This document shows, in pieces, positions 1 to 64,000 of a DNA stretch of 64,000 bases. Source of the stretch: a virus. The stretch's first letter is position 1; every line of letters starts with the position of its first letter. The notes beneath the pieces are model-generated. The model did no database searches. It saw only the letters and a program-made list of their open reading frames with translations, and was not told the origin of the DNA. The stretch lies in the IMG/VR virus record IMGVR_UViG_3300024955_000001, positions 1 to 64,000 of that record, one strand, 5' to 3'. A program made the translations under genes and the position numbers.

Positions 1-138
1 ATGCAAATTGCCACCTGGAATTTCAATTAGTGTTTCAGAGTGGGTCACAACGTCTCAGTAAGTATCGCAAACCGTTGTTTTCATTGGGTTTTTTGATTCA
101 CACTGTCGCACACTGATTCTCATTGGCGCATGAACTCC

Positions 139-174
139 GGGTAGCTAGGTGGGTAGCTACACTCCTAGCTACCC
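139..174 (+). promoter_or_regulatory. GGGTAGCTA repeat cluster and potential stem-loop directly 5' of the integrase RBS
   Basis: GGGTAGCTA occurs at 139-147 and 151-159 (direct) and as TAGCTACCC at 166-174 (inverted). Positions 151-174 form a 9-bp stem with a 6-nt loop, followed by an A-run, AAGGA and ATG 191. Confidence 0.4.
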
Positions 175-190
175 AAAAAAAGGACCGCCG

Positions 191-1468
191 ATGCCCAAAA
201 TCAGCCACACGCTCACCGACATACAGATCAAGCGCTGGATCTCGAAAGGTGAGGCGGTCGCCAAGTCGGACGGTGACGGGCTGACGTTCACACTCTCCAA
301 AGGCGGCACCGCCGCCTGGGTGCTCCGGTATCGCGTTCAGGGCGGACGCCGGCGCGAACTGACCATTGGCGGCTACCCAGACGTGACACTGGCAGCCGCC
401 CGCGAGAAGGCCCGCGCGCTGCGCGCCTCGATTGACGGGGGCGCCGATCCTGCGGCAGAAAAGCAGGAGCGCAAATCGCGCACCGCGGCGGCATGGACCG
501 TGCGTGACCTGATAGCCGACTACCGCGAGAAGGTGCTCCGGCCGGACGTATTTGCCGAGGACACCATCTACTACCGCAATGCGGACATCGATCAGGTGAT
601 CCTGCCGCGCCTGGGCTCCTGGCAGGTGGACAAGGTGAGCAGCATCGATGTCGTGAACGTCCTCAAGGAGAGCGGCCGGACATGGCTGATGACAAAGCGG
701 CTGCTCACCTCTATCTCCAAGGTGCTCGACCATGCCTGCGGGCTGACGCTCATTGCTGCCAACCCGTGCACGGGCATCAAGCTGTCCGCGATCAAGGGCC
801 CACGCCCCAAGACACGCCAGCGCGTCATGCTGGAGATCAAGGAGCTGCAGTCCCTGCTGCCAGGTATCGACTTCATTGGCCGCGAGAACGCCCTGGCTTT
901 CCGCATCCTGCTGGCTACCTGCGTGCGCGGGGTGGAGCTGGTCAAGGCCAAGAAGGAGCACCTGGATCTGGAAGCGGGCACCTGGTGGGTGCCCGCAGAG
1001 TCCGTCAAAACCCGCGCAGGCTTTCTAGTGCCCCTCGCGCCGGTCGTCGTTGACTGGTTCCACGAGCTGATCGCCCTGTCTGGCGACTCCGTGTACGTGC
1101 TGCCCACTCGCCGCGCCGACCGCTCCAAGGAGCTGGGTGATGTGCCTATCGGCCGCACGACCCTTTGGGCGGCGCTGCGGCGCGCGTTTGAGCGCGGCGA
1201 CATGGACATCCGCAAATTCACCCCCCACGACACGCGCAGCACGGCCAAGGGCCACCTCATGAACATGGGAGTGTCACGCGAAATCTCCGAGATTGCCCTG
1301 AACCATGCGCTCAAAGGCATGGAGGGTGTCTATGACGTGCGGGAGGAAATACCGGAGCGTCGCAGGGCCCTGAAACTGTGGGCCGACTACCTCGTGTCCT
1401 GCGAGAACACCGCCCCACCCAGCCGCGAGGGTCGGGCAAACGTGGTGCGCTTGCGCCGGGCAGCGTGA
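191..1468 (+). CDS. int: Tyrosine recombinase, P4-type phage integrase
   Basis: ORF 149..1468 trimmed to ATG 191. N-terminal arm-binding pattern (LTDIQIKRWISKG..DGDGLTFTLSKGGTAAWVLRYR). C-terminal catalytic box HDTRST...GVYD. Confidence 0.92.
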   Translation: MPKISHTLTDIQIKRWISKGEAVAKSDGDGLTFTLSKGGTAAWVLRYRVQGGRRRELTIGGYPDVTLAAAREKARALRASIDGGADPAAEKQERKSRTAAAWTVRDLIADYREKVLRPDVFAEDTIYYRNADIDQVILPRLGSWQVDKVSSIDVVNVLKESGRTWLMTKRLLTSISKVLDHACGLTLIAANPCTGIKLSAIKGPRPKTRQRVMLEIKELQSLLPGIDFIGRENALAFRILLATCVRGVELVKAKKEHLDLEAGTWWVPAESVKTRAGFLVPLAPVVVDWFHELIALSGDSVYVLPTRRADRSKELGDVPIGRTTLWAALRRAFERGDMDIRKFTPHDTRSTAKGHLMNMGVSREISEIALNHALKGMEGVYDVREEIPERRRALKLWADYLVSCENTAPPSREGRANVVRLRRAA

Positions 1469-1535
1469 GCTGGGGCGCATGACGGCGCCGAAATACCGCT
1501 GGCCAACTACGACAAGATACCTCCCACCTAAACAC

Positions 1536-1572
1536 AAAGCCCCGCCCGCATCACTGCGGCGGGGCTTTTTTA
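1536..1572. terminator. Bidirectional rho-independent terminator between convergent int and cargo genes
   Basis: AAA-GCCCCGCCCGC-ATCACT-GCGGCGGGGC-TTTTTT. Stem 1539-1565 with one bulged C, A-run on the 5' side and T-run on the 3' side. Confidence 0.8.
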
Positions 1573-1587
1573 TTGGCGCTCCGGTTT

Positions 1588-2580
1588 TCAGCGTGCCAAC
1601 TCGTCGCGCAGGCGGAAGCCAAGCAGCTCGTACACCTTGTCCTCTGCATGGGCGCGTGCCTCCTGGCGGCCACGCTCAGCGCTGTGCTGCGCCGGATCGA
1701 TGGCACCGTAGTTGACGCCGACCACCTTGGCGCCGTTGCGCAGCACCAGGACGCAGAACGTGAGCAGGCCCAAGGCTCCTTGTGCCGTGAAGGAAAACGG
1801 GCGGAGTACGCCGTCAGGGCTTGCCTCGTTGTATGCAGCGCCTGCCACACCGTCGAAGGCTGTGAAGTAGTGCTCGCTGACGATTTCGGCTTGCAGTGCT
1901 GCAGGCGTCACGCGCGGGCCTTTGCTGGCCTTGGCCTGGATCTCCTGCTCAATAGGCACGGTGAAACTTGCGCTACCGCACAAAAGGTCCATGTCTGCGC
2001 AGCCTTGCGCTCCCGCTAAAAGAGCATCTTCTTGGATCTTGTGGATGTTGTGACCCACAACGCCCCAGTCAGATGCGAGGCAATCATTCACGCTGGGCAC
2101 CCACGTGCTCACCGTGTTGTCCACGTTCTTGATCGCCATGTAGGCGTTGTAGGGGACCATGGCACCCTCGCCAAAGTGCGCCTTGGCCGCGCCTGTCTGC
2201 ACGGGGTAGCTCGCGGGTGGCACTAAATAGACGAACATGCCCTTCCCGTTCCAGCCAGTGCGGGCGATGCGCTGGCCACTCTTGATCGCATCGATGGCTT
2301 GCCCGAAGGTCATCCCGACCGCTGACACAGGCTTGTAGGTGCGCTCAAAAACATCCGCAGGGGACCAACTGATATACCCGGCGTGCCGCGAGTCGTTGGC
2401 CTTACCACCGTCCTGATACTCGACCAGATAGCCAGCATCGGAAGGGTTCTCGCCTGCTGGGTTCTCCCAGCCACGGTAGGCGTTGTATTCGCCACGCGTC
2501 ATTGGCGTGGCATGAAGGCGCTTGGTGCCTTCGTAGAGGGTTGAGGGGGTCATGGCGCTCAAAGGAAGTTGACTCGGCAT
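1588..2580 (-). CDS. Three-module phage protein: small N-terminal phage module, DUF2829-type core (Tad2 family fold), and N4-gp49/Sf6-gp66-like C-terminal module
   Basis: The core MTFGQAIDAIKSGQRIARTGWNGKGMFVYL...MPYNAYMAIKNVDNTVSTWVPSVNDCLASDW fits my memory of the DUF2829 signature. The C-terminus LTFCVLVLRNGAKVVGVNYGAIDPAQHSAERGRQEARAHAEDKVYELLGF looks gp49/gp66-like. Start is uncertain (2580 or ATG 2553). Confidence 0.75.
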   Translation of the reverse strand: MPSQLPLSAMTPSTLYEGTKRLHATPMTRGEYNAYRGWENPAGENPSDAGYLVEYQDGGKANDSRHAGYISWSPADVFERTYKPVSAVGMTFGQAIDAIKSGQRIARTGWNGKGMFVYLVPPASYPVQTGAAKAHFGEGAMVPYNAYMAIKNVDNTVSTWVPSVNDCLASDWGVVGHNIHKIQEDALLAGAQGCADMDLLCGSASFTVPIEQEIQAKASKGPRVTPAALQAEIVSEHYFTAFDGVAGAAYNEASPDGVLRPFSFTAQGALGLLTFCVLVLRNGAKVVGVNYGAIDPAQHSAERGRQEARAHAEDKVYELLGFRLRDELAR

Positions 2581-2603
2581 CCGGCCGAGGCGGGCCGGGT
2601 GGC

Positions 2604-3008
2604 TTAGAAGGCGGCGATGCGCTCGCCCAGGATCACGGACAGCTCGCGCATCACATCGAGCTGGCGGCGCAGGCGGGCCTGTTCTTCGGCCGGCAACGTG
2701 GTGAACACGGGATTGCCGCCGATGAAGGCATTGAGGCGGGTGATTTCGCCGTCGCGGGCGGCCTTCTCGTCAATGACTCGCTGCTGATGGGGAGGCACGG
2801 TGCTGGCGACAGGCTCAGGCATGTCGATAGCGCAGCGCACGAAGCAGTCCTTTGCCTCCAGCAGCTTGCGCATTCCGGCACTCTTCTCGGGGCCGTCAGG
2901 CAGCAGGGTTTCCATATCAAGTGCCAGCTCGCCGATGGGCTTGCTGACGGCCGCCAGCTTGGGCGGCAGGTGTGCGAAAGCGAAATACTTGTTGGTGGTG
3001 GATGGCAT
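2604..3008 (-). CDS. Hypothetical small helical phage protein, cargo partner of the DUF2829 gene
   Basis: 134-codon ORF with normal codon bias. N-terminus FAFAHLPP..LPDGPEKSAGMRKLLEAKDCFVRCAI. C-terminal helical segment RVIDEKAARDGEITRLNAFI..EEQARLRRQLDVMRELSVILGERIAAF. Confidence 0.7.
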   Translation of the reverse strand: MPSTTNKYFAFAHLPPKLAAVSKPIGELALDMETLLPDGPEKSAGMRKLLEAKDCFVRCAIDMPEPVASTVPPHQQRVIDEKAARDGEITRLNAFIGGNPVFTTLPAEEQARLRRQLDVMRELSVILGERIAAF

Positions 3009-3016
3009 GGTGGTAC

Positions 3017-3496
3017 TCAGGGGGTGGGCCCGGCATCCGGCCGGGGCGGGATCACTGGCCAGGCTTCTCGGAGGGTTCGCGCATCACCTGCGTGGCCATC
3101 AGCTTTTGGGACCAGCTCTGCATACGCCGCGCGGCAGTCGTTGAATACGACTCCGAGGGCAGTGGCGTACTCAAGGACGGCGCCGGGGGGAGCTGCAGCG
3201 AGGCGGCGGGCGGCGTCGGCGTTTTGGTCGCGCAGGCCGTCAGAAACACGGTGCAGACGGTCAATTTCAGTGCGCAAAAGCGCTTCACGATCACGGGCAG
3301 CATTGAGGGCTCCTTGGTAAGTCTTGTTGATGCCGCGCTCATCGGCACGGGCCTGGCTCACGGCGCCCAGGCGCTCATTGGTCTGCTCAAGACGGACCTC
3401 GGCCACGGCAGCATCCATGCGGGCGTCTTGGAATACCCAGGTGCCAACGGCGGCTGCCAGGGCTACGACCAGATGGGTTACGAGGGTGAGGTTCAC
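3017..3496 (-). CDS. i-spanin (Rz-like, DUF2514-type)
   Basis: N-terminal TM helix LVTHLVVALAAAVGTWVF followed by a coiled-coil periplasmic domain. The GTG start overlaps the upstream stop (GTGA). A lipoprotein ORF is embedded in another frame. Confidence 0.8.
   Translation of the reverse strand: MNLTLVTHLVVALAAAVGTWVFQDARMDAAVAEVRLEQTNERLGAVSQARADERGINKTYQGALNAARDREALLRTEIDRLHRVSDGLRDQNADAARRLAAAPPGAVLEYATALGVVFNDCRAAYAELVPKADGHAGDARTLREAWPVIPPRPDAGPTP
3052..3303 (-). CDS. o-spanin (Rz1-like) embedded within the i-spanin gene
   Basis: ORF 3052..3348 trimmed to ATG 3303. Signal MLPVIVKRFCALKLTVCTVFLTAC with lipobox LTAC. The mature part is Pro-rich (CATKTPTPPAASLQLPPAPSLSTPLP). Confidence 0.65.
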   Translation of the reverse strand: MLPVIVKRFCALKLTVCTVFLTACATKTPTPPAASLQLPPAPSLSTPLPSESYSTTAARRMQSWSQKLMATQVMREPSEKPGQ

Positions 3497-3627
3497 TGCG
3501 CGCCCCCAAAGAAGCGAGCGCGCAACGCACTACGGCGCCACTTCCCGCGAAGCCGCAAACTGCCCTCCCACACCAGGAACAGCACGGTGCCCGCCCATTT
3601 CAGGGCCCAATCGCGGAGCTTGGTCAT
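3493..3627 (-). CDS. 44-codon single-TM ORF inside the lysis cassette (below the ORF-track cutoff)
   Basis: Hand translation: MTKLRDWALKWAGTVLFLVWEGSLRLRGKWRRSALRARFFGGAQ. The ATG overlaps the upstream stop (TGATG). The stop overlaps the i-spanin GTG (GTGA). Confidence 0.45.
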   Translation of the reverse strand: MTKLRDWALKWAGTVLFLVWEGSLRLRGKWRRSALRARFFGGAQ

Positions 3628-3899
3628 CACGGCTGGGCCTCACATTCCTTGCTGTCGCGGTAGCCGTTGCGGGCCTCTGCATAGCAGGCGCGTGCTGCCG
3701 CATCGGCCTTTGCGCGGTCCTGGCCGCAGGCCTCAAGCACCTCGCCTGCGCGCAGATACCAGGCAGGTGCCAGGTCGGCCTCGGTCGAGGCGGTCTGCAG
3801 CAGCTCACAGGCGCTGTGCGTGGTGCCGACCGGGAGCACAGTGCAGCCAGCGCTCATTACACTGATCAAAACAATATAAATGAGTACATCGAGTTTCAT
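3627..3899 (-). CDS. Small lipoprotein in the lysis cassette, not spanin-like
   Basis: ORF 3627..3929 trimmed to ATG 3899 (ATGA overlap with the endolysin stop). Signal MKLDVLIYIVLISVMSAGC. The mature part has 4 further Cys and is not Pro-rich. Confidence 0.65.
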   Translation of the reverse strand: MKLDVLIYIVLISVMSAGCTVLPVGTTHSACELLQTASTEADLAPAWYLRAGEVLEACGQDRAKADAAARACYAEARNGYRDSKECEAQP

Positions 3900-4534
3900 T
3901 TCTGCACTCCGATCCGCCATGTGCGGCAAATCTCGTCGTTGGAATCGCCGCGCAGCTGCAGGCCTGGCAGCACGGTGGAAACGCCCTGCACCGTCCCACG
4001 GTTCCAGCGCGTGTTTTCTCGGCAGGCGCCTTCCCAGTCCCCGGCATTGGCCTTGCGGCGCATGGTGCTGAACTCCAGCGAACCGCCGCCCTTGTTGTGG
4101 ATGAAGTCCAAAAACGTAGCCTTCTGGAACGGGTCATAGCTGTCCCAGTAGGTCAGCAGGCGCTTGGCTTCGACCTCGTAGCCGATGTAGCGGCGCTTCT
4201 CCAGCCGATAGCAGTCGGCGGGGGTGTAGGTCCGGCTAGCAACCACCTCGGGCCCTGTCAAGCCATTGCAGACGGTGAGCGGCTGGCCCTTGCCCAGCTT
4301 GTCCACGTAGGGCACGCCGATGTGCCGTTTGCTGGATTCGTAGAAGCTCGCCATGACCATGGCGATGCGGATGGCATCGGAAACCTCGGGATCTGCGGCC
4401 ACTGCCTGGATGTAGGCGTTGGTGTTGGCCTCGCGGGTAGCGGCCTCGTCCACGTAGTAGGCCCCGCCACCGGCCCCCATCAGCATGACCAGGGCGACCA
4501 GGCTGGTACGAAGTTGGGCGGGAACGCGGCTCAC
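3896..4534 (-). CDS. Endolysin, phage lysozyme (GH24-like) with SAR-type N-terminal helix
   Basis: ORF 3896..4813 trimmed to GTG 4534 (GTGA overlap with the holin stop). Weakly hydrophobic Gly/Ala-rich helix SLVALVMLMGAGGGAYYV. Lysozyme pattern PYVDKLGKGQPLTVCNGLTG. Confidence 0.85.
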   Translation of the reverse strand: MSRVPAQLRTSLVALVMLMGAGGGAYYVDEAATREANTNAYIQAVAADPEVSDAIRIAMVMASFYESSKRHIGVPYVDKLGKGQPLTVCNGLTGPEVVASRTYTPADCYRLEKRRYIGYEVEAKRLLTYWDSYDPFQKATFLDFIHNKGGGSLEFSTMRRKANAGDWEGACRENTRWNRGTVQGVSTVLPGLQLRGDSNDEICRTWRIGVQK

Positions 4535-4806
4535 TTGTCGGCCCCTAGCTCGCCAAGCTCGGCCGGTTGTGTTGCACCGCGCTCCAGCTCGCGCCGCATG
4601 ATCTGCTGGCGCATGCGCTTCATCGGCAGCTCGTGCTTGATGTAGCCGTAAATCTGCACTGTCAACCAGGCAGCGGACAACACGCCCACGGCAAGGTTGA
4701 CAACGCCAAGGAAGGTGCCAATCCCAAGGAAGGCGGCCAGCCAGTTGACGATGGTCTTGGCCGTCATGGCGTTTTCGGGGTGCAGGATCTGGTCTTTCAT
4801 GACCAT
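4531..4806 (-). CDS. Holin (two TM helices, charged C-terminus), pinholin-like partner of the SAR endolysin
   Basis: MVMKDQ.. has two Met codons near the start. TM segments IVNWLAAFLGIGTFLGVV and LAVGVLSAAWLTVQIYGYI. Basic/acidic tail. Confidence 0.75.
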   Translation of the reverse strand: MVMKDQILHPENAMTAKTIVNWLAAFLGIGTFLGVVNLAVGVLSAAWLTVQIYGYIKHELPMKRMRQQIMRRELERGATQPAELGELGADK

Positions 4807-4838
4807 GGATCATTCCGGCGCGTCCCCAGTTGTCCCAA

Positions 4839-4850
4839 CCCTATACAGGG
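4839..4850 (-). repeat. Late-module motif copy 1 (coding strand CCCTGTATAGGG)
   Basis: Plus strand reads CCCTATACAGGG. Lies 32 nt upstream of holin ATG 4806. Confidence 0.6.
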
Positions 4851-4868
4851 CGGACAGAATGAAAGGCG

Positions 4869-5234
4869 CTACGAAGGGGTACCGCTGCTGCGCGAGGTGT
4901 AGCGCGGCTGGTTCGGCGGGTGGTACTCGCTCGGGTAGTTCTTGCGGTCGAACTCCTTGGTGTAGGCGTTCTTGCAATGGTCCGGGCCCTGCCAAAAGAA
5001 CAGGAGGTTGATGATGGGCATGAACAACTTGCCCAGCACCTTCCCGTCGCGGTGAGCGCGGTACGCGCGCGCAGACAGCGTTTCGTCCGCGTAGCTCACA
5101 GTGCCGTCCAGCGGCGGGATCAGGGCATTGACGAGCTGATCCACGCCAATGAACACCTGCTGCCCGTAGGCGAGAGCCAGTGCAGCGATGCGTTTAAGCC
5201 GACCGGGCGGCGTCGAACTGGAAACCTGCGTCAT
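4869..5234 (-). CDS. Hypothetical protein between the tail-fibre and lysis modules
   Basis: 121-codon ORF with normal codon bias. Overlaps the upstream gene by 41 nt. Confidence 0.6.
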   Translation of the reverse strand: MTQVSSSTPPGRLKRIAALALAYGQQVFIGVDQLVNALIPPLDGTVSYADETLSARAYRAHRDGKVLGKLFMPIINLLFFWQGPDHCKNAYTKEFDRKNYPSEYHPPNQPRYTSRSSGTPS

Positions 5235-5799
5235 TTGCTTCGTCCTCGATAGATGCGGGCCAACCCCCGCTGTAGTCGTAGCTGCCCGGGTCTGGGCTCG
5301 CTTCCATGGTCATCCGGTGGATCTCAGCCGCCATGAAAATGGCTGAGTCGCTGGCCGCCGTGGCCTGCACGATCTGGATTGCCAGATCACGGGTCATCAC
5401 CACAAACACGGGTTGGGGGACGAACGTCAGCGTCTTCCACTGCAGCCCGGGCGGAATCACGAGCGTGGCCGAGGTCAGCGCGAGCTGCTGGATGCGGCTC
5501 TTCTCGTCGCTGTGGAACCAGTGCGCCCCGACCTTGACGCCCAGGGCAGCGCGGCGGTCGCGCTCGGCTTTGATGGCCTCCCAGGCTGCGGCGCGGCGCT
5601 GCTCGATTGGCGGCGAGACATAGGACGCCTCCACCTCTGCAATCAGTGCCTCGTATGGAGCAGCCTGATCGCCCAGCACGGCGCGCAGTTGTCTCATGGC
5701 CGAATTGGAGTAGCCGTGGCGCAACTCCCCCTCGGCAGTGCTCCAAACTAGTTCAATGGATGGCGGGTCATCGCTCTTGAGTACATCAATGAGGATCAT
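5194..5799 (-). CDS. Tail-fibre assembly/chaperone-like protein (DUF4376-type segment)
   Basis: AAWEAIKAERDRRAALGVKVGAHWFHSDEKSRIQQL resembles the DUF4376 pattern. Located immediately after the fibre genes. Confidence 0.65.
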   Translation of the reverse strand: MILIDVLKSDDPPSIELVWSTAEGELRHGYSNSAMRQLRAVLGDQAAPYEALIAEVEASYVSPPIEQRRAAAWEAIKAERDRRAALGVKVGAHWFHSDEKSRIQQLALTSATLVIPPGLQWKTLTFVPQPVFVVMTRDLAIQIVQATAASDSAIFMAAEIHRMTMEASPDPGSYDYSGGWPASIEDEANDAGFQFDAARSA

Positions 5800-5801
5800 G
5801 G

Positions 5802-6422
5802 TCAGTACCCAGATGCGGTCCCGACAGTGCGGGCAAATGTGTTGCTCAATGCCTCATAGGCGCCATTTGTTGCGTTGAGCGTCACCTGCTGCGATGTCCA
5901 CCCCTCCCCGGCACCGGAGCCCATGCTGACCCCGAAGTTCAGAATGCCCGAGCCAACCCCCGACCCTTGCGAGCTAAGCGGAAAATCGATGGCCGTGCCG
6001 TTCTGGATCGATGCCAGTAGGTGCACCTGGTAGGCGAATGAACTGGTGCCATCGGCATTCGGAAAGCGGATGTCAACAAACGTCTGGCCGTTGGTGCCGT
6101 TGTCAACGACGCGCCAAAGATACGGATGCGCGTGACCGTAGTTGTACGAGCCGAGCAGTTCCACTTTGAGGATGCCGGAGCCGTAAGCAGCGCCCTGCGT
6201 GGTTTTTGCAAACGTCACTTTCAGCATCACATGGCGCGTCGGGATGACCAGGTAGAACTCGGCCATGTAGCCAGCGTTTGAGTTCGACATGGAGCACAGC
6301 CGGTACCAATTCCCGGCGAATGGCAGTAGCGTGCCTGTGAGCACTTTGTTGGCCACGAGCACATTCGGGCCAGACATCACATAGCCCTTATCGAACGAGA
6401 GATTGGCGCCGACGTGCTTCAT
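5802..6422 (-). CDS. Distal tail-fibre / receptor-binding candidate
   Basis: ORF 5802..6515 trimmed to ATG 6422 (ATGA overlap). Beta-rich, Gly/Ser/Asn-rich composition. Confidence 0.55.
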   Translation of the reverse strand: MKHVGANLSFDKGYVMSGPNVLVANKVLTGTLLPFAGNWYRLCSMSNSNAGYMAEFYLVIPTRHVMLKVTFAKTTQGAAYGSGILKVELLGSYNYGHAHPYLWRVVDNGTNGQTFVDIRFPNADGTSSFAYQVHLLASIQNGTAIDFPLSSQGSGVGSGILNFGVSMGSGAGEGWTSQQVTLNATNGAYEALSNTFARTVGTASGY

Positions 6423-7147
6423 CAGGCCACCACAAAGACGCGATATTGACCAACGGTTGGCGCTGTGGAGAAAGTGAGCTGGATCGTGTTGACCCCATTG
6501 GCCACCCAGTCGCACAGCACACCGGCATCGCTACTGACCTCTCGCACGCTCACGGAAACGTCCTTGGTGTTCAGGTTGTGGGTGACGGTGATGGTCGTGG
6601 CGGTGCCGTCACCAACAGTCGCACCCACTTTGCGCGCCACCACCGCAGTGTCGATGGCAATCACGCCGCCAGTGATGGCGGCAATGCCCAGCCCTGCCGT
6701 GTAGCTGGTGCCTCCGCCCACCTGCACCCAGACCAGCGCCGTAGTGCCCAGCGTGATGGGCGCATCGGTGGTCATCTTGAACTGGGCGTTGCCGTTGGTG
6801 GTGCCCTCGGACACGAACACCGTGGCTCCAAGCACCTCGGCGGCAATATCGAAGTCGGTGGCACGGGTCCAGCTGCCCGAGGCTGCCACGTAGATGCCGT
6901 TGGCGGAGCCGCTGGACTGGTCTTTCACCAGCACGCGGTCCCCAGCCACCACGCTCACGCCATCGATGGTCTGGGCGCCCGACAGGGTGATGTTGGCCGT
7001 GGTTGCCGCGCGCACTGGCTCTTTCCACTTGAAGCCCTGGGCCTGGGCATCGAGCTGGGCCTTCGTCACCGCGTCTTGCGGGTTCACAGCGTCCTGCAAA
7101 TTCGCCAGGCGGTTGCCGTTGGCGTCAAAGATATTGGTAATTTTCAT
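6422..7147 (-). CDS. Tail fibre protein
   Basis: N-terminal fibre motif NRLANLQDAVNPQDAVTKAQLD. GAGGAA RBS 7 nt upstream of ATG 7147. Confidence 0.7.
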   Translation of the reverse strand: MKITNIFDANGNRLANLQDAVNPQDAVTKAQLDAQAQGFKWKEPVRAATTANITLSGAQTIDGVSVVAGDRVLVKDQSSGSANGIYVAASGSWTRATDFDIAAEVLGATVFVSEGTTNGNAQFKMTTDAPITLGTTALVWVQVGGGTSYTAGLGIAAITGGVIAIDTAVVARKVGATVGDGTATTITVTHNLNTKDVSVSVREVSSDAGVLCDWVANGVNTIQLTFSTAPTVGQYRVFVVA

Positions 7148-7158
7148 GGTCTGATTCC

Positions 7159-7509
7159 TCAGTTGCAGTAGGCGTAGCCGATGTAGGGCGCCCCGTGGGT
7201 AACCTGCACGATGTCGGCGTCCACATACAGAACGTCAGCGGCGAGCAGATTGCCCAGGTGGTCAGTGACCGCGACGGAAGGGCGCCGCGACAAGTTGTGA
7301 GCCACTGTCCAGACAGCGGAAGGGATTGCCTGCGTGTGGGTGTATGTGGCACCGCCAGCTGGTCCCGGCGGGCCAGGAGGTCCTGGGGGGCCCTGCTCTG
7401 CAACAGCCACAACCTCCGTAATCTCAACCTCGTCAACGACAGTGCTTTCAACCTCGTCGATGACAACATCGGTCAGCACTTCCTCAACGCAAGCGCAGTT
7501 AGACGACAT
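7159..7509 (-). CDS. Small collagen-like fibre-associated protein
   Basis: Acidic V/E repeats (VIDEVESTVVDEVEITEVV) followed by GPPGPPGPPGPAGG. Confidence 0.6.
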   Translation of the reverse strand: MSSNCACVEEVLTDVVIDEVESTVVDEVEITEVVAVAEQGPPGPPGPPGPAGGATYTHTQAIPSAVWTVAHNLSRRPSVAVTDHLGNLLAADVLYVDADIVQVTHGAPYIGYAYCN

Positions 7510-7843
7510 GGGTTGAACCTTCGCGGATGCCTACGCTGCCAGCGGCAAACGGAGTGACATCGCCGCCTGGATGGTCGATCAGCAAGTCATAGGTGCCCCG
7601 CTCCCAATTGATAGCGCCTGTGACTTCGTCAGGGACAACGAGGTCCACCGTTCCATTCACACCGCCGAGAGTGATGAAGGCGGTCAAATCGAGCAGCAGT
7701 GCGCCTTCATCAGAACGGATCTGCATACGCGCTCCGCACCCTGTCAGGTCCACAGGGGTCCCGCTAGGCGTCTTCCAGCGCCAGCGCTTTCTGTAAGTGC
7801 CGCGCTTGTAGATCGTGAGGTTGCTCTTGATCGGCGTGTTCAT
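7499..7843 (-). CDS. Hypothetical virion/tail-associated protein
   Basis: ORF 7499..7879 (TTG) trimmed to ATG 7843 (MNTPIKSNLTIYKRG..). Confidence 0.6.
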   Translation of the reverse strand: MNTPIKSNLTIYKRGTYRKRWRWKTPSGTPVDLTGCGARMQIRSDEGALLLDLTAFITLGGVNGTVDLVVPDEVTGAINWERGTYDLLIDHPGGDVTPFAAGSVGIREGSTHVV

Positions 7844-7871
7844 GCCCTGCAGTTTTCCGGCTGCAGGGCAT
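7842..7871 (-). promoter_or_regulatory. Perfect 11-bp stem-loop covering the start codon of gene 7499..7843
   Basis: The mRNA reads AUGCCCUGCAG-CCGGAAAA-CUGCAGGGCAU. The A and U of start codon 7843 lie in the 3' arm. Confidence 0.5.
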
Positions 7872-7880
7872 GTGGACAAA

Positions 7881-7892
7881 CCCTATACCGGG
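7881..7892 (-). repeat. Late-module motif copy 2 (coding strand CCCGGTATAGGG)
   Basis: Abuts the TAA stop of the giant gene. Lies 37 nt upstream of ATG 7843. Confidence 0.6.
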
Positions 7893-10800
7893 TTACCCGT
7901 TCTCTCGTGCCATATCCCGCATCTGCTGGCGCAGCGCCTTGGGCGCCGTGTCTGCGATCCGGGCGGTGCGGTCCTTGCCCATTTCGCGCACGCGCTTCAT
8001 CACGTCCGGGATCTTCACCACGATGGGCTGGTCTGGGTTGTTGCGGTTCCAGGCCGCCAGGCGGTCGCGCACCCGCTGCAGGGCATCGTCATCCTTCTCA
8101 AAGACAGCCTGCGCCCACTGCGCCTTGATGTCATTGCTGGTCTGGATGTAGAAGCTCTTGGAGCGCTGCATGAAGGAGTTGGCCTCCTGCACCTCTGCGA
8201 CGGGCTTGGGCTGGAAGCCGATGGCCTTGGCAATCGCCTCGTCCAAGGTCGTGTCGATGACCTTGTAGCCCTTGGCGTCCTTGTAGATGCCGCTGGTCCC
8301 CATGTCGATGCCTTTGGCCAGGTTGCGCACCGCCGCTGGGGACACCTCCAGCGCCGCGCCGGCTACGTCGCCAGTCAGCAGCTTGCGCGCCCCAGTGAAG
8401 CCGCGCGCCACCAAGTCGCCCGCTGGGCCGGCCACCTCCAGCAGATCCCGCTCGCGGTTCTGCTTGGACAGCAGCAGGCCGGTACCGGGGATCAGGTTGC
8501 CCATGCCCAGGCGGCCCGACACGTCGATGGGGGCGCCAGGCAAGCCGGACACGCCCTGCTCCATGAAGTCGGCCAGCTCCTTGCCCACCACATCGCGCAG
8601 CGCCTGCTTGCGCCAGTGCTTGGTGCTGATGTTGTAGCCCATGAGCTGGCCGGCGCCGTCGATCAGATCCTCGGCGTCTTCCATGAACGGTAGGCCACCA
8701 GCACCACCCATCAGCAGCAGCATGGCCACTGCCCATCCCACAGCACGCTTGCCCTCGGGGCCTCCCTGTGTCCACATGCGGTGCATCAGCTCCAGATAGC
8801 TGACCGAATAGGTCTTGAAGGTGAACAGCGTTCCGCCGATGGTGCCGCGCGCCCACTTCGGCTTGTTGGCCTTGGAATACACGAACTGCGTTTCCTGCAC
8901 GGCGCGCTCGGCAAACTTCGCCGGATCGGCCATGCCCTGCTCCTTGGCGATGCGATAGGCGGCAATGAAGGTGCTGCGGCGGTTGAACTGCTCGGCCAGG
9001 GCGAAGGGCTGGCCCCATGCCACCTTGACGCGCTCCCAGTTGTTGGCCGCCGCAGCGCGGGCGTCGCCCAGCTTGGTACCGTCACCGGTGCGCAGCGAAC
9101 CCGCGCCCCGGGCCTGCGCCATCAGCTGGTGGATTTCCTGGGGCGACACGATGCCCTCGGCCTCGGCCGTTTGCAGCGCCTTGGCCAGGTCTGGCTCGTA
9201 GCCGCTGCGGCGGGTCATGTCGCGCACTGCAGCAGCCAGGTGCGAGGCGGCGCTGCGCATGCCCCCGAACTGGGACAGCCAGGGCATGGTGATCTGGAAT
9301 GGCTGGGTCATGTTGACCATGGCCGAAGCTACAGAGCCGCCCAGGTATTGCGCGAACAACATGCCGCGTACGGCTTGGCCTTCCTCCTGGGGATCTTGGA
9401 TGTAACTGCGCAGGCCCATGGCCACGTCGCGCAGCTCGCCCTGCTCCTTCGGGATGCCCTCGATGGCGGTTTCCAGCGTGCCCGCGTTCAGCCCCCCGGC
9501 CGCCAGGCGGGCATTGGAGTACACGAAGCTGGCCAGCACCCGGCCCACGTCCTCGCTGTATCCGCTGATGCCCTTGCGGTGGATCAGGCGCTTGAGCGCG
9601 CTGTGGTTGTTCTTGGCCAGCTGCAGGTAGGCCTGGAATGCCTTGTCCTTCGGGTCCGTGCCCTCACCGCTCAGGCCCAGCATTTGGCCGAAGTGCTCAA
9701 GGCTTTCCGGGGTGATGCCCTGGAACAGCTTGAATGCCTCGTCGCTCATGGTGCCCTGGGTGACTGTCGCGCCAGGGAATTCCTTCTCCATGGCGGCCTT
9801 CATCTTGTTGGACTCGTACATCGACTCAAACATGCCGAAATACTCGCGCGTGCCGTCCTTGCCCACCACGTCCACGGTGTAGCGGCCGAAGCGCGACAGC
9901 GGCGCGTAGCCGGCCTCCATCAGCGCCCGGGCGCGCTCGTAGCTCTTCACCACGGCGTTGTTCAGGCTCAGGATGCGGTCGGCCTGGTCGGGGGACTCGC
10001 GGGCTTCGGCCTGCAGCGTGTCCGTGATGAGCACCATCGCGTCTTCCACGGTGGCCTGGGCCAGGACCGCCTCGCGCAGATCGGCATAGCCGGCGCCCAT
10101 GGCGCGCAGCATGTCGGCACGTGCGGTCATGTCCAGCGAGCGATCAATCGCGGCCCGCGCTTCCTGGTACAGGCTCACCTGCTGGGCGTTCAGGCTGAAC
10201 AAATCTTTCAGCTCTTTTTCACTCCAGATCACGCCCGGCTTGAGGATAGTGCTATCAAATTTGTTATTGATGATGGTGTTGTACTGATCCACCGGCAGGC
10301 CGCGCCACGCCTTGAGCATCTGCTCCTGGATCTTGCCGGTGCGCAGCAGGATCTGCGCCTTCTCATCAGGCGTGGTGTTGCGGTACTTCGCATTCAGGGC
10401 CTCGGTGGTCACGGGCGTGCCGTCCACATCGCGCGCCCACAGCAGCGTGCCCTCAAACAATGGCTTGGCCACAGCCTGGTTGTCGGCAGCGGTGATGGGC
10501 TTTTTCTTGAGGTCGGCCAGCGTCTCCACCCGGGGCAGCAGGCGCGGCGCGCGGTCGGCGGCGTCGTTGCCCAGCATGGACACGTCATCAATGAAACGCT
10601 GCGCCGCTTCGTACACCGGCTTGAACACCGGCGAGCGCTCGGCCAGGTTGCGCATGGTGCCCACGGTCTTGTCCCACAGAGACACCTTGCCAGGATGGGT
10701 CAGCGTCTGGTGGATCTGCGCCAGTGCACTGTCTTTCAGGTCGGCCGTGCTGGAACGGCTGAAACGGATATCCGGGTCAGCGCTGCCAGCGTCGCTTGCA

Positions 10801-13800
10801 CGGCTCATCACCGGCTGGCCACCACGCGGCCCCCCGCCCGGCCCGCCGCGCACCACCCAGCCGCGTGCCGGCAGGATGTACGCTTGAATGATGTCGTTGT
10901 CCGTCAGGCGCAGACTTTGGAAGCCTGGCACGTGCTGGCGCAGGAAGTTGCGAATGGCGGAAATCGCCCGTTGCACAAAGGGCAGTTGGGGGGTCTTCTC
11001 GGCCATTTCTGCCAGAACTTCCTCAGCCGCTTCGCGCACGCTCAGGCTGTTCACCCCGCGCAGGCCGTATTCCCGCATCTTGGCGGCAACCTCGGCTTTG
11101 CGCATGGTAGCAAGCTGGTTCAGCACCTGATCCAGGTCGCGGCCGAACTTGCCGCGCAGCCCGTGGTGGCCCAGCACCTCGTGGTACAGCACGCGCGCCG
11201 CGTCGTTGGGCGTGTTCAGGCGAGAGGCCATCAGGTAAGCCTTGCCACGGTAGTAGAAGCCCTCTGGCGCTCCGCGCGCACCGCCGCTGCGCTGGCGCAG
11301 GTCAGCATTTCGTGCAGCTTCGGGGATTCGCTGGTCCTGCATGTCGAAGGCCACCACCACCTCGGGCGCATTCGGGCCCCATGCGGCGCGGATGGCGTCC
11401 ACTGTGCCGGACACTGAGGCGACAGCTTGGCGACGCGCGGCGTCGGAGTACACCGATGGTTGATCCATGGCCGCGAGGTAGGAGGCCATATCAAAATCGT
11501 CAGCCTGCGCAACACCAGCGGGAGCCTCGCGTCGGAATGCAGGCGCATCGCCCGCAGTTCCATCGCCCGCCTCGGATTCCTCGGGGGTCGTCGGGGCGGC
11601 ACTTTGGGCCTTGCCTTCCAGCAGGCCCACCAGCTCACGCAGGCGCTCACGCTTGGCGGTCAGCTCCCCAGCCTTGGGGAACGTCTGGTTCAGCTGTTGG
11701 CGCAGCGCGGGCAGTTCTGCCTTCGCCCGCGCAAGCTGGCGCTCCAGGTAGTCAGTGCTGCTGTTGGCCAGGCGGCCAATGTCATCGAACAGGTCTGTGA
11801 CCAGGTTGCGCACGTTGGCCGGCACAACGGACTGGTTGACCGCGAACGAATTCAATCCCCGGCTGGTCACGGTGGCGCCGTCAGCGTCCACCAGCGACAC
11901 CGAGGCGTCAATCTGGCCGCCACCCTTGCCGGTTTCGCGGGCCTGCGCGTCCAGCACCAGGTCATAGCCCAGCATGCTGCCCACGGTCGCGGTGCGCGAG
12001 TCGCCGGGCTGAATGCCCTTGGTCAGCTCGTTGAACTTGGCGGCCAGCTCACGCGCAGCAACGGTGTGCTGGGCGATCAGGCGCCCGTCAATGGTCACAT
12101 CGAACAAGGATGAGTCACCAAGGGCAGCGCCAATCGCGGTGTCGATGCCGTCCTTGTTGGTCAGGCGCGCACCATCCACAGAGATAGAGTACCGGGCCGT
12201 AGGCTTGCCGCCCTGCTGCTGCTCGATGGCCTCGTTCACGGCGGTCATCGCATCGCGCAGGTTGTCGTACTCCTTGCCCTCGATGGTCACACGGCGCTCT
12301 GCCTTGCGGGCGTCGGCCGCCTCCATGGCGGCGTTGGCCTTTTCCTTCTTGGCGCGCTCGTCGGCAATGCGGCCGGGATTGCGCTCGATGGCGCGCTCCG
12401 CGCTCTCCACGGCATCCTCGATACCGAACATGCGGCGGCGGAATGCACGCTCCTGCAGCTCCAGCGTGGTGATCTCGGATTCCGTCTTGACGCGCTCCAG
12501 CAGCAGGGGGTTGCCGGATGCCAGGGCCGCCATTTCGGCCATGCCCACGGCTTCCTCGTCATCGAACTCCATGGAAAACGCGCCGTCGTACTTGCGAATG
12601 CCGTTGATGGTGCGCAGCTTGGTCGCGTTCAAGTCCCACATCTTGGCGTCCACCGTGCGCTCGGTGGCGTAGGCCAGGATTTCCACCTCAAAGTCCGCGC
12701 GGAACATCGGGTTGGGCTTTTCAGCCGTTGGGGGCGTGCTGAACAGGTTACCTTGTCGGATCACCCGGCCCTCGCGCTGCTCGATGTCGCTGGGCTTCCA
12801 GGTCACGTCAACGTGGTGCAGAGCCACGGCACGCTGCTGCACGTTGGTACCTGCCCCCATGCGCGGGGTGGAGCCAATCAGGACACGCACCTTGCCGCCG
12901 TTCACGCTGTCAAAGAGCGCGGCTTTCTGCTCATCGTTGTTGGCCTCCTGCACGAAGCGGATCTCGTTGGCCGGGATGCCAGTGGCGATCAGGTTGTCCT
13001 TGATCTGCTGGTAGGCGCTCCAGGGCGAGGTCTGCGCCTGGCGCAGCTCTGCAATCTCCCGGGGGTCGTAGCGGTCCAGGGCTTCCTGGGCTTCGTCAAA
13101 AGCCTCCTGGTCATCAGCGCGCAGCGCGGCGTCGCGCTTGGCCACCAAGTCGTCATAGGCCTTGATGATGGCGTCATCGCCCTTGGACTTCGGCACGGAA
13201 CGGTCGAGGAACACCAGCTGCGTGCCCTGGTCGGCATCCCACTTGTCGTAGATGCGCTTGATGTTCTCGCTCACTACCTGCAGCTTCCCGCCTTCCTCGG
13301 TGCTGGTGCTGCGAGGGTCAACGGCGCGGATGTCCAGGGACAGCTTGCGCGCCCGGTCCATCAGGCGCAGGCGCTCGGCGTTGCGCTCATAGGGGTCTTC
13401 GATGCCGTCCAGGCCATCGAAGCCTTCCATCACATCTTTGAGGCCCTGCTCCTGGGCGGGGGTGGGCTTGATCGCCACCAGGTTGCGGTCTTTGCCCCCT
13501 GCCACCTTCGGCACTGGGAACTCGCGGCCTGGATTGTCCTCGGCGTAGAAGCGCTTGATGTCATCCAGGCTCACCGCATCGGTGACTTGGTAATACAAGT
13601 CCATCAGCGAACGCATGTTCGACCAGGTGCGGCCCAAGCGCGTGACCTGCTTGAGGCGGCCCGATTCGGTAGGCTCAAACGCTGGCGTTGCCTCCACGAA
13701 CTGCGCGCGGAAGGCATCGAAGTGGGACAGGCCCATGTCATCCAGCGAGTCGGCTGCCAGGTAGCGCAGCATCGTGAACATTTCCACGGCGCTGTTGCTG

Positions 13801-16800
13801 ATGGGCGTGCCCGTCAGGAAGGTGACGCTGCCCGTAGGCTGCTCGCGCAGCACGCGCACCTTGTTGTAAAGGTCGTTGGCCTTGCGCGATCCGGTCTTGT
13901 CGCCCATGCCACGCACACCCGTCAGGTTGGACGAGTAGTAGAGGTTCTTGAACTCGTGGGCTTCGTCCACGGTCAGGTCATCCACGCCCAGCTGCTCAAA
14001 GGTCAGCAGGCGGTCGCGCACGCCCTCTGCCAGGCGATCCATGCGGGCCTGAATCTTCTCGGCCAGGCGCTCGGCCTCCTTCACATTGAAGGGCTTGCGG
14101 CGCCCGTTGTCGGTACCGTCCTCGCGGGCCTGCTCCCAGGCGTCCTCGATGGCTGCCTGTGCCTGAGCCATTTCCAGCTCCAGGTAGCGGCTTTCCGTCT
14201 CCGGCGCAATGCCGATGAAGCCGAAGGACGAATGGGGCACGATCACGATGTCCCAGTCGCCCGTGGCGATCTTGCCGAACAGGCGGCGGCGGCGCTTGGC
14301 CTCGAAATCCTTCTTGCCAGCGGCCAGCACCTTGGCGCCAGGGTACAGGCGGTACACATCGGCCGCCCACTGCTCCACCAGGTGGTTGGGCACAGCCACC
14401 ATGGGCTTGCGGGACAGGCCCATGCGGCGGCGCTCCATCGCGCGGGCGATGGCCGTGAAGGTCTTGCCGGCCCCCACGGCATGATCGACCAGCATGAAGC
14501 GCTCGTAGATGCCGCGCCAGATGGCATTCATTTGGTGGCGGCGCATCTTGAGGATGGCGTCCGGCACCTTACCGGGCAGCTGCAGGTGCTGGCCGTTGAA
14601 CTGGCGCACCACGCGGGTGTTGAACTTCTCGTTGAACACGTCCACCAGGCGCTGGCGGCGCTCGCCGTTCTTGAAAACCCAGTCGCCAAACTCGGCCTCG
14701 ATCTCGCGCGCCTTGAGCCCGGCCAGGGCGGTGCGCTCCTTGTCGATGTAGGTGTTGCCGTCCGCGTCGCGGGCGGTGACGGTCACGGCCTTGCTGTTCA
14801 GGATGCGGGTGATGATGTAGTCAGCTGGCGCACCCTCGCTGCTCCAGTTGGACATGCTGGTGCGCTCGGCGCCATCCACGCTGACACTGAAACTGTTGGT
14901 CAGGGCCGAAAAGCTCACCCGCGCCTTGCCCCCCACCAGATGGCGCACGAAATCTGCATAGATCTCAGGGGGCACCCAGGTGGCGCCCATGGTCACGGCC
15001 ACGTTCTCTGCGGTCCAGTCTGCGGGAATGATCTTTTCCAACGCCTCGGCGTTCTTGGTCATGCCAGCGGCGCGCGCTGCGTTCAGCTTGCGCTTGACCA
15101 TGCCCGACAGGTAGGCGTCGGCCGTTTCCCACTGCCCCGTTTCAGGGTCTTTGAACACCAGCGGGTCGGCACCCTGCTGCAGCTGCTCGCCGGCCTGCTC
15201 TGGGCTGACGCCCAGCAGGTTGGCGATGCGCTCCATGTCCACGCGCCCAGATTCCGCCAGGGTGATTGCCAGGGCATCCGATGGAGTGGCGGCCTTGGTC
15301 GCTGGCTCATATTTGGGCACCACGCGCTCACGCAGGATAGGCGCTGGCGTGGCCTTCTCCTTCTGCGCCTCCAGCCCGGAGCGCGCGGCCTGCTCTGCAG
15401 TGCGCTCGGGTTGATAGTCCACCTCCAGCGCGGCTATCAGGCCGCCGTCCGGCATGGTCATCGCCAACTTCATGTTGGTGGAGCGCCCCACCGGTCCGTT
15501 GGCCTTCACGAATGCCTCGTAGGCAGCGGCCAGGCTCTTGCGGTTGCCCTCCATCACGGCGGGCACGGCGTCGGCGGTTTCCAGCACCAGCTGGCGTTTG
15601 AGCAGATCGCGCAGGCCGACCAGCCCGTTCAGGCGCTTCATGCCCAGCTTGCCAAGGCGCAGCTTTTCGGGCACGTCCTCGGGCTTGGCGTATACCTTGC
15701 GCTCGTACAGGTTCTTGCGCGTGGCCTCGCCCTTGGCGTTGGTCGCCTTGACGTTCTTGCCCTGCTCGTCCAGCACGGGCTCCAGAGAGTACCACTGGCC
15801 CTCCGCGTTCTGGCTCAGGGACTCGTGCCATGGGCTGTTCTCGTCAACATCCTGGTAGGCAAACTCGAAATCGCCCTCGGGTGTTTCGCGCTCAATCACG
15901 CGCTGCAGCTTCCCGTCAGGGGTAGCCTTGATGTGGCCGGCTTCCTCGTTGGCCACGGCAATGCGCAGCGCATCGCTCATGGACTTATGGCGGGATGCAG
16001 TGGCGTCCAGCACATCCTGCTGGAAGTTCTGGATGCCCTCGGGCAGGCGCTGCACTGCCTCGCTCAGTAGCTTGCCCAGCTCGGCCGGGTTGTCCAGGCG
16101 CACGGTAATGTCGGCACCATGCTGCATGGAGCCGGAGCGCTCCATGACGCCCAGGACGTTCGCCGGGTTCTCCGCGAAATAGGCGTTCACGTTCATGGGC
16201 TCGCCGCCCAGCGGATCGGGCACCTTGACCGTTTCGACCCAGGACGGCACCAGCGCGGCGGCGGCGGCGTCCGCGTCCTTCTTGTTGGCCTTGAGCTTGT
16301 TGTATTCCGTGATCGCGGCTTGCATCGCAGCCTGCTCGCCCGCATCCATTTTCTGGAAGATCAGGATGTCAGTCACCACCTCCGTTCGGGCGTTCTCCTT
16401 GAATGCCGTATCTGGCAGGCGGATTGCGGCCACCAGGCGCGCCTGTGCGGCCAGCGCCAAGCGGCTGCTCTTGTCCTGCGCGTCCATCAGGAAGCGCGAT
16501 ACCACCATGGCCTGAATGCCGCCAGGGCGCAGCGCATCCATCCCGGCCCGGAAAAACTGGTTGTGGATCGACACGCCCTGCAGCTCGGGCTTGAACTGGA
16601 AGCGCAGAGACTCGCTGCCGAACGGCGGGTTGCCGATGTTCAGCATGAAAGCGTTGTCGGCCACCGGCACCTTCTGGAAGCCGGAATGCAGGACCGTCGC
16701 CTGCGGATACAGGGCCTGCCCGATGCGCGCGGTCAGGCTGTCGTATTCGACACCCACGAACCGATTGGGCATGTCCTTTGGCGCCAGGCCCAGGAAGTTG

Positions 16801-19800
16801 CCGGAGCCCATCGAGGACTCCAGCACGAGTCCTCCACGGTAGCCCAGGCGGCGCACCATGTCCCACATGGCCGACACCACCGTCTGCGAGGTGTAGTGCG
16901 CGTTGCGGGTCGAACGACGCGCGGCGGTGTATTCCTCTTTGGTCAGCAGCTCGCGCAGTTCCTCACCGCGCGCCGTCCACTTGTCCTTGAACTGGCCGGA
17001 TGCGGGGTCGGGGAAAGCGTTGGCCAGGCCGCCCCAGCCCACATAGCGGGCCAGCATTGCCTGTTCTTCCGGTGTGGCGCGACGATTGGCCGCCTCGATG
17101 GCCTTGAGGGCGCGGATCGCGGCCAGGTTGTCATTGAACTTCTGAACCTCGCCACCCTTGCCCAGGCCCACCTCGTCGGTGATCTGGAAGTCGGCGGCGG
17201 GGATGTTAGGGGCGCTGGCCTCGCCCCCAGGGACAGCTACGCGCCCATCTGCTTGCGGTACTGGCTCTCCAGTTGCGCGAGTTCCTTGCGCTCCCACGGC
17301 TCCAGCTCGGCCTCGGGCTCGGGTTTTAGGAGCACGTACTGGCTCAGGGCCACTTCCTCCGCTTCGTGCTGGCGAAAGCCCTGCTCCATCAGCGACAGCA
17401 CTTCCTGCTGCGCCTGCTTGCCCGCTGTCTGCAGCGCCTGCTCCAGCTCCCCGCTCGCCTTCAGCGCGGCTACCTTCTTGGGCAGCCACTGCGTCCAGTG
17501 CTTGCGGGCTCTCGCTTCGTACAGTTGTGCGCTCATCGCTGGGGTTCTCCTGCTGTGCATTATCGGCCTCGGCCTGGTCGGCAGCAACAACCGCCTCGTG
17601 TTGTTCAATCTCGGCCTTCGTCTCCACGTCGATGACCGCGCGCTTGGTATCCGCGCCCGTCTTGCCCCCCGCCATTGCGATGTAGGCGCCCTGCAGGTGA
17701 TCCAGCGTCAGCGCATCGGCCGCGTCGTCGCCCAGGTTTGCGCGGATCTGATCCAAGGCGAACTTGGCCGAATCCTTGAACTTGTGGTATCCCAGGCGGA
17801 ATGCGGCATCCAGCACGCGTGTGAGCACTGGCAGCAGCTTTTGCTCCTGCTCGGGCACGATGTTCATGCGGGTGCCCTTGCCAAGGATGTCGCCCAGGTC
17901 GGCCAGGGCGTTCATCAGATCGGCCTGCGCGCGCACCTGATCGGCGCTGGGCTTCTTGGCAGTAGCAGGGGCCTTATTTGCTACTGAATTGGTAGCTACT
18001 GGAGCTTCTTTGGTGCTGGTACCGGCCTGATTCTCATCAGAAACATTGATGGCTTTTTCTGCGGCTGGCGCTGGGCTGGCAGCAGGCTTGGCCGCCTCGC
18101 TCTCGGCCGCCGTCATGAACTCGGGTTTCAGCTCGCCGCGCGACACCTGCATGCCCTGGCGCGTGGGGCGCAGGGACACGGTTTCCTCGATGCGCACGCC
18201 GCCCTGGGCGTACCAGCGCACGCCGTTCTTGTCCTGGCGGATCATCACGCCGTCAGCGCGGCGGCCGACGATGGTGTTTCCGTCCTTGTCCGCTTCTGAA
18301 TTAATAGCTGCTGGAGCAATAACGGCGCCGGTATTGGGCTGTTCCTTCTCTTTGTCCTGGCGGGTTACGGCGGCGGGGGCTGCGGTGGGCACAGCTTCGC
18401 CCGTAGGTGCCGTGTTGGCGGGGAGAAAAGAACGTTCGCCATTCGCCTTCTCGGCGGTCACAACGCCATCGCGCTCCATGCGATCCATCAGCGCATTGAC
18501 TTCGCCAAAGCCGATGCCCAGCGCAGCCTGAATAGCAGGGCGATTCACAGCGCCGGCGCTGCGCACCAACTCCACAGCCTTTGTGTAGGTCGCATCGTCC
18601 TTAGCGCCGGGCTCCATCGCAACCGCCAGCTTGCGCTGCACATCGCGGTTCAGGTCAGCCCACGCTGCGCGGTGGACGTTCTTGCGCACGATGGGCTTGA
18701 GATCCGCGCGCTGGGCCAGGGCCTGGCGTTCGGCCGTGGGCATGCGCGTCCAAGCATCGCCAGTGCTGGCTACGCGCTGAGCAGGGCCTTCTGCTTGCGG
18801 CGCAGCTTGCGCGCTTGGCGCTGGCGCCGTTTGCGCTCCAGGGTTCGCAGTCGGGGCGCCATCGGTCAGGCCTGCAGCGGCTGCTTGCTGCGCGCCATTC
18901 GCGCCTGGGCGTCCTTGAGCATCTGGTGCTCCACGTGCGACTGCTGGCGCTGCTCCGACTTGCGACGGTTGCGCGCTACCTTGCTGGGCTTGGGCGGCTT
19001 GAGGGCCATTGCGGTTTCCTTCTGTGGTTGCGGGAATGGTCAGATCAGCCGGCACTGGACCAGCGTCTTCGGTGAGGGAGGCAAAAGCGGCATCGGCGCG
19101 CTCTGCGCCGGGCACGCTGGCGCGCTGCTCTGCATCCAGCTCGGCCTGCAGCTCCTGCTGCTCACGCAGCGCACGGCGGCGGCCCAGCTCCTGGGCCAGT
19201 TGCATGCGGACCTCGCGCGACTGAGCGCCGCGGAAGGTGTTGGACAACTGGGCATCGCTCCAGCTCTCCATGGGCGAGCCCGGCGAAATTTCGCCAGTTT
19301 CCTGGTTTACGCCTTGCTGCGTGAGCGCTGGCTGCTCTTGTTTTTGATTGCCTTGGGCAGTTTTTTTGCCTTGCTTTTGCGCTACCTCGGCAGCCTGGGC
19401 CAGCGCAGCGGCCTGCTGCACTTGGTCTGAGGCGCCGGTATCGACAGCCAGCGCGGCACTGGCCGACAGTGGGCCGGCAGCAGGGTCCAAGCCCATGGCC
19501 ACGGAGCGCGGCACGGTCGCACCGGTGGACTGGTAAATCTCATCGTCAGGGCTTTGCACGGCGCGCGAGGCATCCATGGCAGCCTGGCGCTGCTCGGCGG
19601 CCTGGGCCTGCTGCTGCGCCAGCGCTGCCGCGCCATCGGGAGGCGCGGTCTGGGGCACGTTGGGATCGCCTTGCTCCTGCTGCTGCAGCGCCGCCAGTTG
19701 GGCGGCAAATGCCTGCTGGATACGCTCCATGCCGAGGTTGGGCGGCGCGGCGCCGGCGTCAGTGGGTGCGGCACCAGGTTGCTCGGAAGGCGACGCACCT

Positions 19801-20798
19801 GGTTCCGCTTTCGGCTGCTTGAAGCCGTGATAGCCGGAAGCTGCGCCACCCATGGCGCCGCCCGACAGCACGCCCATGACCGCTGCGGAATCCACATCCG
19901 TCAGCCAGTCCTTGCCAAGCGCCACGTTCTGGAAGATTTGCTCGGCCACGGACTGCGGCAGCTCTTCCAGGAAACCCTCGGAGATCGCGCCCTCAATCAC
20001 GCGGCGCGGAATGCTCTTGGCAGCCGCTTGCTGCACCAGAGGATTGACGGCGGCGGTAGCGGCATCGTCAGCGTTCTGCTTCGCCATGCCCTTGGTGCCC
20101 TGGGCCAGCATGGTTTCGGCGTCACCGATACCCAACTTGTTGGCCACGCGGCCGCCCAGCACGCCGAAGCCCGCCGTGGCCACGCCGGTTGCCGCTGCGA
20201 GCGCGGCCTGGGTGGGGGTCAGCAGCCCATCGGGAGTTTCCTGGCGGATCTGCTCGGCTGCGGAACCAGCTGCGGTGATGCCTTCGCCGGCCGCGCCCGC
20301 CAATGCAGCACCAGCGGCGCCCATCTGGCCCAGCTTTGTCGCGGCCATGAGTCCTCGCGCAGCGACGCCCCCAGCGCCCATGCTGGGCAACGACTCACCA
20401 ACGGCCGTCGCAATGAGGCTGGGGTTCTGAACGGCTGTAACGGCCTTGTCCACGATGCCATTGGCATCCTGAAACTTGCGTTGCGCCTCCTTGGTAGCGT
20501 CGGAGTGCCAGTCGTTGGCGATTTCCTTGGCCTGCTTGGGGCGAAAGCCCACAGAGCCACCCTCGTTCTCCAGGAACTTGCCCACCTCGCCGCCCGTGGG
20601 AATGTCGGCAATACCAACCAGGGCCTCGGGCACGCCAATGGCGCCCTTGACAGCTGTGGCAGCAACGTCCTTGATGGTGCCGCTCAGCGTACGCTTCGGC
20701 GAATCCGCTGCACCATCGAACTGGTCAAAGTAGTTCTTTCCTTTGCCACCCGGGCCGGCAGTTGAGGGGTCGAATTGATCAAAGAAGTTGGAGCTCAT
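7893..20798 (-). CDS. Giant (4,301-codon) polyvalent virion/ejection protein with N6-adenine methyltransferase, SNF2/DEAD-like helicase, zincin-like and PLxRFG modules (DarB-like class)
   Basis: Uninterrupted ORF. Motifs in order from the N-terminus:
- N-terminal FDQFD x2 and Gly-zipper region.
- FtsK-gamma-like winged helix, 18423-18599.
- MTase motif IV NPPF, 16620-16631 (LNIGNPPFG).
- Walker A AVGAGKT, about 14460-14480.
- DEAH, 13956-13967.
- QREGRVIRQGN, 12747-12779.
- YHEVLGHH, 11163-11183.
- PLSRFG, 9885-9902.
- C-terminal hydrophobic segments. Confidence 0.85.
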   Translation of the reverse strand: MSSNFFDQFDPSTAGPGGKGKNYFDQFDGAADSPKRTLSGTIKDVAATAVKGAIGVPEALVGIADIPTGGEVGKFLENEGGSVGFRPKQAKEIANDWHSDATKEAQRKFQDANGIVDKAVTAVQNPSLIATAVGESLPSMGAGGVAARGLMAATKLGQMGAAGAALAGAAGEGITAAGSAAEQIRQETPDGLLTPTQAALAAATGVATAGFGVLGGRVANKLGIGDAETMLAQGTKGMAKQNADDAATAAVNPLVQQAAAKSIPRRVIEGAISEGFLEELPQSVAEQIFQNVALGKDWLTDVDSAAVMGVLSGGAMGGAASGYHGFKQPKAEPGASPSEQPGAAPTDAGAAPPNLGMERIQQAFAAQLAALQQQEQGDPNVPQTAPPDGAAALAQQQAQAAEQRQAAMDASRAVQSPDDEIYQSTGATVPRSVAMGLDPAAGPLSASAALAVDTGASDQVQQAAALAQAAEVAQKQGKKTAQGNQKQEQPALTQQGVNQETGEISPGSPMESWSDAQLSNTFRGAQSREVRMQLAQELGRRRALREQQELQAELDAEQRASVPGAERADAAFASLTEDAGPVPADLTIPATTEGNRNGPQAAQAQQGSAQPSQVGAAPAVARGAPDAQGRPGANGAQQAAAAGLTDGAPTANPGAQTAPAPSAQAAPQAEGPAQRVASTGDAWTRMPTAERQALAQRADLKPIVRKNVHRAAWADLNRDVQRKLAVAMEPGAKDDATYTKAVELVRSAGAVNRPAIQAALGIGFGEVNALMDRMERDGVVTAEKANGERSFLPANTAPTGEAVPTAAPAAVTRQDKEKEQPNTGAVIAPAAINSEADKDGNTIVGRRADGVMIRQDKNGVRWYAQGGVRIEETVSLRPTRQGMQVSRGELKPEFMTAAESEAAKPAASPAPAAEKAINVSDENQAGTSTKEAPVATNSVANKAPATAKKPSADQVRAQADLMNALADLGDILGKGTRMNIVPEQEQKLLPVLTRVLDAAFRLGYHKFKDSAKFALDQIRANLGDDAADALTLDHLQGAYIAMAGGKTGADTKRAVIDVETKAEIEQHEAVVAADQAEADNAQQENPSDERTTVRSESPQALDAVAAQEGSRAEGERGAGAGAADSGQAGAAGSAVADGAGLSPARSGGSGPEPVRAPKTRARGRAGAVGAQGTRATGEPVPQADGRVAVPGGEASAPNIPAADFQITDEVGLGKGGEVQKFNDNLAAIRALKAIEAANRRATPEEQAMLARYVGWGGLANAFPDPASGQFKDKWTARGEELRELLTKEEYTAARRSTRNAHYTSQTVVSAMWDMVRRLGYRGGLVLESSMGSGNFLGLAPKDMPNRFVGVEYDSLTARIGQALYPQATVLHSGFQKVPVADNAFMLNIGNPPFGSESLRFQFKPELQGVSIHNQFFRAGMDALRPGGIQAMVVSRFLMDAQDKSSRLALAAQARLVAAIRLPDTAFKENARTEVVTDILIFQKMDAGEQAAMQAAITEYNKLKANKKDADAAAAALVPSWVETVKVPDPLGGEPMNVNAYFAENPANVLGVMERSGSMQHGADITVRLDNPAELGKLLSEAVQRLPEGIQNFQQDVLDATASRHKSMSDALRIAVANEEAGHIKATPDGKLQRVIERETPEGDFEFAYQDVDENSPWHESLSQNAEGQWYSLEPVLDEQGKNVKATNAKGEATRKNLYERKVYAKPEDVPEKLRLGKLGMKRLNGLVGLRDLLKRQLVLETADAVPAVMEGNRKSLAAAYEAFVKANGPVGRSTNMKLAMTMPDGGLIAALEVDYQPERTAEQAARSGLEAQKEKATPAPILRERVVPKYEPATKAATPSDALAITLAESGRVDMERIANLLGVSPEQAGEQLQQGADPLVFKDPETGQWETADAYLSGMVKRKLNAARAAGMTKNAEALEKIIPADWTAENVAVTMGATWVPPEIYADFVRHLVGGKARVSFSALTNSFSVSVDGAERTSMSNWSSEGAPADYIITRILNSKAVTVTARDADGNTYIDKERTALAGLKAREIEAEFGDWVFKNGERRQRLVDVFNEKFNTRVVRQFNGQHLQLPGKVPDAILKMRRHQMNAIWRGIYERFMLVDHAVGAGKTFTAIARAMERRRMGLSRKPMVAVPNHLVEQWAADVYRLYPGAKVLAAGKKDFEAKRRRRLFGKIATGDWDIVIVPHSSFGFIGIAPETESRYLELEMAQAQAAIEDAWEQAREDGTDNGRRKPFNVKEAERLAEKIQARMDRLAEGVRDRLLTFEQLGVDDLTVDEAHEFKNLYYSSNLTGVRGMGDKTGSRKANDLYNKVRVLREQPTGSVTFLTGTPISNSAVEMFTMLRYLAADSLDDMGLSHFDAFRAQFVEATPAFEPTESGRLKQVTRLGRTWSNMRSLMDLYYQVTDAVSLDDIKRFYAEDNPGREFPVPKVAGGKDRNLVAIKPTPAQEQGLKDVMEGFDGLDGIEDPYERNAERLRLMDRARKLSLDIRAVDPRSTSTEEGGKLQVVSENIKRIYDKWDADQGTQLVFLDRSVPKSKGDDAIIKAYDDLVAKRDAALRADDQEAFDEAQEALDRYDPREIAELRQAQTSPWSAYQQIKDNLIATGIPANEIRFVQEANNDEQKAALFDSVNGGKVRVLIGSTPRMGAGTNVQQRAVALHHVDVTWKPSDIEQREGRVIRQGNLFSTPPTAEKPNPMFRADFEVEILAYATERTVDAKMWDLNATKLRTINGIRKYDGAFSMEFDDEEAVGMAEMAALASGNPLLLERVKTESEITTLELQERAFRRRMFGIEDAVESAERAIERNPGRIADERAKKEKANAAMEAADARKAERRVTIEGKEYDNLRDAMTAVNEAIEQQQGGKPTARYSISVDGARLTNKDGIDTAIGAALGDSSLFDVTIDGRLIAQHTVAARELAAKFNELTKGIQPGDSRTATVGSMLGYDLVLDAQARETGKGGGQIDASVSLVDADGATVTSRGLNSFAVNQSVVPANVRNLVTDLFDDIGRLANSSTDYLERQLARAKAELPALRQQLNQTFPKAGELTAKRERLRELVGLLEGKAQSAAPTTPEESEAGDGTAGDAPAFRREAPAGVAQADDFDMASYLAAMDQPSVYSDAARRQAVASVSGTVDAIRAAWGPNAPEVVVAFDMQDQRIPEAARNADLRQRSGGARGAPEGFYYRGKAYLMASRLNTPNDAARVLYHEVLGHHGLRGKFGRDLDQVLNQLATMRKAEVAAKMREYGLRGVNSLSVREAAEEVLAEMAEKTPQLPFVQRAISAIRNFLRQHVPGFQSLRLTDNDIIQAYILPARGWVVRGGPGGGPRGGQPVMSRASDAGSADPDIRFSRSSTADLKDSALAQIHQTLTHPGKVSLWDKTVGTMRNLAERSPVFKPVYEAAQRFIDDVSMLGNDAADRAPRLLPRVETLADLKKKPITAADNQAVAKPLFEGTLLWARDVDGTPVTTEALNAKYRNTTPDEKAQILLRTGKIQEQMLKAWRGLPVDQYNTIINNKFDSTILKPGVIWSEKELKDLFSLNAQQVSLYQEARAAIDRSLDMTARADMLRAMGAGYADLREAVLAQATVEDAMVLITDTLQAEARESPDQADRILSLNNAVVKSYERARALMEAGYAPLSRFGRYTVDVVGKDGTREYFGMFESMYESNKMKAAMEKEFPGATVTQGTMSDEAFKLFQGITPESLEHFGQMLGLSGEGTDPKDKAFQAYLQLAKNNHSALKRLIHRKGISGYSEDVGRVLASFVYSNARLAAGGLNAGTLETAIEGIPKEQGELRDVAMGLRSYIQDPQEEGQAVRGMLFAQYLGGSVASAMVNMTQPFQITMPWLSQFGGMRSAASHLAAAVRDMTRRSGYEPDLAKALQTAEAEGIVSPQEIHQLMAQARGAGSLRTGDGTKLGDARAAAANNWERVKVAWGQPFALAEQFNRRSTFIAAYRIAKEQGMADPAKFAERAVQETQFVYSKANKPKWARGTIGGTLFTFKTYSVSYLELMHRMWTQGGPEGKRAVGWAVAMLLLMGGAGGLPFMEDAEDLIDGAGQLMGYNISTKHWRKQALRDVVGKELADFMEQGVSGLPGAPIDVSGRLGMGNLIPGTGLLLSKQNRERDLLEVAGPAGDLVARGFTGARKLLTGDVAGAALEVSPAAVRNLAKGIDMGTSGIYKDAKGYKVIDTTLDEAIAKAIGFQPKPVAEVQEANSFMQRSKSFYIQTSNDIKAQWAQAVFEKDDDALQRVRDRLAAWNRNNPDQPIVVKIPDVMKRVREMGKDRTARIADTAPKALRQQMRDMARENG
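17237..17536 (-). CDS. Embedded 99-codon ORF in the +1 frame of the giant gene
   Basis: ATG 17536 with AGGAG at 17547-17551; TAG at 17237-17239. Product MSAQLYEARARKHWTQWLPKKVAALKASGELEQALQTAGKQAQQEVLSLMEQGFRQHEAEEVALSQYVLLKPEPEAELEPWERKELAQLESQYRKQMGA. Hand-counted GC3 is about 86% in this frame versus about 37% in the giant frame over the same 300 nt. Confidence 0.6.
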   Translation of the reverse strand: MSAQLYEARARKHWTQWLPKKVAALKASGELEQALQTAGKQAQQEVLSLMEQGFRQHEAEEVALSQYVLLKPEPEAELEPWERKELAQLESQYRKQMGA

Positions 20799-20834
20799 CC
20801 ACCCACTGTCCAGCAGCGTGAGGAATGGGCAAAA

Positions 20835-20846
20835 CCCTATGCCGGG
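20835..20846 (-). repeat. Late-module motif copy 3 (coding strand CCCGGCATAGGG)
   Basis: Lies 36 nt upstream of the giant-gene ATG 20798. Confidence 0.6.
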
Positions 20847-20927
20847 CGATGAACGATTGGAGCTTTCGAATCTGCAGCGCCACTCTGATTGCGTACCCTG
20901 CTACATTCCTCACAGGAGGGAGAATCC

Positions 20928-21731
20928 ATGGAAGCCACTCAGGACAATCAGCCATCAACGCCCCTGCGCTTTGCCCGCCACATCGTTGGAATGATGATCT
21001 TGGCGCTGGCTTCACCCTACATCTGGTACAGCTCAGATAGCGTTGCAACCTGGGCCTCAACGTGGGTCACACCGCTGCTGATCGCGGGCGTAGCATTTGG
21101 GCTGTACCTACTGTTCTTCACCAAGCGTGCCAAGGAAGCATGGCCCGGTCGATTCTTTATGCTGGCCTGGGTGATGCTGGCCCTTGCGGTGGCCGGACCC
21201 TATCTAGAGAAGTTCAACCGGGAGCGAGCACAGTCAGCCGCATCGAATTCGCTATCAACACCGCCACAAACAGCAGTTGCACAGCCTCCCCTGAATCACT
21301 TTGACCAGTTCGACACAGCGAGTGCATCATCAAGGCAAGCATATGTGTCTCGTGTCAATGACCTGCGCCTCGCTGGCAAAAATGGATCCATACCAATATT
21401 GGATATACAAGCGCCTTCGGACGCTGACAAAGCTCTCAAGCCATGGTCGCCCCAGGATGTTGCTGCCGTGGAAAACACTCAAACGTGGTGGGTGGACGGC
21501 GAGGCGGTTTGGATGCACATCATGAATCGCTCCATCGCAAAGATCGACGCACTGCAATTTACATACGCGGCAGGAAATTGCGGTGCAGCACCGCCCTCTG
21601 ATCAGGCTTCCTACTTCGTGCGTCTGCAGCGCTCAGTAGAGCCTGGAGCTGAGGCTCTAGTGCGTTTCGCTGCAGTTAGTGAGTTCAAACCTGCGAATGG
21701 ATGTCTGACTATTGTGAAGGTGCTCGGCTAG
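20928..21731 (+). CDS. Antisense moron: 3-TM membrane protein with a ~170-aa predicted periplasmic C-terminal domain
   Basis: ORF 20889..21731 trimmed to ATG 20928 (GGAGGGAG RBS). It is the only plus-strand gene inside the late region and has visibly lower GC. TM helices IVGMMILALASPYIWY, WVTPLLIAGVAFGLYLLFF and FFMLAWVMLALAVAGPYL. Carries NHFDQFD at 21294-21314. Confidence 0.8.
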   Translation: MEATQDNQPSTPLRFARHIVGMMILALASPYIWYSSDSVATWASTWVTPLLIAGVAFGLYLLFFTKRAKEAWPGRFFMLAWVMLALAVAGPYLEKFNRERAQSAASNSLSTPPQTAVAQPPLNHFDQFDTASASSRQAYVSRVNDLRLAGKNGSIPILDIQAPSDADKALKPWSPQDVAAVENTQTWWVDGEAVWMHIMNRSIAKIDALQFTYAAGNCGAAPPSDQASYFVRLQRSVEPGAEALVRFAAVSEFKPANGCLTIVKVLG

Positions 21732-23683
21732 CCAAGCACCTTCTTGGCGGCCCCAGGGCCGAACTTTGCGTCAAATTCTGCAGCCTTCTTCGGGTCTGAT
21801 TTCAGAGCAGAAATGTGGCCCGCCTGCGGCGCAGGCCATTGCCCCCCCTGCCCCGCATCCACACGCTCAACCGCACCCGTCTGGGTGTTGTAGCGCATCA
21901 CACTACCCTCGGTAGTGGACCCATCAGCATTCTTCGTGGTCGGCGTCACCTGGAGCTTCCATGGCGATTCCGTCTTCTTGCCGGACAGGTCGCGGATCTG
22001 CTGTGCGATAGCGGCCTTTTCCTCGGGAGTCTTCGCAGCGTCGTAGCGCTCGCTCAGTTTCTCTTGGCGGTAACCCTGGCGAATGTCAAAGCCACGTGCC
22101 TCCGCCTCGGTTGCGGCGCGCTTTTCCTCGACGGCCGCTCGGCGGTTGTCGATCTGAAAACCGCGTGCCGAACGCTGGTCAGCACCGGACTGCTGCATGC
22201 CTTCTCGCTGGAGCGCAGAGTTCTCGCGCATGGCGGCCAGGTCCATGCCGGGCTGGGCCAGCTGCAGCGCCTGGTCATTTTTGAGCGCTGCTTGAAAGGC
22301 CAGGTTGTCAGGGCTGATCGCTGCGGCACGTGCGCCAATGCGCGACGGATCGTTGGTGATCGAGCTGGCGGACACTTGCGCGCTGCGAAGCGCGTTGCGT
22401 GCAGCCCAGTCATTGGTGGAGTTGCGCACCACAGGGGCCGTCACCTGGGCAGTAGGAGCCGGTGAGGCCAAGCCAGGCGCGAAGCCAACCGAACGGGGCG
22501 CAGAGAGCGCTTCCGCTGCCGCGTTGTTCTGCGCAGTAATTGGGCCGGTACTGAGAGGCTGTGCGGCGGGCGTGGCGGTGGGCTCCCCTACCGGTGCTGT
22601 GGCCGCAGTAGGAGGCTGCACCTGTGCAGGAGAGGCCGAAGGCATGGGCGGGGAAGCCGGCTTGACAGTAGCGGCGGCGGCTGGCGCCTGTGCCATGGAC
22701 GTGCCTGCAGCCCCAAAGAACTGCTTGCCGGCATCTACGACCGTAGGCGCAACAGCACGGAGCGCGCCGCCCACCACGTCATCAACAACAGCCGGCGCGT
22801 AGGCCAGTGCAGCGCGTGCGGTTTCCCCAGCGGCTGCGCCATACCGCCCTTGCTTGGCAAGATCACCGATGGCCTTGCCGGACTCGTTGAACACGGCGCG
22901 CGTGCCAGGCATGAAGCCAGCGGCGGCTGGTGCGGGGGTGGGTGTAATCTGGCTGGTGGTAGCCGCCTGCGGTGGGCTGGGAGGCATCGCTGGGCGAGTG
23001 GCAGCCGACTCCTGCGCGCCGCGCACGTACATGGCCGTCTGGTTGGCCATGCGCTGCTTTTCTTCATCCTGCACCAGCCCGCCATTGGCAAAGAACTGGC
23101 GCGGCTCTTCCGGCTGGGCTTGGGGCGCAAAGCCGCGCACCGGCTTGTGGGTTGCATCACGCATCACAGTCAGCACAGACTCACCCAGCGCCTGCACCTG
23201 TTCTGGTGGCAGCTCGAATTCCCCATTGCTCAGGCGCACCGGCACCGATTCCCCCTGCTCTTCCATCGCGCTATCGCCCACCTCGCCAAGCTCTTCCAGA
23301 GCCTCCGGGCCAATGGCCTGCGTGCTATCGGCGGGCATGATGAAGGTACCAGGGCGCTTTGCGGTTTCAATGGAATCACTGGTGCCAGTGCCGGGTCCAC
23401 GGATCAGGCCCCCCGCCTTGAACCCGCGCGGCTTGACCGTACCACCATCTTTCAGACCTGCAGCCTTCTCGCGGCGCGCCATTGCGCCCATGCCCATGTA
23501 GTCGCTCACGGCCGGAGCGGGCGCCGGTGCTGGAGCGGCCTGCTGCTTCTGGGCAGCTTCCTGCGCGGCTTGGGCGCGGTAAGCGGCAACGCGCGCATTG
23601 CGCTCTTCGTCCATGCCAAAGGCACGCTTGAGGCCTTGTACCAAGCCGCCGTCTGCAAATTTTTGGGGTTGAAAGCCTCGCAT
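21728..23683 (-). CDS. Internal virion/ejection protein (Ala/Pro/Gln-rich)
   Basis: ORF 21728..23737 trimmed to ATG 23683 (AAAGGAG RBS). Repeated GGL[VI] motifs and GPGTGTSDSI..LSNGEFELP. Confidence 0.7.
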   Translation of the reverse strand: MRGFQPQKFADGGLVQGLKRAFGMDEERNARVAAYRAQAAQEAAQKQQAAPAPAPAPAVSDYMGMGAMARREKAAGLKDGGTVKPRGFKAGGLIRGPGTGTSDSIETAKRPGTFIMPADSTQAIGPEALEELGEVGDSAMEEQGESVPVRLSNGEFELPPEQVQALGESVLTVMRDATHKPVRGFAPQAQPEEPRQFFANGGLVQDEEKQRMANQTAMYVRGAQESAATRPAMPPSPPQAATTSQITPTPAPAAAGFMPGTRAVFNESGKAIGDLAKQGRYGAAAGETARAALAYAPAVVDDVVGGALRAVAPTVVDAGKQFFGAAGTSMAQAPAAAATVKPASPPMPSASPAQVQPPTAATAPVGEPTATPAAQPLSTGPITAQNNAAAEALSAPRSVGFAPGLASPAPTAQVTAPVVRNSTNDWAARNALRSAQVSASSITNDPSRIGARAAAISPDNLAFQAALKNDQALQLAQPGMDLAAMRENSALQREGMQQSGADQRSARGFQIDNRRAAVEEKRAATEAEARGFDIRQGYRQEKLSERYDAAKTPEEKAAIAQQIRDLSGKKTESPWKLQVTPTTKNADGSTTEGSVMRYNTQTGAVERVDAGQGGQWPAPQAGHISALKSDPKKAAEFDAKFGPGAAKKVLG

Positions 23684-23739
23684 GGGGACTCCTTTATTCA
23701 TCTGGCCGGATTGTTGACACCAGCCAGGGGCCCGCAAAG

Positions 23740-23751
23740 CCCTATGCAGGG
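23740..23751 (-). repeat. Late-module motif copy 4 (coding strand CCCTGCATAGGG), within a longer hairpin
   Basis: CCGCAAACCCTGCATAGGGCTTTGCGG. Lies 56 nt upstream of ATG 23683. Confidence 0.6.
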
Positions 23752-23785
23752 TTTGCGGTTGCTGGAAAACAAGTGCCTGGCTCCT

Positions 23786-25633
23786 TTAGCCCGGCGAAGA
23801 GATCGCCGGTACCGTACCGGTCACATCGCCGCTGTAGCTGTAACTCACCCCCATGGACGCGCTGCCGCTGATGCCGGCATTCGCGTGCATCATGCTGTAG
23901 GCACTCGACGTGAGCTGTGCGTACACCTGCGTGCCGGCCTTGGCCGCATCGAGGCGCGCATTGTTGGTCTGGATGGCCGCGTCGTTGTTGATCTTGGCGG
24001 CCTGCATCGCCACCTGAACGCCCGCCTCGTACTGCTTCATGTTGGATTCCCAGACCTTGGTCTGCAGCTCGGCCTGCGCGCTGAGCGCCTGGGTTTGTGC
24101 ACGGAAGCCATCGAGCAGCGCCCCGGATTGCTTGCCCAGCGCCTCGATGCGGGTGCTTTCGGCCAGCACGCGGGCACGGTAGCCTTCCCACTCCCCCGTC
24201 TTGGCAGAAATCAGGGCCTGGTAGCGCGAGATCAGCGCGCGCGAGTGCTCGGCCTGCGCCCCCACCCGGATGCCGTACACCTGCGCCTTGGTCTTCCAAA
24301 TGTCGATCTTGGTTGCCTCGGCCTGCACGCTGGCCTTGTACGCTTCGACCTTGGAGGTTTCGGCGTTGACCTGGGCCACGTAGGCACGGATCTGCTCGCC
24401 CGCCGCGCCGATCTTGGCCTGCTCCAACTCCACCAGGGTCTTGGCCGCGCCCACCTGGGCCTCGTAAATCTTGACCTGCGACATGCCGGCCTCGATCTGG
24501 GCCTTGTACTGCTCCACCAGTACCTTGTTGATCTCGGCCTTGGCCAGCTCACCCTGCAGCTGCGCCTTGAACACCTCCACCTTGGCCAGCTGGCCGTCGA
24601 TGATGGTCTTGTAGACGCTGGCGTAGGTCTGGTAGCCCTGCAGCAGCCCCTTGAATTGCTCAATGGCCGCGTTGTGGATCTGGATGGCGTTGTCGGCCAG
24701 GGCTTTGGAGGCCTCGAAAGACAGCTGCTCCATCTGGTAGGAGTAGGTAATCAGCTGCTGCTCCAGCTGCATGCCGGCCGCGATGGCGGATTTCAGGTTC
24801 TCCTGCTCCAGGTCCGCCTGCTTGATTGCAATGTCGCGGGACAGGCCAGACAGCTTGTCGTAGTAGTCCCGCTGGGCATCGCGCAGCTGGGCCGCCAGCA
24901 CACCCGCGGGCAGGGAGAAACCGAAAGATTCACTGGTGCGCATCACCTCAGCCACGTTGGCCAAGGCAATCTGCGTCTCGCGGCCGCGCGCGCGGTCCCA
25001 GATGGCCAGCTCCACCGCAGGGTCCAAGCCGGTGCCACCGCTCATGCGGGCATCAAGCACCGCTTTCAGCTTGTCCAGCAGCTCGGAGGCGTACTCAGGC
25101 CCGCGCGCGTAGGAATACGGAGTGGGCGCGGCCAGCTCCAGCGTAGGCCGGTCGCCCAGGCTGTCGAGCCATTCGTCGTGCAGGTCGATGCCGCCGAAGG
25201 GCACGGCATTGATGCTCACGTAGGTGGGCACGGCAGGCATGCTCACCGTGGGCGCATCTGGGACCGCCACCGTCCCAATAGAGGGCACGGCCGGGATGTC
25301 TCCATAGCTGATGGCCGGGGCGGTGGGCAGGCTCAGGTCCGGCGCCACATCCGTGAAGTCGGAGATCGCCAAGTTCGGCGCGGCCTCGTTGAACAGGCTC
25401 GGCGCGTTGCCCAGAATGCCCGGATCAAAATTGATGGTGGGCATCGTCGGCGCCGTGGGCATGGCTGCGAGCGTGGGCGCCCCCAGCGTTGTCCATGTGA
25501 CGCTCAGGGTGGGCGGGGTGTAGATCGCGTTTTTCAGGCGATCCGAGAACGACACCAAACTCTGCTGCGCGCTCTGCGCATAGCCCTGGGCGAGGGCGAA
25601 GGTGTTGTTGACAAGTTCTGCTGCGCTGGCCAT
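23786..25633 (-). CDS. Virion/ejection protein with long coiled coil
   Basis: 615-codon ORF. Its central heptad-like region is rich in A/Q/K/E. Confidence 0.7.
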   Translation of the reverse strand: MASAAELVNNTFALAQGYAQSAQQSLVSFSDRLKNAIYTPPTLSVTWTTLGAPTLAAMPTAPTMPTINFDPGILGNAPSLFNEAAPNLAISDFTDVAPDLSLPTAPAISYGDIPAVPSIGTVAVPDAPTVSMPAVPTYVSINAVPFGGIDLHDEWLDSLGDRPTLELAAPTPYSYARGPEYASELLDKLKAVLDARMSGGTGLDPAVELAIWDRARGRETQIALANVAEVMRTSESFGFSLPAGVLAAQLRDAQRDYYDKLSGLSRDIAIKQADLEQENLKSAIAAGMQLEQQLITYSYQMEQLSFEASKALADNAIQIHNAAIEQFKGLLQGYQTYASVYKTIIDGQLAKVEVFKAQLQGELAKAEINKVLVEQYKAQIEAGMSQVKIYEAQVGAAKTLVELEQAKIGAAGEQIRAYVAQVNAETSKVEAYKASVQAEATKIDIWKTKAQVYGIRVGAQAEHSRALISRYQALISAKTGEWEGYRARVLAESTRIEALGKQSGALLDGFRAQTQALSAQAELQTKVWESNMKQYEAGVQVAMQAAKINNDAAIQTNNARLDAAKAGTQVYAQLTSSAYSMMHANAGISGSASMGVSYSYSGDVTGTVPAISSPG

Positions 25634-26068
25634 TTAGAGCCTCCGGGATTTGGTTTTGATGGAAGGGATCTCCATGCGGTCGATGCGGAAGAAGGCACCG
25701 GCCACGTTCTTGTAGGAGAACCCCAGGTAGTTCTCGCGGATGCCACGCCCAGGCACGCCACGCGAAACGCCATCTGGCAGGGACTGCACCGGGTAGGAAT
25801 AGGTATCGCTGGGTGTGTGCACCTGCAGCACCCCGTTACCCGCGCTCTGCATGGCGAAATAGACGCCCGACATCAGGCTCTTGGTGGTTTCGCCCCACAC
25901 CCGCTTGGGCGTGGTGATCGTGGCGTCAATGGGTTGCCCGGCGTCTGTATCGCCGCCGAGGGCGTAGAGCGCCACCGCAGAACCGGCGTGGGTCGGCGTG
26001 ATGGACTGGAAATCCCAGTCGTATTCACTCACCGCGCCGGTGAGGGTGTTCATGACGATGGTGGTCAT
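25634..26068 (-). CDS. Hypothetical virion protein
   Basis: 144-codon ORF, abutting its neighbours with no gap. Confidence 0.65.
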   Translation of the reverse strand: MTTIVMNTLTGAVSEYDWDFQSITPTHAGSAVALYALGGDTDAGQPIDATITTPKRVWGETTKSLMSGVYFAMQSAGNGVLQVHTPSDTYSYPVQSLPDGVSRGVPGRGIRENYLGFSYKNVAGAFFRIDRMEIPSIKTKSRRL

Positions 26069-26071
26069 GGT

Positions 26072-28159
26072 TCAAACCTTCTTGGTGATGTCCAGCGCGT
26101 GGGCAACCAGCGGCGGAATGTTGAGACTGCCATCCCACTCCTGCGCCAGCAGCTCGCGGATGATCTTGAGGTCGCCACTCCACAGCGGCGGCGACAGGAC
26201 GCCATTGGCGATGGGGAAAGCGGTTGGCGGCAGGCCCTCGAAAATGACCACGGCGAACGGGTTGTTGCCCGTGCCCGCCAACACTTCCTTGTCCCATACC
26301 CCCTCGTCCTTGAGCTTCTTGGGGTCCACCAGCTCGGGGACGCTCCAGGTCATGTCAGGCTTGCGCCGCAGCGTCTGCACCTTGCGCACGCGCACACGGC
26401 GCGGCCGGTCGGCACCATCGGGCGGCACAGGCGCGGGCGGCATGGTGTACCGGCCCAGGCTGGCGATCCATAGCGAATCGAAGCGGCGGATGTCAAAGCA
26501 CGGCGTCCAGATCCACAGCCCCGTGAACAGATCGAAAACCTCGTATTCCAGGTGCACCACAGTGAGCCGCGTGCCTGGCGGCACATACCCATCAGAGTTC
26601 ACCCGGGCGTCGTTGGTGGTGGCGCGCACCACGCCCGCAGCCAGGAACTGGTCATATTGCGAGCGCACGTCAAACGCCATCGTGCTCAGATCGTGGGGGC
26701 GCACCTCGGGCGGCTCTGCGTTGTGGAACGCGCGGTAGGCGGCAAACCGCTGATAGGTGCCGTTCGCCACCCAGCCGAACAGGCACTTCGGCATGGCGAA
26801 GTCGCGCCCCAGGGGGTGTGGTGCGTCGTGCCCAAACTGGGCCTCGTCAATCGGGTTGTCCGTGATCGGGTCAGGCACTATCGCCTGGCGATCAGCGCCC
26901 GTCACCGTGAAATCGAGATACCGGTCGATGTCATCGCCGTTCGGGCCCGATGCCGTCACCTCGCCCAGGGCAGGCAAGGTGCTTGCGGGCTTGGTCGCAA
27001 TATTCCAGGGGAACTCCAGCATGCGCGCGGCCAGGTGCGGGCTGCTCTGCACACCACCGTCCAGCCATTTGCGCAGCGCAGTCAGCTGGATTGCCCGCTG
27101 CTCGGCACGCAGCTCGGCCATGCCCGGGTACGGGCCCAGTGGTGGGTACATATCGTCAATGGCCTGGCAGGCATCGAGCCACGCCTGGTAGGTGGTGGCC
27201 AGCCACTCTTCGTGCGCAATGCCCCAGGCCTCCACAGCAGCCAAGTAGGCCGCCTCGTAGGTTGCATTCAGGGCTGCGGCGGCGGCCTCCTGCGACTGGT
27301 ATTCAGTCCACAGCGCGGCATTCACCGACACGGCAATCCCGGTCGCTCCGCCGGGCACGAAATCCTTGTACTGCGTTGCGCCAGAAAATGCGTTCGACCC
27401 TGTGCGGATGAAGAAATAGACGTTGGAATAAGGCCCAAGGTTTTCCCCTGGTGTGAAGTCGTCCGGGTTGGCGCCTGCGTTGTTGTATTCCGCGCTGTAG
27501 AACTTGTCCGGGTTCTCAGGGTCGGGCAACGCCATGGGCACGAGCGGCGCATTCACCAGGTCGAACAGGATGGAGCTGGTCCAGGTGAGCGAGCCATCCA
27601 GCGAATAGGTCTCTTCGCCGCCTGCGGTGATGGTGGAGCGATAGGTGATGTTCCGAAAGAAGCTGCCCGGCGCCTCGGGGAAAGACACCACCGCCCCGTA
27701 TTCCTGGCTGAACCGTACGCGCACGATGGGCGCGAACTGCCGCACCGGGAACGGGAGGTCGAACTCGGGCTCTTCGGGGTACGGCGGCTTTTCATCACCG
27801 CTCAGGTCGATGACGGGGCGATCAAAGATCGGCGCGAACCCCAGGTTCACGTAGGCCGGCACGGCAATGAAGGCCTTCCCACCACCGGCCACCGTTGCGG
27901 CAGGCCACACCATCACCCGGTCCTTGCCCTGAATGGACTCCATGAACACGCGCGTACCGTCCGCAAGCACACGGTTCTCGGTCAAGTGCTCACAAATGGA
28001 AGTCGTCTTGCGCTGGCAGAAGGTGGTGTACTCATGGATCACCAGCGCATGCTGTCGGTCGGTCATCACGCCCTCAACCACGATCAGGCGCGGCGGGGTG
28101 GCGCCAGTCACGGGCGCGCCCTCCAGCGTCATCCAGTTGTTGGGCGTGAGCTGGCTCAT
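26072..28159 (-). CDS. Large virion structural protein (tail/nozzle-type position)
   Basis: 695-codon ORF. ATGA coupling to the upstream gene. Confidence 0.7.
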   Translation of the reverse strand: MSQLTPNNWMTLEGAPVTGATPPRLIVVEGVMTDRQHALVIHEYTTFCQRKTTSICEHLTENRVLADGTRVFMESIQGKDRVMVWPAATVAGGGKAFIAVPAYVNLGFAPIFDRPVIDLSGDEKPPYPEEPEFDLPFPVRQFAPIVRVRFSQEYGAVVSFPEAPGSFFRNITYRSTITAGGEETYSLDGSLTWTSSILFDLVNAPLVPMALPDPENPDKFYSAEYNNAGANPDDFTPGENLGPYSNVYFFIRTGSNAFSGATQYKDFVPGGATGIAVSVNAALWTEYQSQEAAAAALNATYEAAYLAAVEAWGIAHEEWLATTYQAWLDACQAIDDMYPPLGPYPGMAELRAEQRAIQLTALRKWLDGGVQSSPHLAARMLEFPWNIATKPASTLPALGEVTASGPNGDDIDRYLDFTVTGADRQAIVPDPITDNPIDEAQFGHDAPHPLGRDFAMPKCLFGWVANGTYQRFAAYRAFHNAEPPEVRPHDLSTMAFDVRSQYDQFLAAGVVRATTNDARVNSDGYVPPGTRLTVVHLEYEVFDLFTGLWIWTPCFDIRRFDSLWIASLGRYTMPPAPVPPDGADRPRRVRVRKVQTLRRKPDMTWSVPELVDPKKLKDEGVWDKEVLAGTGNNPFAVVIFEGLPPTAFPIANGVLSPPLWSGDLKIIRELLAQEWDGSLNIPPLVAHALDITKKV

Positions 28160-29328
28160 TGCTGGGCCACCGCGATGTACTGGGGAATCCCATTGACCTT
28201 GCGGAAGGTGGCGGCTACCTCCCGCACGTCCGTGGTGTACCGATTGGCGCTCAGGTGCGACAGGCTGCCGCCATCGAAGCCCGCGACGATCTCGCCGCCT
28301 GCAATGCAGATCATGGCCCGGCCAGCACCTGCGCCGTCGCCCGCCTTGACCTGATCGCCGCTCACCGGCACGCCGGAACCCAGCACCACGCGGCCATCCA
28401 TGACCTTGTCGTAGGCCAGGGAGTCGAAGTCCACACCGCCCAGGAAAGCCAGCTCAGTGCCCGTCCCCACGTAGATCCCGCTCTTGACCGGCTCCACCAG
28501 GGTGATGTCGGAGCTGAACTGCTTGAAGTCCTTGCGGGGGTCGAACAATTCCCACTGGTGGGGGCGCGAGGCATAGAGCACCTTGCCCACCGCGATGAGG
28601 GCCCGGCCGCGCCAGAAGGCCAGGCAGATTCCCGCAGGTGCAGGCACTAACCCGTCCGTGGCATATGGGGTCACGAGCGCATCATTGGCGCCCAGATAGC
28701 TGAAACTGTTGGTCAGCGTGCTGCCCGCCAGGTGTGCGGATGTGCCATTGGCACCGGTCAGGTACACGTTGATCTTGTAGCCCTCCCGCTGTGGCAGGTT
28801 CATCAACAGCAGGCCGCCATCGGGCAATTGCACCGGCGCGCTCCACAGGCCCGCGCCTTCGAGGCCATCGAGCAGGCGCACATAGGTAAGGACGTAGCGA
28901 TACTCGCCGGGGTGCAATGCGCCGGCCACGGGCGATGCGGCACCTGCCCTATCAGGCTCTGGCACACCCCACTCGGTCGCCACCTTGCCATCGGTGAGCC
29001 CGCGGATCAGGCCGTTGGAAAACGCCGTGCGCCCATCGGGAAAATTGCAGTACCAGACCCGCGCACTGCCCAGGGCTGGGTGAAGGACTGTCTTGGCACT
29101 ATCGGGCGCAATGCCCACCAAGGCACCTTCTGCGGTGGCCAGCTTAAAGCCAACGCCTTCGTGCAAGTTCTTGTGGCACCCATCGGCCGCCACCGAATAC
29201 CCGCCGCGCCGCCACACCTCGCCCGTGAGCCCAATGTCCACGTTCGTTGCCACGGTCAAATCCGTGGTGTCCAGCCGCTCCTGAGGTACCACGTTGTTGA
29301 TGCCCGAAAACTTCTCCAGCGTCAGCAT
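28156..29328 (-). CDS. Virion structural protein
   Basis: 390-codon ORF with overlapping start and stop on both sides. Confidence 0.7.
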   Translation of the reverse strand: MLTLEKFSGINNVVPQERLDTTDLTVATNVDIGLTGEVWRRGGYSVAADGCHKNLHEGVGFKLATAEGALVGIAPDSAKTVLHPALGSARVWYCNFPDGRTAFSNGLIRGLTDGKVATEWGVPEPDRAGAASPVAGALHPGEYRYVLTYVRLLDGLEGAGLWSAPVQLPDGGLLLMNLPQREGYKINVYLTGANGTSAHLAGSTLTNSFSYLGANDALVTPYATDGLVPAPAGICLAFWRGRALIAVGKVLYASRPHQWELFDPRKDFKQFSSDITLVEPVKSGIYVGTGTELAFLGGVDFDSLAYDKVMDGRVVLGSGVPVSGDQVKAGDGAGAGRAMICIAGGEIVAGFDGGSLSHLSANRYTTDVREVAATFRKVNGIPQYIAVAQQ

Positions 29329-30512
29329 GGAAGGCTCCCCAGAACAATGCGGCCAAAGCGGCCGCGTCCGACGACAGGAAATGCGCGATAGGTCCAGCGC
29401 CCAGTCACAGCGCCCAGCTGACCACCACCAAACCCGCTGACCTCGTGCGATGAGCTGGCAAAGGCCCGTGGCTTGCCCAATGCACCGCCAGAGAACCCCG
29501 CTACGGGCTGGATCAGGACGGCGGTAGGCCGCCCCACGGCACCACGGTGCACGGGCTTGACGGCGCCCGCCATCGCCAGGCCGACAACACCAAAGGCGCC
29601 CGCCTGCAGTCCCTGCACTGGCAGGATCTGCGCAACCCGCACGGGGCCGAACGAGCCACTGCGCAGGCCTGTGACTTCGGGCTCTACCACGGCCGACATA
29701 GCCACAGCGCCAAAAGCACTGCCACGAATTCCCGCCACATAGCCCGCCTGGTTGGTGGGTCCGGTCACGCCACCGGGGACCGAGATCCAGCCGAAGCGGC
29801 CAGTCTTGAATCCCCGCACATTGGCGCCCTGGTTGGTGCGCAGCACCACGCGGCCAAATGCTGATGCGGCCTGCAGCCCAGACACATCGCCCTTTTGCAC
29901 CAGGCGCGGGCTGCCAAAGCTGGCCGACTTGAACCCTGAAATGATGGGCGGATAGTCAATGGTCGGCGTGCCCAGGGCCGCGCTCTTGAAGCCCGTCACC
30001 AGCAGCACCGGGTCAGACGATCCGAAGCCCGCTTCATAGCCTGCGGGAACCGTGCCCACAAAGGCCGATCCGCCAAAATTGGCAGTGATCTGCACCGGAC
30101 CGGATGCGTCCACCTGAGCGATGCACGGCCCCCAAGCTGGCGGCAGGCCCGGGTCGCGGGCCACGCTGGTCAGCGTTTTCCACACCGTGCCATTGCGAGT
30201 CACTACCAGGGTGCCGGCAGCCACATCAAAAGCAAAGCCCAGCACATCCCCCTCATCGAGGGTGCTGACACTGCCGGACCAAAACAGGCCCGACTCGGAG
30301 GCCGAATCGGCATCTACGCCGATCTTCAATGTGGAGCCCGAGGGGAACAGGTCGAGCGTGTATTGCCAATAGAACAGCCCATCATCCCTACCCGCCACGG
30401 TGCGAACACCGTTGGCGTAGTAGTTGGAGGTCGAGTAGATCAGCCCACCGCCTGAGATAGCGGCATTCGGGCCTGCGCCGCTGGCGTCCCAGGTGGTCGG
30501 GGTCAAGGGCAT
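29322..30512 (-). CDS. Virion protein with SPRY/concanavalin-like N-terminus and about 10 short G-[FL]-x-[ST]-x-x-FG repeats
   Basis: N-terminus GLFYWQYTL..LKIGVDA..GDVLGFAFDVAAGTLVVTRNG. Repeats include GFKSAALGTP, GFKSASFGSP, GFKTGRFGW, GIRGSAFGAV, GLRSGSFGPV, GLQAGAFGVV and GFSGGALGKP. Confidence 0.65.
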   Translation of the reverse strand: MPLTPTTWDASGAGPNAAISGGGLIYSTSNYYANGVRTVAGRDDGLFYWQYTLDLFPSGSTLKIGVDADSASESGLFWSGSVSTLDEGDVLGFAFDVAAGTLVVTRNGTVWKTLTSVARDPGLPPAWGPCIAQVDASGPVQITANFGGSAFVGTVPAGYEAGFGSSDPVLLVTGFKSAALGTPTIDYPPIISGFKSASFGSPRLVQKGDVSGLQAASAFGRVVLRTNQGANVRGFKTGRFGWISVPGGVTGPTNQAGYVAGIRGSAFGAVAMSAVVEPEVTGLRSGSFGPVRVAQILPVQGLQAGAFGVVGLAMAGAVKPVHRGAVGRPTAVLIQPVAGFSGGALGKPRAFASSSHEVSGFGGGQLGAVTGRWTYRAFPVVGRGRFGRIVLGSLPC

Positions 30513-30522
30513 GGCCGCCCTC

Positions 30523-30927
30523 TTAAAGCGAGTAGATCTTCAACGGGCCGTTGTCAAACTGGGGCGAAATGTCGCCGCCGTTGGTGGACAGCGGGAAGCC
30601 CGTCACCTCATCGATGTAGAAGATGAGGGGCGACGTGCCCGCCACGCCGGTGTCTTTGTAGATCACCAGTGCCTTGGCGGTGCTGCCCGCAGCGATGGAG
30701 GCCCACACAGGGTCATCTGCATCGAAGGTGCCATTGGCCACCACTTTGTTTGCAAGCGTCTGGTTGGTGCCGATAGTGTTGGCGCCCAGGTCCGAAAGGA
30801 ACTCGTGCACATCCAAAGATGGGGCGTAACCAATGCCGACCAGAGCAACCTTGAAGGGATCAGTTGCGAAATTGATTTGGGCCGTGAGGATGCGGTTCTT
30901 CCCCTTGGTGTAAACGTCGTTGGCCAT
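30523..30927 (-). CDS. Hypothetical virion protein
   Basis: 134-codon ORF with a strong GGAGGAAG RBS. Confidence 0.7.
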   Translation of the reverse strand: MANDVYTKGKNRILTAQINFATDPFKVALVGIGYAPSLDVHEFLSDLGANTIGTNQTLANKVVANGTFDADDPVWASIAAGSTAKALVIYKDTGVAGTSPLIFYIDEVTGFPLSTNGGDISPQFDNGPLKIYSL

Positions 30928-30983
30928 GGTGCTTCCTCCGATGGAAATAATGGATAGATGTGTCAGTCAGCCGCGCGCAGGGC

Positions 30984-31679
30984 TCACGGCAGAATCGCCT
31001 CGTTGTGGTGCGGGACATCCTCACGAGTGACGCGGCGCATGTCGCTGTCCGGCATCGGGCCAAAGTACGCGGTGAACGCGCGCTCGGCCTTCTCCGCGCG
31101 CACTGGGTCGTACACCTCGGAATCGGGTACGCTGAAAGCCCGGTGCAGAGCCCACTGAATCAGGTGCTCGTGGTGCGCGGCATGGATCTCGGGGGAAGCG
31201 GTATCGTTGTCGGCGGTCAGCTTCTTGAGAGGAAGGCGGTAGGCCTCAATGGTCAGCGTGCCGTCCTCACCTGGCACCGGCACGATGCGCACCGAAGTGT
31301 CGTTTTGCACCAGGTAGCGCTGCTCATCCCGGGTGTACTGCCAGTCGTCAGCATCGCGCCACTCCGGGTAGTTGGCGTCCAGCCACTCCCGCGACTTGAG
31401 CGAGAACTTGCAAGGGCGCCCACCTGCAGCGGCGGGACGGAAGCCGGTACGCACCAGCTCGTACACCGTGGGGTGCAGCTTGTAGGTATGGCGGCCAGCT
31501 ACGACCGCCACCTCACAAATGGCCGGGTTTGCATCCTCCACCAGCAGGCGGCCACGCACGGCGGCTTGGGCCTGGGCATCGTTCAGCCAGTCCGTGATGT
31601 CTTCGTCAGACCACAGGTACGGCTTCACTTTGTCTTCCGCCAGAACGCGGAAGCGGCGGATCAAATCGGCCAGCGTCAT
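30984..31679 (-). CDS. Head-tail adaptor / head-completion candidate
   Basis: 231-codon ORF in the adaptor position after the capsid genes (MTLADLIRRFRVLAEDKVKPYLWSDEDITDWLNDAQ). Confidence 0.55.
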   Translation of the reverse strand: MTLADLIRRFRVLAEDKVKPYLWSDEDITDWLNDAQAQAAVRGRLLVEDANPAICEVAVVAGRHTYKLHPTVYELVRTGFRPAAAGGRPCKFSLKSREWLDANYPEWRDADDWQYTRDEQRYLVQNDTSVRIVPVPGEDGTLTIEAYRLPLKKLTADNDTASPEIHAAHHEHLIQWALHRAFSVPDSEVYDPVRAEKAERAFTAYFGPMPDSDMRRVTREDVPHHNEAILP

Positions 31680-32143
31680 CAGTTGAGCCCGCCCTGCACC
31701 AGCGCTGTGACCTGGTTGCGCAGGTCATCGGCCTTGTCCTTCATGTCCAGCTTCACGCCGTAGTTCGCCTTGGCGAAGTCCGACAAGGCGTTCTTGGTCA
31801 TGTGCGACACCTCCAGCAGCGTCGCCTCGATCTGCTCGCTGGCCTGCTTCTCGCGCAGCAGCTGCTCGGTGGTTGCCTTTTGGGCCTGGGCCAGTGCAGC
31901 AGCGTTGTCGTCCTTGCTGTCATCGGTCTTAGAGGTCGGCTCCGTGCCCGCCTTGTCGGACTTCTCAGCCTTGGCGGCCTTCTTGGCGACAGCGGGCACG
32001 CGCTTGAACTCCAGGTAGCGCATCAGCAACTTGGCATCCACCTCGGACACCAGCTTTTCCTCGCCCGGCTCCCAAGCGTTACGCATGGGGGTACGGTCGG
32101 TGTACGGGGATGTGCCCTCGTAGCGGATCAACTCAAATTTCAT
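31679..32143 (-). CDS. Hypothetical head-module protein with a Lys/Ala/Asp-rich centre
   Basis: 154-codon ORF with a GGAGG RBS. ATGA coupling downstream. Confidence 0.65.
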   Translation of the reverse strand: MKFELIRYEGTSPYTDRTPMRNAWEPGEEKLVSEVDAKLLMRYLEFKRVPAVAKKAAKAEKSDKAGTEPTSKTDDSKDDNAAALAQAQKATTEQLLREKQASEQIEATLLEVSHMTKNALSDFAKANYGVKLDMKDKADDLRNQVTALVQGGLN

Positions 32144-32149
32144 TGGAGC

Positions 32150-32182
32150 CTCCAGAAAAGGAGACAGGCCGGTTTCCCGGCC
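32150..32182 (-). terminator. Hairpin with GAAA loop and U-rich tail after the decoration-like gene (attenuator candidate)
   Basis: The mRNA reads GGCCGG-GAAA-CCGGCC-UGUCUCCUUUUCU. Confidence 0.4.
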
Positions 32183-32191
32183 CGCCGTTCC

Positions 32192-32671
32192 TTACTTCAC
32201 GCCTTCGGCAATGCCGTAGATCACGACTTCGATTTCCGAAGCCTTGTCGTTGCCCACCGTCTTGACGGTCAGCAGCAGATTGGCATCCTTCGGCAGGACG
32301 ATGCTGGGGTTGGTGGTCGCATTGCGCAGACGGGCTGCGGTGGCGATAGCCAGGCCGGCGCCGAAGTAGTCCGCGTCCTGCGGCACAGCGGCGTCATCCA
32401 CTCCGTCCTTGTAGGCAAAGCCCAAGTCGCCGGTGGCAGTGGCCTTCATGCCCGTCACCACAGTGACCTGGCTGTCAATGAAACGGAAACCGGAGGGCAG
32501 ATGGCCCAGGTTCACGATGTCATTGGCAGCAATGGCCGCAGTGGAGTCGGAGTTGATGACGGCGCCAGTAGCGCCGGTTTTGACGACATAGCGCAGCGCC
32601 GTGAGATTGCCCCAGGGCGTATTGCCCAGGTGTACGCCGTAGCCGACGCTCTTGACTTTGATGGTTGCCAT
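32192..32671 (-). CDS. Capsid decoration-like / second head protein
   Basis: 159-codon beta-rich ORF directly after the major capsid gene, with a GGAGG RBS. Confidence 0.55.
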   Translation of the reverse strand: MATIKVKSVGYGVHLGNTPWGNLTALRYVVKTGATGAVINSDSTAAIAANDIVNLGHLPSGFRFIDSQVTVVTGMKATATGDLGFAYKDGVDDAAVPQDADYFGAGLAIATAARLRNATTNPSIVLPKDANLLLTVKTVGNDKASEIEVVIYGIAEGVK

Positions 32672-32708
32672 GGGTGGCCTCCGTTCTTGAATTGAGGGGG
32701 ATGGGGGC

Positions 32709-32727
32709 GGGGCGCACGTGGCGCCCC
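32709..32727 (-). other. 7-bp GC stem-loop just downstream of the major capsid gene (no U-tract)
   Basis: GGGGCGC-NNNNN-GCGCCCC, 10 nt after capsid stop 32738. Confidence 0.35.
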
Positions 32728-32737
32728 GCGTGGCCTA

Positions 32738-34033
32738 TCAGCGTTCGCCCGGGATGAGCTTCACCACGGTGTCGATGGCCATAGGGCCGATGTCGGTCCA
32801 GTGCTTGGTACCGTCGCCCTGGTCCACCGCAAAGCGCACCTTCTGCAGGCCCTGGATCACGCCGATCATCAGTTCGCGCTTGTCCTTGTGGTCGAAGGTT
32901 TCTTCGTTCCAGAAGAACGGCATGCCCGACAGGCCAGAGGCCGCGAAGGCTTGCATCAGCGACTGACCGCCCAGCAGGATCGCGCGGTCCACCGCGTGGG
33001 TGTTGGTGAACGACGCAGGCACCACGCACGAGCTTTCAGCTTCCGAGGTGAAGCTGTTGGCGTAGCGGATGGTGTTGCCCGCATAGAAGCGCACCGGCTT
33101 GGGCTGCTTGAGCAGCAGAATGCCGTTCCACAGACCAGCCTCGCCCAGGAACAGGGGGTGACGCTTCGCGTTCGATGCGCGGTTGAGGGCCGCCACCTGG
33201 AACTTGCGGAAAGCATCGTCCTGCGAGAAGGCGTGGTACTGCGCTGGGGACAGCAGCAGAGCGCGCAGAGGCTCATCCTCGGCAGCCACGTCGCCGGGAA
33301 TCTTCACGGCGGGAGGTGGCATCGCAATGGACTCGATGAGCGTGCGGATCGCGTCCACCACGGTCATGTTCAGGTCGTCAGTGGTTGCCAGCGATGCCTC
33401 GCCAGCGTTCACGGTGAAGGCCTTGACGCCGTTGGTGCCGTCCGCCATGTAGTGGCGGTTCTTGGTGGGAACCTTGACCGGGTTCACCAGCAGCTCAGCG
33501 AACTCGGGATCTTCCTCGGTGGGCAGGCGCCACTCGATGTTGTCGTGGAAACCACGAGCACCGGCCAAGTGGGTCAGGATCGACTGGTCGAGGTAGGCGT
33601 TGGCATCGGCCTGCGCCACTGGGCGTGCCAGCTTGGTGAAGTCCACAGCCGAACGCAGGTTCGTCATGGTGTCGCCCAGCTTCACGGGGATACGCGCCTG
33701 GTCAACGCGGGTGCGGGCCTTGTCGTACGCGAAGCCCTTGCCCTTACCCTCGGCCATGCGCGAGCCCATGATGGGGCGGCGCTTCGACGGCTGAACGAAG
33801 TGGAATTCCACCTCGTCACCCATGCCGCGAGACAAATCCATGCACTTCACGATGGGGAAATCGGAGCTGGACTGCTTGCGGATCATTTCCGCGACCTTGC
33901 CCTCGCCCTTGGGCAGAGGACCGGAGAGTTGGCCAAGGCGCGACAGGCGGTTTTCGGCCAGGGCAAACATGCCGGCAGACTGGACAAACTGCGCCTTATC
34001 GGAACCGGCCGGTACGTGGCTGTTCATGGTCAT
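32738..34033 (-). CDS. Major capsid protein (N4-gp56/DUF4043-like by recollection)
   Basis: ORF 32738..34048 trimmed to ATG 34033 (GAAGGAGG RBS). 431 aa, positioned after the scaffold gene. Confidence 0.8.
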   Translation of the reverse strand: MTMNSHVPAGSDKAQFVQSAGMFALAENRLSRLGQLSGPLPKGEGKVAEMIRKQSSSDFPIVKCMDLSRGMGDEVEFHFVQPSKRRPIMGSRMAEGKGKGFAYDKARTRVDQARIPVKLGDTMTNLRSAVDFTKLARPVAQADANAYLDQSILTHLAGARGFHDNIEWRLPTEEDPEFAELLVNPVKVPTKNRHYMADGTNGVKAFTVNAGEASLATTDDLNMTVVDAIRTLIESIAMPPPAVKIPGDVAAEDEPLRALLLSPAQYHAFSQDDAFRKFQVAALNRASNAKRHPLFLGEAGLWNGILLLKQPKPVRFYAGNTIRYANSFTSEAESSCVVPASFTNTHAVDRAILLGGQSLMQAFAASGLSGMPFFWNEETFDHKDKRELMIGVIQGLQKVRFAVDQGDGTKHWTDIGPMAIDTVVKLIPGER

Positions 34034-34090
34034 AGTGACCTCCTTCAATGGGACGGGGGCGGCTCATCACGAGCGGCCCGGTTTCAAAAA

Positions 34091-35134
34091 CTAAACGGCG
34101 TTCATCACGCGCTCGATCTGCTCGGGCGACATGTCTTGCATGCGCTCCAGGAGCGCATTGGGGTTGGTACCGGCCGAAGCCAGAACCTGTTGGGCGATGT
34201 CCTGGTGCTGCTCACCCGCGATCTCCGACAGCGAGTTGGGGACGCGGCGTTGCACCTCCGGTGCCTTGCCCTTGTCCTGAGCGGCAGGCGCTGCGGCCAT
34301 ACCGGTCTGCGCCTTGAACGTGTCAAAAACTTCGATAACTTGCGCAGCAGTGCCGCCCGTTTCCGGGTGGAGCACCGCATCCACGGCGCCGCGCTGGAAG
34401 CCCGGCAAGCCGTTGACCCAGGCCTTGAACTCAACCGACTGCACGATCTCGTTGGCATCGGGATGCTTTTCGTAGATCGCGCCGTAGTGCTCGTCCTTGA
34501 CCTCCTTGGCCTCGCGGTCCTTGATAGGCTTCAACTCGCGGGCGGCTTCTTCGCGCAGCTCGGCGCGAAGTTCCTCACGCAGCTCCTCGCGGGTGCGCCC
34601 CATCAGGGCGGCGATGCCCTTGGCGATGCCTTCCTCCGAGAAGTCACCGAACAGGGATGCATCCACACCCTGCCCCATGGCGGTCTTCGCGGCTTCAAGG
34701 TTCTGGTCGGCCTGGGTCTGCGCCTTCCCGGCATCCGCTCGGGCTTGGGCTTTGTCCTCGGCCTGTTCCAGGTTCGCCTGCTGCTTGGCGTTCAGCTCAG
34801 CCAGCTGTGCGCGCAGGGACTCGTTTTCACCTTCCAGAGACTTCACGCGCTCGCGTGACTGCTCCAACTTCTCGTAGGGAATGGTGTAAGCGCCAGACTT
34901 GCTGGCAATCGGCGCGCCCTTGGGCTCGTCGTCTTCGGTGGTACCAGCGCCGCCCGTGGCCTTGCCCTGGTCAGCCGCGCCGGTCTTGGCAGCATCCGCT
35001 GCGCCTTCGGCGTTGTTGTCCTTGGGGTCTTCCTGGGTGGTCGTGGTGGTGGTCGTACCTTCGCCAGCGCCATCGTCATCCAACGACTCGCCGCTGAGGG
35101 CCTTTTCAAGAAGTTCGGCAGGTGTGAGTGCCAT
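34091..35134 (-). CDS. Scaffolding protein
   Basis: Acidic, low-complexity N-terminus (TTTTTTTQEDPKD). Long coiled coil. Position between portal and capsid genes. Confidence 0.75.
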   Translation of the reverse strand: MALTPAELLEKALSGESLDDDGAGEGTTTTTTTQEDPKDNNAEGAADAAKTGAADQGKATGGAGTTEDDEPKGAPIASKSGAYTIPYEKLEQSRERVKSLEGENESLRAQLAELNAKQQANLEQAEDKAQARADAGKAQTQADQNLEAAKTAMGQGVDASLFGDFSEEGIAKGIAALMGRTREELREELRAELREEAARELKPIKDREAKEVKDEHYGAIYEKHPDANEIVQSVEFKAWVNGLPGFQRGAVDAVLHPETGGTAAQVIEVFDTFKAQTGMAAAPAAQDKGKAPEVQRRVPNSLSEIAGEQHQDIAQQVLASAGTNPNALLERMQDMSPEQIERVMNAV

Positions 35135-35243
35135 TTGCTGCGTGCTCCATCCCAGCTATCCGGCTGGGCCTGACTGGGCATGCGGTCGAGGGTTGGCCAG
35201 GGCCATCGCCCCGGCTTTCCGCTCTCCTGCTGCGGGATATGCG

Positions 35244-35285
35244 CCGCTTCACAGCGGTGCGGTTTCGCCCGGCGCTTCACAGCGG
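35244..35285 (-). promoter_or_regulatory. Twin CGCU-GUGA-AGCG hairpins in the scaffold 5' leader
   Basis: CCGCTTCACAGCGG at 35244-35257 and GCGCTTCACAGCGG at 35272-35285 (plus strand). Both carry GNRA loops on the mRNA strand. Confidence 0.45.
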
Positions 35286-35328
35286 GGGGCTTGGAACAAG
35301 TATTCCCAGGTGTGGCAAAAACCCTCTG

Positions 35329-35340
35329 CCCTATGCTGGG
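35329..35340 (-). repeat. Late-module motif copy 5 (coding strand CCCAGCATAGGG)
   Basis: Begins 7 nt after the terminator U-run. Lies 194 nt upstream of scaffold ATG 35134. Confidence 0.6.
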
Positions 35341-35346
35341 TAGGCG

Positions 35347-35372
35347 CAAAAAAGCCGCCTCAGTGGGCGGCT
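35347..35372 (-). terminator. Rho-independent terminator inside the head module
   Basis: The mRNA reads GCCGCC-CACUGA-GGCGGC-UUUUUU, 23 nt after stop 35395. Confidence 0.75.
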
Positions 35373-35394
35373 TTCTGGGGTTCGCGGTGGGCGC

Positions 35395-35685
35395 TTATGT
35401 GGACGGGCACATACGCCACAGCGGGGTCACGTTTGGGCGCTCGCGTTTGGCCATGCGCATGATGAAGGCCTTGGCCGCCACCAGCTTCACGCGCGGCTTG
35501 TCCTGGCTCGGGCTTGCCCGCTGCACTTCCACACTCATGCGGAAGCCATCGAGCACGAAGTCCCAGGCGCGGTGCACGGCGGCCACCACGTAGTCGCGAG
35601 AGGCAACGGCAGCCGAAACGAAGGCACCGGCTGCGGCTACGCAGGCAATGGCGGCGATGGCGAAAAGGCGAGAAGTGCGGGACAT
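35395..35685 (-). CDS. Small secreted/membrane protein, moron-like (motif upstream, terminator downstream)
   Basis: ORF 35395..35757 trimmed to ATG 35685 (AGGAG RBS). Signal-like N-terminus MSRTSRLFAIAAIACVAAAGAFVSAAVA. Confidence 0.6.
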   Translation of the reverse strand: MSRTSRLFAIAAIACVAAAGAFVSAAVASRDYVVAAVHRAWDFVLDGFRMSVEVQRASPSQDKPRVKLVAAKAFIMRMAKRERPNVTPLWRMCPST

Positions 35686-35779
35686 AGCTGGAACTCCTGT
35701 GATGGTGCCGTGGCTGCGGCGAAACCCTGACCGTTGCGGGTAGGGCCTCATGGTCAAGCCACGGCGCCGGATCGCTGCG

Positions 35780-35791
35780 CCCTATGCCGGG
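35780..35791 (-). repeat. Late-module motif copy 6 (coding strand CCCGGCATAGGG)
   Basis: The TAG inside the motif is the stop codon of gene 35782..36015. Lies 94 nt upstream of ATG 35685. Confidence 0.6.
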
Positions 35792-36015
35792 CGGCGACCA
35801 CAGATGCGCAGCGGGTACACATCCACAGTGACCTGCACATCGTTGTGGTCACGCACGTGGCAGATTGCGCGGCCTGGCTGAATGGTCCCTGCGCGGAAGT
35901 CCATGCGGTTGACCAGCTCCTGCAGCGCGTCATTGACGAATGGAGCGACGTGCGCCCCCTCGGTGCTACCGGTCACTGTCACGTCAATGCTCAGACGCAG
36001 TTCGGGGCCCATCAC
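35782..36015 (-). CDS. Hypothetical small protein
   Basis: 77-codon ORF overlapping the upstream stop. Confidence 0.55.
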   Translation of the reverse strand: MMGPELRLSIDVTVTGSTEGAHVAPFVNDALQELVNRMDFRAGTIQPGRAICHVRDHNDVQVTVDVYPLRICGRRPA

Positions 36016-36551
36016 TTTGCGCTCCCAGCCTTGCGGGCGGTCTTCGCAGCGGGCGTTACTTCCTTCTTGCCCGAAACGAGTGTCAGCACGGCGGGCGGTA
36101 CCGCGACGGTGATGATTTCCGAGTAGGAATGCTCCATGAAGCGCTCGTACACACAGACCATGAGGCCATCGTCATCCAGCCCGGCTGCCACCATGTCTTG
36201 CTTGCCGCCAACGATGCGCACGGGCTTGCCCACCAAATCCACAAACTGCTGCGCGTCCTGGTCGTTCACCTTGGCGAGAATGGAGCGCAGGGCACCAACT
36301 TCTTCTTTCAGCTCGGCTACGAATTGCAGAGAGCCCGCCTCTACGTTGGCTGCGTTGCGCTCCAGGTCATCAATACGACGCTCGACGCCTTTCACGCGCT
36401 CCGACAGGGCATCGGCAGACTTGATCGCACCCTGGTACGACTGAACCAGTCTGTCGCGCTCGCTGATGGCGCGACTCATGGCGGCATTGATGACGCTGTT
36501 CACCTTCTCCTCGATAGCTTCGAGGCTGGGCGTTTGTGGATTGGGTGGCAT
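36012..36551 (-). CDS. Hypothetical coiled-coil protein
   Basis: ORF 36012..36557 trimmed to ATG 36551 (AGGAG 5 nt upstream). Confidence 0.65.
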   Translation of the reverse strand: MPPNPQTPSLEAIEEKVNSVINAAMSRAISERDRLVQSYQGAIKSADALSERVKGVERRIDDLERNAANVEAGSLQFVAELKEEVGALRSILAKVNDQDAQQFVDLVGKPVRIVGGKQDMVAAGLDDDGLMVCVYERFMEHSYSEIITVAVPPAVLTLVSGKKEVTPAAKTARKAGSAK

Positions 36552-36608
36552 GAACACTCCTGGGTTGATGAGGGTTCGATGCTCAGTGCCACCCTAGGAA
36601 TGCCATAG

Positions 36609-36620
36609 CCCTATGCCGGT
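36609..36620 (-). repeat. Late-module motif copy 7 (coding strand ACCGGCATAGGG, one mismatch)
   Basis: Lies 5 nt after portal stop 36626 and 57 nt upstream of ATG 36551. Confidence 0.5.
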
Positions 36621-36625
36621 CGGAC

Positions 36626-38914
36626 TCACTGCGGCAGATTGTCGGCAAGGGCGGGTGTCTCGATCCCCTGCATGCCCTGCCCTGCCTCTTGTGGCACGGG
36701 CGGGAATTCCGGGCTGGTGTTCTCGCGCACGGCTGGCGCACCCTGCGCCTCGGCCTCTGGCGAAGCCGCAGCACCGCCACCGCCCTGGATGTATGGGCTC
36801 TTGATGTTCATGGCGGCCGTAACGTCCGGGGTAGGGAAATTCGGGTCCACGCCACCGGGGTTGGGCGGCTGGTATCCAGCGCCCTGCATCACCTTGTCCG
36901 CTATGGGCGCGATCATTGGCATCTGCGCCACTTGCGCTCCTGCTTGCATAGCAGAGAACGCAGCTTGCACGCCGGTTTGCACCGCTTGGGCCATCAGCTG
37001 CTTAATGCGCGCATCGCTCTCGGCCTCCTTCATGGCCACCTCGCGCTCCTTGAGGTCGTGCATCAGCTCCTGCTTGACCTGGTTACGGATGGCCTCGGGA
37101 TCGGCTTGGCCCTGGGCGTTGCGGATGGCCTCCACCACTTCCTTCTTGCGGGGCAAGTCCATCAGGTCGATCATGAACGGCATCACAACCTGCTGGATCT
37201 CGGGCGTGGCGGCCTTGATCGACTCGGACAGCGCGTTGAGCTGCTGGGCGCGGAAGCTGGAGGAGCTGGGCACATCCTCCAATGCAACCTTGAGGCGCGT
37301 GCGCTGTACGTCATTGCTCAGGAGCACGATGTTGGTGTGCGGGTCCACCTCGGGGCTGTTGAGCACCACCGTGCGCGGTGGGTTGAGCACGTCGCCCTCG
37401 ATCACCACCACCGTTTCCTCCTTGCCGATGTCTTCAATGATGAGGGCCGTCAGCATTTCGCCCACCAGCGCACGGGAGTCCTTGAAGTTGTCCATGAGGT
37501 CGGCCAGCGACACCTGGGACTGCTCCACCTGGGTCTGCTCCTGCACGCCGCTGGTGGCCGTGCCTTGCTGGCCCTGGAACGACGGTGTGACGCCCGACAC
37601 ACCAGCAGCAGCCGCGCGCGAGTCCTGCATGAGCTGGAAGTGCTGCGCGTTGAGCTGGAAGTCGCGGTTGCGCTCGAACTTCGCCCCTGGCTGCCCCATG
37701 TGGTCGGCGTCGAGCACAAAGTCTGCATCCACCCGGGATGCCATCTGCCGGAATTGCGCATCCGGCATTTTCACGGCGCCCTTGGTGCGGATCGTCTCCA
37801 CCGCCGACATGCCCCAGCGCAGCTTGGAAATCGTGCTGTTGAGGTTGTCCTGCGGGAAAAGCATGTCGCGCACCAGCCCGAAGGGGATGCCGGTCAGGTC
37901 TTCCTGGGCGGCGATGACGCGCACATAGGGGAAGTGCGGATGTGGGTACGGGCTCGGGCCATCGAACAGGCAATGCGGGCCCATCCAGTAGCTGCGGCGC
38001 ACCACGGGCAGCAGTTCCTCCACCAGCTTGCCACGGCCCAGCGACAGGGCTGCTTGGTGCAGCTGATTGGCCGGGTCGTACTTCACCGCGCGCCCGTCCT
38101 TCATCTTGAGCATCACGGTCGTCACCCAGCGCCGGTACCACAGCTCCGTGATACAGACGGTCTTGTTTTCCTCGTTGTAGTAGGCGTCCTCCACCGTGGT
38201 CCACGCCCGGTGTGCCTCGGCGGCAGCGTGCAGGCCGGTGGACTGTCCGCCCTCCAGCTCCTGGATGCCGAACTCCGCGATCCACTTGTCCGCCCCGTTC
38301 ATGATGATCGTGGCGTGATCGCGGAACATGCGCGCGGCGCGGGTGCGGCTGATCCAGCGGCGGCGGAAGAGCCAGCGAGCGTCCGACAGATCGGGCTCGA
38401 TGGCCTTCATGTCCCACCAAATCTCGTTGCGGTGGATGTAGCGGCACTTGTAGGGGAACTCCAGCGAGTTGCTGGCGCGCGCAACCTCGACCCAGCCGAT
38501 GCCCACAGCGCAGGCAGGCTTGAACGCAGCCGACAACGCGCGATCCGCCTTGGAGTGGCGCTCGGCCTGGTTCAGCTTGAAGTTCAGCGCATCGGCCACG
38601 TCCTGGCCGCCCGGGTCGCCGTCCGGCGTCACGCGCCAGTCGGTGCGCGTCTTGGCCTCCATGCCGCACACGGCGCGGATGGCGGGGCCAATGATGTTTT
38701 CCTTGGCGGGCGGGATGCCCATGTCCTTCAGCTTGCGCAGCAGCTCAGTGCTCAGCTGGTTGCCATCGGCGTAGTCAGCCTCCTTGTCGGCCTGGGCGCG
38801 CCATGGCGGCTGGGCCAGGCTCTCGCGCACGATGGAGGCGAACTCATCACGGGTGATGGGCTCGTCCCGGCCGTCCTGCAGCTCGTAGTTTGTGAGGGGT
38901 TGGGTAGCGTTCAT
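36626..38914 (-). CDS. Portal protein
   Basis: ORF 36626..39100 trimmed to ATG 38914 (MNATQPLTNYELQDGRD..). 762 aa, directly after TerL. Confidence 0.8.
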   Translation of the reverse strand: MNATQPLTNYELQDGRDEPITRDEFASIVRESLAQPPWRAQADKEADYADGNQLSTELLRKLKDMGIPPAKENIIGPAIRAVCGMEAKTRTDWRVTPDGDPGGQDVADALNFKLNQAERHSKADRALSAAFKPACAVGIGWVEVARASNSLEFPYKCRYIHRNEIWWDMKAIEPDLSDARWLFRRRWISRTRAARMFRDHATIIMNGADKWIAEFGIQELEGGQSTGLHAAAEAHRAWTTVEDAYYNEENKTVCITELWYRRWVTTVMLKMKDGRAVKYDPANQLHQAALSLGRGKLVEELLPVVRRSYWMGPHCLFDGPSPYPHPHFPYVRVIAAQEDLTGIPFGLVRDMLFPQDNLNSTISKLRWGMSAVETIRTKGAVKMPDAQFRQMASRVDADFVLDADHMGQPGAKFERNRDFQLNAQHFQLMQDSRAAAAGVSGVTPSFQGQQGTATSGVQEQTQVEQSQVSLADLMDNFKDSRALVGEMLTALIIEDIGKEETVVVIEGDVLNPPRTVVLNSPEVDPHTNIVLLSNDVQRTRLKVALEDVPSSSSFRAQQLNALSESIKAATPEIQQVVMPFMIDLMDLPRKKEVVEAIRNAQGQADPEAIRNQVKQELMHDLKEREVAMKEAESDARIKQLMAQAVQTGVQAAFSAMQAGAQVAQMPMIAPIADKVMQGAGYQPPNPGGVDPNFPTPDVTAAMNIKSPYIQGGGGAAASPEAEAQGAPAVRENTSPEFPPVPQEAGQGMQGIETPALADNLPQ

Positions 38915-38924
38915 GGTCGTCGCC

Positions 38925-40664
38925 TCATGTGCGCCAGTCGGGTGCTGGCGGCATTTCAAATTCGTCATCGGTGCCGTATCCGTCTTCGGATGGCTGGTAC
39001 AGGCCGGACTCCTTGGCCTGGGCCCACTGGCGCAGGGCGTCAGCGCCCTCGGTGCAGCCGTTGGACTTGTCGGGTTCGTCCAGGAACTTGGCCAGGGCAT
39101 GGCTGTATTTCTTGCGATACCCGCGCAGGCGCTCCAGGCCGAACGCGCATGCGTCCTTGTCGAACCAGGCCCCGCGCATGTGCTTGCGCAGGGTGTTCAC
39201 GCCGGTGATGAGCTGGGTGACGCGCGGCACGATCACGAACTTGTGCCCCGGCATTAGCTGCTGAAGCTGCTGCTTGGTGCTGCGGTTCGTATCACCCAGA
39301 CGCTTGTGGTCCGCGTCGTGCGGCAGGTAGTGCTTGCCGAAGACATAGCCCAGGCTCTGCAGGTGCCGCACGTAGTGCCGCAGGTCTTCGTCGTGCTCTT
39401 CGTAGTAGTTGATGAACCGGTCCTCGCCGCGCAGCTGCTGGGCAAACCAGATGGCGCACCCGTCGCTGTTGCCGATGTCCCAGAACGTGTAAACGGGCAG
39501 GTCCAGCACTGGCACAGCGGTGATGCCGCCGCGCTTGGTCAGCTCGGTGATCGCCTTGGTGAGGTAGTGGCCCTCGGTGGACTGCTGGAAGGCCTCGCGC
39601 GGGGTTGAGGGGTACTCCTGCCACATGCGCTCTTCCCGCCCCGGGAAGTCGGCAGCCTGGGTCGCCGCGTACCAAGCCCGCTGTTCCATGTCCAGCGTGG
39701 TACCGGCCTCCACCTCGATGTCATCGAAGTATTTATGCAGGGCATCCGGCACCACCACCGCGCTCGCGTCCATGCGATAACTGGGCTCCTGCCACCACGC
39801 ATAGAAGTGGAAACGGTAGTCCCGCTCCGTGAGTCTCTGGTGGGCGTGGTGCAAGGCCTCGGCCCGCGTGCACAGCTCGTAGAACTCCCCGTTCGCCCCT
39901 TCGGCGGTGGACTCGATCACCAGGACGCCAGACAGCGGCACAGCCGGGATGGAGCCGGTCATCACCTCCTTGGCCTTGTGCGGGAACTTGGCGCAGATCT
40001 TCCCGAACTCGGACACGTGCAGCCGGTGGATCGTGCCGCCCCGCACGCTGGTGGCCACGCGCATGCTGCTGTTGTTGTGCGCGAAGCGGATTTCCTTCGT
40101 GCTCGCGCGGGCCAGGGGGAAGCGCTCGCGGATTTCCTCCGGCAGGTGGTCGTAGGCAAAGATCACCTTGTCCCGGAAGATGGATTCAGCCGTCTCCCGG
40201 TCCTGGGCGATCATCCCGCAGCGCTTATTCCCATTGAACAGGGCCTCATCCAGCCACAGGATGGCAATCAGGGTCGTGAAGCCCAGTTGGCGGGCCTTGA
40301 GGATGATGTTGCGGTGCCACAGGCGCTTGATGAATCGGCGCTGCGCACGATTGGGGATGAACGGCTTGACGAACGACTCGCCCTCGTCAATGACCTCGCC
40401 CTTCTCGTTCTTTACCGGGTCGCCCTTGACGATGATCTGGTACAGCGCACCACTGAACAGGCGCCACTCCGGGTCGGCAAGGCAGCGCTCCAGCTCTTCC
40501 GCGTCGGCGGGCATGCGCACCGCTGGTTGCACGCGCACGCGCTTGAGGTCGCGCGGCTCGTGCGGCCAAATCTTGGTGTCCAGGCTAGACGCCTCATCGC
40601 CTGGGCCTGCAACCCATACGTTGTCGTCCTCTTCCTCGCGCTGAACCTGGGGAGCCTTTGCCAT
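38925..40664 (-). CDS. terL: Terminase large subunit
   Basis: ORF 38925..40865 trimmed to ATG 40664. ATPase and nuclease regions (ILKARQLGFTTL.., VIESTAEG..). Confidence 0.88.
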   Translation of the reverse strand: MAKAPQVQREEEDDNVWVAGPGDEASSLDTKIWPHEPRDLKRVRVQPAVRMPADAEELERCLADPEWRLFSGALYQIIVKGDPVKNEKGEVIDEGESFVKPFIPNRAQRRFIKRLWHRNIILKARQLGFTTLIAILWLDEALFNGNKRCGMIAQDRETAESIFRDKVIFAYDHLPEEIRERFPLARASTKEIRFAHNNSSMRVATSVRGGTIHRLHVSEFGKICAKFPHKAKEVMTGSIPAVPLSGVLVIESTAEGANGEFYELCTRAEALHHAHQRLTERDYRFHFYAWWQEPSYRMDASAVVVPDALHKYFDDIEVEAGTTLDMEQRAWYAATQAADFPGREERMWQEYPSTPREAFQQSTEGHYLTKAITELTKRGGITAVPVLDLPVYTFWDIGNSDGCAIWFAQQLRGEDRFINYYEEHDEDLRHYVRHLQSLGYVFGKHYLPHDADHKRLGDTNRSTKQQLQQLMPGHKFVIVPRVTQLITGVNTLRKHMRGAWFDKDACAFGLERLRGYRKKYSHALAKFLDEPDKSNGCTEGADALRQWAQAKESGLYQPSEDGYGTDDEFEMPPAPDWRT

Positions 40665-40665
40665 G

Positions 40666-41673
40666 TCAGCTCCCGTCGTCGGGCTCGTCGGGCTCGTCGG
40701 GCCGCATAGGCATGCTGGACGCTGGGCGCTCAGGGTCATCCGCAACGGGCTTGAACCCATTGCCACTGCCCGATGCAATGCGCTGCAGCAGGGATGCGAG
40801 CGGATCGGTCTTCTGGTCGTTGTCCTTCTCGTAGAGGCCCAGATGGCGGAAGAGCTTTTCCGCATAGGGCGACTTGTCGTGCGTCTTCACCTCGATGCCG
40901 AACTGCGTCTGCTTGGCTCCTGCGTAGAGCGCAGCGCCCTTCTCGCTCAGGTAGCGGGTGTCCTTGAGCACCACGCGCGCATGGCCGTCGCCGCCGCACT
41001 CGGGGCACTCGGCGTGTGGGGCGCGCAGGGGGTTGAATCCGATGCCGCCTTGCTCATCGAACTCGGCGGGGTTGTTGCCCTTCTCCACCCACTTCTCGCG
41101 GTCGCGGTTCATTTCGCCCACGGTGCGCTGCCACTTGTGGCCCTCGCCGTAGCAGCAGCGGCAGCAGCCGGTTTTGAGCTCCACCAGCTCGCGGGTGTCA
41201 GCCGTGACGATGTTCCACGCCTCACGCAGGACGCCATCGGCGGTGATCTGGGTGCGCTCCTGCTGCTCCTTGCGGGCGGCGTTCAGGGCGCGCTGGATAC
41301 TAAGTTTTGCTAAGAGCTGGGAGCCCTGCTCATTGGCCGTGTGCGGGCTGTACCCGGCACGAATGGCGGCCTGGGTGGCGTTCATGTCCACCATGTACTC
41401 ATCGACAAAGCGCTGCTGCTTGTCGGTCAGTACGGTTTCGGTGGGGGTGATGGTGGGCGCCGGTTCCGGCTGGGGTGTGGCTTGCGCCTTGGCCTTCGCC
41501 TTCGGAGGTGGTGGTGCCTTGGCGGGTTTGGCGCTTGCTGCGGGCGCCTTCTTGGCCGGTGCTGCCTTGCGCGCAGGCGTGACTGAGCCTGCGGCCTTCT
41601 TGGGGGCTGCAGGCTTGGTGGGGGTCTTCTTACTGGGGGGTGCGGACTTCTTGCCCGCTGGGGGTTTGGCCAT
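40666..41673 (-). CDS. terS: Terminase small subunit with a Lys/Ala/Pro-rich histone-H1-like N-terminal extension and a Cys4 insert
   Basis: LTDKQQRFVDEYMVDMNATQAAIRAGYSPHTANEQGSQLL is the Terminase_2-type HTH. Residues 1-75 are KPAA/KKAP low complexity. Cys4 insert reads CCRCC..CPEC. Confidence 0.8.
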   Translation of the reverse strand: MAKPPAGKKSAPPSKKTPTKPAAPKKAAGSVTPARKAAPAKKAPAASAKPAKAPPPPKAKAKAQATPQPEPAPTITPTETVLTDKQQRFVDEYMVDMNATQAAIRAGYSPHTANEQGSQLLAKLSIQRALNAARKEQQERTQITADGVLREAWNIVTADTRELVELKTGCCRCCYGEGHKWQRTVGEMNRDREKWVEKGNNPAEFDEQGGIGFNPLRAPHAECPECGGDGHARVVLKDTRYLSEKGAALYAGAKQTQFGIEVKTHDKSPYAEKLFRHLGLYEKDNDQKTDPLASLLQRIASGSGNGFKPVADDPERPASSMPMRPDEPDEPDDGS

Positions 41674-41710
41674 GCCCGGGAGTCTTCCGGGGCATGGGGG
41701 ATTGGCCTAA

Positions 41711-41722
41711 CCCTATGCTGGG
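41711..41722 (-). repeat. Late-module motif copy 8 (coding strand CCCAGCATAGGG)
   Basis: Lies 37 nt upstream of terS ATG 41673. Confidence 0.6.
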
Positions 41723-41754
41723 CCGCGCAGTGGGCGGCCTGGGGGTGGTGTGGG

Positions 41755-41940
41755 TTACTGGTCTGGTAGCTCGTCCAGCTTGGTACGCACCCACTCGGCG
41801 CCGCCCAGGGCTTTGAGCTTTGCCTTGTGCGCTGGGCTCAGGCGTAGTGGCACAACAACCTTGAGCTCTTCGGCGGGCTTGGGCTTTCGGCCCTGGCCTC
41901 GGTCGTTGGGTGGGCGCTTGGGTTTGCTCTCGGTCGTCAT
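41755..41940 (-). CDS. Small basic protein, possible DNA-binding
   Basis: 61 codons, Lys/Arg/Pro-rich N-terminus. Confidence 0.5.
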   Translation of the reverse strand: MTTESKPKRPPNDRGQGRKPKPAEELKVVVPLRLSPAHKAKLKALGGAEWVRTKLDELPDQ

Positions 41941-41964
41941 GGGCGCAATCCTACTGGGTGGCAG

Positions 41965-42462
41965 TCATTCCTGGATGGGCGTGGCGCTCCACACCACGGC
42001 GCCGATGAAGATTTCGGCGCTGTACGGATCATCTGGGTCCACGTTGCGGATGGCGCGCAACTCGGTCTTGAACCCCTCGGCGGCTTGGTCGTGGTTCTCG
42101 GCGGTCAGCAGCAACAGGGTGTCCTCATCGTCGCCGCGCAGGCGGCCGGTCACGGCGTAGTGGCGCTGGCCGGTGGGTTGGGCTTGCTCCAGGGTGCGCT
42201 CGGCTCTATCGGCGCGGTCCTGCTCGCTCTGGAATGCGGCCAGCATGCCCGGCCCAGTCTCCAGGGCTTCGGTGCTGATTCCCTCGCAAGCGTTCCAGCA
42301 CGCGGCCAAGCGGCGCAGGTTGGCCTGCTGGCGGGCTTCCATCTGTCTGCCGTTCACCAGCATGCTCATGAACCACTCGCCCTGGTCGTCCAGCAGGGTG
42401 TAGCTGTTGGCATTGCCGTTGGCGCGATGCGTGAGGCGTGTGGATGTGTGGGTGATGGTCAT
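41965..42462 (-). CDS. Hypothetical protein
   Basis: ORF 41965..42486 trimmed to ATG 42462 (GGAG 8 nt upstream). Confidence 0.6.
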   Translation of the reverse strand: MTITHTSTRLTHRANGNANSYTLLDDQGEWFMSMLVNGRQMEARQQANLRRLAACWNACEGISTEALETGPGMLAAFQSEQDRADRAERTLEQAQPTGQRHYAVTGRLRGDDEDTLLLLTAENHDQAAEGFKTELRAIRNVDPDDPYSAEIFIGAVVWSATPIQE

Positions 42463-42466
42463 GGTG

Positions 42467-42781
42467 TCAAGCTCCAATGGCGTCAAGGTGGGCGCGCAGC
42501 TCGTCGGCCAGTTTGTCCCGGCCTTGCTGGTCCCCGGTGGTCATGGCGTTGCGGGCCTTGGGGTCCAACATGATGTTCTCCAGGGCAGCACAGGCCACGC
42601 TCGCAAGATCAAGCGTCTTGGTCACGGCGGCGATTTCCTGCTCGATGCGGGACCGCTCCAGCTCGGCGGATTCCAGGTCTTCCTGGGTGTAAAAGTTGTG
42701 CCGGTCATCGCGGATGTTCTGGATGCGCTCCGCGATCTGCTCGCGGGCGGCGTTGAACAGGTTTGAGAAGTCGATAGGCAT
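42467..42781 (-). CDS. Hypothetical protein
   Basis: ORF 42467..42796 trimmed to ATG 42781 (GAAGGAG RBS). Confidence 0.6.
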   Translation of the reverse strand: MPIDFSNLFNAAREQIAERIQNIRDDRHNFYTQEDLESAELERSRIEQEIAAVTKTLDLASVACAALENIMLDPKARNAMTTGDQQGRDKLADELRAHLDAIGA

Positions 42782-42792
42782 GGCGGGCTCCT

Positions 42793-43056
42793 TCACTCCG
42801 CGGCTGCGTCGAGATCATCGGTGTCCAGGTCGGTGAACTCGGTGATACCGCTGATGATGTTTTCCATGAGGTCGATGGCGGCTTGGGCCTTCTGACCCTT
42901 CTCCCCCTCCTGCAGGCTCTCTGGCATGTTGTCCAGGTAGTCCTGTTCCTCGTTGAGAACATCCTGCAGGTCGGTCATGAGCGTGCTGGCTTGATCCTGC
43001 AGCTCGCTCATGCGGTCGCGCAGCTCGGCCAGTTTGGTGCGGCGTTGTTTGTTCAT
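42793..43056 (-). CDS. Hypothetical acidic coiled-coil protein
   Basis: 87-codon ORF with overlapping stop and start. Confidence 0.6.
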   Translation of the reverse strand: MNKQRRTKLAELRDRMSELQDQASTLMTDLQDVLNEEQDYLDNMPESLQEGEKGQKAQAAIDLMENIISGITEFTDLDTDDLDAAAE

Positions 43057-43376
43057 GCTGCGGCGCCTTCCTTGGCCGCGTAGTGGGCGCGCGCGGCGGC
43101 CAGGGTTTCCTCGATCTTGCTCAGGGCCAACTGGTGCAGCTCGCGCACCGTCTTTTCAGTGCAGCGCGCGCCCTTGTAGACCGTGCGGGCGCTGTAGTCG
43201 CCAAACATATCCCAGGTCAGGAACCCGTCTTTGTTGTCGGTGTTGACCACTGCGCGCGTGACCATTCCGCCATTCGTCTTGCCAGTGCTCACGATCAGCA
43301 CGCGGTTTGCCGCTCCCATTTCGATAGCGGTCTTTGCTTCCCAGCCGTCGCGGCCCTTGCCAATTTGCATTTCCAT
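43053..43376 (-). CDS. Hypothetical protein, first gene after the late-promoter candidate
   Basis: ORF 43053..43385 trimmed to ATG 43376 (AAGGAG 8 nt upstream). Confidence 0.6.
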   Translation of the reverse strand: MEMQIGKGRDGWEAKTAIEMGAANRVLIVSTGKTNGGMVTRAVVNTDNKDGFLTWDMFGDYSARTVYKGARCTEKTVRELHQLALSKIEETLAAARAHYAAKEGAAA

Positions 43377-43407
43377 TTCAATCACTCCTTGGGGTTGGTG
43401 TGATTGA

Positions 43408-43437
43408 ATTATGTATTACCCAAATCAACTCAGTCAA
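43408..43437 (-). promoter_or_regulatory. Sigma70-like promoter candidate for the late region (TTGACT-18-CATAAT)
   Basis: -35 at 43432-43437 and -10 at 43408-43413 (minus strand), in the only AT-rich gap of this region. Confidence 0.5.
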
Positions 43438-43458
43438 CTGTTTTCCGTATTTCTTTTT

Positions 43459-44175
43459 TCAAACGCTCGCACGCGGCGCTTGGGAGAACAGATCAGCATG
43501 GCGCTCCACAAACCGGCGCAGGAACTCTAGGCCCCGCCCGGTCACGCGCGCCACGCGGCTGAGCTGGCGCCCGCGCGTGTTCGTGTCGAAGGTGTGCAGC
43601 GATTCCTTGAAGTAGCCTTGGGCCACGTAGCGCGCGGCCGGGGCGTTGTCGGGCAGGATCACGCCCTTCTGGCGCAAAGCCTTCTCCAGCTTGCGCACGG
43701 GCACGCCGATGGTTTTGGCCGCGTCACGGACCAGCACCGTGCCGTCCGAGTTCAGCATGGCGTCGGCGTACACCACCTTCGGGCGGGCTGCCTCCAGCGC
43801 GGCCTGCTGCAGTTCAATCTGCTCCTGCTGCTCGGCAGCCAGGCGCAGGGCCTGGGCGAAGGTCTTGGGGACGCCCTGCCCATCCTCCAGCTCCTGCCAG
43901 CGAGCAATGATGCGGCTGCGCAGCTGCAGGCTGTAGCCGGACACCAGCACCAGCGTTTCGTGCTTGGGCAGCGCCAGGATGGGGTAAAGCTGTCCGTTCT
44001 GGATGTCACGGTGGGTCTGCTCAAATTTGAGCACCCCCCGGGGGCCGTGAAGTTCCACCAGCATGGCGCGCGCATCGCGCAGCACGTTGCGGTGCTCCTT
44101 GCCCGTGAGCGCGGCGATCTCCCGCGTGCTCATCGTCAGTGGCTGGCCTGCGGCCATGGTCATCAGCGTGTTCAT
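43459..44175 (-). CDS. Rha-family regulator fused to a KilAC/ANT-type antirepressor domain
   Basis: N-terminus MSTREIAALTGKEHRNVLRDARAM. C-terminus KVVYADAMLNSDGTVLVRDAAK. Confidence 0.8.
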   Translation of the reverse strand: MNTLMTMAAGQPLTMSTREIAALTGKEHRNVLRDARAMLVELHGPRGVLKFEQTHRDIQNGQLYPILALPKHETLVLVSGYSLQLRSRIIARWQELEDGQGVPKTFAQALRLAAEQQEQIELQQAALEAARPKVVYADAMLNSDGTVLVRDAAKTIGVPVRKLEKALRQKGVILPDNAPAARYVAQGYFKESLHTFDTNTRGRQLSRVARVTGRGLEFLRRFVERHADLFSQAPRASV

Positions 44176-44774
44176 GCCTTGGTCCCTTCACGAAAAACGG
44201 CGTCTTCGGGGCCGGTGAAGCCCAACAGATCCTGCTGGCGCGCGTCCAGCTTCCCTTGCAGCAAATCGCGCATGGATTTCAGCTCGCGGCCCTGCGCCTC
44301 CACCTTGGCCGCCAGCTCGGTCGCCAGATAGAGGTGCTGGTTGGTGCTGTTGATGAGGATGGCCTGCCCCGCAGAGCCCACGGACAGCATGGACAGGGCA
44401 CGGTCCTCGTCCGGCGTCAGGTGGAGCACGACATCGGGGACGCCCTTGCGGCCCGTGATTTCGATCATCACGTAGCCGCTATCCAGGATCGTCTTGCTGA
44501 TGTTGCGCTTTGGCGGGTAAGTCTCCACCAGCTCGTAAATGCCACGCAGCAGGCGCTTGAGGCGGTTGTCATCGACCAGCGCGCGCAGGCGGTCGTCCAC
44601 GATGGACAGTTTCAGCCCGGTGAGCTCGGCCACCGTCTCGCGCGTGGCGATCTGATCCACACTCCGCAGGTCGCGCACCGCGCAGTACACGCGCTCCGTG
44701 CTCGGGATCGGCTTCGTGGGCTCGATGGGCTCAGCCCCTGGGGTGGCAATCTGTTGCTGGGTGGTTTCGGTCAT
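44172..44774 (-). CDS. Hypothetical protein
   Basis: ORF 44172..44816 trimmed to ATG 44774. Confidence 0.6.
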   Translation of the reverse strand: MTETTQQQIATPGAEPIEPTKPIPSTERVYCAVRDLRSVDQIATRETVAELTGLKLSIVDDRLRALVDDNRLKRLLRGIYELVETYPPKRNISKTILDSGYVMIEITGRKGVPDVVLHLTPDEDRALSMLSVGSAGQAILINSTNQHLYLATELAAKVEAQGRELKSMRDLLQGKLDARQQDLLGFTGPEDAVFREGTKA

Positions 44775-45301
44775 GCTTCCTCGTCTTCGGTGAACTGCGG
44801 GATTCCTGCGGGCCAAAGGCCCATGGTGTTGAGCTGGTGGCGGGTCTGGGCAGCCATGGCGCGGCCCAGTGCCACATGCGCCTCACGGCCACCGGTCACC
44901 AGGCGGTACTGGTCGAAAGCAACGTGGCAGCCCTCGATGCCGGGGCGGGTGCAGCACAGGGGCATGGCGCGGCGGTCGTCCACCTTCTGGCCTTTGCCCT
45001 TGCCCGCGTTCTCGTGGGCGTGCTGGCTGTAGCCTGCGACCTGGCAGTGCGCGCACGGCAGGCTGGCCACGGCGCGGCGGTATTTCTCGCTGCGCAGCGG
45101 GGTGTCTTTGAGCACGGGAGTGGAGCAGGCGACCGCGCAGGCAATCACCGAAGCTCGCGGAGTGGCCGAAGCCATGGCGCGCGCTGCGCGTTCTTCCAGG
45201 CGCTGGTCCCGAAGCATGAAGACCGATGGACCTAGGGAACGGGTCTTGAATATCGTGCGGGCCATGGCCGTGCGCTTGAGGGGGGTACGACGGGTCAGCA
45301 C
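44771..45301 (-). CDS. YbcO-like (DUF1364-type) putative nuclease, nin-region protein
   Basis: YRRAVASLPCAHCQVAGYSQHAH..PLCCTRPGIEGCHVAFD is a Cys/His pattern. Confidence 0.55.
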   Translation of the reverse strand: MLTRRTPLKRTAMARTIFKTRSLGPSVFMLRDQRLEERAARAMASATPRASVIACAVACSTPVLKDTPLRSEKYRRAVASLPCAHCQVAGYSQHAHENAGKGKGQKVDDRRAMPLCCTRPGIEGCHVAFDQYRLVTGGREAHVALGRAMAAQTRHQLNTMGLWPAGIPQFTEDEEA

Positions 45302-45552
45302 GGCACACCCCCATCGGACAGGGCATCTGCCTCCAGCTCGCGTTCGGCCAGGGCCACCACGTCACCGGCAATCTGACGGCGGTACCGCACGGTGGCCGTG
45401 AGCAGGTAGCGGCGCTGGGCGGGCGTGAGCGCCTGGGCATCGGGCAGCGCGGCGCGTGCTGCCATGTCCTTGGCGAAGCGCTTGGTACCGATGCCGGGCT
45501 TGAAGCAGCACGCGGCCAGAGCGCGGGCCAGGGTCTTCTCGTTCTCTGTCAC
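45295..45552 (-). CDS. Hypothetical protein
   Basis: ORF 45295..45600 trimmed to GTG 45552 (GTGA overlap, GGAAGGAG RBS). Confidence 0.55.
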   Translation of the reverse strand: MTENEKTLARALAACCFKPGIGTKRFAKDMAARAALPDAQALTPAQRRYLLTATVRYRRQIAGDVVALAERELEADALSDGGVPC

Positions 45553-45881
45553 CGGGTGGCTCCTTCCAAGCGGCGGTTGTTGGCGTTCTCGCTGCGCCAC
45601 ACCTCAACACGGAGCTGTGCGGCGGTCAGGCGCCAGCGCAGTGCTTCCTCCACGCGCACGGCCTCGCGCAGGCCTTCGAGCAGCGCGATGTATTCGGGGT
45701 GGCTGTAGGCGTACTGCTCGCGGGCCGCCACGGCTTTTTCCTGGCAGGCGTTCATCAGCAGCGCCTTCTTGCTCTTGCGGAAGTGCTCCAGGTGCACGCG
45801 GTCGGCCTTGGCCTGGGCGTATTTGCGCGAGTGCTCGATGAGGAAATCGACGGCGCGCTGTGGGTCCACGGTTTCGCTCAT
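45549..45881 (-). CDS. Hypothetical helical protein
   Basis: 110-codon ORF coupled on both sides. Confidence 0.6.
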   Translation of the reverse strand: MSETVDPQRAVDFLIEHSRKYAQAKADRVHLEHFRKSKKALLMNACQEKAVAAREQYAYSHPEYIALLEGLREAVRVEEALRWRLTAAQLRVEVWRSENANNRRLEGATR

Positions 45882-46261
45882 CGGCGGCCCCTCCAGTCCT
45901 GGCCCGTAACCTTGCGAAGGTGGGCCATGTGGTCTTTGGGATTGAGGCGCGGGGCGCGATACACGAGGGGGCTGATCGGCTTCAACTCGGTGAAGTGCAA
46001 TCCGTTCACGAACCCCAACAAATCCCGTTCGCCATCGGTCAGCGCATCGCGGTCGCGCACTTGGAGGACTCGCACCAGGGCTACCCCGTCCTCGTCACGC
46101 GTGAATTCGGCGATGGCAGTACGGTCCACCTCGCGGGCCATGTCCACGGCAAGTTGCGGCGGGATGACCAGAACAAAGGGCTTACGCGGCGCACGTAGCT
46201 CCGCTTCAATGAGTTCCCGCATGTGGTCGATGGCCTCGATGACAGTGAACTCGTCATTCAT
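45878..46261 (-). CDS. Hypothetical protein
   Basis: ORF 45878..46417 trimmed to ATG 46261 (MNDEFTVIEAIDH..). Confidence 0.55.
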   Translation of the reverse strand: MNDEFTVIEAIDHMRELIEAELRAPRKPFVLVIPPQLAVDMAREVDRTAIAEFTRDEDGVALVRVLQVRDRDALTDGERDLLGFVNGLHFTELKPISPLVYRAPRLNPKDHMAHLRKVTGQDWRGRR

Positions 46262-46484
46262 GACCGACCTCCGCGAACAGATCCAGGGTCTGCGGGTCCG
46301 GGCGGCGAAGGCCCGCGCTCGGACGCCCCAGGCGCAGCACGCCCGACTTCTTGCGCGCCAGCTCCAGCAAGCCAGCCTTGCGCGCGCAGGTGGGCCCAAT
46401 GGGCAGAGCGCCGACAAACACAGCGGCGGCCAGCATGGGGCGATTGCAGAAAGCGCACTTCACCGGGCGCTCCTGTATGGCCAC
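46254..46484 (-). CDS. Hypothetical small protein
   Basis: 76-codon ORF (MAIQERPVKCAFCNRPM..). Confidence 0.5.
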   Translation of the reverse strand: MAIQERPVKCAFCNRPMLAAAVFVGALPIGPTCARKAGLLELARKKSGVLRLGRPSAGLRRPDPQTLDLFAEVGHE

Positions 46485-46888
46485 GCCACCATGGCCGCAT
46501 CGCGCTCATGCTGGTTGCTGCTGTGCGTCCAGCCCGTGTAGACGGCGAAGTTCTCGGCCCCGCGCTTCGGGCCCTTGGCCGTTGGGCTGATGCCGTGCGC
46601 CGGCACACCCAGCTCACTGCACACCTCCGTAATGAGGCGGCACCATGCATCGACCTGCCCCAGGCTGCGCGCGGTGGCCAGCGCTGCGCCGTAGGCACCC
46701 TTGGTGCGCGCGTTCCAGGTGCGAGTCTCCAGGCGCGAGTCCTCAAAGACCACGCGCGCAGGCATCATTTCGCGGATCGTGCGCTCGATCTCCACTGGCT
46801 TGATGGTGTCCAGGTGCACGAGCTGGCCGTCCACAAAATGCGCCACGCCCGTGCTGGCGCCGGGGTCCATGCCAAGAATCAGGCTCAT
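46460..46888 (-). CDS. RuvC-like Holliday-junction resolvase
   Basis: N-terminus MSLILGMDPGASTGVA, with acidic residues spaced as in the RuvC fold. Confidence 0.7.
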   Translation of the reverse strand: MSLILGMDPGASTGVAHFVDGQLVHLDTIKPVEIERTIREMMPARVVFEDSRLETRTWNARTKGAYGAALATARSLGQVDAWCRLITEVCSELGVPAHGISPTAKGPKRGAENFAVYTGWTHSSNQHERDAAMVAWPYRSAR

Positions 46889-47421
46889 GGGCGGCCTCCT
46901 GCGATCAGGGCAGAAAACAGCCCGTTGTCCGCACGCACCGCGATGGATTCACCCCGGCGATACTTGCTCAACACCGAAGTGCTCACCCCCAGTTCCTCGG
47001 CCAGCTCAACGCCGGTCTTCTTGCTCGTCTGCACGTACAGGATCTGCTCCGGGTTCAGGAGAGCCCGCTGGCGCCCTATCGCCCGATTCGCAAGGATGCG
47101 ATTTGTCTGCCCCTTCAACTTACCTGTGCGCTGCAGCCAGGCGCCATAGTCGGCCACCTTTGTGCACTTGATGTGTGCCGGGTTGCAGCAGGCAAGCTCA
47201 TCGCAGGTACCAAACACGCGATAGCCCTCCGGCACGGCCTGCTCGTTGAGGCAATGCCATACCGCGCGCATGCCGCACTGGGTCCGCATTCCTCCATCGG
47301 CGCGGGTGTAGTCCGGCGCGTAGATATTGGGGCGGCCGTCATGGCGCAGAGCGCCGCGCCACAGCCAGTGCCCGTCCTCAGTGATGACGCAGCGGCCCTT
47401 GATCTCTTCAATGGTTCTCAC
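46885..47421 (-). CDS. Degenerate HNH_3-like zinc module plus C-terminal HTH (possible regulator)
   Basis: GHWLWRG...VFGTCDELACCNPAHI (catalytic His position replaced). HTH reads GVELAEELGVSTSVLSKYRRG. Confidence 0.55.
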   Translation of the reverse strand: MRTIEEIKGRCVITEDGHWLWRGALRHDGRPNIYAPDYTRADGGMRTQCGMRAVWHCLNEQAVPEGYRVFGTCDELACCNPAHIKCTKVADYGAWLQRTGKLKGQTNRILANRAIGRQRALLNPEQILYVQTSKKTGVELAEELGVSTSVLSKYRRGESIAVRADNGLFSALIAGGRP

Positions 47422-47747
47422 TGTGCACCGCCCTTCTCGCGGGCGAAGCGCAACTTGCCCAGCACGTTGCGCTCCAGCTTGCCGTGGCGGATCAGCGCCT
47501 GCACGTGGAAGTCGGCCGCACCGTCCGACACCCAGCCGAAGTGCTCACGGATGCACTTGATGGTCGGCAACTGATCGTTCTCAGCGAAGAATTCGCGTGC
47601 GTATGCCAGCACATCCAGGTTGCGAGGCGTTGGCTGGCCGTCCGGCGCACGACGGCCCGGTGGCTTGGCCTTGCCTCGCAACGGGGCCTTACCGCGCAGC
47701 GTGGCAGCGATGGCGTTGGCCTCCTGCATGAAATTGCTCACTGCCAT
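47418..47747 (-). CDS. LexA-N-terminal-like winged-helix protein
   Basis: LDVLAYAREFFAENDQLPTIKCIREHFGWVSDGAADFHVQALIRHGKLER. Confidence 0.55.
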   Translation of the reverse strand: MAVSNFMQEANAIAATLRGKAPLRGKAKPPGRRAPDGQPTPRNLDVLAYAREFFAENDQLPTIKCIREHFGWVSDGAADFHVQALIRHGKLERNVLGKLRFAREKGGAQ

Positions 47748-48208
47748 GCTGCCCGCCCTTCCAGGCCCAGGGCCTGGCGTGCGCTCTGCAGCGTGAACGG
47801 CAGGATCTTGTCTCCGGCCTCGGCGCGCTGAACGATGGTGCGGGCCCAGCCCTTCTCGTCGGCCTTGGGCGCCAGCGCCTGCTTGAGTTCCAGTTGCTTT
47901 GCCACCTGCGCCGACACCACCGCCTCATCCGCCTTGGGCGCGGGCAGCGCCTTGAACACGGGCGGTGGGCACAGGTTGGCGATCTTCTTGAGCTGGCCCA
48001 CGTTCGTAGGGCAGCGCTCCGGCAGGTGGCGCAGGGCGTACCGAAGCGGCTCCAGGTTGTTGGCGTAGCCGCTCAGTTCCTCGGCCCAGTCGGCTTTGAC
48101 GAATGCCATGTCCATGCCATCCCACTGGCGCAGCCACTCGTGGCCATAGCGCACAGTGAGCTTGTCGAAAATGGCGTCGATGACGACCATGAATTCAGGG
48201 CTTGTCAT
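47738..48208 (-). CDS. Lambda P-like replication (helicase-loader) protein
   Basis: IDAIFDKLTVRYGHEWLRQW..VKADWAEEL..NVGQLKKIANLC resembles the N-terminal part of lambda P. Position directly after the O-like gene. Confidence 0.55.
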   Translation of the reverse strand: MTSPEFMVVIDAIFDKLTVRYGHEWLRQWDGMDMAFVKADWAEELSGYANNLEPLRYALRHLPERCPTNVGQLKKIANLCPPPVFKALPAPKADEAVVSAQVAKQLELKQALAPKADEKGWARTIVQRAEAGDKILPFTLQSARQALGLEGRAAWQ

Positions 48209-49260
48209 GCTGCTGCTCCTTCAATGCGCGGCGCGGCCTCGCGCGCCTGAACGTCGATGACCGGCCCTCCAGCCATGAAGCGCTGGGCAGCCTCAAAGCC
48301 GCTCTCTGCGCCGGGGGCCTTGCGGGCAACGCCCGGGGCGACTTCCTCCATGCGCTGGCGGGCAGCGCGCTGGGCAAAGGTTTCGGTGGGTGCGTCAGGC
48401 GCTGGGGGCCCACCAGCGGTGCCGGTTTGGCACTGGGTTGCCCACTTCTCTGCGTCCGACAGCAGCAGCTTTACGGGGTGCATCTGCTTGACCACGAAAG
48501 GCTCCTGCACCTTGGCGACGTAGTGGTAAGCCACGCGGGGGGCGCGCTCGACGCCCACGCGGTCGATGAACTGGCTCACCTGACCGGCCACGGTGGCATT
48601 CCACACGGGCCATGCGCCGTAGCGGGTGTGGTACGCGATGGCGTAGGCGCACCATGCGTCGTGGGTTTTGGTCTTGCTGCCGGGGTAGCGCAGATCGGCA
48701 GGGATTTCATGGACGACACCCTTCTTGTCCGTCACCCGCATCGGCTCGACCACGGCGTCAGCCTTGGTCGTAATATTCTTTGTAGTAGTCTTTGTAGTAG
48801 TCTTTGTATCTATACAGTCATCGGTGCAATTTGCACTGATCGATTGGTGCAACTTGCCCTGTTCCATCGGTGCAGATTGCCCTGTTCCATTGGTGCAATT
48901 TGCACCGATGCATTGGTGCAAATTGCCCGCTTCCATCAGTGCAATTTGCGCGTAGTCGATGGTGTAGTAGTTGGTCCGGTCGCGGCCGACTTCGGACAGC
49001 TTTTCGACCTTCACCAGCCCCTTGGATTTGAGGGCGGCAAGCGTGCGCTTGATCGTGTCTTGCGACCAAAATGGGAACTGCTCGTGCCAGCGCTCCAGGG
49101 AGTTGAAAACCCAGCGGCTACCGGCGTGCTCAACCCCGCCACCCTTCTTCTTGATCCAGTAGTGGATCTGCTGGAGCACGATGGCCTCATTCAAGCCGAT
49201 GAGGGCCGCGAGCTTGCGGTTCACCAGCAGGATTTCGTCTTTGCTGAACAAAAGGCTCAT
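48205..49260 (-). CDS. Lambda O-like replication initiator (winged-helix N-terminus) with the origin inside its coding region
   Basis: N-terminus LLVNRKLAALIGLNEAIVLQQIHYWI..WSQDTIKRTLAALKSKGLV. Contains the iterons and an AT-rich tract. Confidence 0.75.
   Translation of the reverse strand: MSLLFSKDEILLVNRKLAALIGLNEAIVLQQIHYWIKKKGGGVEHAGSRWVFNSLERWHEQFPFWSQDTIKRTLAALKSKGLVKVEKLSEVGRDRTNYYTIDYAQIALMEAGNLHQCIGANCTNGTGQSAPMEQGKLHQSISANCTDDCIDTKTTTKTTTKNITTKADAVVEPMRVTDKKGVVHEIPADLRYPGSKTKTHDAWCAYAIAYHTRYGAWPVWNATVAGQVSQFIDRVGVERAPRVAYHYVAKVQEPFVVKQMHPVKLLLSDAEKWATQCQTGTAGGPPAPDAPTETFAQRAARQRMEEVAPGVARKAPGAESGFEAAQRFMAGGPVIDVQAREAAPRIEGAAA
48771..48951. repeat. Origin of replication: AT-rich tract with 12-bp tandem repeat plus six 23-bp-phased iterons
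   Basis: TCTTTGTAGTAG repeated about 2.7 times (48777-48808). Iterons GGTGCAAnTTGCnC start at 48823, 48846, 48869, 48892, 48915 and 48938. Confidence 0.8.
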
Positions 49261-49266
49261 CAGTCC

Positions 49267-49458
49267 CTACCCCCGCACCACGGCGCGGCGTCCGCCCTGG
49301 CGGCTCACAGCCAGCTCGCGCCCGTGCTGTGCAGCCTGCAGAGCACGCGCCGCGTGGTGCTCCGGCGTGTCAGCCAGCGCGGAATGTGTGTTGGTGTGCC
49401 CTACGCGGCGAAAGCCGGGCGGTTGATTCAAGGGCTTTGCGCGGTTCCAGAGGCTCAT
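49267..49458 (-). CDS. Hypothetical small protein
   Basis: 63-codon ORF with ATGA coupling to the upstream gene. Composition is only moderately protein-like. Confidence 0.35.
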   Translation of the reverse strand: MSLWNRAKPLNQPPGFRRVGHTNTHSALADTPEHHAARALQAAQHGRELAVSRQGGRRAVVRG

Positions 49459-49874
49459 CAGCGCCCTCCGATTTCGCGGCCCGCAAATGGCACTGCCATC
49501 TGCTCACGAATGTCCATAGCATCAGCGTCATGCAATGCTTTTTCAGCCGCCATCAACGTGTAGGTTTTGCCATGCACCCATGCGTAGGCGCAGTCGCGCA
49601 GCGCTGCGGAGGCCTCCTGGTGGCGCATGGCCGCCTTGCGGGAGAACAGCTCTGCGGTGCCTTCGTCCAGCCAGGTCTTGATGGGGGTGTCCAGCTTGCC
49701 CATGGGGCCGTGGGGGCGTCCACGGGCAAACACTGGCCCATCTTGGGCTTCGGCGTCGAGGTGTTCCTCAACGTCCGCGAGAACGCGAGTCACGCCATCG
49801 GGGGGGAGCTGGGCCAGCAGTGCGCGGATCTGGTCCGCAATGTCCTGCTCTTGGCGGTTCAAGGAGTCGGCCAT
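49458..49874 (-). CDS. Hypothetical early protein (cII position)
   Basis: 138-codon ORF immediately after the cro-like gene. Confidence 0.6.
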   Translation of the reverse strand: MADSLNRQEQDIADQIRALLAQLPPDGVTRVLADVEEHLDAEAQDGPVFARGRPHGPMGKLDTPIKTWLDEGTAELFSRKAAMRHQEASAALRDCAYAWVHGKTYTLMAAEKALHDADAMDIREQMAVPFAGREIGGR

Positions 49875-50147
49875 TTACGCGGCCTCCTTCGCTTGTGTGG
49901 CGGCTCCGTTGCGCAAGTACGCCCAATCGACATCAGGGTGCAAGCGCTCGCACTGAACTCCGGTCAGGCGCTCAATGAACGGGCACATTTCTGCTGGCGC
50001 TCGCTGATCGCGGTTGACCCAGTTCCAAACCCGAGCCTGGGAAACCGGGCTGGGCGCCAGTGCTGACAGCTTTTCGGCCAGCGCAGATTGACCGCCAGCG
50101 AGCTTCACCGCTTCGATCAATGCATCAACAGGTGTTGTGTTACTCAT
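49875..50147 (-). CDS. cro: Cro/YdaS-like HTH repressor
   Basis: AVKLAGGQSALAEKLSALAPSPVSQARVWNWVNR. Divergent from cI. Confidence 0.75.
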   Translation of the reverse strand: MSNTTPVDALIEAVKLAGGQSALAEKLSALAPSPVSQARVWNWVNRDQRAPAEMCPFIERLTGVQCERLHPDVDWAYLRNGAATQAKEAA

Positions 50148-50203
50148 CCCTTGAGAATAACACTTGTTGATTTAGGCATCAACCCTTGTTTTCAACATTT
50201 GTT
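50125..50203. promoter_or_regulatory. OR-like operator cluster: four TCAAC-N3-TGTT sites
   Basis: Sites at 50125-50136, 50159-50170 (reverse orientation), 50179-50190 and 50192-50203. Confidence 0.6.
50154..50182 (-). promoter_or_regulatory. PR-like promoter (TTGATG-17-TATTCT) giving an essentially leaderless cro mRNA
   Basis: -35 at 50177-50182 and -10 at 50154-50159. Only 6 nt separate the -10 from ATG 50147. Confidence 0.5.
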
Positions 50204-50216
50204 TTAGGCTAGAGCA

Positions 50217-50975
50217 ATGAAATTCGGAGAGCGGCTGGATGCAGCCTTAAAACACTTGGGTTGGGGCCCTTCTGACCTTGCGGGCCGCACCTCCGTTGCT
50301 ATGCCGACGATCAGCGCGATAACTACGCGCGGCAGTGACAGGACAAACTACAAGGAGGATCTGATTCGCGGCTTCCCTGCGGACAAGATCAGCCATGAAT
50401 GGCTGCGCTCAGAGTTGGGCAGCATGATCCCCGCTGCCGCGCTGGATTCACAAGGAGTGGCCACCAACATCCTTGCTCCAGCACCAGCACCTCACGAGGC
50501 TCCGTCTGGAGCACCGGGCGCCCCTCCTGATTTGGTCATCGCCGAGTACGATACGGGTGGCGGCATGGACACCACCGGGCGCCTGATGCTGGACGACCAG
50601 CCAGGCATCATCAAGAGTTGGCGCGTGTCTCACGATTGGCTGCGCCTGAATGTTCCATCCCATACTGGCGTTCGCAACCTCTGCATCGTTACTGGCTTTG
50701 GGCCATCCATGCGGCCCATGTTCAACCCCGGCGACCCGCTGCTGGTGGACATTGGCGTGAAGACCGTGACCCACGAGGGCGTATATTTCTTCCGCGTCGG
50801 TGACGAAGGGTTTATCAAAATGATCCAGCGTGTGCCAGACCCTCATGGGGACGGCGTGATGCTGAATATCATTTCCAAGAACCCGGACTACCCCCCTTAC
50901 CCTATGTCACCCAAGAATCCGCATTTCGAGATTTTGGGCAAGGTACTGACGGTGTGGCGCAGCGAACAGTATTGA
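50217..50975 (+). CDS. cI: CI-like repressor, HTH plus S24 (LexA-type) autopeptidase
   Basis: N-terminal HTH. C-terminus VTGFGPSMRPMFNPGDPLLVD..EGFIKMIQR provides the Ser/Lys dyad. Confidence 0.88.
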   Translation: MKFGERLDAALKHLGWGPSDLAGRTSVAMPTISAITTRGSDRTNYKEDLIRGFPADKISHEWLRSELGSMIPAAALDSQGVATNILAPAPAPHEAPSGAPGAPPDLVIAEYDTGGGMDTTGRLMLDDQPGIIKSWRVSHDWLRLNVPSHTGVRNLCIVTGFGPSMRPMFNPGDPLLVDIGVKTVTHEGVYFFRVGDEGFIKMIQRVPDPHGDGVMLNIISKNPDYPPYPMSPKNPHFEILGKVLTVWRSEQY

Positions 50976-51265
50976 GCCTGGCAAAACCGACACTCATGCT
51001 GTTCGCTGTGCTTTGCGCATGGCCACAGATGGCTGGCGCAAGAACAGAGCGCGACCGTTCCCAGGTGCGCGCGTTCCGCGCCGAGCACCCGTGCCCAGCC
51101 ACTGGCCGCACGCGCGGCGCCTGTCCGGGGTGGCATGTGGATCATGTGATTGCGCTATGTGCTGGAGGTGCTGACAGGCCCAACAACATGCAGTGGATCA
51201 CGAGAGAGGACCACCGCTTTAAGACCTTGGTAGATGTGAGAGAGTGCCGAAAAGACCGCCGATAG
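50972..51265 (+). CDS. Small HNH endonuclease with an N-terminal signal peptide, co-oriented with cI
   Basis: TTG 50972 (TTGA overlap with the cI stop) or ATG 50996. Signal LAKPTLMLFAVLCAWPQMAGA. HNH core GWHVDHVIALCAGGADRPNNMQWITREDHRFKT. Confidence 0.7.
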   Translation: MSLAKPTLMLFAVLCAWPQMAGARTERDRSQVRAFRAEHPCPATGRTRGACPGWHVDHVIALCAGGADRPNNMQWITREDHRFKTLVDVRECRKDRR

Positions 51266-51299
51266 GCGCCCAGAGGCCCACAACTCGTTGCCACAACAC

Positions 51300-51322
51300 A
51301 ACCGCCCGTGAGGCGGTTTTTT
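51300..51322 (+). terminator. Rho-independent terminator of the immunity operon
   Basis: AACCGCC-CGTGA-GGCGGTT-TTTTG. Confidence 0.8.
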
Positions 51323-51363
51323 GTTGCCCGTCTGAGCCGATAGTTTCCCGAAATTCAATGAAA

Positions 51364-51415
51364 TCAACGAATGTTAAAAACACTTGTTGACCGCACAATC
51401 AACACTTGTTATATT
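51364..51415 (+). promoter_or_regulatory. PL-like promoter (TTGACC-17-TATATT) overlapped by three TCAAC-N3-TGTT operators
   Basis: -35 at 51387-51392 and -10 at 51410-51415. Operators at 51364-51375, 51379-51390 (reverse orientation) and 51399-51410. Confidence 0.65.
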
Positions 51416-51421
51416 TCGCCT

Positions 51422-51964
51422 ACGCCGTCAACAACGGCTCAGGTGGGTGGATCGGCGCACACCGGAGGCTCTTTCAAAAAATGCACGCCGATGTTGCTGG
51501 CCCCACCTGCGGGGCCTTCGTCCGGCGAAAGAGCACCTTCGGGCATGGGCCGAAGCTATGCGCCGCCGAGATCCGAGGCGGTTCCCAGTCCGCCGAAGCG
51601 CGGTAAACGGGATGGGAACCCCGCAAGGGGCTGACACCACGGAAACGGTGCTGCATGTTGATGCAGCGACACGGCTACCAGATGCCGGGATGCCCTCGCA
51701 AGAGGGCCATCACGCAGGTGGATTGGAGCAATGTGACTCGCCGCAGGATCAAGCGGAAAGAGAGCACCAGCCCACCGTCGTGATGGCGCCGCCATCAATC
51801 CATACGGGCAAAAGCCACTTCACAAACTTTGGACGGTGCGTGAATCCCCCGGCGAGTAGCCCACCCATTCCTCCCTTTGACAACAGAACCAGTGCATGCC
51901 CTGCGGGCAGGTCATGCGCGGGGTTTGTTGCCGCCTGCCCCAGCGGCGTTTGACAAGGAACCAT
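51422..51964 (+). ncRNA. ~540-nt hairpin-rich untranslated leader (candidate cis-antiterminator or structured RNA)
   Basis: No ORF here has convincing codon bias. BoxA-like GCTCTTTCAAAA at 51468-51479. Hairpins:
- 51499-51516.
- 51537-51555.
- 51619-51630 (CCCC-GCAA-GGGG).
- 51651-51666.
- 51692-51707 (GCCCTC-GCAA-GAGGGC).
- 51782-51796.
- 51894-51917. Confidence 0.4.
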
Positions 51965-52384
51965 ATGAAGACCTCCCTGATCGCCTTGGCAGCTGTCGCA
52001 GCCATGGCCATGGCCGCGTGCGGCGACAAAGAAGTGCCGTTCGACCGGCTGGAAGAAGCCCGGCAGACGGCCAAGGCCAATGCCGAGTTCAACGCGGCGC
52101 TCTACAAGGCGCAGAACCCGCGTTTCACCTCGGACTTCACCATCGTGAGCCGCAGCGACGACATGCAATCGCCCAACTGCCCCCAGGGCGACGGCTGGGC
52201 AGAGCTGTCCATCATGCGTGTCGAAGGCAAGCAGGTGGACAAGACGGTGCTGATGTGCTCCACGTTCTCGCAAAGCGTGGGCTGCTACCGCAAGGAAGAC
52301 TTCGACAAGAACACCAACCTTGCGAAGCAAAACGGAACCTGCAATTCGCAAGCGCCCTTCCCCGTCCCCCGCATCGGCAAGTAG
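51965..52384 (+). CDS. Early lipoprotein
   Basis: ORF 51896..52384 trimmed to ATG 51965. Signal MKTSLIALAAVAAMAMAAC, followed by a 120-aa mature domain with 4 Cys. Confidence 0.75.
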   Translation: MKTSLIALAAVAAMAMAACGDKEVPFDRLEEARQTAKANAEFNAALYKAQNPRFTSDFTIVSRSDDMQSPNCPQGDGWAELSIMRVEGKQVDKTVLMCSTFSQSVGCYRKEDFDKNTNLAKQNGTCNSQAPFPVPRIGK

Positions 52385-52387
52385 CCA

Positions 52388-52498
52388 ATGGCGCTCATCA
52401 CCACGCTGATAGGCGGTGGGCTGGCCGCCTGGACGGCTGCGATCTTCTACGCGGCCTATCGCCTTGGCCGGTGGGTGGAGCGCCGCCGCCGCACCTGA
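52388..52498 (+). CDS. 36-aa single-TM ORF following the lipoprotein gene
   Basis: Hand translation: MALITTLIGGGLAAWTAAIFYAAYRLGRWVERRRRT. Starts 3 nt after the lipoprotein stop. No clear RBS. Confidence 0.4.
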   Translation: MALITTLIGGGLAAWTAAIFYAAYRLGRWVERRRRT

Positions 52499-52635
52499 CA
52501 CAACCATCCATGCCTCGCGTGCGGGGCATTGGTGGGACACGTCCCGAACCTTTCCAACCGCGCCGGGGGTGTCTCCTCCCTCCCTCCTTTGTGTTCCCCC
52601 GGCAGGCCCCGCAAGGGCAGCGGTTTTTTCTCCCC

Positions 52636-52659
52636 AGCCCGCACCACGCGGGCTTTTTT
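52636..52659 (+). terminator. Strong rho-independent terminator after the lipoprotein cassette
   Basis: AGCCCGC-ACCAC-GCGGGCT-TTTTT. A weaker GCAA-loop hairpin with a T6 run lies just upstream, at about 52597-52630. Confidence 0.8.
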
Positions 52660-52675
52660 ACGCCCAGGAGGCGCA

Positions 52676-52873
52676 ATGCAAAACGTACACACCACTGTGC
52701 AGCCGCTGCTGCGCATCCCTGGCGCACCGCCGCCGATTTCCGAGCAGGAGCTGCAGCGCCTGCGCAGCAAGGCCTGGGCCGATGTGGCGGCACTGGAGGC
52801 CAGCGATCCCCGCTACCACCGCGCGCTGGTCGATCAGGTCCAGCACAACGCGCACATGGGGGTGTGGTCGTGA
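52676..52873 (+). CDS. Hypothetical small protein
   Basis: AGGAGG RBS and ATG 52676 (MQNVHTTVQPLL..). Confidence 0.6.
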   Translation: MQNVHTTVQPLLRIPGAPPPISEQELQRLRSKAWADVAALEASDPRYHRALVDQVQHNAHMGVWS

Positions 52874-53109
52874 GCACGAAGACATTCATCCACGCCGACA
52901 ACGCACTGGCACGCCTGAAAGCGGAAATGTCGGCCGAAATGCAGCGCGCGGCAGAGCCCGCCATTCAACAGGCAGTAGCGCAAGCAGAGAAGGCCATCCG
53001 CGAGCGGGTTGGAGCCATGTGTATCGCCCTGATCGAAAAGGATTTCTCGGTGCAGAGATACGGCGAGAACCTGCAAATCACCGTGCGCGGCTTTGGGAGC
53101 GAGAAGTGA
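52870..53109 (+). CDS. Hypothetical small protein
   Basis: GTG 52870 (GTGA overlap); VSTKTFIHADNALARLKAEM.. Confidence 0.5.
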   Translation: MSTKTFIHADNALARLKAEMSAEMQRAAEPAIQQAVAQAEKAIRERVGAMCIALIEKDFSVQRYGENLQITVRGFGSEK

Positions 53110-53285
53110 TCGACCCCATCAACTCCCCGCACTTCACCAGCACCAGCCGCGATGCCCTTGCCGCATCCCAGGAAGCACAGGCTGAAACCAAGCGCCGCAA
53201 TGAAGCCGCCACCCAGCGCCAGAGAGAGGCTGCGGCCATTGGCGCGGATCTGGACCCGGACGCACTTGAACAAGGAGAACCCTGA
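53106..53285 (+). CDS. Hypothetical small protein
   Basis: GTG 53106 (GTGA overlap); VIDPINSPHFTSTSRD.. Confidence 0.45.
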   Translation: MIDPINSPHFTSTSRDALAASQEAQAETKRRNEAATQRQREAAAIGADLDPDALEQGEP

Positions 53286-53533
53286 TGCCCCCCTTTGAAA
53301 ACCTCAAGGCTTTTTTCTGTATCGCCGCAGCAGTTCTGTTGACCTCGTATCTCTTGGGCGGCAGCTACCTGCTGGACGGCCCCGCAGACTGGGAATCCGA
53401 GGCCGACAACGCTGCAAACCTGCGGGATGCACTGGCACAGGCGCAGCAAGAGCGCCCCGACCTTTGGACGCCCGAGCGCCGCGCTCGCGCTGATGTTGCA
53501 GCCGGAATGGTGGCGCGGGGCGTGCAGCCATGA
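53285..53533 (+). CDS. Small membrane protein
   Basis: TM helix FFCIAAAVLLTSYLLGGSYLL. ATGA coupling. Confidence 0.6.
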   Translation: MPPFENLKAFFCIAAAVLLTSYLLGGSYLLDGPADWESEADNAANLRDALAQAQQERPDLWTPERRARADVAAGMVARGVQP

Positions 53534-54114
53534 AAGAGCGCCCCCTTCCCTTCAAAGTGCCAATGGTGCGCGCCACGCTGAGCGACATCAAGTTGATGAC
53601 GCGGCGGATCGTGAAAGGCGCAGCCCTGGACTGGCTTGAACGCGATGGCTTCACGCCTGAGTTCGTGGCGCTGCCCGAAAATGCAATGTGCCCCTACGGC
53701 GTCCCCGGCGACCGCTTACGGGTGCGTGAGGCGTGGCGCACAGTTTCTGCCGTGGATCACCTGCCACCACGCGAGCTGACCCCGGCACATCGCATTTGGT
53801 ACGAGGCCGACGCCCCGCACCAGCCTGGATTCGGGAAGCTGCGCCCGAGCATGTTCATGCCCCGCTGGGTCAGCCGCATCACCCTGGAAATCACCCGCGT
53901 GCGCGTGGAGCGGCTGCAGGACATCAGCGACGCCGATTGCGTTGACGAGGGCTGTGGCGCACTGCCATCCGCCATCGGCTGCCCCATGACCAGCGCCCCA
54001 GGCGAGACGATCCCGCGCGCCATGTTTCGCGCGCTGTGGGAATCCATCAACGGTCCAGGCAGCTGGGACGCCAACCCCTGGGTGTGGGTAGTCGAGTTTC
54101 GGAGGCTGCCGTGA
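53530..54114 (+). CDS. ASCH-like phage protein
   Basis: KLRPSMFMPRWVSRITLEITRVRVERLQDISDADCVDEG pattern. Confidence 0.55.
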   Translation: MKERPLPFKVPMVRATLSDIKLMTRRIVKGAALDWLERDGFTPEFVALPENAMCPYGVPGDRLRVREAWRTVSAVDHLPPRELTPAHRIWYEADAPHQPGFGKLRPSMFMPRWVSRITLEITRVRVERLQDISDADCVDEGCGALPSAIGCPMTSAPGETIPRAMFRALWESINGPGSWDANPWVWVVEFRRLP

Positions 54115-54296
54115 AGGTCATCAAGCAAGGCAAGCTGCCAGACGAGCAGATTCACCGCGAAACCTGCGGCCACTGCAAGAGCGAGCTGGAATTCAAGCAC
54201 TCCGAGGTGCAGTGGTCACCAGATCCACGCGATGGCGCCCGTTGGTTCGTCATCTGCCCGGTGTGCACACGGCATGTCTGGGGTAGCTCCAAATGA
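54111..54296 (+). CDS. Small zinc-ribbon protein
   Basis: GTG 54111 after GGAGG. Motif CGHC..CPVC. Confidence 0.55.
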   Translation: MKVIKQGKLPDEQIHRETCGHCKSELEFKHSEVQWSPDPRDGARWFVICPVCTRHVWGSSK

Positions 54297-54514
54297 TCCA
54301 GCTCGCCCTCGCATTCTTCGGGCTGACCGCCCTCTACATGGCCACGGGAAACAACGCGCGAGCCCGGCGCTGGGCGCCCATCGTAGGCCTGTGCGGGCAG
54401 CCTTTCTGGATCACCTTTGCGCTGCAGTCATCGGCCTGGGGCCTGCTGGCCCTATCCGTCGCCTACAGCGCTGTCTATCTGCGTGGCGCCTGGGTGCAGT
54501 GGAAGAAGCCATGA
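54293..54514 (+). CDS. Small 2-3 TM membrane protein
   Basis: 73-codon hydrophobic ORF. Confidence 0.6.
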   Translation: MIQLALAFFGLTALYMATGNNARARRWAPIVGLCGQPFWITFALQSSAWGLLALSVAYSAVYLRGAWVQWKKP

Positions 54515-54609
54515 AAACAGTCCTGCTCCTGGCCGCCGCCCTGTTCTTTTTCCACGCCGCTGCCCTGGCCTTCTACATGGCCTGGGTTCACCAACCATTC
54601 ATTCCGTGA
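54511..54609 (+). CDS. 32-aa single-TM ORF
   Basis: MKTVLLLAAALFFFHAAALAFYMAWVHQPFIP. ATGA coupling. Confidence 0.4.
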   Translation: MKTVLLLAAALFFFHAAALAFYMAWVHQPFIP

Positions 54610-54616
54610 GGTTCAC

Positions 54617-55456
54617 ATGAACGATGCCGCAACTGCAACCGCCGATGGGCTGACATTGACGCCCCTTGAAACGCATCCGACCCCCGTGCAGCAACGCTCC
54701 ACCGAGGTGACCCGCTCTGATTCTTCGGCGCTGACGCAGGCCATCATTTCCGCAGCACACGACCCCAGTGTGAACATAGAGAAGATGGAGAGGCTGCTCG
54801 GAATGCACGAGCACATCGCAGCTCGGGATGCTGAGCAGCAATTCAACGCGGCCATGGCCGCAGCCCAAAGCCGCATGGGCCGTGTGTCTGCAGATGCCGT
54901 CAACCCGCAGACCCGCAGCCTTTACGCCTCCTATGCACAGCTGGACCGCCACATCCGGCCGATCTACACAAGCCATGGGTTTGCCTTGAGCTTTGACCAG
55001 GCCGATGGAGCGCCTGACGGTCATATCCGGGTGCTTTGCTATGTGTCGCACATCGCCGGTCATACCCGCACTTACCGGTGCGACATACCTGCAGATGGCA
55101 AGGGAGCCAAGGGCGGCGACGTGATGACCAAAACGCACGCCGTGGGCTCAGGCAAGACCTACGCCAAACGCTACTTGCTCAAAGACATCTTCAACGTGGC
55201 CGTTGGCGAGGACGACGACGACGGGAACAGCGCTGGCAACGGCCAGGGGCCCGAAAAAACGATGCTGGAGCAGTGGACCGAGAAGGTCAAATCCACCAAG
55301 ACGCGCGCAGTGCTCACCGACGTGATGCGCCAAGCCCGAAAGACCTTCCAGGATGCGAAGGACTTTGAGGGCTACCAGTCGCTGATGCAAATCATCACCC
55401 AGCACGGCAACAGCCTGCCCGCTGACCCGCAACAGACGCGACGTGCCCATGCGTGA
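54617..55456 (+). CDS. erf: ERF-family single-strand annealing protein
   Basis: LYASYAQLDRHIRPIY..GFAL.. and GSGKTYAKRYLLKDIFNVAVGEDDDD. Confidence 0.75.
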   Translation: MNDAATATADGLTLTPLETHPTPVQQRSTEVTRSDSSALTQAIISAAHDPSVNIEKMERLLGMHEHIAARDAEQQFNAAMAAAQSRMGRVSADAVNPQTRSLYASYAQLDRHIRPIYTSHGFALSFDQADGAPDGHIRVLCYVSHIAGHTRTYRCDIPADGKGAKGGDVMTKTHAVGSGKTYAKRYLLKDIFNVAVGEDDDDGNSAGNGQGPEKTMLEQWTEKVKSTKTRAVLTDVMRQARKTFQDAKDFEGYQSLMQIITQHGNSLPADPQQTRRAHA

Positions 55457-56183
55457 CATTCGTTTCCGCTGCTCCAGCCTGGGTCACCTGATGACGGAGC
55501 CGCGCACCAGGGCCGAGGGCGATCTGTCCATGGGCGCGCGCTCCTACATCCGCCAGCTGGTCAAGGAAGAACTGTTCAGCGTGGAGTTTGAGGTGTCCAG
55601 CAAGGAAACCGACAAGGGCATTGCGGTGGAGAACACCGCCATCGCCCTGCTGAACAAGGTGCGCGGCCTGAATCTGGCGAAGAACACCGAGCGCCGCCGC
55701 AACGAGTGGATCACCGGCGAGTGCGACCTGTTCGACGCTCCCCGGCGCCGTGGGCACGACATCAAAGCACCATGGTCCCTCAAGACCTTCCCGGCATGGA
55801 CCGTTGACGCCATCGACCCGCTCTACGACTGGCAAATGCGCGGCTACATGATGCTCTGGGATGCCGACGAGTGGGAAGTGAACTACGTGATGGTGAACAC
55901 CCCGCACGAGCTGATCCGCAACGAGCCCATGGATCAGCACCTGGTTGACCACATCCCGCCACAGCACCGATTGACCACCTGGGTCATTGAACGCGACTTC
56001 CAGAAGGAATCGCTCATCCGCCACCGCTGTGAGGCTGCCAGCGCGTACTACGAGCAGCTGATCCGCGAGTTTGACGACACACACCGCATGGACGTGATCG
56101 ACGTTCAGGCCAAGGTTGTCACCCCACCCCCACAACTTTCCAGCACAGCCGCCTCGCGCGTGCTGCTGCCAACCCTTTTCTGA
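55443..56183 (+). CDS. PD-(D/E)XK exonuclease (YqaJ/lambda-Exo-like)
   Basis: CSSLGHLMTEP.., GIAVENTAIALL, GECDLF..GHDIKAPW. Confidence 0.7.
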   Translation: MPMRDIRFRCSSLGHLMTEPRTRAEGDLSMGARSYIRQLVKEELFSVEFEVSSKETDKGIAVENTAIALLNKVRGLNLAKNTERRRNEWITGECDLFDAPRRRGHDIKAPWSLKTFPAWTVDAIDPLYDWQMRGYMMLWDADEWEVNYVMVNTPHELIRNEPMDQHLVDHIPPQHRLTTWVIERDFQKESLIRHRCEAASAYYEQLIREFDDTHRMDVIDVQAKVVTPPPQLSSTAASRVLLPTLF

Positions 56184-56192
56184 GGAGATTTC

Positions 56193-57302
56193 ATGACTGA
56201 AACCGCAACCCCCACCACCGCCGTGGCGCAACAGCAGGCCACCAACATCGCGGCCAAGCCTATGTCCATCAAGGACACGGTGCTGGCCCAGTTCAAGGAC
56301 ACCGAGGCAGGGCTGACCGCCATGGCGGAGAAGTACCGCGACGTGGTTTACAGCGTAGCCGACTCAAAGGGCATGGCCGACGCTAAGGCGGCCCGCGCGG
56401 ATCTGCGCGACAACGGCCGGCGCATGCTGACCCGCACCGAGGCCTCCGTGAAAGCGGACGTGAACGAACTCAAGAAGGTGATGGGCGACGAAGTGGAGCG
56501 CCTGATCGCCATCGTGAAGCCGGTCGAAGATGCCATTGATGCCCAGATCAAGGCCGAGGAAAAGCGCAAGGCCGATGAGAAGGCCGAGCGCGACCGCGAG
56601 GAGGCCGAGCGTGTCGGCGCCCATCGCGCCAACATCGAACAGCTCAAGGCCTACGTGGAGCAGGCCGAGGGCCAGCCGGTGGAAGTGATCGAGAACGCCA
56701 TTGCCACCCTGGGCGCAATGACCTTTGGCGAGGAATGGGAGGAATTCGCCAAGGAAGCCGAGGCAGCATGCCTCGCCACCGTGCAGCGCCTGCTGGCCAT
56801 GGTCGAGAGCGAAAAGACCCGTATCGAAAACGCCCGCCTGCAAAAAGAACTTGAAGAAGCCCGCGCCAAGCTGGCCGCCCAGGCACCCGCGCCAGCCCCT
56901 GCCCCGGTGGAGCCACCCGCAGCAGCACCAGCCGCGGATTACACGGCGTTCGAGGTAGAGCCATGGGGTGGGCCCACCGCAGATCAGATAGTGCAGCCTG
57001 CGGCCGAGCAAGTTGACCCGCTCGCCCCGGCCCGCCAGCGCGTGAGCAGTTGGGCCGCCGCCCGCAACGCCCCCGCGCCCGCGCCTGTTCAGGAAGCAGC
57101 AGCTCCCGGCCTCAAGCTGGGCACGATCAATGAGCGCCTGGGCGGCGCCATCACCACCAGCGCCGAGGGCTTGCGCATCCTGGGCTTTGAACCTGCTGGC
57201 AAGGTGGGCGCCCATGGCGTGTACCGCGAGGCCGATTTCCCTCTGATCCTGGCCGCCATGGTGCGCCACATCGAGGCCGTGCAGGCTAAGGCAGCCGCGT
57301 AA
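56193..57302 (+). CDS. Coiled-coil phage protein (DUF1351-like)
   Basis: 369-codon ORF with a charged coiled-coil centre. Confidence 0.6.
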   Translation: MTETATPTTAVAQQQATNIAAKPMSIKDTVLAQFKDTEAGLTAMAEKYRDVVYSVADSKGMADAKAARADLRDNGRRMLTRTEASVKADVNELKKVMGDEVERLIAIVKPVEDAIDAQIKAEEKRKADEKAERDREEAERVGAHRANIEQLKAYVEQAEGQPVEVIENAIATLGAMTFGEEWEEFAKEAEAACLATVQRLLAMVESEKTRIENARLQKELEEARAKLAAQAPAPAPAPVEPPAAAPAADYTAFEVEPWGGPTADQIVQPAAEQVDPLAPARQRVSSWAAARNAPAPAPVQEAAAPGLKLGTINERLGGAITTSAEGLRILGFEPAGKVGAHGVYREADFPLILAAMVRHIEAVQAKAAA

Positions 57303-57352
57303 CTATCCCGGGACCGATCCAGACCTTTCACTCCAGCACCCAACACCACCAA

Positions 57353-57375
57353 AGCCCGCCGCGTGCGGGCTTTCT
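57353..57375 (+). terminator. Terminator-like hairpin (weak U-tract)
   Basis: AGCCCGC-CGCGT-GCGGGCT-TTCT. Confidence 0.5.
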
Positions 57376-57394
57376 CATGCCCCAAGGAGCATCC

Positions 57395-57679
57395 ATGAGC
57401 GACACGACTGACCCGAACAAGCCCGGTGTGCACCGCGCTACCAAAGAAATCAAGACTGGCGGCGCAGGCGATCTGGCTGACAAGGTCATTGACCTGATGA
57501 ACGAGTGCTCTGACGCACATGGCGTATTCACCGCTCTCTACGGCGTGCTGTATGCCGCTGGCTCTGCAATGGCTTGCGCTGGTGTAGCCCTGGATGAGCG
57601 GATAGACCTGCGCCAGCAGTTGAACCCTTTGTTCTCTGGTTACGACGACCAGCGCGCAAGCCGGGCCAAGAAACACTGA
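57395..57679 (+). CDS. Hypothetical protein
   Basis: AAGGAG RBS and ATG 57395. Confidence 0.6.
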   Translation: MSDTTDPNKPGVHRATKEIKTGGAGDLADKVIDLMNECSDAHGVFTALYGVLYAAGSAMACAGVALDERIDLRQQLNPLFSGYDDQRASRAKKH

Positions 57680-57694
57680 TCTCACCACCCCACC

Positions 57695-57720
57695 GGCCCG
57701 CCCTCTGCGGGTCTTTTTTT
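57695..57720 (+). terminator. Rho-independent terminator
   Basis: GGCCCGC-CCTCT-GCGGGTC-TTTTTTT. Confidence 0.75.
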
Positions 57721-57742
57721 GCCTATCTCAAGGAGAACCTCA

Positions 57743-58234
57743 ATGTCCGCAACCTCTACCCGCCCTCCCATGAGCGCCATGCTGGCAGCCCTGCTGCTGG
57801 CAGACATCATCGCCTCCATTCCCGACACCGCCCCTGGTGCCGATGGTCTTCCCCCTGGCCTCAAGGAACTGCTGTCAGCCAAGTGCGATGACCCCACCTG
57901 CGACGCCTGCCACCCGACCACGGCGGGCGAGCAGAAGGTGAATGCCGCCGCTGAAGCGGCAGAAGAAACCGAGCACCGACACGTCAGCGCCGCTGTCGAG
58001 ATCCCGCCCGATGTGGCCGAGCTGGTGGGCATGGCCAAGCCCGGCTTCGACCCTGACAGCCTGGAAGGCCACACCCGCCTGCTGGCAGCCGCTTTCATCA
58101 TCAACGTGCGCAAGTTGGGCGAGCAGCCGGTGAACACCTTCCCCAAGGCCGCCGCCACCATGAGCGGCATCCGCTACGTGGAGAACACCGTTCTCGCCGC
58201 GCTGTCCACCTTCGCCACCCTGGCAGGCAAGTAA
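57743..58234 (+). CDS. Hypothetical protein
   Basis: AAGGAG RBS and ATG 57743. Confidence 0.6.
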   Translation: MSATSTRPPMSAMLAALLLADIIASIPDTAPGADGLPPGLKELLSAKCDDPTCDACHPTTAGEQKVNAAAEAAEETEHRHVSAAVEIPPDVAELVGMAKPGFDPDSLEGHTRLLAAAFIINVRKLGEQPVNTFPKAAATMSGIRYVENTVLAALSTFATLAGK

Positions 58235-58263
58235 GCCCTCGCCGCCGCCCCATTCCCGCAACC

Positions 58264-58291
58264 GGCCCGCCACTGTGCGGGCCATTTTTTT
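58264..58291 (+). terminator. Rho-independent terminator
   Basis: GGCCCGC-CACTGT-GCGGGCC-ATTTTTTT. Confidence 0.8.
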
Positions 58292-58301
58292 GGAGTGACC
58301 C

Positions 58302-58718
58302 ATGAGTACCACACTCAAATCGCCCACGCTGCAGACCAAGCGCAAGCCGTTCACCGACTTCTTCAAGCAGCTGGATTTCGGCAACCTGGAGCAGGAAGCC
58401 ACCGACGCGCTGCAGGACATCGTGCACGCGGCCACGCAGACCGGCAAAGCTGGTGAGCTGACCATCAAAGTCAAGCTGAAACCCATCGGCACCACCGGCC
58501 AGGTGGAGCTGGAGGCCGATGTGAAGGCCAAAGTACCGCAGCCCACGCGCGGCAAGACCCTCATGTTCGCCACGCCTGACAACAACCTGCAGCGCGAGAA
58601 CCCCCGCCAAACCACGCTGGACGGCCTGCGCACCGCCGACCAGGAAGCCGCCGCTCGAACCGAGCTGCGCACGGCGCCCGCCGCCGACGACGCGCAACCC
58701 CTGCGCGCCGTCCACTGA
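58302..58718 (+). CDS. Hypothetical protein
   Basis: 138-codon ORF. Confidence 0.6.
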   Translation: MSTTLKSPTLQTKRKPFTDFFKQLDFGNLEQEATDALQDIVHAATQTGKAGELTIKVKLKPIGTTGQVELEADVKAKVPQPTRGKTLMFATPDNNLQRENPRQTTLDGLRTADQEAAARTELRTAPAADDAQPLRAVH

Positions 58719-58757
58719 TCCCCATTCCATCAACCCGTTCCAACCAGGAGAAAACCC

Positions 58758-59564
58758 ATGGGACAACAAGAGAAAACTGAAACCGAAGCCCGCGACGAGC
58801 TGGCCGCGTGCAATCAGGGCGGCTACCAGTTTGCTGGCACCCCCGGATTCATCCTGCCCGAGGGCTATGAATTCAAGGAGCTGTCTCACCTGCTCCCAGC
58901 GCCGACCCGCAAAAAGGGCACCACCACGCTGAACGACGCAGAGAGCTTCATCGCCGTGGTCAACGACCAAAAGGCGGAAAGCAGAACGCGCCTGTTCAGC
59001 ACCATCGACCCGCCAACCTTCACCGCCGTGTTCAACCACATCGGCGCCGAAGCCGGTTGGGGCGACCACCGTGCGCGCTACAACGCGCCGCTGTCGCCCG
59101 AGTGGAAGGCATGGAACGGCATGAACGGCGTTCACAAGTCCCAGGTGGAGCTGGCCCAGTTCATCGAAAACAACCTGGTGGACGTGGTGAACCCGGACGG
59201 CGCCACCCTGCTGGAAATCTGCCGCACCCTGGAAGCCAAGAAGAAGGTGAACTTCGCCAGCGCCATCCGCCTGTCGGACGGCTCGCACCAGTTCACCTAC
59301 GAGGAAGACGTTCAGGGCACCGCGCAGAAGGGTCAGCTCAAGGTGCCCGAGGAATTCATCATCGGCATCCCGGTGTTTGAAAACGGCGCCAAGTGGCAGC
59401 TGAATGTGCGCCTGCGCTACCGCATTCAAGACGGTGGCCGCCTGACCATGTGGATCGAACTGATCCGCCCGCACAAGACCATCGAGGCCGCCGTGGCAGA
59501 GCTGCGCAAGCAGATCGCTGACGAAACCAAGCTGCCGATCCTCAACGGCACCCCCAACACCTAA
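58758..59564 (+). CDS. DUF2303 (YfdQ-like) protein
   Basis: Overall pattern ..ESFIAVVNDQK..RLFS..FTAVFNH..W.DHRARY.. Confidence 0.6.
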   Translation: MGQQEKTETEARDELAACNQGGYQFAGTPGFILPEGYEFKELSHLLPAPTRKKGTTTLNDAESFIAVVNDQKAESRTRLFSTIDPPTFTAVFNHIGAEAGWGDHRARYNAPLSPEWKAWNGMNGVHKSQVELAQFIENNLVDVVNPDGATLLEICRTLEAKKKVNFASAIRLSDGSHQFTYEEDVQGTAQKGQLKVPEEFIIGIPVFENGAKWQLNVRLRYRIQDGGRLTMWIELIRPHKTIEAAVAELRKQIADETKLPILNGTPNT

Positions 59565-59650
59565 ACCCCAAGCCCCGCCCGCCACCCGCGGGCAGGCCGG
59601 GCCATGAGCACAGGGCGCGCGGCGCTCTGTCCTGATTGCCTGGAGAACCC

Positions 59651-60241
59651 ATGGAACGACGACAGAGAGACATCCACACCATGGCCGAGCAAGCCGGCCT
59701 TTCCCCCGTGCGCTACGAGCGCAAAGCCAACCGGGCCACGCTGCTGTGCCTGGCAGAGAACGGCGCGGAGCGCGTTTTCAGCATCAGCATGGGCACACGC
59801 AGCGACGCACGCGGCGACTTGAACGAGCTGAGCGCCATGAAGCGCTTCGCCCGCGAAAACGCCCTGCCATTGCCCGTCACCACCAATCGAACCACCCCCA
59901 AACCCGACGCCATCACCATGACCAAAACCACCGCCCAAGCCGCGCTCGATCCCGTTGCCTTCTACCGCGCCTGCGAATGGCTCAAAGGCCAAAAAATGTC
60001 CGCGTTCTCCAGCCTGGAAGGGCTGACGTTGCAGGCCGCGCAGCATGTCGGTACCGCTGTGACCGAGGCAGACATGAAGCTGGTGATGACCACTCTGAAC
60101 GTGCAGGAGCCAGCGCTCTGGCACGAACCCAAAGACCCACAGGCCATCCTCGTGCGCGAGCTGTCCACGATCATGAAGAAGCTGGGCGAGACACCCTCCC
60201 CCGCCTTCGACCGATTGGCTGCGAGCCTGCTGCGGGTATGA
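59651..60241 (+). CDS. Hypothetical protein
   Basis: ORF 59636..60241 trimmed to ATG 59651 (GGAG 5 nt upstream). ATG 59681 is an alternative start. Confidence 0.55.
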   Translation: MERRQRDIHTMAEQAGLSPVRYERKANRATLLCLAENGAERVFSISMGTRSDARGDLNELSAMKRFARENALPLPVTTNRTTPKPDAITMTKTTAQAALDPVAFYRACEWLKGQKMSAFSSLEGLTLQAAQHVGTAVTEADMKLVMTTLNVQEPALWHEPKDPQAILVRELSTIMKKLGETPSPAFDRLAASLLRV

Positions 60242-60888
60242 GCCGCCCCGATCACTACGCCACGCTGGGCGTGGCACCTGATGCCAGCTTGGACGACATC
60301 AAGCGGGCATACCGCCGCGCCGCGCGCCACGCACACCCAGACCGTGGCGGAAGCCATGAGCGCATGCAGGCCCTGAACGCAGCCAAGGACGTTCTGACCG
60401 ACCCCGCCCGGCGCGCACGGTACGACGCCGGGGAAGACGGCCAGGCCACAACCGAGGAAGAAGGCGCCCGAGAGCTGATCCGCAAACTGTTCGCGGAGGC
60501 GGTGGACATCAACAAGGATGACCCTGTGGAAGGTGTGCGCGAAGCGCTGCAGGCCGGCCGCGCCGGTGCCGCTATGAAGACCTCCATAGCACGCCAGTCC
60601 ATCAGGCGCCTTGAGGCCCAGCGCGACCGCGTGAAGCCCAAGACCGAGCGCAACGTGTACCTGGACGTGATCGAGTCGCGCATCGCAGGTGAGCGCGCCC
60701 TGATCGCCGCCATGGAAGCCACGGAGCGCACGGCCAAGCTGGCGCTTGAAATTCTGGCCGCCGAATACGAGCGCGGGACGGGCGTGGAACGCACTCAGCG
60801 CATGTACCCCGACACACCACGCAGTCACTTTGCCGATGCCCTTGGCTACAGCTTCTTGGGCCGCGAACAGACACGGAGAGGATTCTGA
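60238..60888 (+). CDS. J-domain (DnaJ-like) protein
   Basis: ATG 60238 (ATGA overlap). DHYATLGVAPDASLDDIKRAYRRAARHAHPDRGG, with HPD at 60334-60342. Confidence 0.8.
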   Translation: MSRPDHYATLGVAPDASLDDIKRAYRRAARHAHPDRGGSHERMQALNAAKDVLTDPARRARYDAGEDGQATTEEEGARELIRKLFAEAVDINKDDPVEGVREALQAGRAGAAMKTSIARQSIRRLEAQRDRVKPKTERNVYLDVIESRIAGERALIAAMEATERTAKLALEILAAEYERGTGVERTQRMYPDTPRSHFADALGYSFLGREQTRRGF

Positions 60889-62018
60889 TGACCACCACAA
60901 CGAACCATGATCTGGCCCAGCGCCTGCGCGACGCCTGCACATCGGTGCGCGCCAAGAGCTACCCACTGGCCGACCTGATTCCGCTGATGCAGCAGGCGGC
61001 CGATGCACTATCGCGGCCAGTGATCAAACTGGGGGCAGCTCCCGACGAACTGCCGGAGCACGTCACCGATGCGGTGGCGACCGCCCTGGGCGATGCCTAC
61101 GACTGCACGCGCGTCTGGCAAGCGTGGAGCCACGGCACCATGAGCAGCGATGACTTCCGCCTAGTAGCGGAGGATGGTGAGCGAGTGGCGGAAATTGCCA
61201 AAGCTGCCATCGACGCAGACCGCACAGCGCGGGCAATGCCCAGCGAGGGCGTGGTGCGCGCGCTCTGGATTGCCTATGGTGGCGAGTTCCATGGCCCGAC
61301 CATTGAAACAGGCACCATGCCCGAGGCGAAGCTGCTGCCGTTCCTGCAGTCGCTGGCGGCCAACGCGGGCGGTACGACCGGGGCCGAGCTGCAGCTGCTG
61401 CACACCCTGCTCTATACGGCGCAGCGCTGTACCGGAGAGGTGCAAAAGCAGGCGATCAACGACGCCAGGATCGTACTGGCGCGCATGCGTGCCGGGCATG
61501 GAGGCTCTGCGGTTTGCGCGACCTGCAACGACAACGGCATGATCGGTGGTCCGAGCTACCACCAGCCGGACGAAGGCGGCGTACCCTGCCCCGAATGCTC
61601 CACCCAGGCAGCCCCAACAGAGCAGCAGGCCTACGACATGGGCGCGAAGGGCGCCCCGGCCACGGACGCCGAGCGCCTGCTTTTTGAGGCATGGATGCGT
61701 GGGCACTGCTGGGCTCTGTGCGCAACGTGGGATGGGAAGGGCTATCGGAGCGATGCTGAGCAAGGCGGCAACATCGACCCACGGGCAATGAACACGCGCC
61801 AACTTTGGGCCGCATGGCGCGACCGTGCAGCGCTCGCCGCCCCACAACAGCCTGCAGTAGCAGCGGGGCGTGAGCAGATTGCAGAAGCCGCATTGTGCAA
61901 GGTGCTGGCTGCGGTGCAGCGCTACCTGCCACCAGACGGCCCGAATGCCAACGACACGCTGTCCGAAATCATCGAAATCGTTGACCCCTGGCCGCTGGGC
62001 CCTCTGGAGAAATCATGA
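60888..62018 (+). CDS. Hypothetical multi-domain protein with a CxxC..CxxC knuckle
   Basis: CATCNDNGMIGG..CPEC at 61515-61598. ATGA-type coupling to the J-domain gene. Confidence 0.65.
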   Translation: MTTTTNHDLAQRLRDACTSVRAKSYPLADLIPLMQQAADALSRPVIKLGAAPDELPEHVTDAVATALGDAYDCTRVWQAWSHGTMSSDDFRLVAEDGERVAEIAKAAIDADRTARAMPSEGVVRALWIAYGGEFHGPTIETGTMPEAKLLPFLQSLAANAGGTTGAELQLLHTLLYTAQRCTGEVQKQAINDARIVLARMRAGHGGSAVCATCNDNGMIGGPSYHQPDEGGVPCPECSTQAAPTEQQAYDMGAKGAPATDAERLLFEAWMRGHCWALCATWDGKGYRSDAEQGGNIDPRAMNTRQLWAAWRDRAALAAPQQPAVAAGREQIAEAALCKVLAAVQRYLPPDGPNANDTLSEIIEIVDPWPLGPLEKS

Positions 62019-62275
62019 GTACCAAGACCATTCCAGCGCAAACCATCAAGACCTGCGACCGCTGCGGCGTCACGATGGATCGGGGCAACTCTCGCCAAGA
62101 GGGGAAGCTAACGCTCAATGCCCACGCGCTGGACATGCACGGTCATGCCTGCGCCGACGCAACACGCAAGTTCGATCTGTGTGATTCGTGCCTGTACAGC
62201 GTTGCAAAGGCAATCGACTCGGCCATGAAGCCCCTCCCCCCTGCTTCATCTACTGAGGGAGAGCGGAATGGGTGA
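62015..62275 (+). CDS. Small Cys-rich (zinc-finger-like) protein
   Basis: CDRC..CDSC motif. Confidence 0.55.
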   Translation: MSTKTIPAQTIKTCDRCGVTMDRGNSRQEGKLTLNAHALDMHGHACADATRKFDLCDSCLYSVAKAIDSAMKPLPPASSTEGERNG

Positions 62276-62573
62276 ACTCAAGGACAACGAGAAGGCCTAC
62301 GACGAAGAAATCGCCCCGGCCCTGCTCGCGCTTGGCAAGCGCTGCGAGGAACTTGGGATGCCGTTTTTAGCTGTCGCTGAGTGGGCGCCTGGTCAGATCG
62401 GGCGCACCGAAGCGTCACCGCCAGAAACAGGCCTCGCTTTCAGAATCATCCAGTACGCAGCCCGCGCGACCCCCAACTTCGACAGCTTGGCGATCAACCT
62501 GATCCGCTACTGCCGCACCAACAACATCGACACCAGCGCGAGCATGTTTCTGTCTCGCTTTTCCAAGGATTGA
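62268..62573 (+). CDS. Hypothetical protein
   Basis: 101-codon ORF. Confidence 0.55.
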   Translation: MGELKDNEKAYDEEIAPALLALGKRCEELGMPFLAVAEWAPGQIGRTEASPPETGLAFRIIQYAARATPNFDSLAINLIRYCRTNNIDTSASMFLSRFSKD

Positions 62574-62576
62574 GCC

Positions 62577-63317
62577 ATGACCAACACCACCGTATCGGCA
62601 GAACTGCCGGAAGCGCTGCGACTGGCTGATGCTATTGACCCGTTCGTGCGCAAAGAAAGACCTGACCATCTGACTTCCAAGGTTGCGGCAGACGAACTGC
62701 GCCGCCTCCACGCCCAGGTCGAGGCACTCAGCGCAGCGCAGGCAGGGGTGCCTAGCGATGCGATGGTGGAAGCCTACCTGCAGGCCCAGCGGCGCGCATG
62801 CGAAGAAGCCGACCGTTATTGGGGTGGTCCGAGCATTGGCGCCCTACACACCAACACCGTGCGCGATGCGTGCCGTGCTGGCCTGAAAGCCGCGCTCGCC
62901 GCAGCACCCCAGCCCAGCCCATCCCCTGCGCCAGCCCAGCCGGGGCAGGAGGGGGAGCGCGACTACCCGCCGCTGCCTGAGCCTGACCTCGGCATGCCAT
63001 GGCGCGTGAATGCAAAGTCCGATGGCGCTGCGCATTCCTCTGGCTTCACATACACCCAGATGCGCGCCTACGTTGACGCCGACCGCGCAGCCCGTGCCGC
63101 ACCACAGCCAGCAACGGCAGATGCGGTGGATGCGCGAATCACTGCAATTGAGCAGGCAATCCGCGACTACCACTATGCGCTGGACACTCGGCAGCATGGC
63201 GGCGTGGCGCAGGATCGGGCGTTCAACGCGATCAGCAACGCCATGGGCATGCACTGGACGCAGGGCGAGGAATCGGCGCGCCGCGCCCTGTCCGCGCAAC
63301 CCGGAGGCACGTCATGA
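62577..63317 (+). CDS. Hypothetical protein
   Basis: 246-codon ORF. Confidence 0.6.
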   Translation: MTNTTVSAELPEALRLADAIDPFVRKERPDHLTSKVAADELRRLHAQVEALSAAQAGVPSDAMVEAYLQAQRRACEEADRYWGGPSIGALHTNTVRDACRAGLKAALAAAPQPSPSPAPAQPGQEGERDYPPLPEPDLGMPWRVNAKSDGAAHSSGFTYTQMRAYVDADRAARAAPQPATADAVDARITAIEQAIRDYHYALDTRQHGGVAQDRAFNAISNAMGMHWTQGEESARRALSAQPGGTS

Positions 63318-63901
63318 GCGAGCAAGGCGAACTGCTGGAACTGGTGCACACACCGATCCGCCCGCCGCGCGCTGGCACACCAGGAGAGGGTATCTATCTG
63401 CAGCTATGGCAGGACTACATGGCCGCCGATCCAAACCGCCTGCACACCATCCTCTGGAGCACGGGCAGTAGTGTTGGCCAGCGCGAGGCCTCGGTGTGCG
63501 CGTCGTTCATGACTTTCATGGGATGCAACTGCGGGAGCGGCTTCACGCACGCTGCCGAGCAGATGCTGACTATCGGCGTTCAGAGCAGTCCATCGACCAG
63601 CGCCGAAGGGCGTTTCCTGATGGCCTGGGCGCTGGAAAACAGGCGCCATCGCGGTGTCGATGGTGGCATCCGCACCATCGAGGCAATGCTGGCGAAGTCT
63701 GATGCTTTCGTGTCCACGTCCTTTGACCGCCGAGTGGATTGGGATGCGTTCTCTGACATCACCACCACCGACTACGACACCGTGGAATGCATGGTTGCCT
63801 GGTGGGCTTGCCGTGACGCCACAGAAATGCGTTCCATCGCCAAGCCAATGATCGAGGCCGAGAACAAACGGATTCAGAGCCGTCTTTTCAAGCATCAATA
63901 A
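63314..63901 (+). CDS. Hypothetical protein
   Basis: 195-codon ORF with ATGA coupling. Confidence 0.6.
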   Translation: MSEQGELLELVHTPIRPPRAGTPGEGIYLQLWQDYMAADPNRLHTILWSTGSSVGQREASVCASFMTFMGCNCGSGFTHAAEQMLTIGVQSSPSTSAEGRFLMAWALENRRHRGVDGGIRTIEAMLAKSDAFVSTSFDRRVDWDAFSDITTTDYDTVECMVAWWACRDATEMRSIAKPMIEAENKRIQSRLFKHQ

Positions 63902-63924
63902 ACCGCTCAACACGAGGACCACCA

Positions 63925-64000
63925 ATGTCCATTGAACTTGTGCAAGCAATCGGCACGTACATCGTCAGTCCTATCTGCGGGCTGGTGGCTCTTGCAATCA
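63925..64000 (+). CDS. Partial ORF (5' end only), hydrophobic N-terminus
   Basis: GAGGA RBS and ATG 63925 (MSIELVQAIGTYIVSPICGLVALAI..). Truncated by the window edge. Confidence 0.45.
   Translation, partial: MSIELVQAIGTYIVSPICGLVALAI

Follow-up and report, generated by a model that had tools for sequence, protein, structure and literature searches.

A gap of about 540 nt lies between a PL-like promoter and the first gene of the early-left operon in the viral DNA considered here (the window, i.e. the entire 64-kb stretch that was analysed), which raises the question of what this segment encodes. The sequence-only reading of the locus had taken the gap as a whole for one structured leader. Comparison with ~100 distinct homologues from Burkholderiales prophages upholds this for the first ~245 bases, which encode a conserved structured leader RNA with a boxA at its start, whereas the remainder (51713-51964) folds no better than shuffled sequence (z = -1.1) and is mostly unconserved. 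In this lambdoid-type prophage, transcription from the repressor-controlled early-left promoter reaches the RNA first. Its family has well over 100 members among Burkholderiales prophages and phages, and the central 74 nt of the family are Rfam RF02917, modelled there on the complementary strand.

A conserved RNA in the first half of the gap

The element spans 51468-51707 on the plus strand and constitutes a non-coding, multi-helix RNA of ~245 nt (Table 1). The fold of 51463-51712 reaches z = -2.46 against shuffles; beyond this value, it is mainly the conservation with covariation of the same segment in ~100 homologues that argues for a non-chance structure of the first half. A covariance model termed R1, which covers 51467-51610, scores 133.4 bits. 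In the core helices, 95.3% of cells are paired, a value that none of 500 shuffles attained and that compares with 30-50% in slid controls. Compensatory changes are found in 19 of the 29 core pairs, and the covariation among homologues that the sequence-only reading had proposed to look for is thus present. The conserved region reaches well past the 74 nt of the Rfam model. In covariance-model searches, the window and the genome of phage IFTN8 (complete, 44 kb) each gave a single copy of the RNA, as did 84 of 85 loci. Among the carriers are nine mitomycin-inducible Bordetella avium phages.

Table 1. Positions of the leader RNA, its substructures and the flanking features in the window.
Feature	Position	Strand	Details
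Intrinsic terminator closing the cI-HNH transcription unit	51300..51322	+	AACCGCC-CGTGA-GGCGGTT, then TTTTGTTG; just 5' of PL
PL-like sigma70 promoter with operator-like repeats	51379..51415	+	TTGACC (51387-51392), 17-nt spacer, TATATT (51410-51415); repeats AACACTTGTT at 51379-51388 and 51401-51410
boxA	51468..51479	+	GCUCUUUCAAAA; family consensus G-N-U-C-U-U-U-A-A-C/A-A-A
Hairpin A	51487..51526	+	outer stem GCCG/CGGC; inner 6-bp stem GGCCCC/GGGGCC
Hairpin B	51533..51561	+	outer GCA/UGC; inner UUCGG/CCGAA; loop GCAUGGG
Hairpin C	51562..51582	+	GCCGCC/GGCGGU with closing G-U pair; outside the Rfam model
Conserved junction CCAGUCC, hairpin D and UAAACGG	51583..51610	+	
Hairpin D	51590-51603	+	CCGC-CGAAGC-GCGG
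Short hairpin	51619..51630	+	CCCC-GCAA-GGGG; from the alignment of window-type 3' domains
Helix E	51635-38 with 51647-50	+	
Helix F	51651-56 with 51661-66	+	loop GUUG
Helix G	51672-75 with 51684-87	+	loop UACCAGAU
Helix H	51692..51707	+	GCCCUC-GCAA-GAGGGC
Unconserved spacer	51708..51964	+	last ~80 nt (51882-51964) belong to the lipoprotein moron cassette
Lipoprotein-like ORF and 36-aa membrane ORF (moron-like cassette)	51965..52498	+	strong terminator after
First strong intrinsic terminator in the PL operon	52636..52659	+	5' of the ERF/exonuclease recombination genes
ERF	54617-55456		
Exonuclease	55443-56183		

The boxA-like element GCTCTTTCAAAA that had been picked out from the sequence is in place and is kept in 78 of 101 distinct homologues, in each case with at most three mismatches to GCTCTTTAACAA and 6-9 nt upstream of hairpin A; none of the control windows matched this frequency. 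In the window, the element GCUCUUUCAAAA deviates at two positions from the CGCUCUUUAACAA-like boxA consensus, while the consensus of the family is canonical. Its position is fixed relative to hairpin A and variable relative to the promoter, hairpin A starting between 28 and 171 nt after the -10 element, depending on the locus. The other 23 members of the set are devoid of boxA.

The conserved element that follows boxA is a 40-nt bipartite hairpin (hairpin A) with conserved internal loops, AUGUUGCU and UUCGUC, whose invariance is partly imposed by the search pattern. All six variable pairs of its inner stem display compensatory changes, as do seven of the eight pairs of helices 3 and 4, which form hairpin B. 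The interior pairs of hairpin C covary as well, and 86 of 100 sequences close this hairpin with G-U. The loop of hairpin C may pair with a segment ~40 nt downstream (AGGG); this was the sole suggestive pairing from a blind covariation scan for tertiary pairs, which was too noisy through phylogenetic correlation. Hairpin D (helix 7) is paired in 98.6% of cells, with CCGC/GCGG alternating with CCGU/ACGG.

The family has two types of 3' domain. At the site of the short hairpin that precedes the window-type domain, relatives hold a variable insert of 0 to ~130 nt. Helices E-G (51635..51687), which are common to loci L059, L134, L112, L115, the L024 group and L104, are paired in 98.9% of cells with three compensatory pairs, compared with 22-52% in slid controls. 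At the position of helix H, a hairpin is always present among relatives, with fully different sequences such as CCCCUGGC-UUCG-GCCAGGG and CCAUUC-AACC-GAAUGG. The two GCAA hairpins at 51619-51630 and 51692-51707 have the sequences originally reported. The analogy to boxB is not supported, as both are sequence-variable helices of the family. A duplicated motif pointed out in the gap exists in both copies (GAAAGAGCACC at 51527-51537 and GAAAGAGAGCACC at 51756-51768), of which the second is situated in unconserved DNA. Within the second half of the gap, only 51882-52000 has a relative (L062, 97%), and this segment travels with the lipoprotein gene.

Relation to RF02917 and the strand of the RNA

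RF02917 (Burkholderiales-2) is an orphan candidate RNA motif from the screen of Weinberg et al. 2017 and is typed as 'Cis-reg'. An Rfam scan, another step that the sequence-only reading had proposed, identifies the core of the leader as this known motif on the opposite strand: the match at 51487-51561 on the minus strand covers the full model (positions 1-74) with 91.1 bits and E = 6e-14, above the gathering score of 67.9. RF02917 is also matched by every homologue checked, and its taxonomic range is likewise Burkholderiales. Over 51200-52100, no other Rfam family came up even at a permissive cutoff (E up to 10). At gathering thresholds, the window and 11 loci yielded RF02917 and, in two of the loci, a tRNA and a C4 RNA that is unrelated. 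The model is limited to hairpins A and B, which are the reverse complements of its 3' and 5' halves, respectively. The full element measures at least 245 nt, and its boxA, its hairpins C and D and its 3' domains have no counterpart in the model. The literature searched contains no mention of Burkholderiales-2/RF02917 and hence neither a function nor a phage PL context for it; the motif is not taken up in the main text of the paper from 2017 either. Annotation pipelines label the Burkholderiales-2 element on the wrong strand.

Comparison of the two readings of the alignment shows the plus strand to be the predicted functional RNA strand. When read on this strand, the helices contain 136 G-U as opposed to 10 A-C combinations, and RNAalifold yields an energy of -24.0 for the sense and -17.2 for the antisense orientation. 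Sigma70 promoter-like sites occur upstream on the sense side in 33 of 69 loci and on the antisense side in one. In addition, the frequent G-U closure of hairpin C is possible only on the plus strand, since the minus strand would have C opposite A there. That the Rfam orientation is right nonetheless, with either an antisense RNA similar to OOP or sar or a cis-regulatory element made from the minus strand, is very improbable. This idea can draw on the way in which RF02917 was modelled and on one invariant pair that closes the outer stem of hairpin A, which is G-U in the Rfam orientation and A-C on the plus strand. It conflicts, however, with all of the above counts as well as with a boxA that is readable on the plus strand only, and the window offers neither a minus-strand promoter within 49.5-59 kb nor a minus-strand gene downstream. 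As G-U pairs, boxA, promoters and gene context oppose the Rfam strand throughout the family, the mismatch concerns the orientation of the RF02917 model and not the membership of the window copy.

Coding potential

Open reading frames are present in the gap, including a 189-codon ORF and two small ones at 51481-51606 and 51655-51783, and an ATG inside the invariant GCCGAUGUUGCU starts an ORF in many homologues. It could hence be argued that the gap encodes small proteins and that the hairpins are incidental to GC-rich DNA. This is scarcely credible given how the homologues vary. There is no codon periodicity (column entropies of 0.66, 0.56 and 0.67 by codon position), and the ORF from the conserved ATG varies between 4 and more than 99 aa. 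Within hairpin A, the inner length ranges from 15 to 21 nt, with indels that break the frame, and the downstream frame is split among 53, 17 and 13 sequences across the three frames. Variation is instead dominated by compensatory base-pair changes, and Pfam matches are absent. The tests of periodicity, frame and ORF length reject coding, in line with the original impression of a non-coding gap: neither the 189-codon ORF nor the two small ORFs, which had been kept as possible N-like proteins, are coding. The small ORFs are not conserved and have no Pfam match. The 42-aa basic ORF at 51655-51783 was rejected as a candidate N, since its start lies within the conserved hairpin F and the closest relatives, L059 and L134 (92% identical), lack its tail. 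Some phage records place hypothetical-protein genes over the RNA.

Genomic context of the leader

The PL-like promoter assumed upstream of the gap is indeed found there (51387-51415). It matches at 10 of 12 positions and is the sole such site in 49.5-59 kb. Allowing for up to one mismatch, the operator-like 10-mer AACACTTGTT occurs eight times where 1.3 occurrences are expected, and six of the eight are concentrated at the PL-like promoter and in the stretch between cro and cI (50127-50203). The 10-mer is therefore common to PL and the PR/PRM region, in keeping with the proposal of a non-coding leader that starts from a PL-like promoter, which is borne out for 51468-51707. Upstream of the leader, the window encodes cI (PHROG 4) and HNH, and downstream it encodes ERF and exonuclease. 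The Bordetella phage IFTN8 (vB_BaM-IFTN8) is organised alike: its downstream genes include Ea22, exoVIII and RecT, its promoter also follows a terminator, and a further terminator lies inside the operon at 30024. Across the family, 48 loci have a co-directional gene for a cI-like S24 repressor at a distance of 1-4 kb upstream, and 25 have a divergent cro-like gene. Eight viral contigs with a related cI all lack the RNA and any boxA up to 3 kb downstream; their PL regions are not reached or are unrelated.

Downstream of the leader, the 139-aa lipoprotein-like ORF has a signal peptide and a lipobox; neither it nor the 36-aa membrane ORF has family matches. Of the intrinsic terminators that had been read from the sequence of the operon, those at 52636, 57695 and 58264 stand on the plus strand, whereas the hairpin at 57353 has a weak U-tract. 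Intrinsic terminators are generally frequent downstream of the RNA, with 0.79 per 4 kb in sense and 0.06 in antisense direction and scattered positions; under strict criteria, a terminator lies within 4 kb in 14 of 33 loci only. In some loci, such as L009, L017, L074, L078, L024 and L104, a terminator directly follows the RNA, while in most, including the window, none separates the RNA from the first gene.

A partner protein conserved downstream was not found across the loci; the families that recur are those of cI and cro, which lie upstream. As a census of downstream ORFs based on GC3 is unreliable for hosts of lower GC content, the ORFs were clustered instead, and the largest family adjoining the RNA is present in 8-10 of 79 loci. 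The impression that the operon lacks an N-like gene is supported by these ORF families and by comparison with Pfam and PHROG, in which no PL-operon ORF gave an N-like match. Nor did covariance-model and boxA pattern searches reveal a second copy of the RNA or a boxA on the PR side, where cro abuts the PR promoter.

Possible functions of the leader RNA

Taken together, the conserved boxA, an operon with internal terminators and the lack of a detectable N-like gene make antitermination the best supported function. With moderate confidence, the leader is interpreted as a cis-acting, boxA/Nus-assisted signal for processive antitermination, which would be nut- or put-like without belonging to either family. 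Antitermination in lambda and rrn operons depends on boxA with NusB:NusE (PMC2800207, PMC4807359), and HK022 put, a ~70-nt two-stem RNA just downstream of PL, suppresses both intrinsic and Rho-dependent termination without protein factors (PMC9378689). Upon prophage induction, RNA polymerase would leave PL and transcribe boxA, which could then bind the host NusB-NusE(S10) complex, as boxA is established to do in the rrn and lambda nut systems. Hairpins A to D and the 3' domain would fold co-transcriptionally and may contact the elongation complex either directly, as put does, or via Nus factors. With the RNA remaining looped to the polymerase, the modified enzyme could ignore Rho on the long untranslated leader and read through the moron-insulating terminator at 52636, then through those at 57695 and 58264, so that the recombination genes for ERF and exonuclease would be expressed along with the rest of the early-left genes.

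Several observations count against antitermination. The RNA is found in a single copy per phage, while nut and put have an L and an R copy each; it is retained without boxA in 23 of 101 members; under strict criteria, fewer than half of the loci have a terminator within 4 kb; and at a length of at least 245 nt, it is much larger than nut or put function needs. Sequence or structure similarity to putL is also lacking. Conceivably, the RNA itself is the functional product, a stable trans-acting or protein-sequestering molecule such as an anti-defence decoy or a regulator of a host factor that is made first after induction. This appears rather unlikely, although its size, its many helices with conserved loops, the single copy and the members without boxA all suit it. 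The loci in which a terminator directly follows the RNA also fit, and those of L009, L017, L024 and L104 are equally compatible with a discrete small RNA and with antitermination. The role of boxA in such a case, which is given the same low credence, would be confined to shielding the untranslated transcript from Rho and chaperoning its folding as in rRNA leaders, and it is established that the Nus-boxA complex counteracts Rho when RNA is untranslated (PMC4807359). On the other hand, most loci have no terminator before the first gene, which indicates a leader rather than a discrete gene, and terminators are scattered further along the operon. No target or partner was identifiable, and the RNA stands strictly at the start of the PL operon in every locus, a placement that a cis element needs and a trans-acting RNA does not.

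The order of boxA, a 6-9-nt spacer and a hairpin also mimics the boxA-spacer-boxB arrangement, and the leader might accordingly be a protein-dependent site of the nut type, at which an undetected small or divergent N-like protein, another phage protein or a host protein binds the conserved internal loop of hairpin A and cooperates with Nus factors bound at boxA. The small size and fast evolution of N proteins make a missing Pfam/PHROG match weak evidence, and an AUGUUG motif shared by hairpins A and F would be in line with a protein-binding site that is present more than once. Even so, a dedicated binding protein seems distinctly unlikely. No ORF family is conserved beside the RNA, the basic 42-aa ORF fails for the reasons given above, a short boxB-like hairpin of the GNRA type is absent from any conserved position, and there is no copy on the nutR side. 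BoxA/Nus-assisted antitermination in cis remains the preferred interpretation of the leader. For the orphan Rfam family, the comparison provides the strand, the actual extent, the genomic surroundings and a candidate function that can be tested, and with the mitomycin-inducible B. avium phages an experimental system is at hand.

Comparison with known antitermination systems

In lambda, the nut site has the layout boxA-spacer-boxB and acts with NusA, NusB, NusE, NusG and the arginine-rich N protein, which is encoded in the same operon. The leader RNA shares with lambda-type nut its place at the head of a repressor-controlled early-left transcript with terminators in the downstream operon, as well as a boxA with NusB/NusE consensus, a short fixed spacer and a hairpin. 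In contrast, this hairpin is a 40-nt bipartite structure instead of a short boxB (~15 nt with a GNRA-like loop), the RNA with its ~8 helices is ~10 times larger, and it is present once, without an equivalent of nutR.

Similar to HK022 put, the leader is a structured RNA made right after PL with no dedicated protein alongside, and its hairpins A and B form a pair of stem-loops of ~74-75 nt with internal loops, to be compared with the ~70 nt and two bulged stems of put (PMC9378689). It differs by the presence of boxA, as put is Nus-independent, by at least six further conserved helices after hairpins A and B, by its single copy and by its hosts (Betaproteobacteria, as opposed to Enterobacteria). 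The put RNA binds the beta' zinc-binding domain of RNA polymerase independently of protein and suppresses pausing and termination. No homology to putL or putR was detected: with filters off, the best hit of model R1 in HK022 27-31 kb had 2.5 bits (E ~2).

Leaders of CRISPR arrays were reportedly described by Stringer et al. in 2020 as boxA-led untranslated transcripts. These and rrn leaders resemble the phage RNA in that boxA lies near the 5' end of a long, untranslated and structured transcript. Here, however, boxA heads a phage mRNA operon with a conserved structured leader, and the order is boxA followed by hairpins instead of boxB-boxA-boxC. In rrn leaders, where boxA is near the 5' end, the Nus complex blocks Rho and assists RNA folding (PMC4807359).

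To our knowledge, RNA-only processive antitermination in phages is essentially confined to HK022 put, which has a narrow distribution. Tentatively, and with some doubt, Burkholderiales-2 could form the core of a second class of RNA antiterminators with an evolutionary origin of its own, which would be large, led by boxA, lie opposite to the Rfam strand, require no dedicated phage protein, combine Nus loading with direct, put-like modification of the polymerase and serve only the early-left operon of betaproteobacterial lambdoid prophages. If this is true, a widespread, unrelated and boxA-linked RNA at the same genomic position would imply that the strategy evolved more than once, and the leader would represent a natural hybrid between the Nus-dependent mechanisms of nut and rrn and the RNA-only mechanism of put.

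Operon context and promoter

The gap of ~540 nt at 51422-51964 (+) lies in a GC-rich (64%) prophage of lambdoid type and begins with a conserved, structured non-coding leader, which carries a Nus-factor site at its start and stands at the 5' end of a repressor-controlled early-left operon. The cro-like gene heads a long minus-strand operon, while an intrinsic terminator closes the repressor gene and the small HNH ORF that follows it. Beyond this terminator lies the sole good sigma70 site in 9.5 kb, flanked twice (51379, 51401) by the 10-mer AACACTTGTT. Four operator-like copies with at most one mismatch occur at 50127-50203, in the 70-nt cro-cI intergenic region; allowing one mismatch, there are eight sites in total versus 1.3 expected. 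The copies common to both regions identify the promoter as a repressor-controlled PL equivalent, in line with the PL-like promoter that the sequence-only reading had placed here. The four copies between cro and cI resemble a tripartite operator, as a counterpart to the two at PL. The next credible gene encodes a lipoprotein-like protein, and ERF and exonuclease further downstream constitute a typical early-left recombination module. Within the structural-gene block, a 4301-codon ORF (7893-20798, minus strand) with gene-like GC3 (0.81) would encode an unusually large phage protein.

Features of the leader and its surroundings in the window
Feature	Position	Strand	Remark
cro-like gene	49875-50147	-	first gene of long operon
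cI/S24-type repressor gene	50217-50975	+	PHROG 4, E = 4e-25
small HNH ORF	50954-51265		after cI
intrinsic terminator	51300-51318		closes cI and HNH
sigma70 promoter	51387-51415		TTGACC-17-TATATT
boxA	51468-51479	+	
hairpin A	51487-51526	+	
RF02917 match	51487-51561	-	antisense to PL; 91.1 bits, cut-off 67.9
hairpin B	51533-51561	+	
hairpin C	51562-51582	+	
junction CCAGUCC and hairpin D	51583-51603	+	
UAAACGG	51604-51610	+	
short hairpin CCCC-GCAA-GGGG	51619-51630		relatives: insert of 0 to about 130 nt
helix E	51635-38 with 51647-50		
helix F	51651-56 with 51661-66		loop GUUG
helix G	51672-75 with 51684-87		loop UACCAGAU
helix H	51692-51707		position kept, sequence free
lipoprotein-like ORF	start 51965		
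ERF	54617-55456		downstream of leader
exonuclease	55443-56183		downstream of leader

Family membership and distribution

The sequence-only reading, which had described the leader without a known family and suggested an Rfam scan, is to be corrected: RF02917 (Burkholderiales-2) provides the window's one match that exceeds the gathering score, although on the minus strand, and between 51200 and 52100 no other Rfam family comes near significance. By score, the RNA is a member of RF02917. A literature search found no text mentioning the motif, which presumably stems from a 2017 screen whose main text does not discuss it.

When the conserved core was used as an exact pattern, 85 viral contigs matched, and 84 of these are true hits. 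In a second scan of one genome per species, true hits were confined to Burkholderiales-type hosts (Comamonas, Delftia, Acidovorax, Ottowia, Giesbergeria, Simplicispira, Alcaligenes, Achromobacter, Bordetella, Kerstersia, Paenalcaligenes, Pigmentiphaga, Pandoraea and Burkholderia); ~28 other matches fell in coding regions of unrelated, GC-rich genomes and were due to chance. The nearest relative of the window copy is found in Acidovorax sp. NB1 (locus L134; 92% over 246 nt). Among 50,697 records, the only isolated phages with the RNA are nine mitomycin-induced Bordetella avium phages (vB_BaM-IFTN1-9). OM293951.1 and other records of this series have a 'hypothetical protein' CDS annotated across the RNA (e.g. 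31589-31787), which is probably a false gene call in these several deposited genomes. One viral contig also encodes, ~5.4 kb from its boxA RNA, a C4 antisense RNA (L084:11370-11458; RF01695, 65 bits), the P1/P7-type immunity RNA.

Structure and extent of the RNA

Conservation reaches far past the 74-nt RF02917 model, and R1, a covariance model of the core with 138 positions, scores 133.4 bits on the window. Covariation, proposed earlier as a check, bears the helices out: in 48 representatives with identities below 90%, canonical pairing at the 29 named core pairs amounts to 95.3%, and compensatory changes are seen at 19 of them. None of 500 shuffles did as well, and pairing fell to 30-50% when the partners were shifted by 1-3 columns. 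The hairpin C loop (CCCU, CUCU or CUCC) could form 3-4 bp with AGGG, AGAG or GGAG ~40 nt downstream, which is suggestive of a further contact.

On the 3' side of hairpin D, the family has two types of domain. The window has the rarer one, common to the loci L059, L134, L112, L115, the L024 group and L104, in which helices E-G are 98.9% paired with three compensatory pairs (12 sequences). In L024, L028, L030, L049, L104 and L143, a conserved GC-rich insertion of ~130 nt (GGGAAGGAACUGCGGGCGGGAUGCCC...) separates hairpin D from helix E, as if the RNA had been expanded by a module; the window has only the 12-nt CCCC-GCAA-GGGG hairpin at this site. The GCAA hairpins, formerly likened to boxB, are precisely the variable hairpins of the family and are not conserved recognition sites. 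The hexamer AUGUUG forms part of the internal loop of hairpin A, which is invariant (51490-51498; GAUGUUGCU), and recurs around the helix F loop (51655-51663; CAUGUUGAUG). All relatives of the window type have kept it, and it could be a recognition element in two copies.

Every sequence feature of the earlier reading was recovered at its position, although the structured extent is smaller than the gap. In single-sequence folding, 51463-51712 is more stable than shuffles (z = -2.46; 4 of 200 equally good), whereas 51713-51964 is not (z = -1.1). Hairpin density over the full 540 nt is therefore not in itself above chance, and the comparative evidence is decisive. Conservation likewise covers about the first half: 51708-51964 has no detected homologue apart from 51882-52000, which is 97% identical to L062:3787-3905 in another homologous locus and runs on into the lipoprotein gene. 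Since the L062 RNA has the other 3' domain type, this is a recombination (mosaic) joint between the RNA and a lipoprotein moron. The final ~80 nt of the gap belong to a moron-like cassette, made up of the lipoprotein gene and a 36-aa membrane ORF and closed by a strong terminator at 52636.

Strand and coding potential

Five independent lines of evidence point to the window plus strand, opposite to the Rfam model, as the RNA strand. The canonical boxA, CGCUCUUUAACAA, stands directly 5' of hairpin A on this strand in most homologues. The boxA-like element noticed earlier is thus genuine: 78 of 101 distinct sequences match GCTCTTTAACAA with at most three mismatches, and no control window matched as well. 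Its spacing to hairpin A is always 6-9 nt, while its distance from the promoter varies by >100 nt, which ties it to the RNA structure rather than to promoter DNA. The helices contain 136 G-U/U-G versus 10 A-C/C-A pairs when read on the plus strand; the closing pair of hairpin C is G-U in 86 of 100 sequences, and one hairpin A position is U-G in 20 of 100. RNAalifold yields -24.0 kcal/mol for the sense and -17.2 for the antisense strand. Of 69 distinct loci, 33 have a sigma70-like promoter no more than 192 nt upstream on the sense strand, 19 of them with a match at 10 or more of 12 positions, and only one has such a site on the antisense side; several loci (L023, L058, L007, L009) have textbook promoters within palindromic operators. 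Finally, 48 of the 58 loci for which 2.5 kb or more of upstream sequence is available have a cI-like repressor gene 1-4 kb upstream on the same strand, and a cro-like gene is divergent in 25 loci. The sole point for the Rfam orientation is one G-U pair at the base of hairpin A, which carries no strand information because it never varies. A minus-strand reading is effectively excluded, and the evidence indicates that RF02917 was modelled on the wrong strand and truncated. What is new is that this orphan motif can be reread as a putative boxA-led PL leader RNA.

In the 23 sequences without boxA, CCCUCUCCUGAAUUCCC or CAGCUCUCGCACUGCAC is found instead, each conserved within its own subgroup, e.g. 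25 nt upstream of hairpin A in L003, L006, L010, L044, L089 and L113, and in L030, L049, L056, L069 and L076.

In many homologues, an ORF starts at an ATG within the invariant GCCGAUGUUGCU, and this is why ORF clustering groups them. Translation is effectively excluded by the flat column entropy across codon positions (0.66, 0.56, 0.67), ORF lengths from 4 to >99 codons, the variable length of the inner part of hairpin A (15-21 nt) and the frame of the next conserved block, which is not kept (the three frames hold 53, 17 and 13 sequences). The two small ORFs previously considered as N-like proteins fare no better. Neither has a Pfam match, and the 42-aa basic ORF (51655-51783) starts in the loop of conserved helix F, with its Arg/Lys tail in unconserved DNA and absent from 92%-identical relatives.

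Proposed function and rival explanations

The favoured reading is that the leader RNA would act as a cis-acting processive antitermination signal, because boxA is where NusB-NusE is loaded in rrn as well as lambda antitermination (PMC2800207, PMC4807359), its spacing is nut-like, the position is put-like and there are terminators to pass. Strictly defined terminators occur downstream at 0.79 (sense) versus 0.06 (antisense) per 4 kb, at scattered positions; in the window, those at 52636, 57695 and 58264, as noted before, lie ahead of or within early-left genes. In phage IFTN8, a terminator, a promoter, about 110 nt and the boxA-RNA precede hypothetical genes, Ea22, HNH, antirepressor, exoVIII, RecT and AlpA, with an internal terminator at 30024. 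The finding stands, and the antitermination RNA guessed from the sequence is the best available account of its function.

Several points weaken this account and keep alive a rival in which the RNA is a trans-acting product and boxA merely shields it from Rho. According to R1, the window and the complete IFTN8 genome (44 kb) have a single copy each, as does every one of 84 viral loci, and no leader, boxA or RNA was found on the PR side. Moreover, 23% of members are without boxA, the RNA is large, and in some loci a terminator follows it directly. A second rival, a nut site with an undetected N-like protein partner, has to be set beside the agreement with the earlier impression of no N-like gene: no N-like domain was detected, and no downstream protein family recurs across loci (the largest in 8-10 of 79).

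At L155:5450-5870 (IMGVR_UViG_3300026531_000005), a related cI gene occurs without the boxA RNA. In the corresponding position are a terminator, a TTGACT-17-TGTAAT promoter and, ahead of the first gene, another leader of ~310 nt that contains no ORF; this leader matches neither Rfam nor R1 and may be an unrelated leader RNA in the PL slot.

Comparison with nut and put

HK022 put enables read-through of both intrinsic and Rho-dependent terminators for 10 kb or more (PMC9378689). R1 gives 2.5 bits on putL, i.e. no similarity. The sequence CGUCUUUAAAC within putL (HK022, 28252-28329, minus strand) resembles by eye the GGUCUUUAAAAA boxA variants of the leader RNA family, which is probably a coincidence, since the covariance model sees no similarity. 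Taken together, the leader RNA, which may represent a new variant of processive antitermination signal, would work like nut or put while being a member of neither. It shares with nut the fixed spacing between boxA and a conserved hairpin but lacks boxB, N and an R copy; like put, it is transcribed right behind PL as a structured, protein-free RNA, yet it has the boxA that put lacks.
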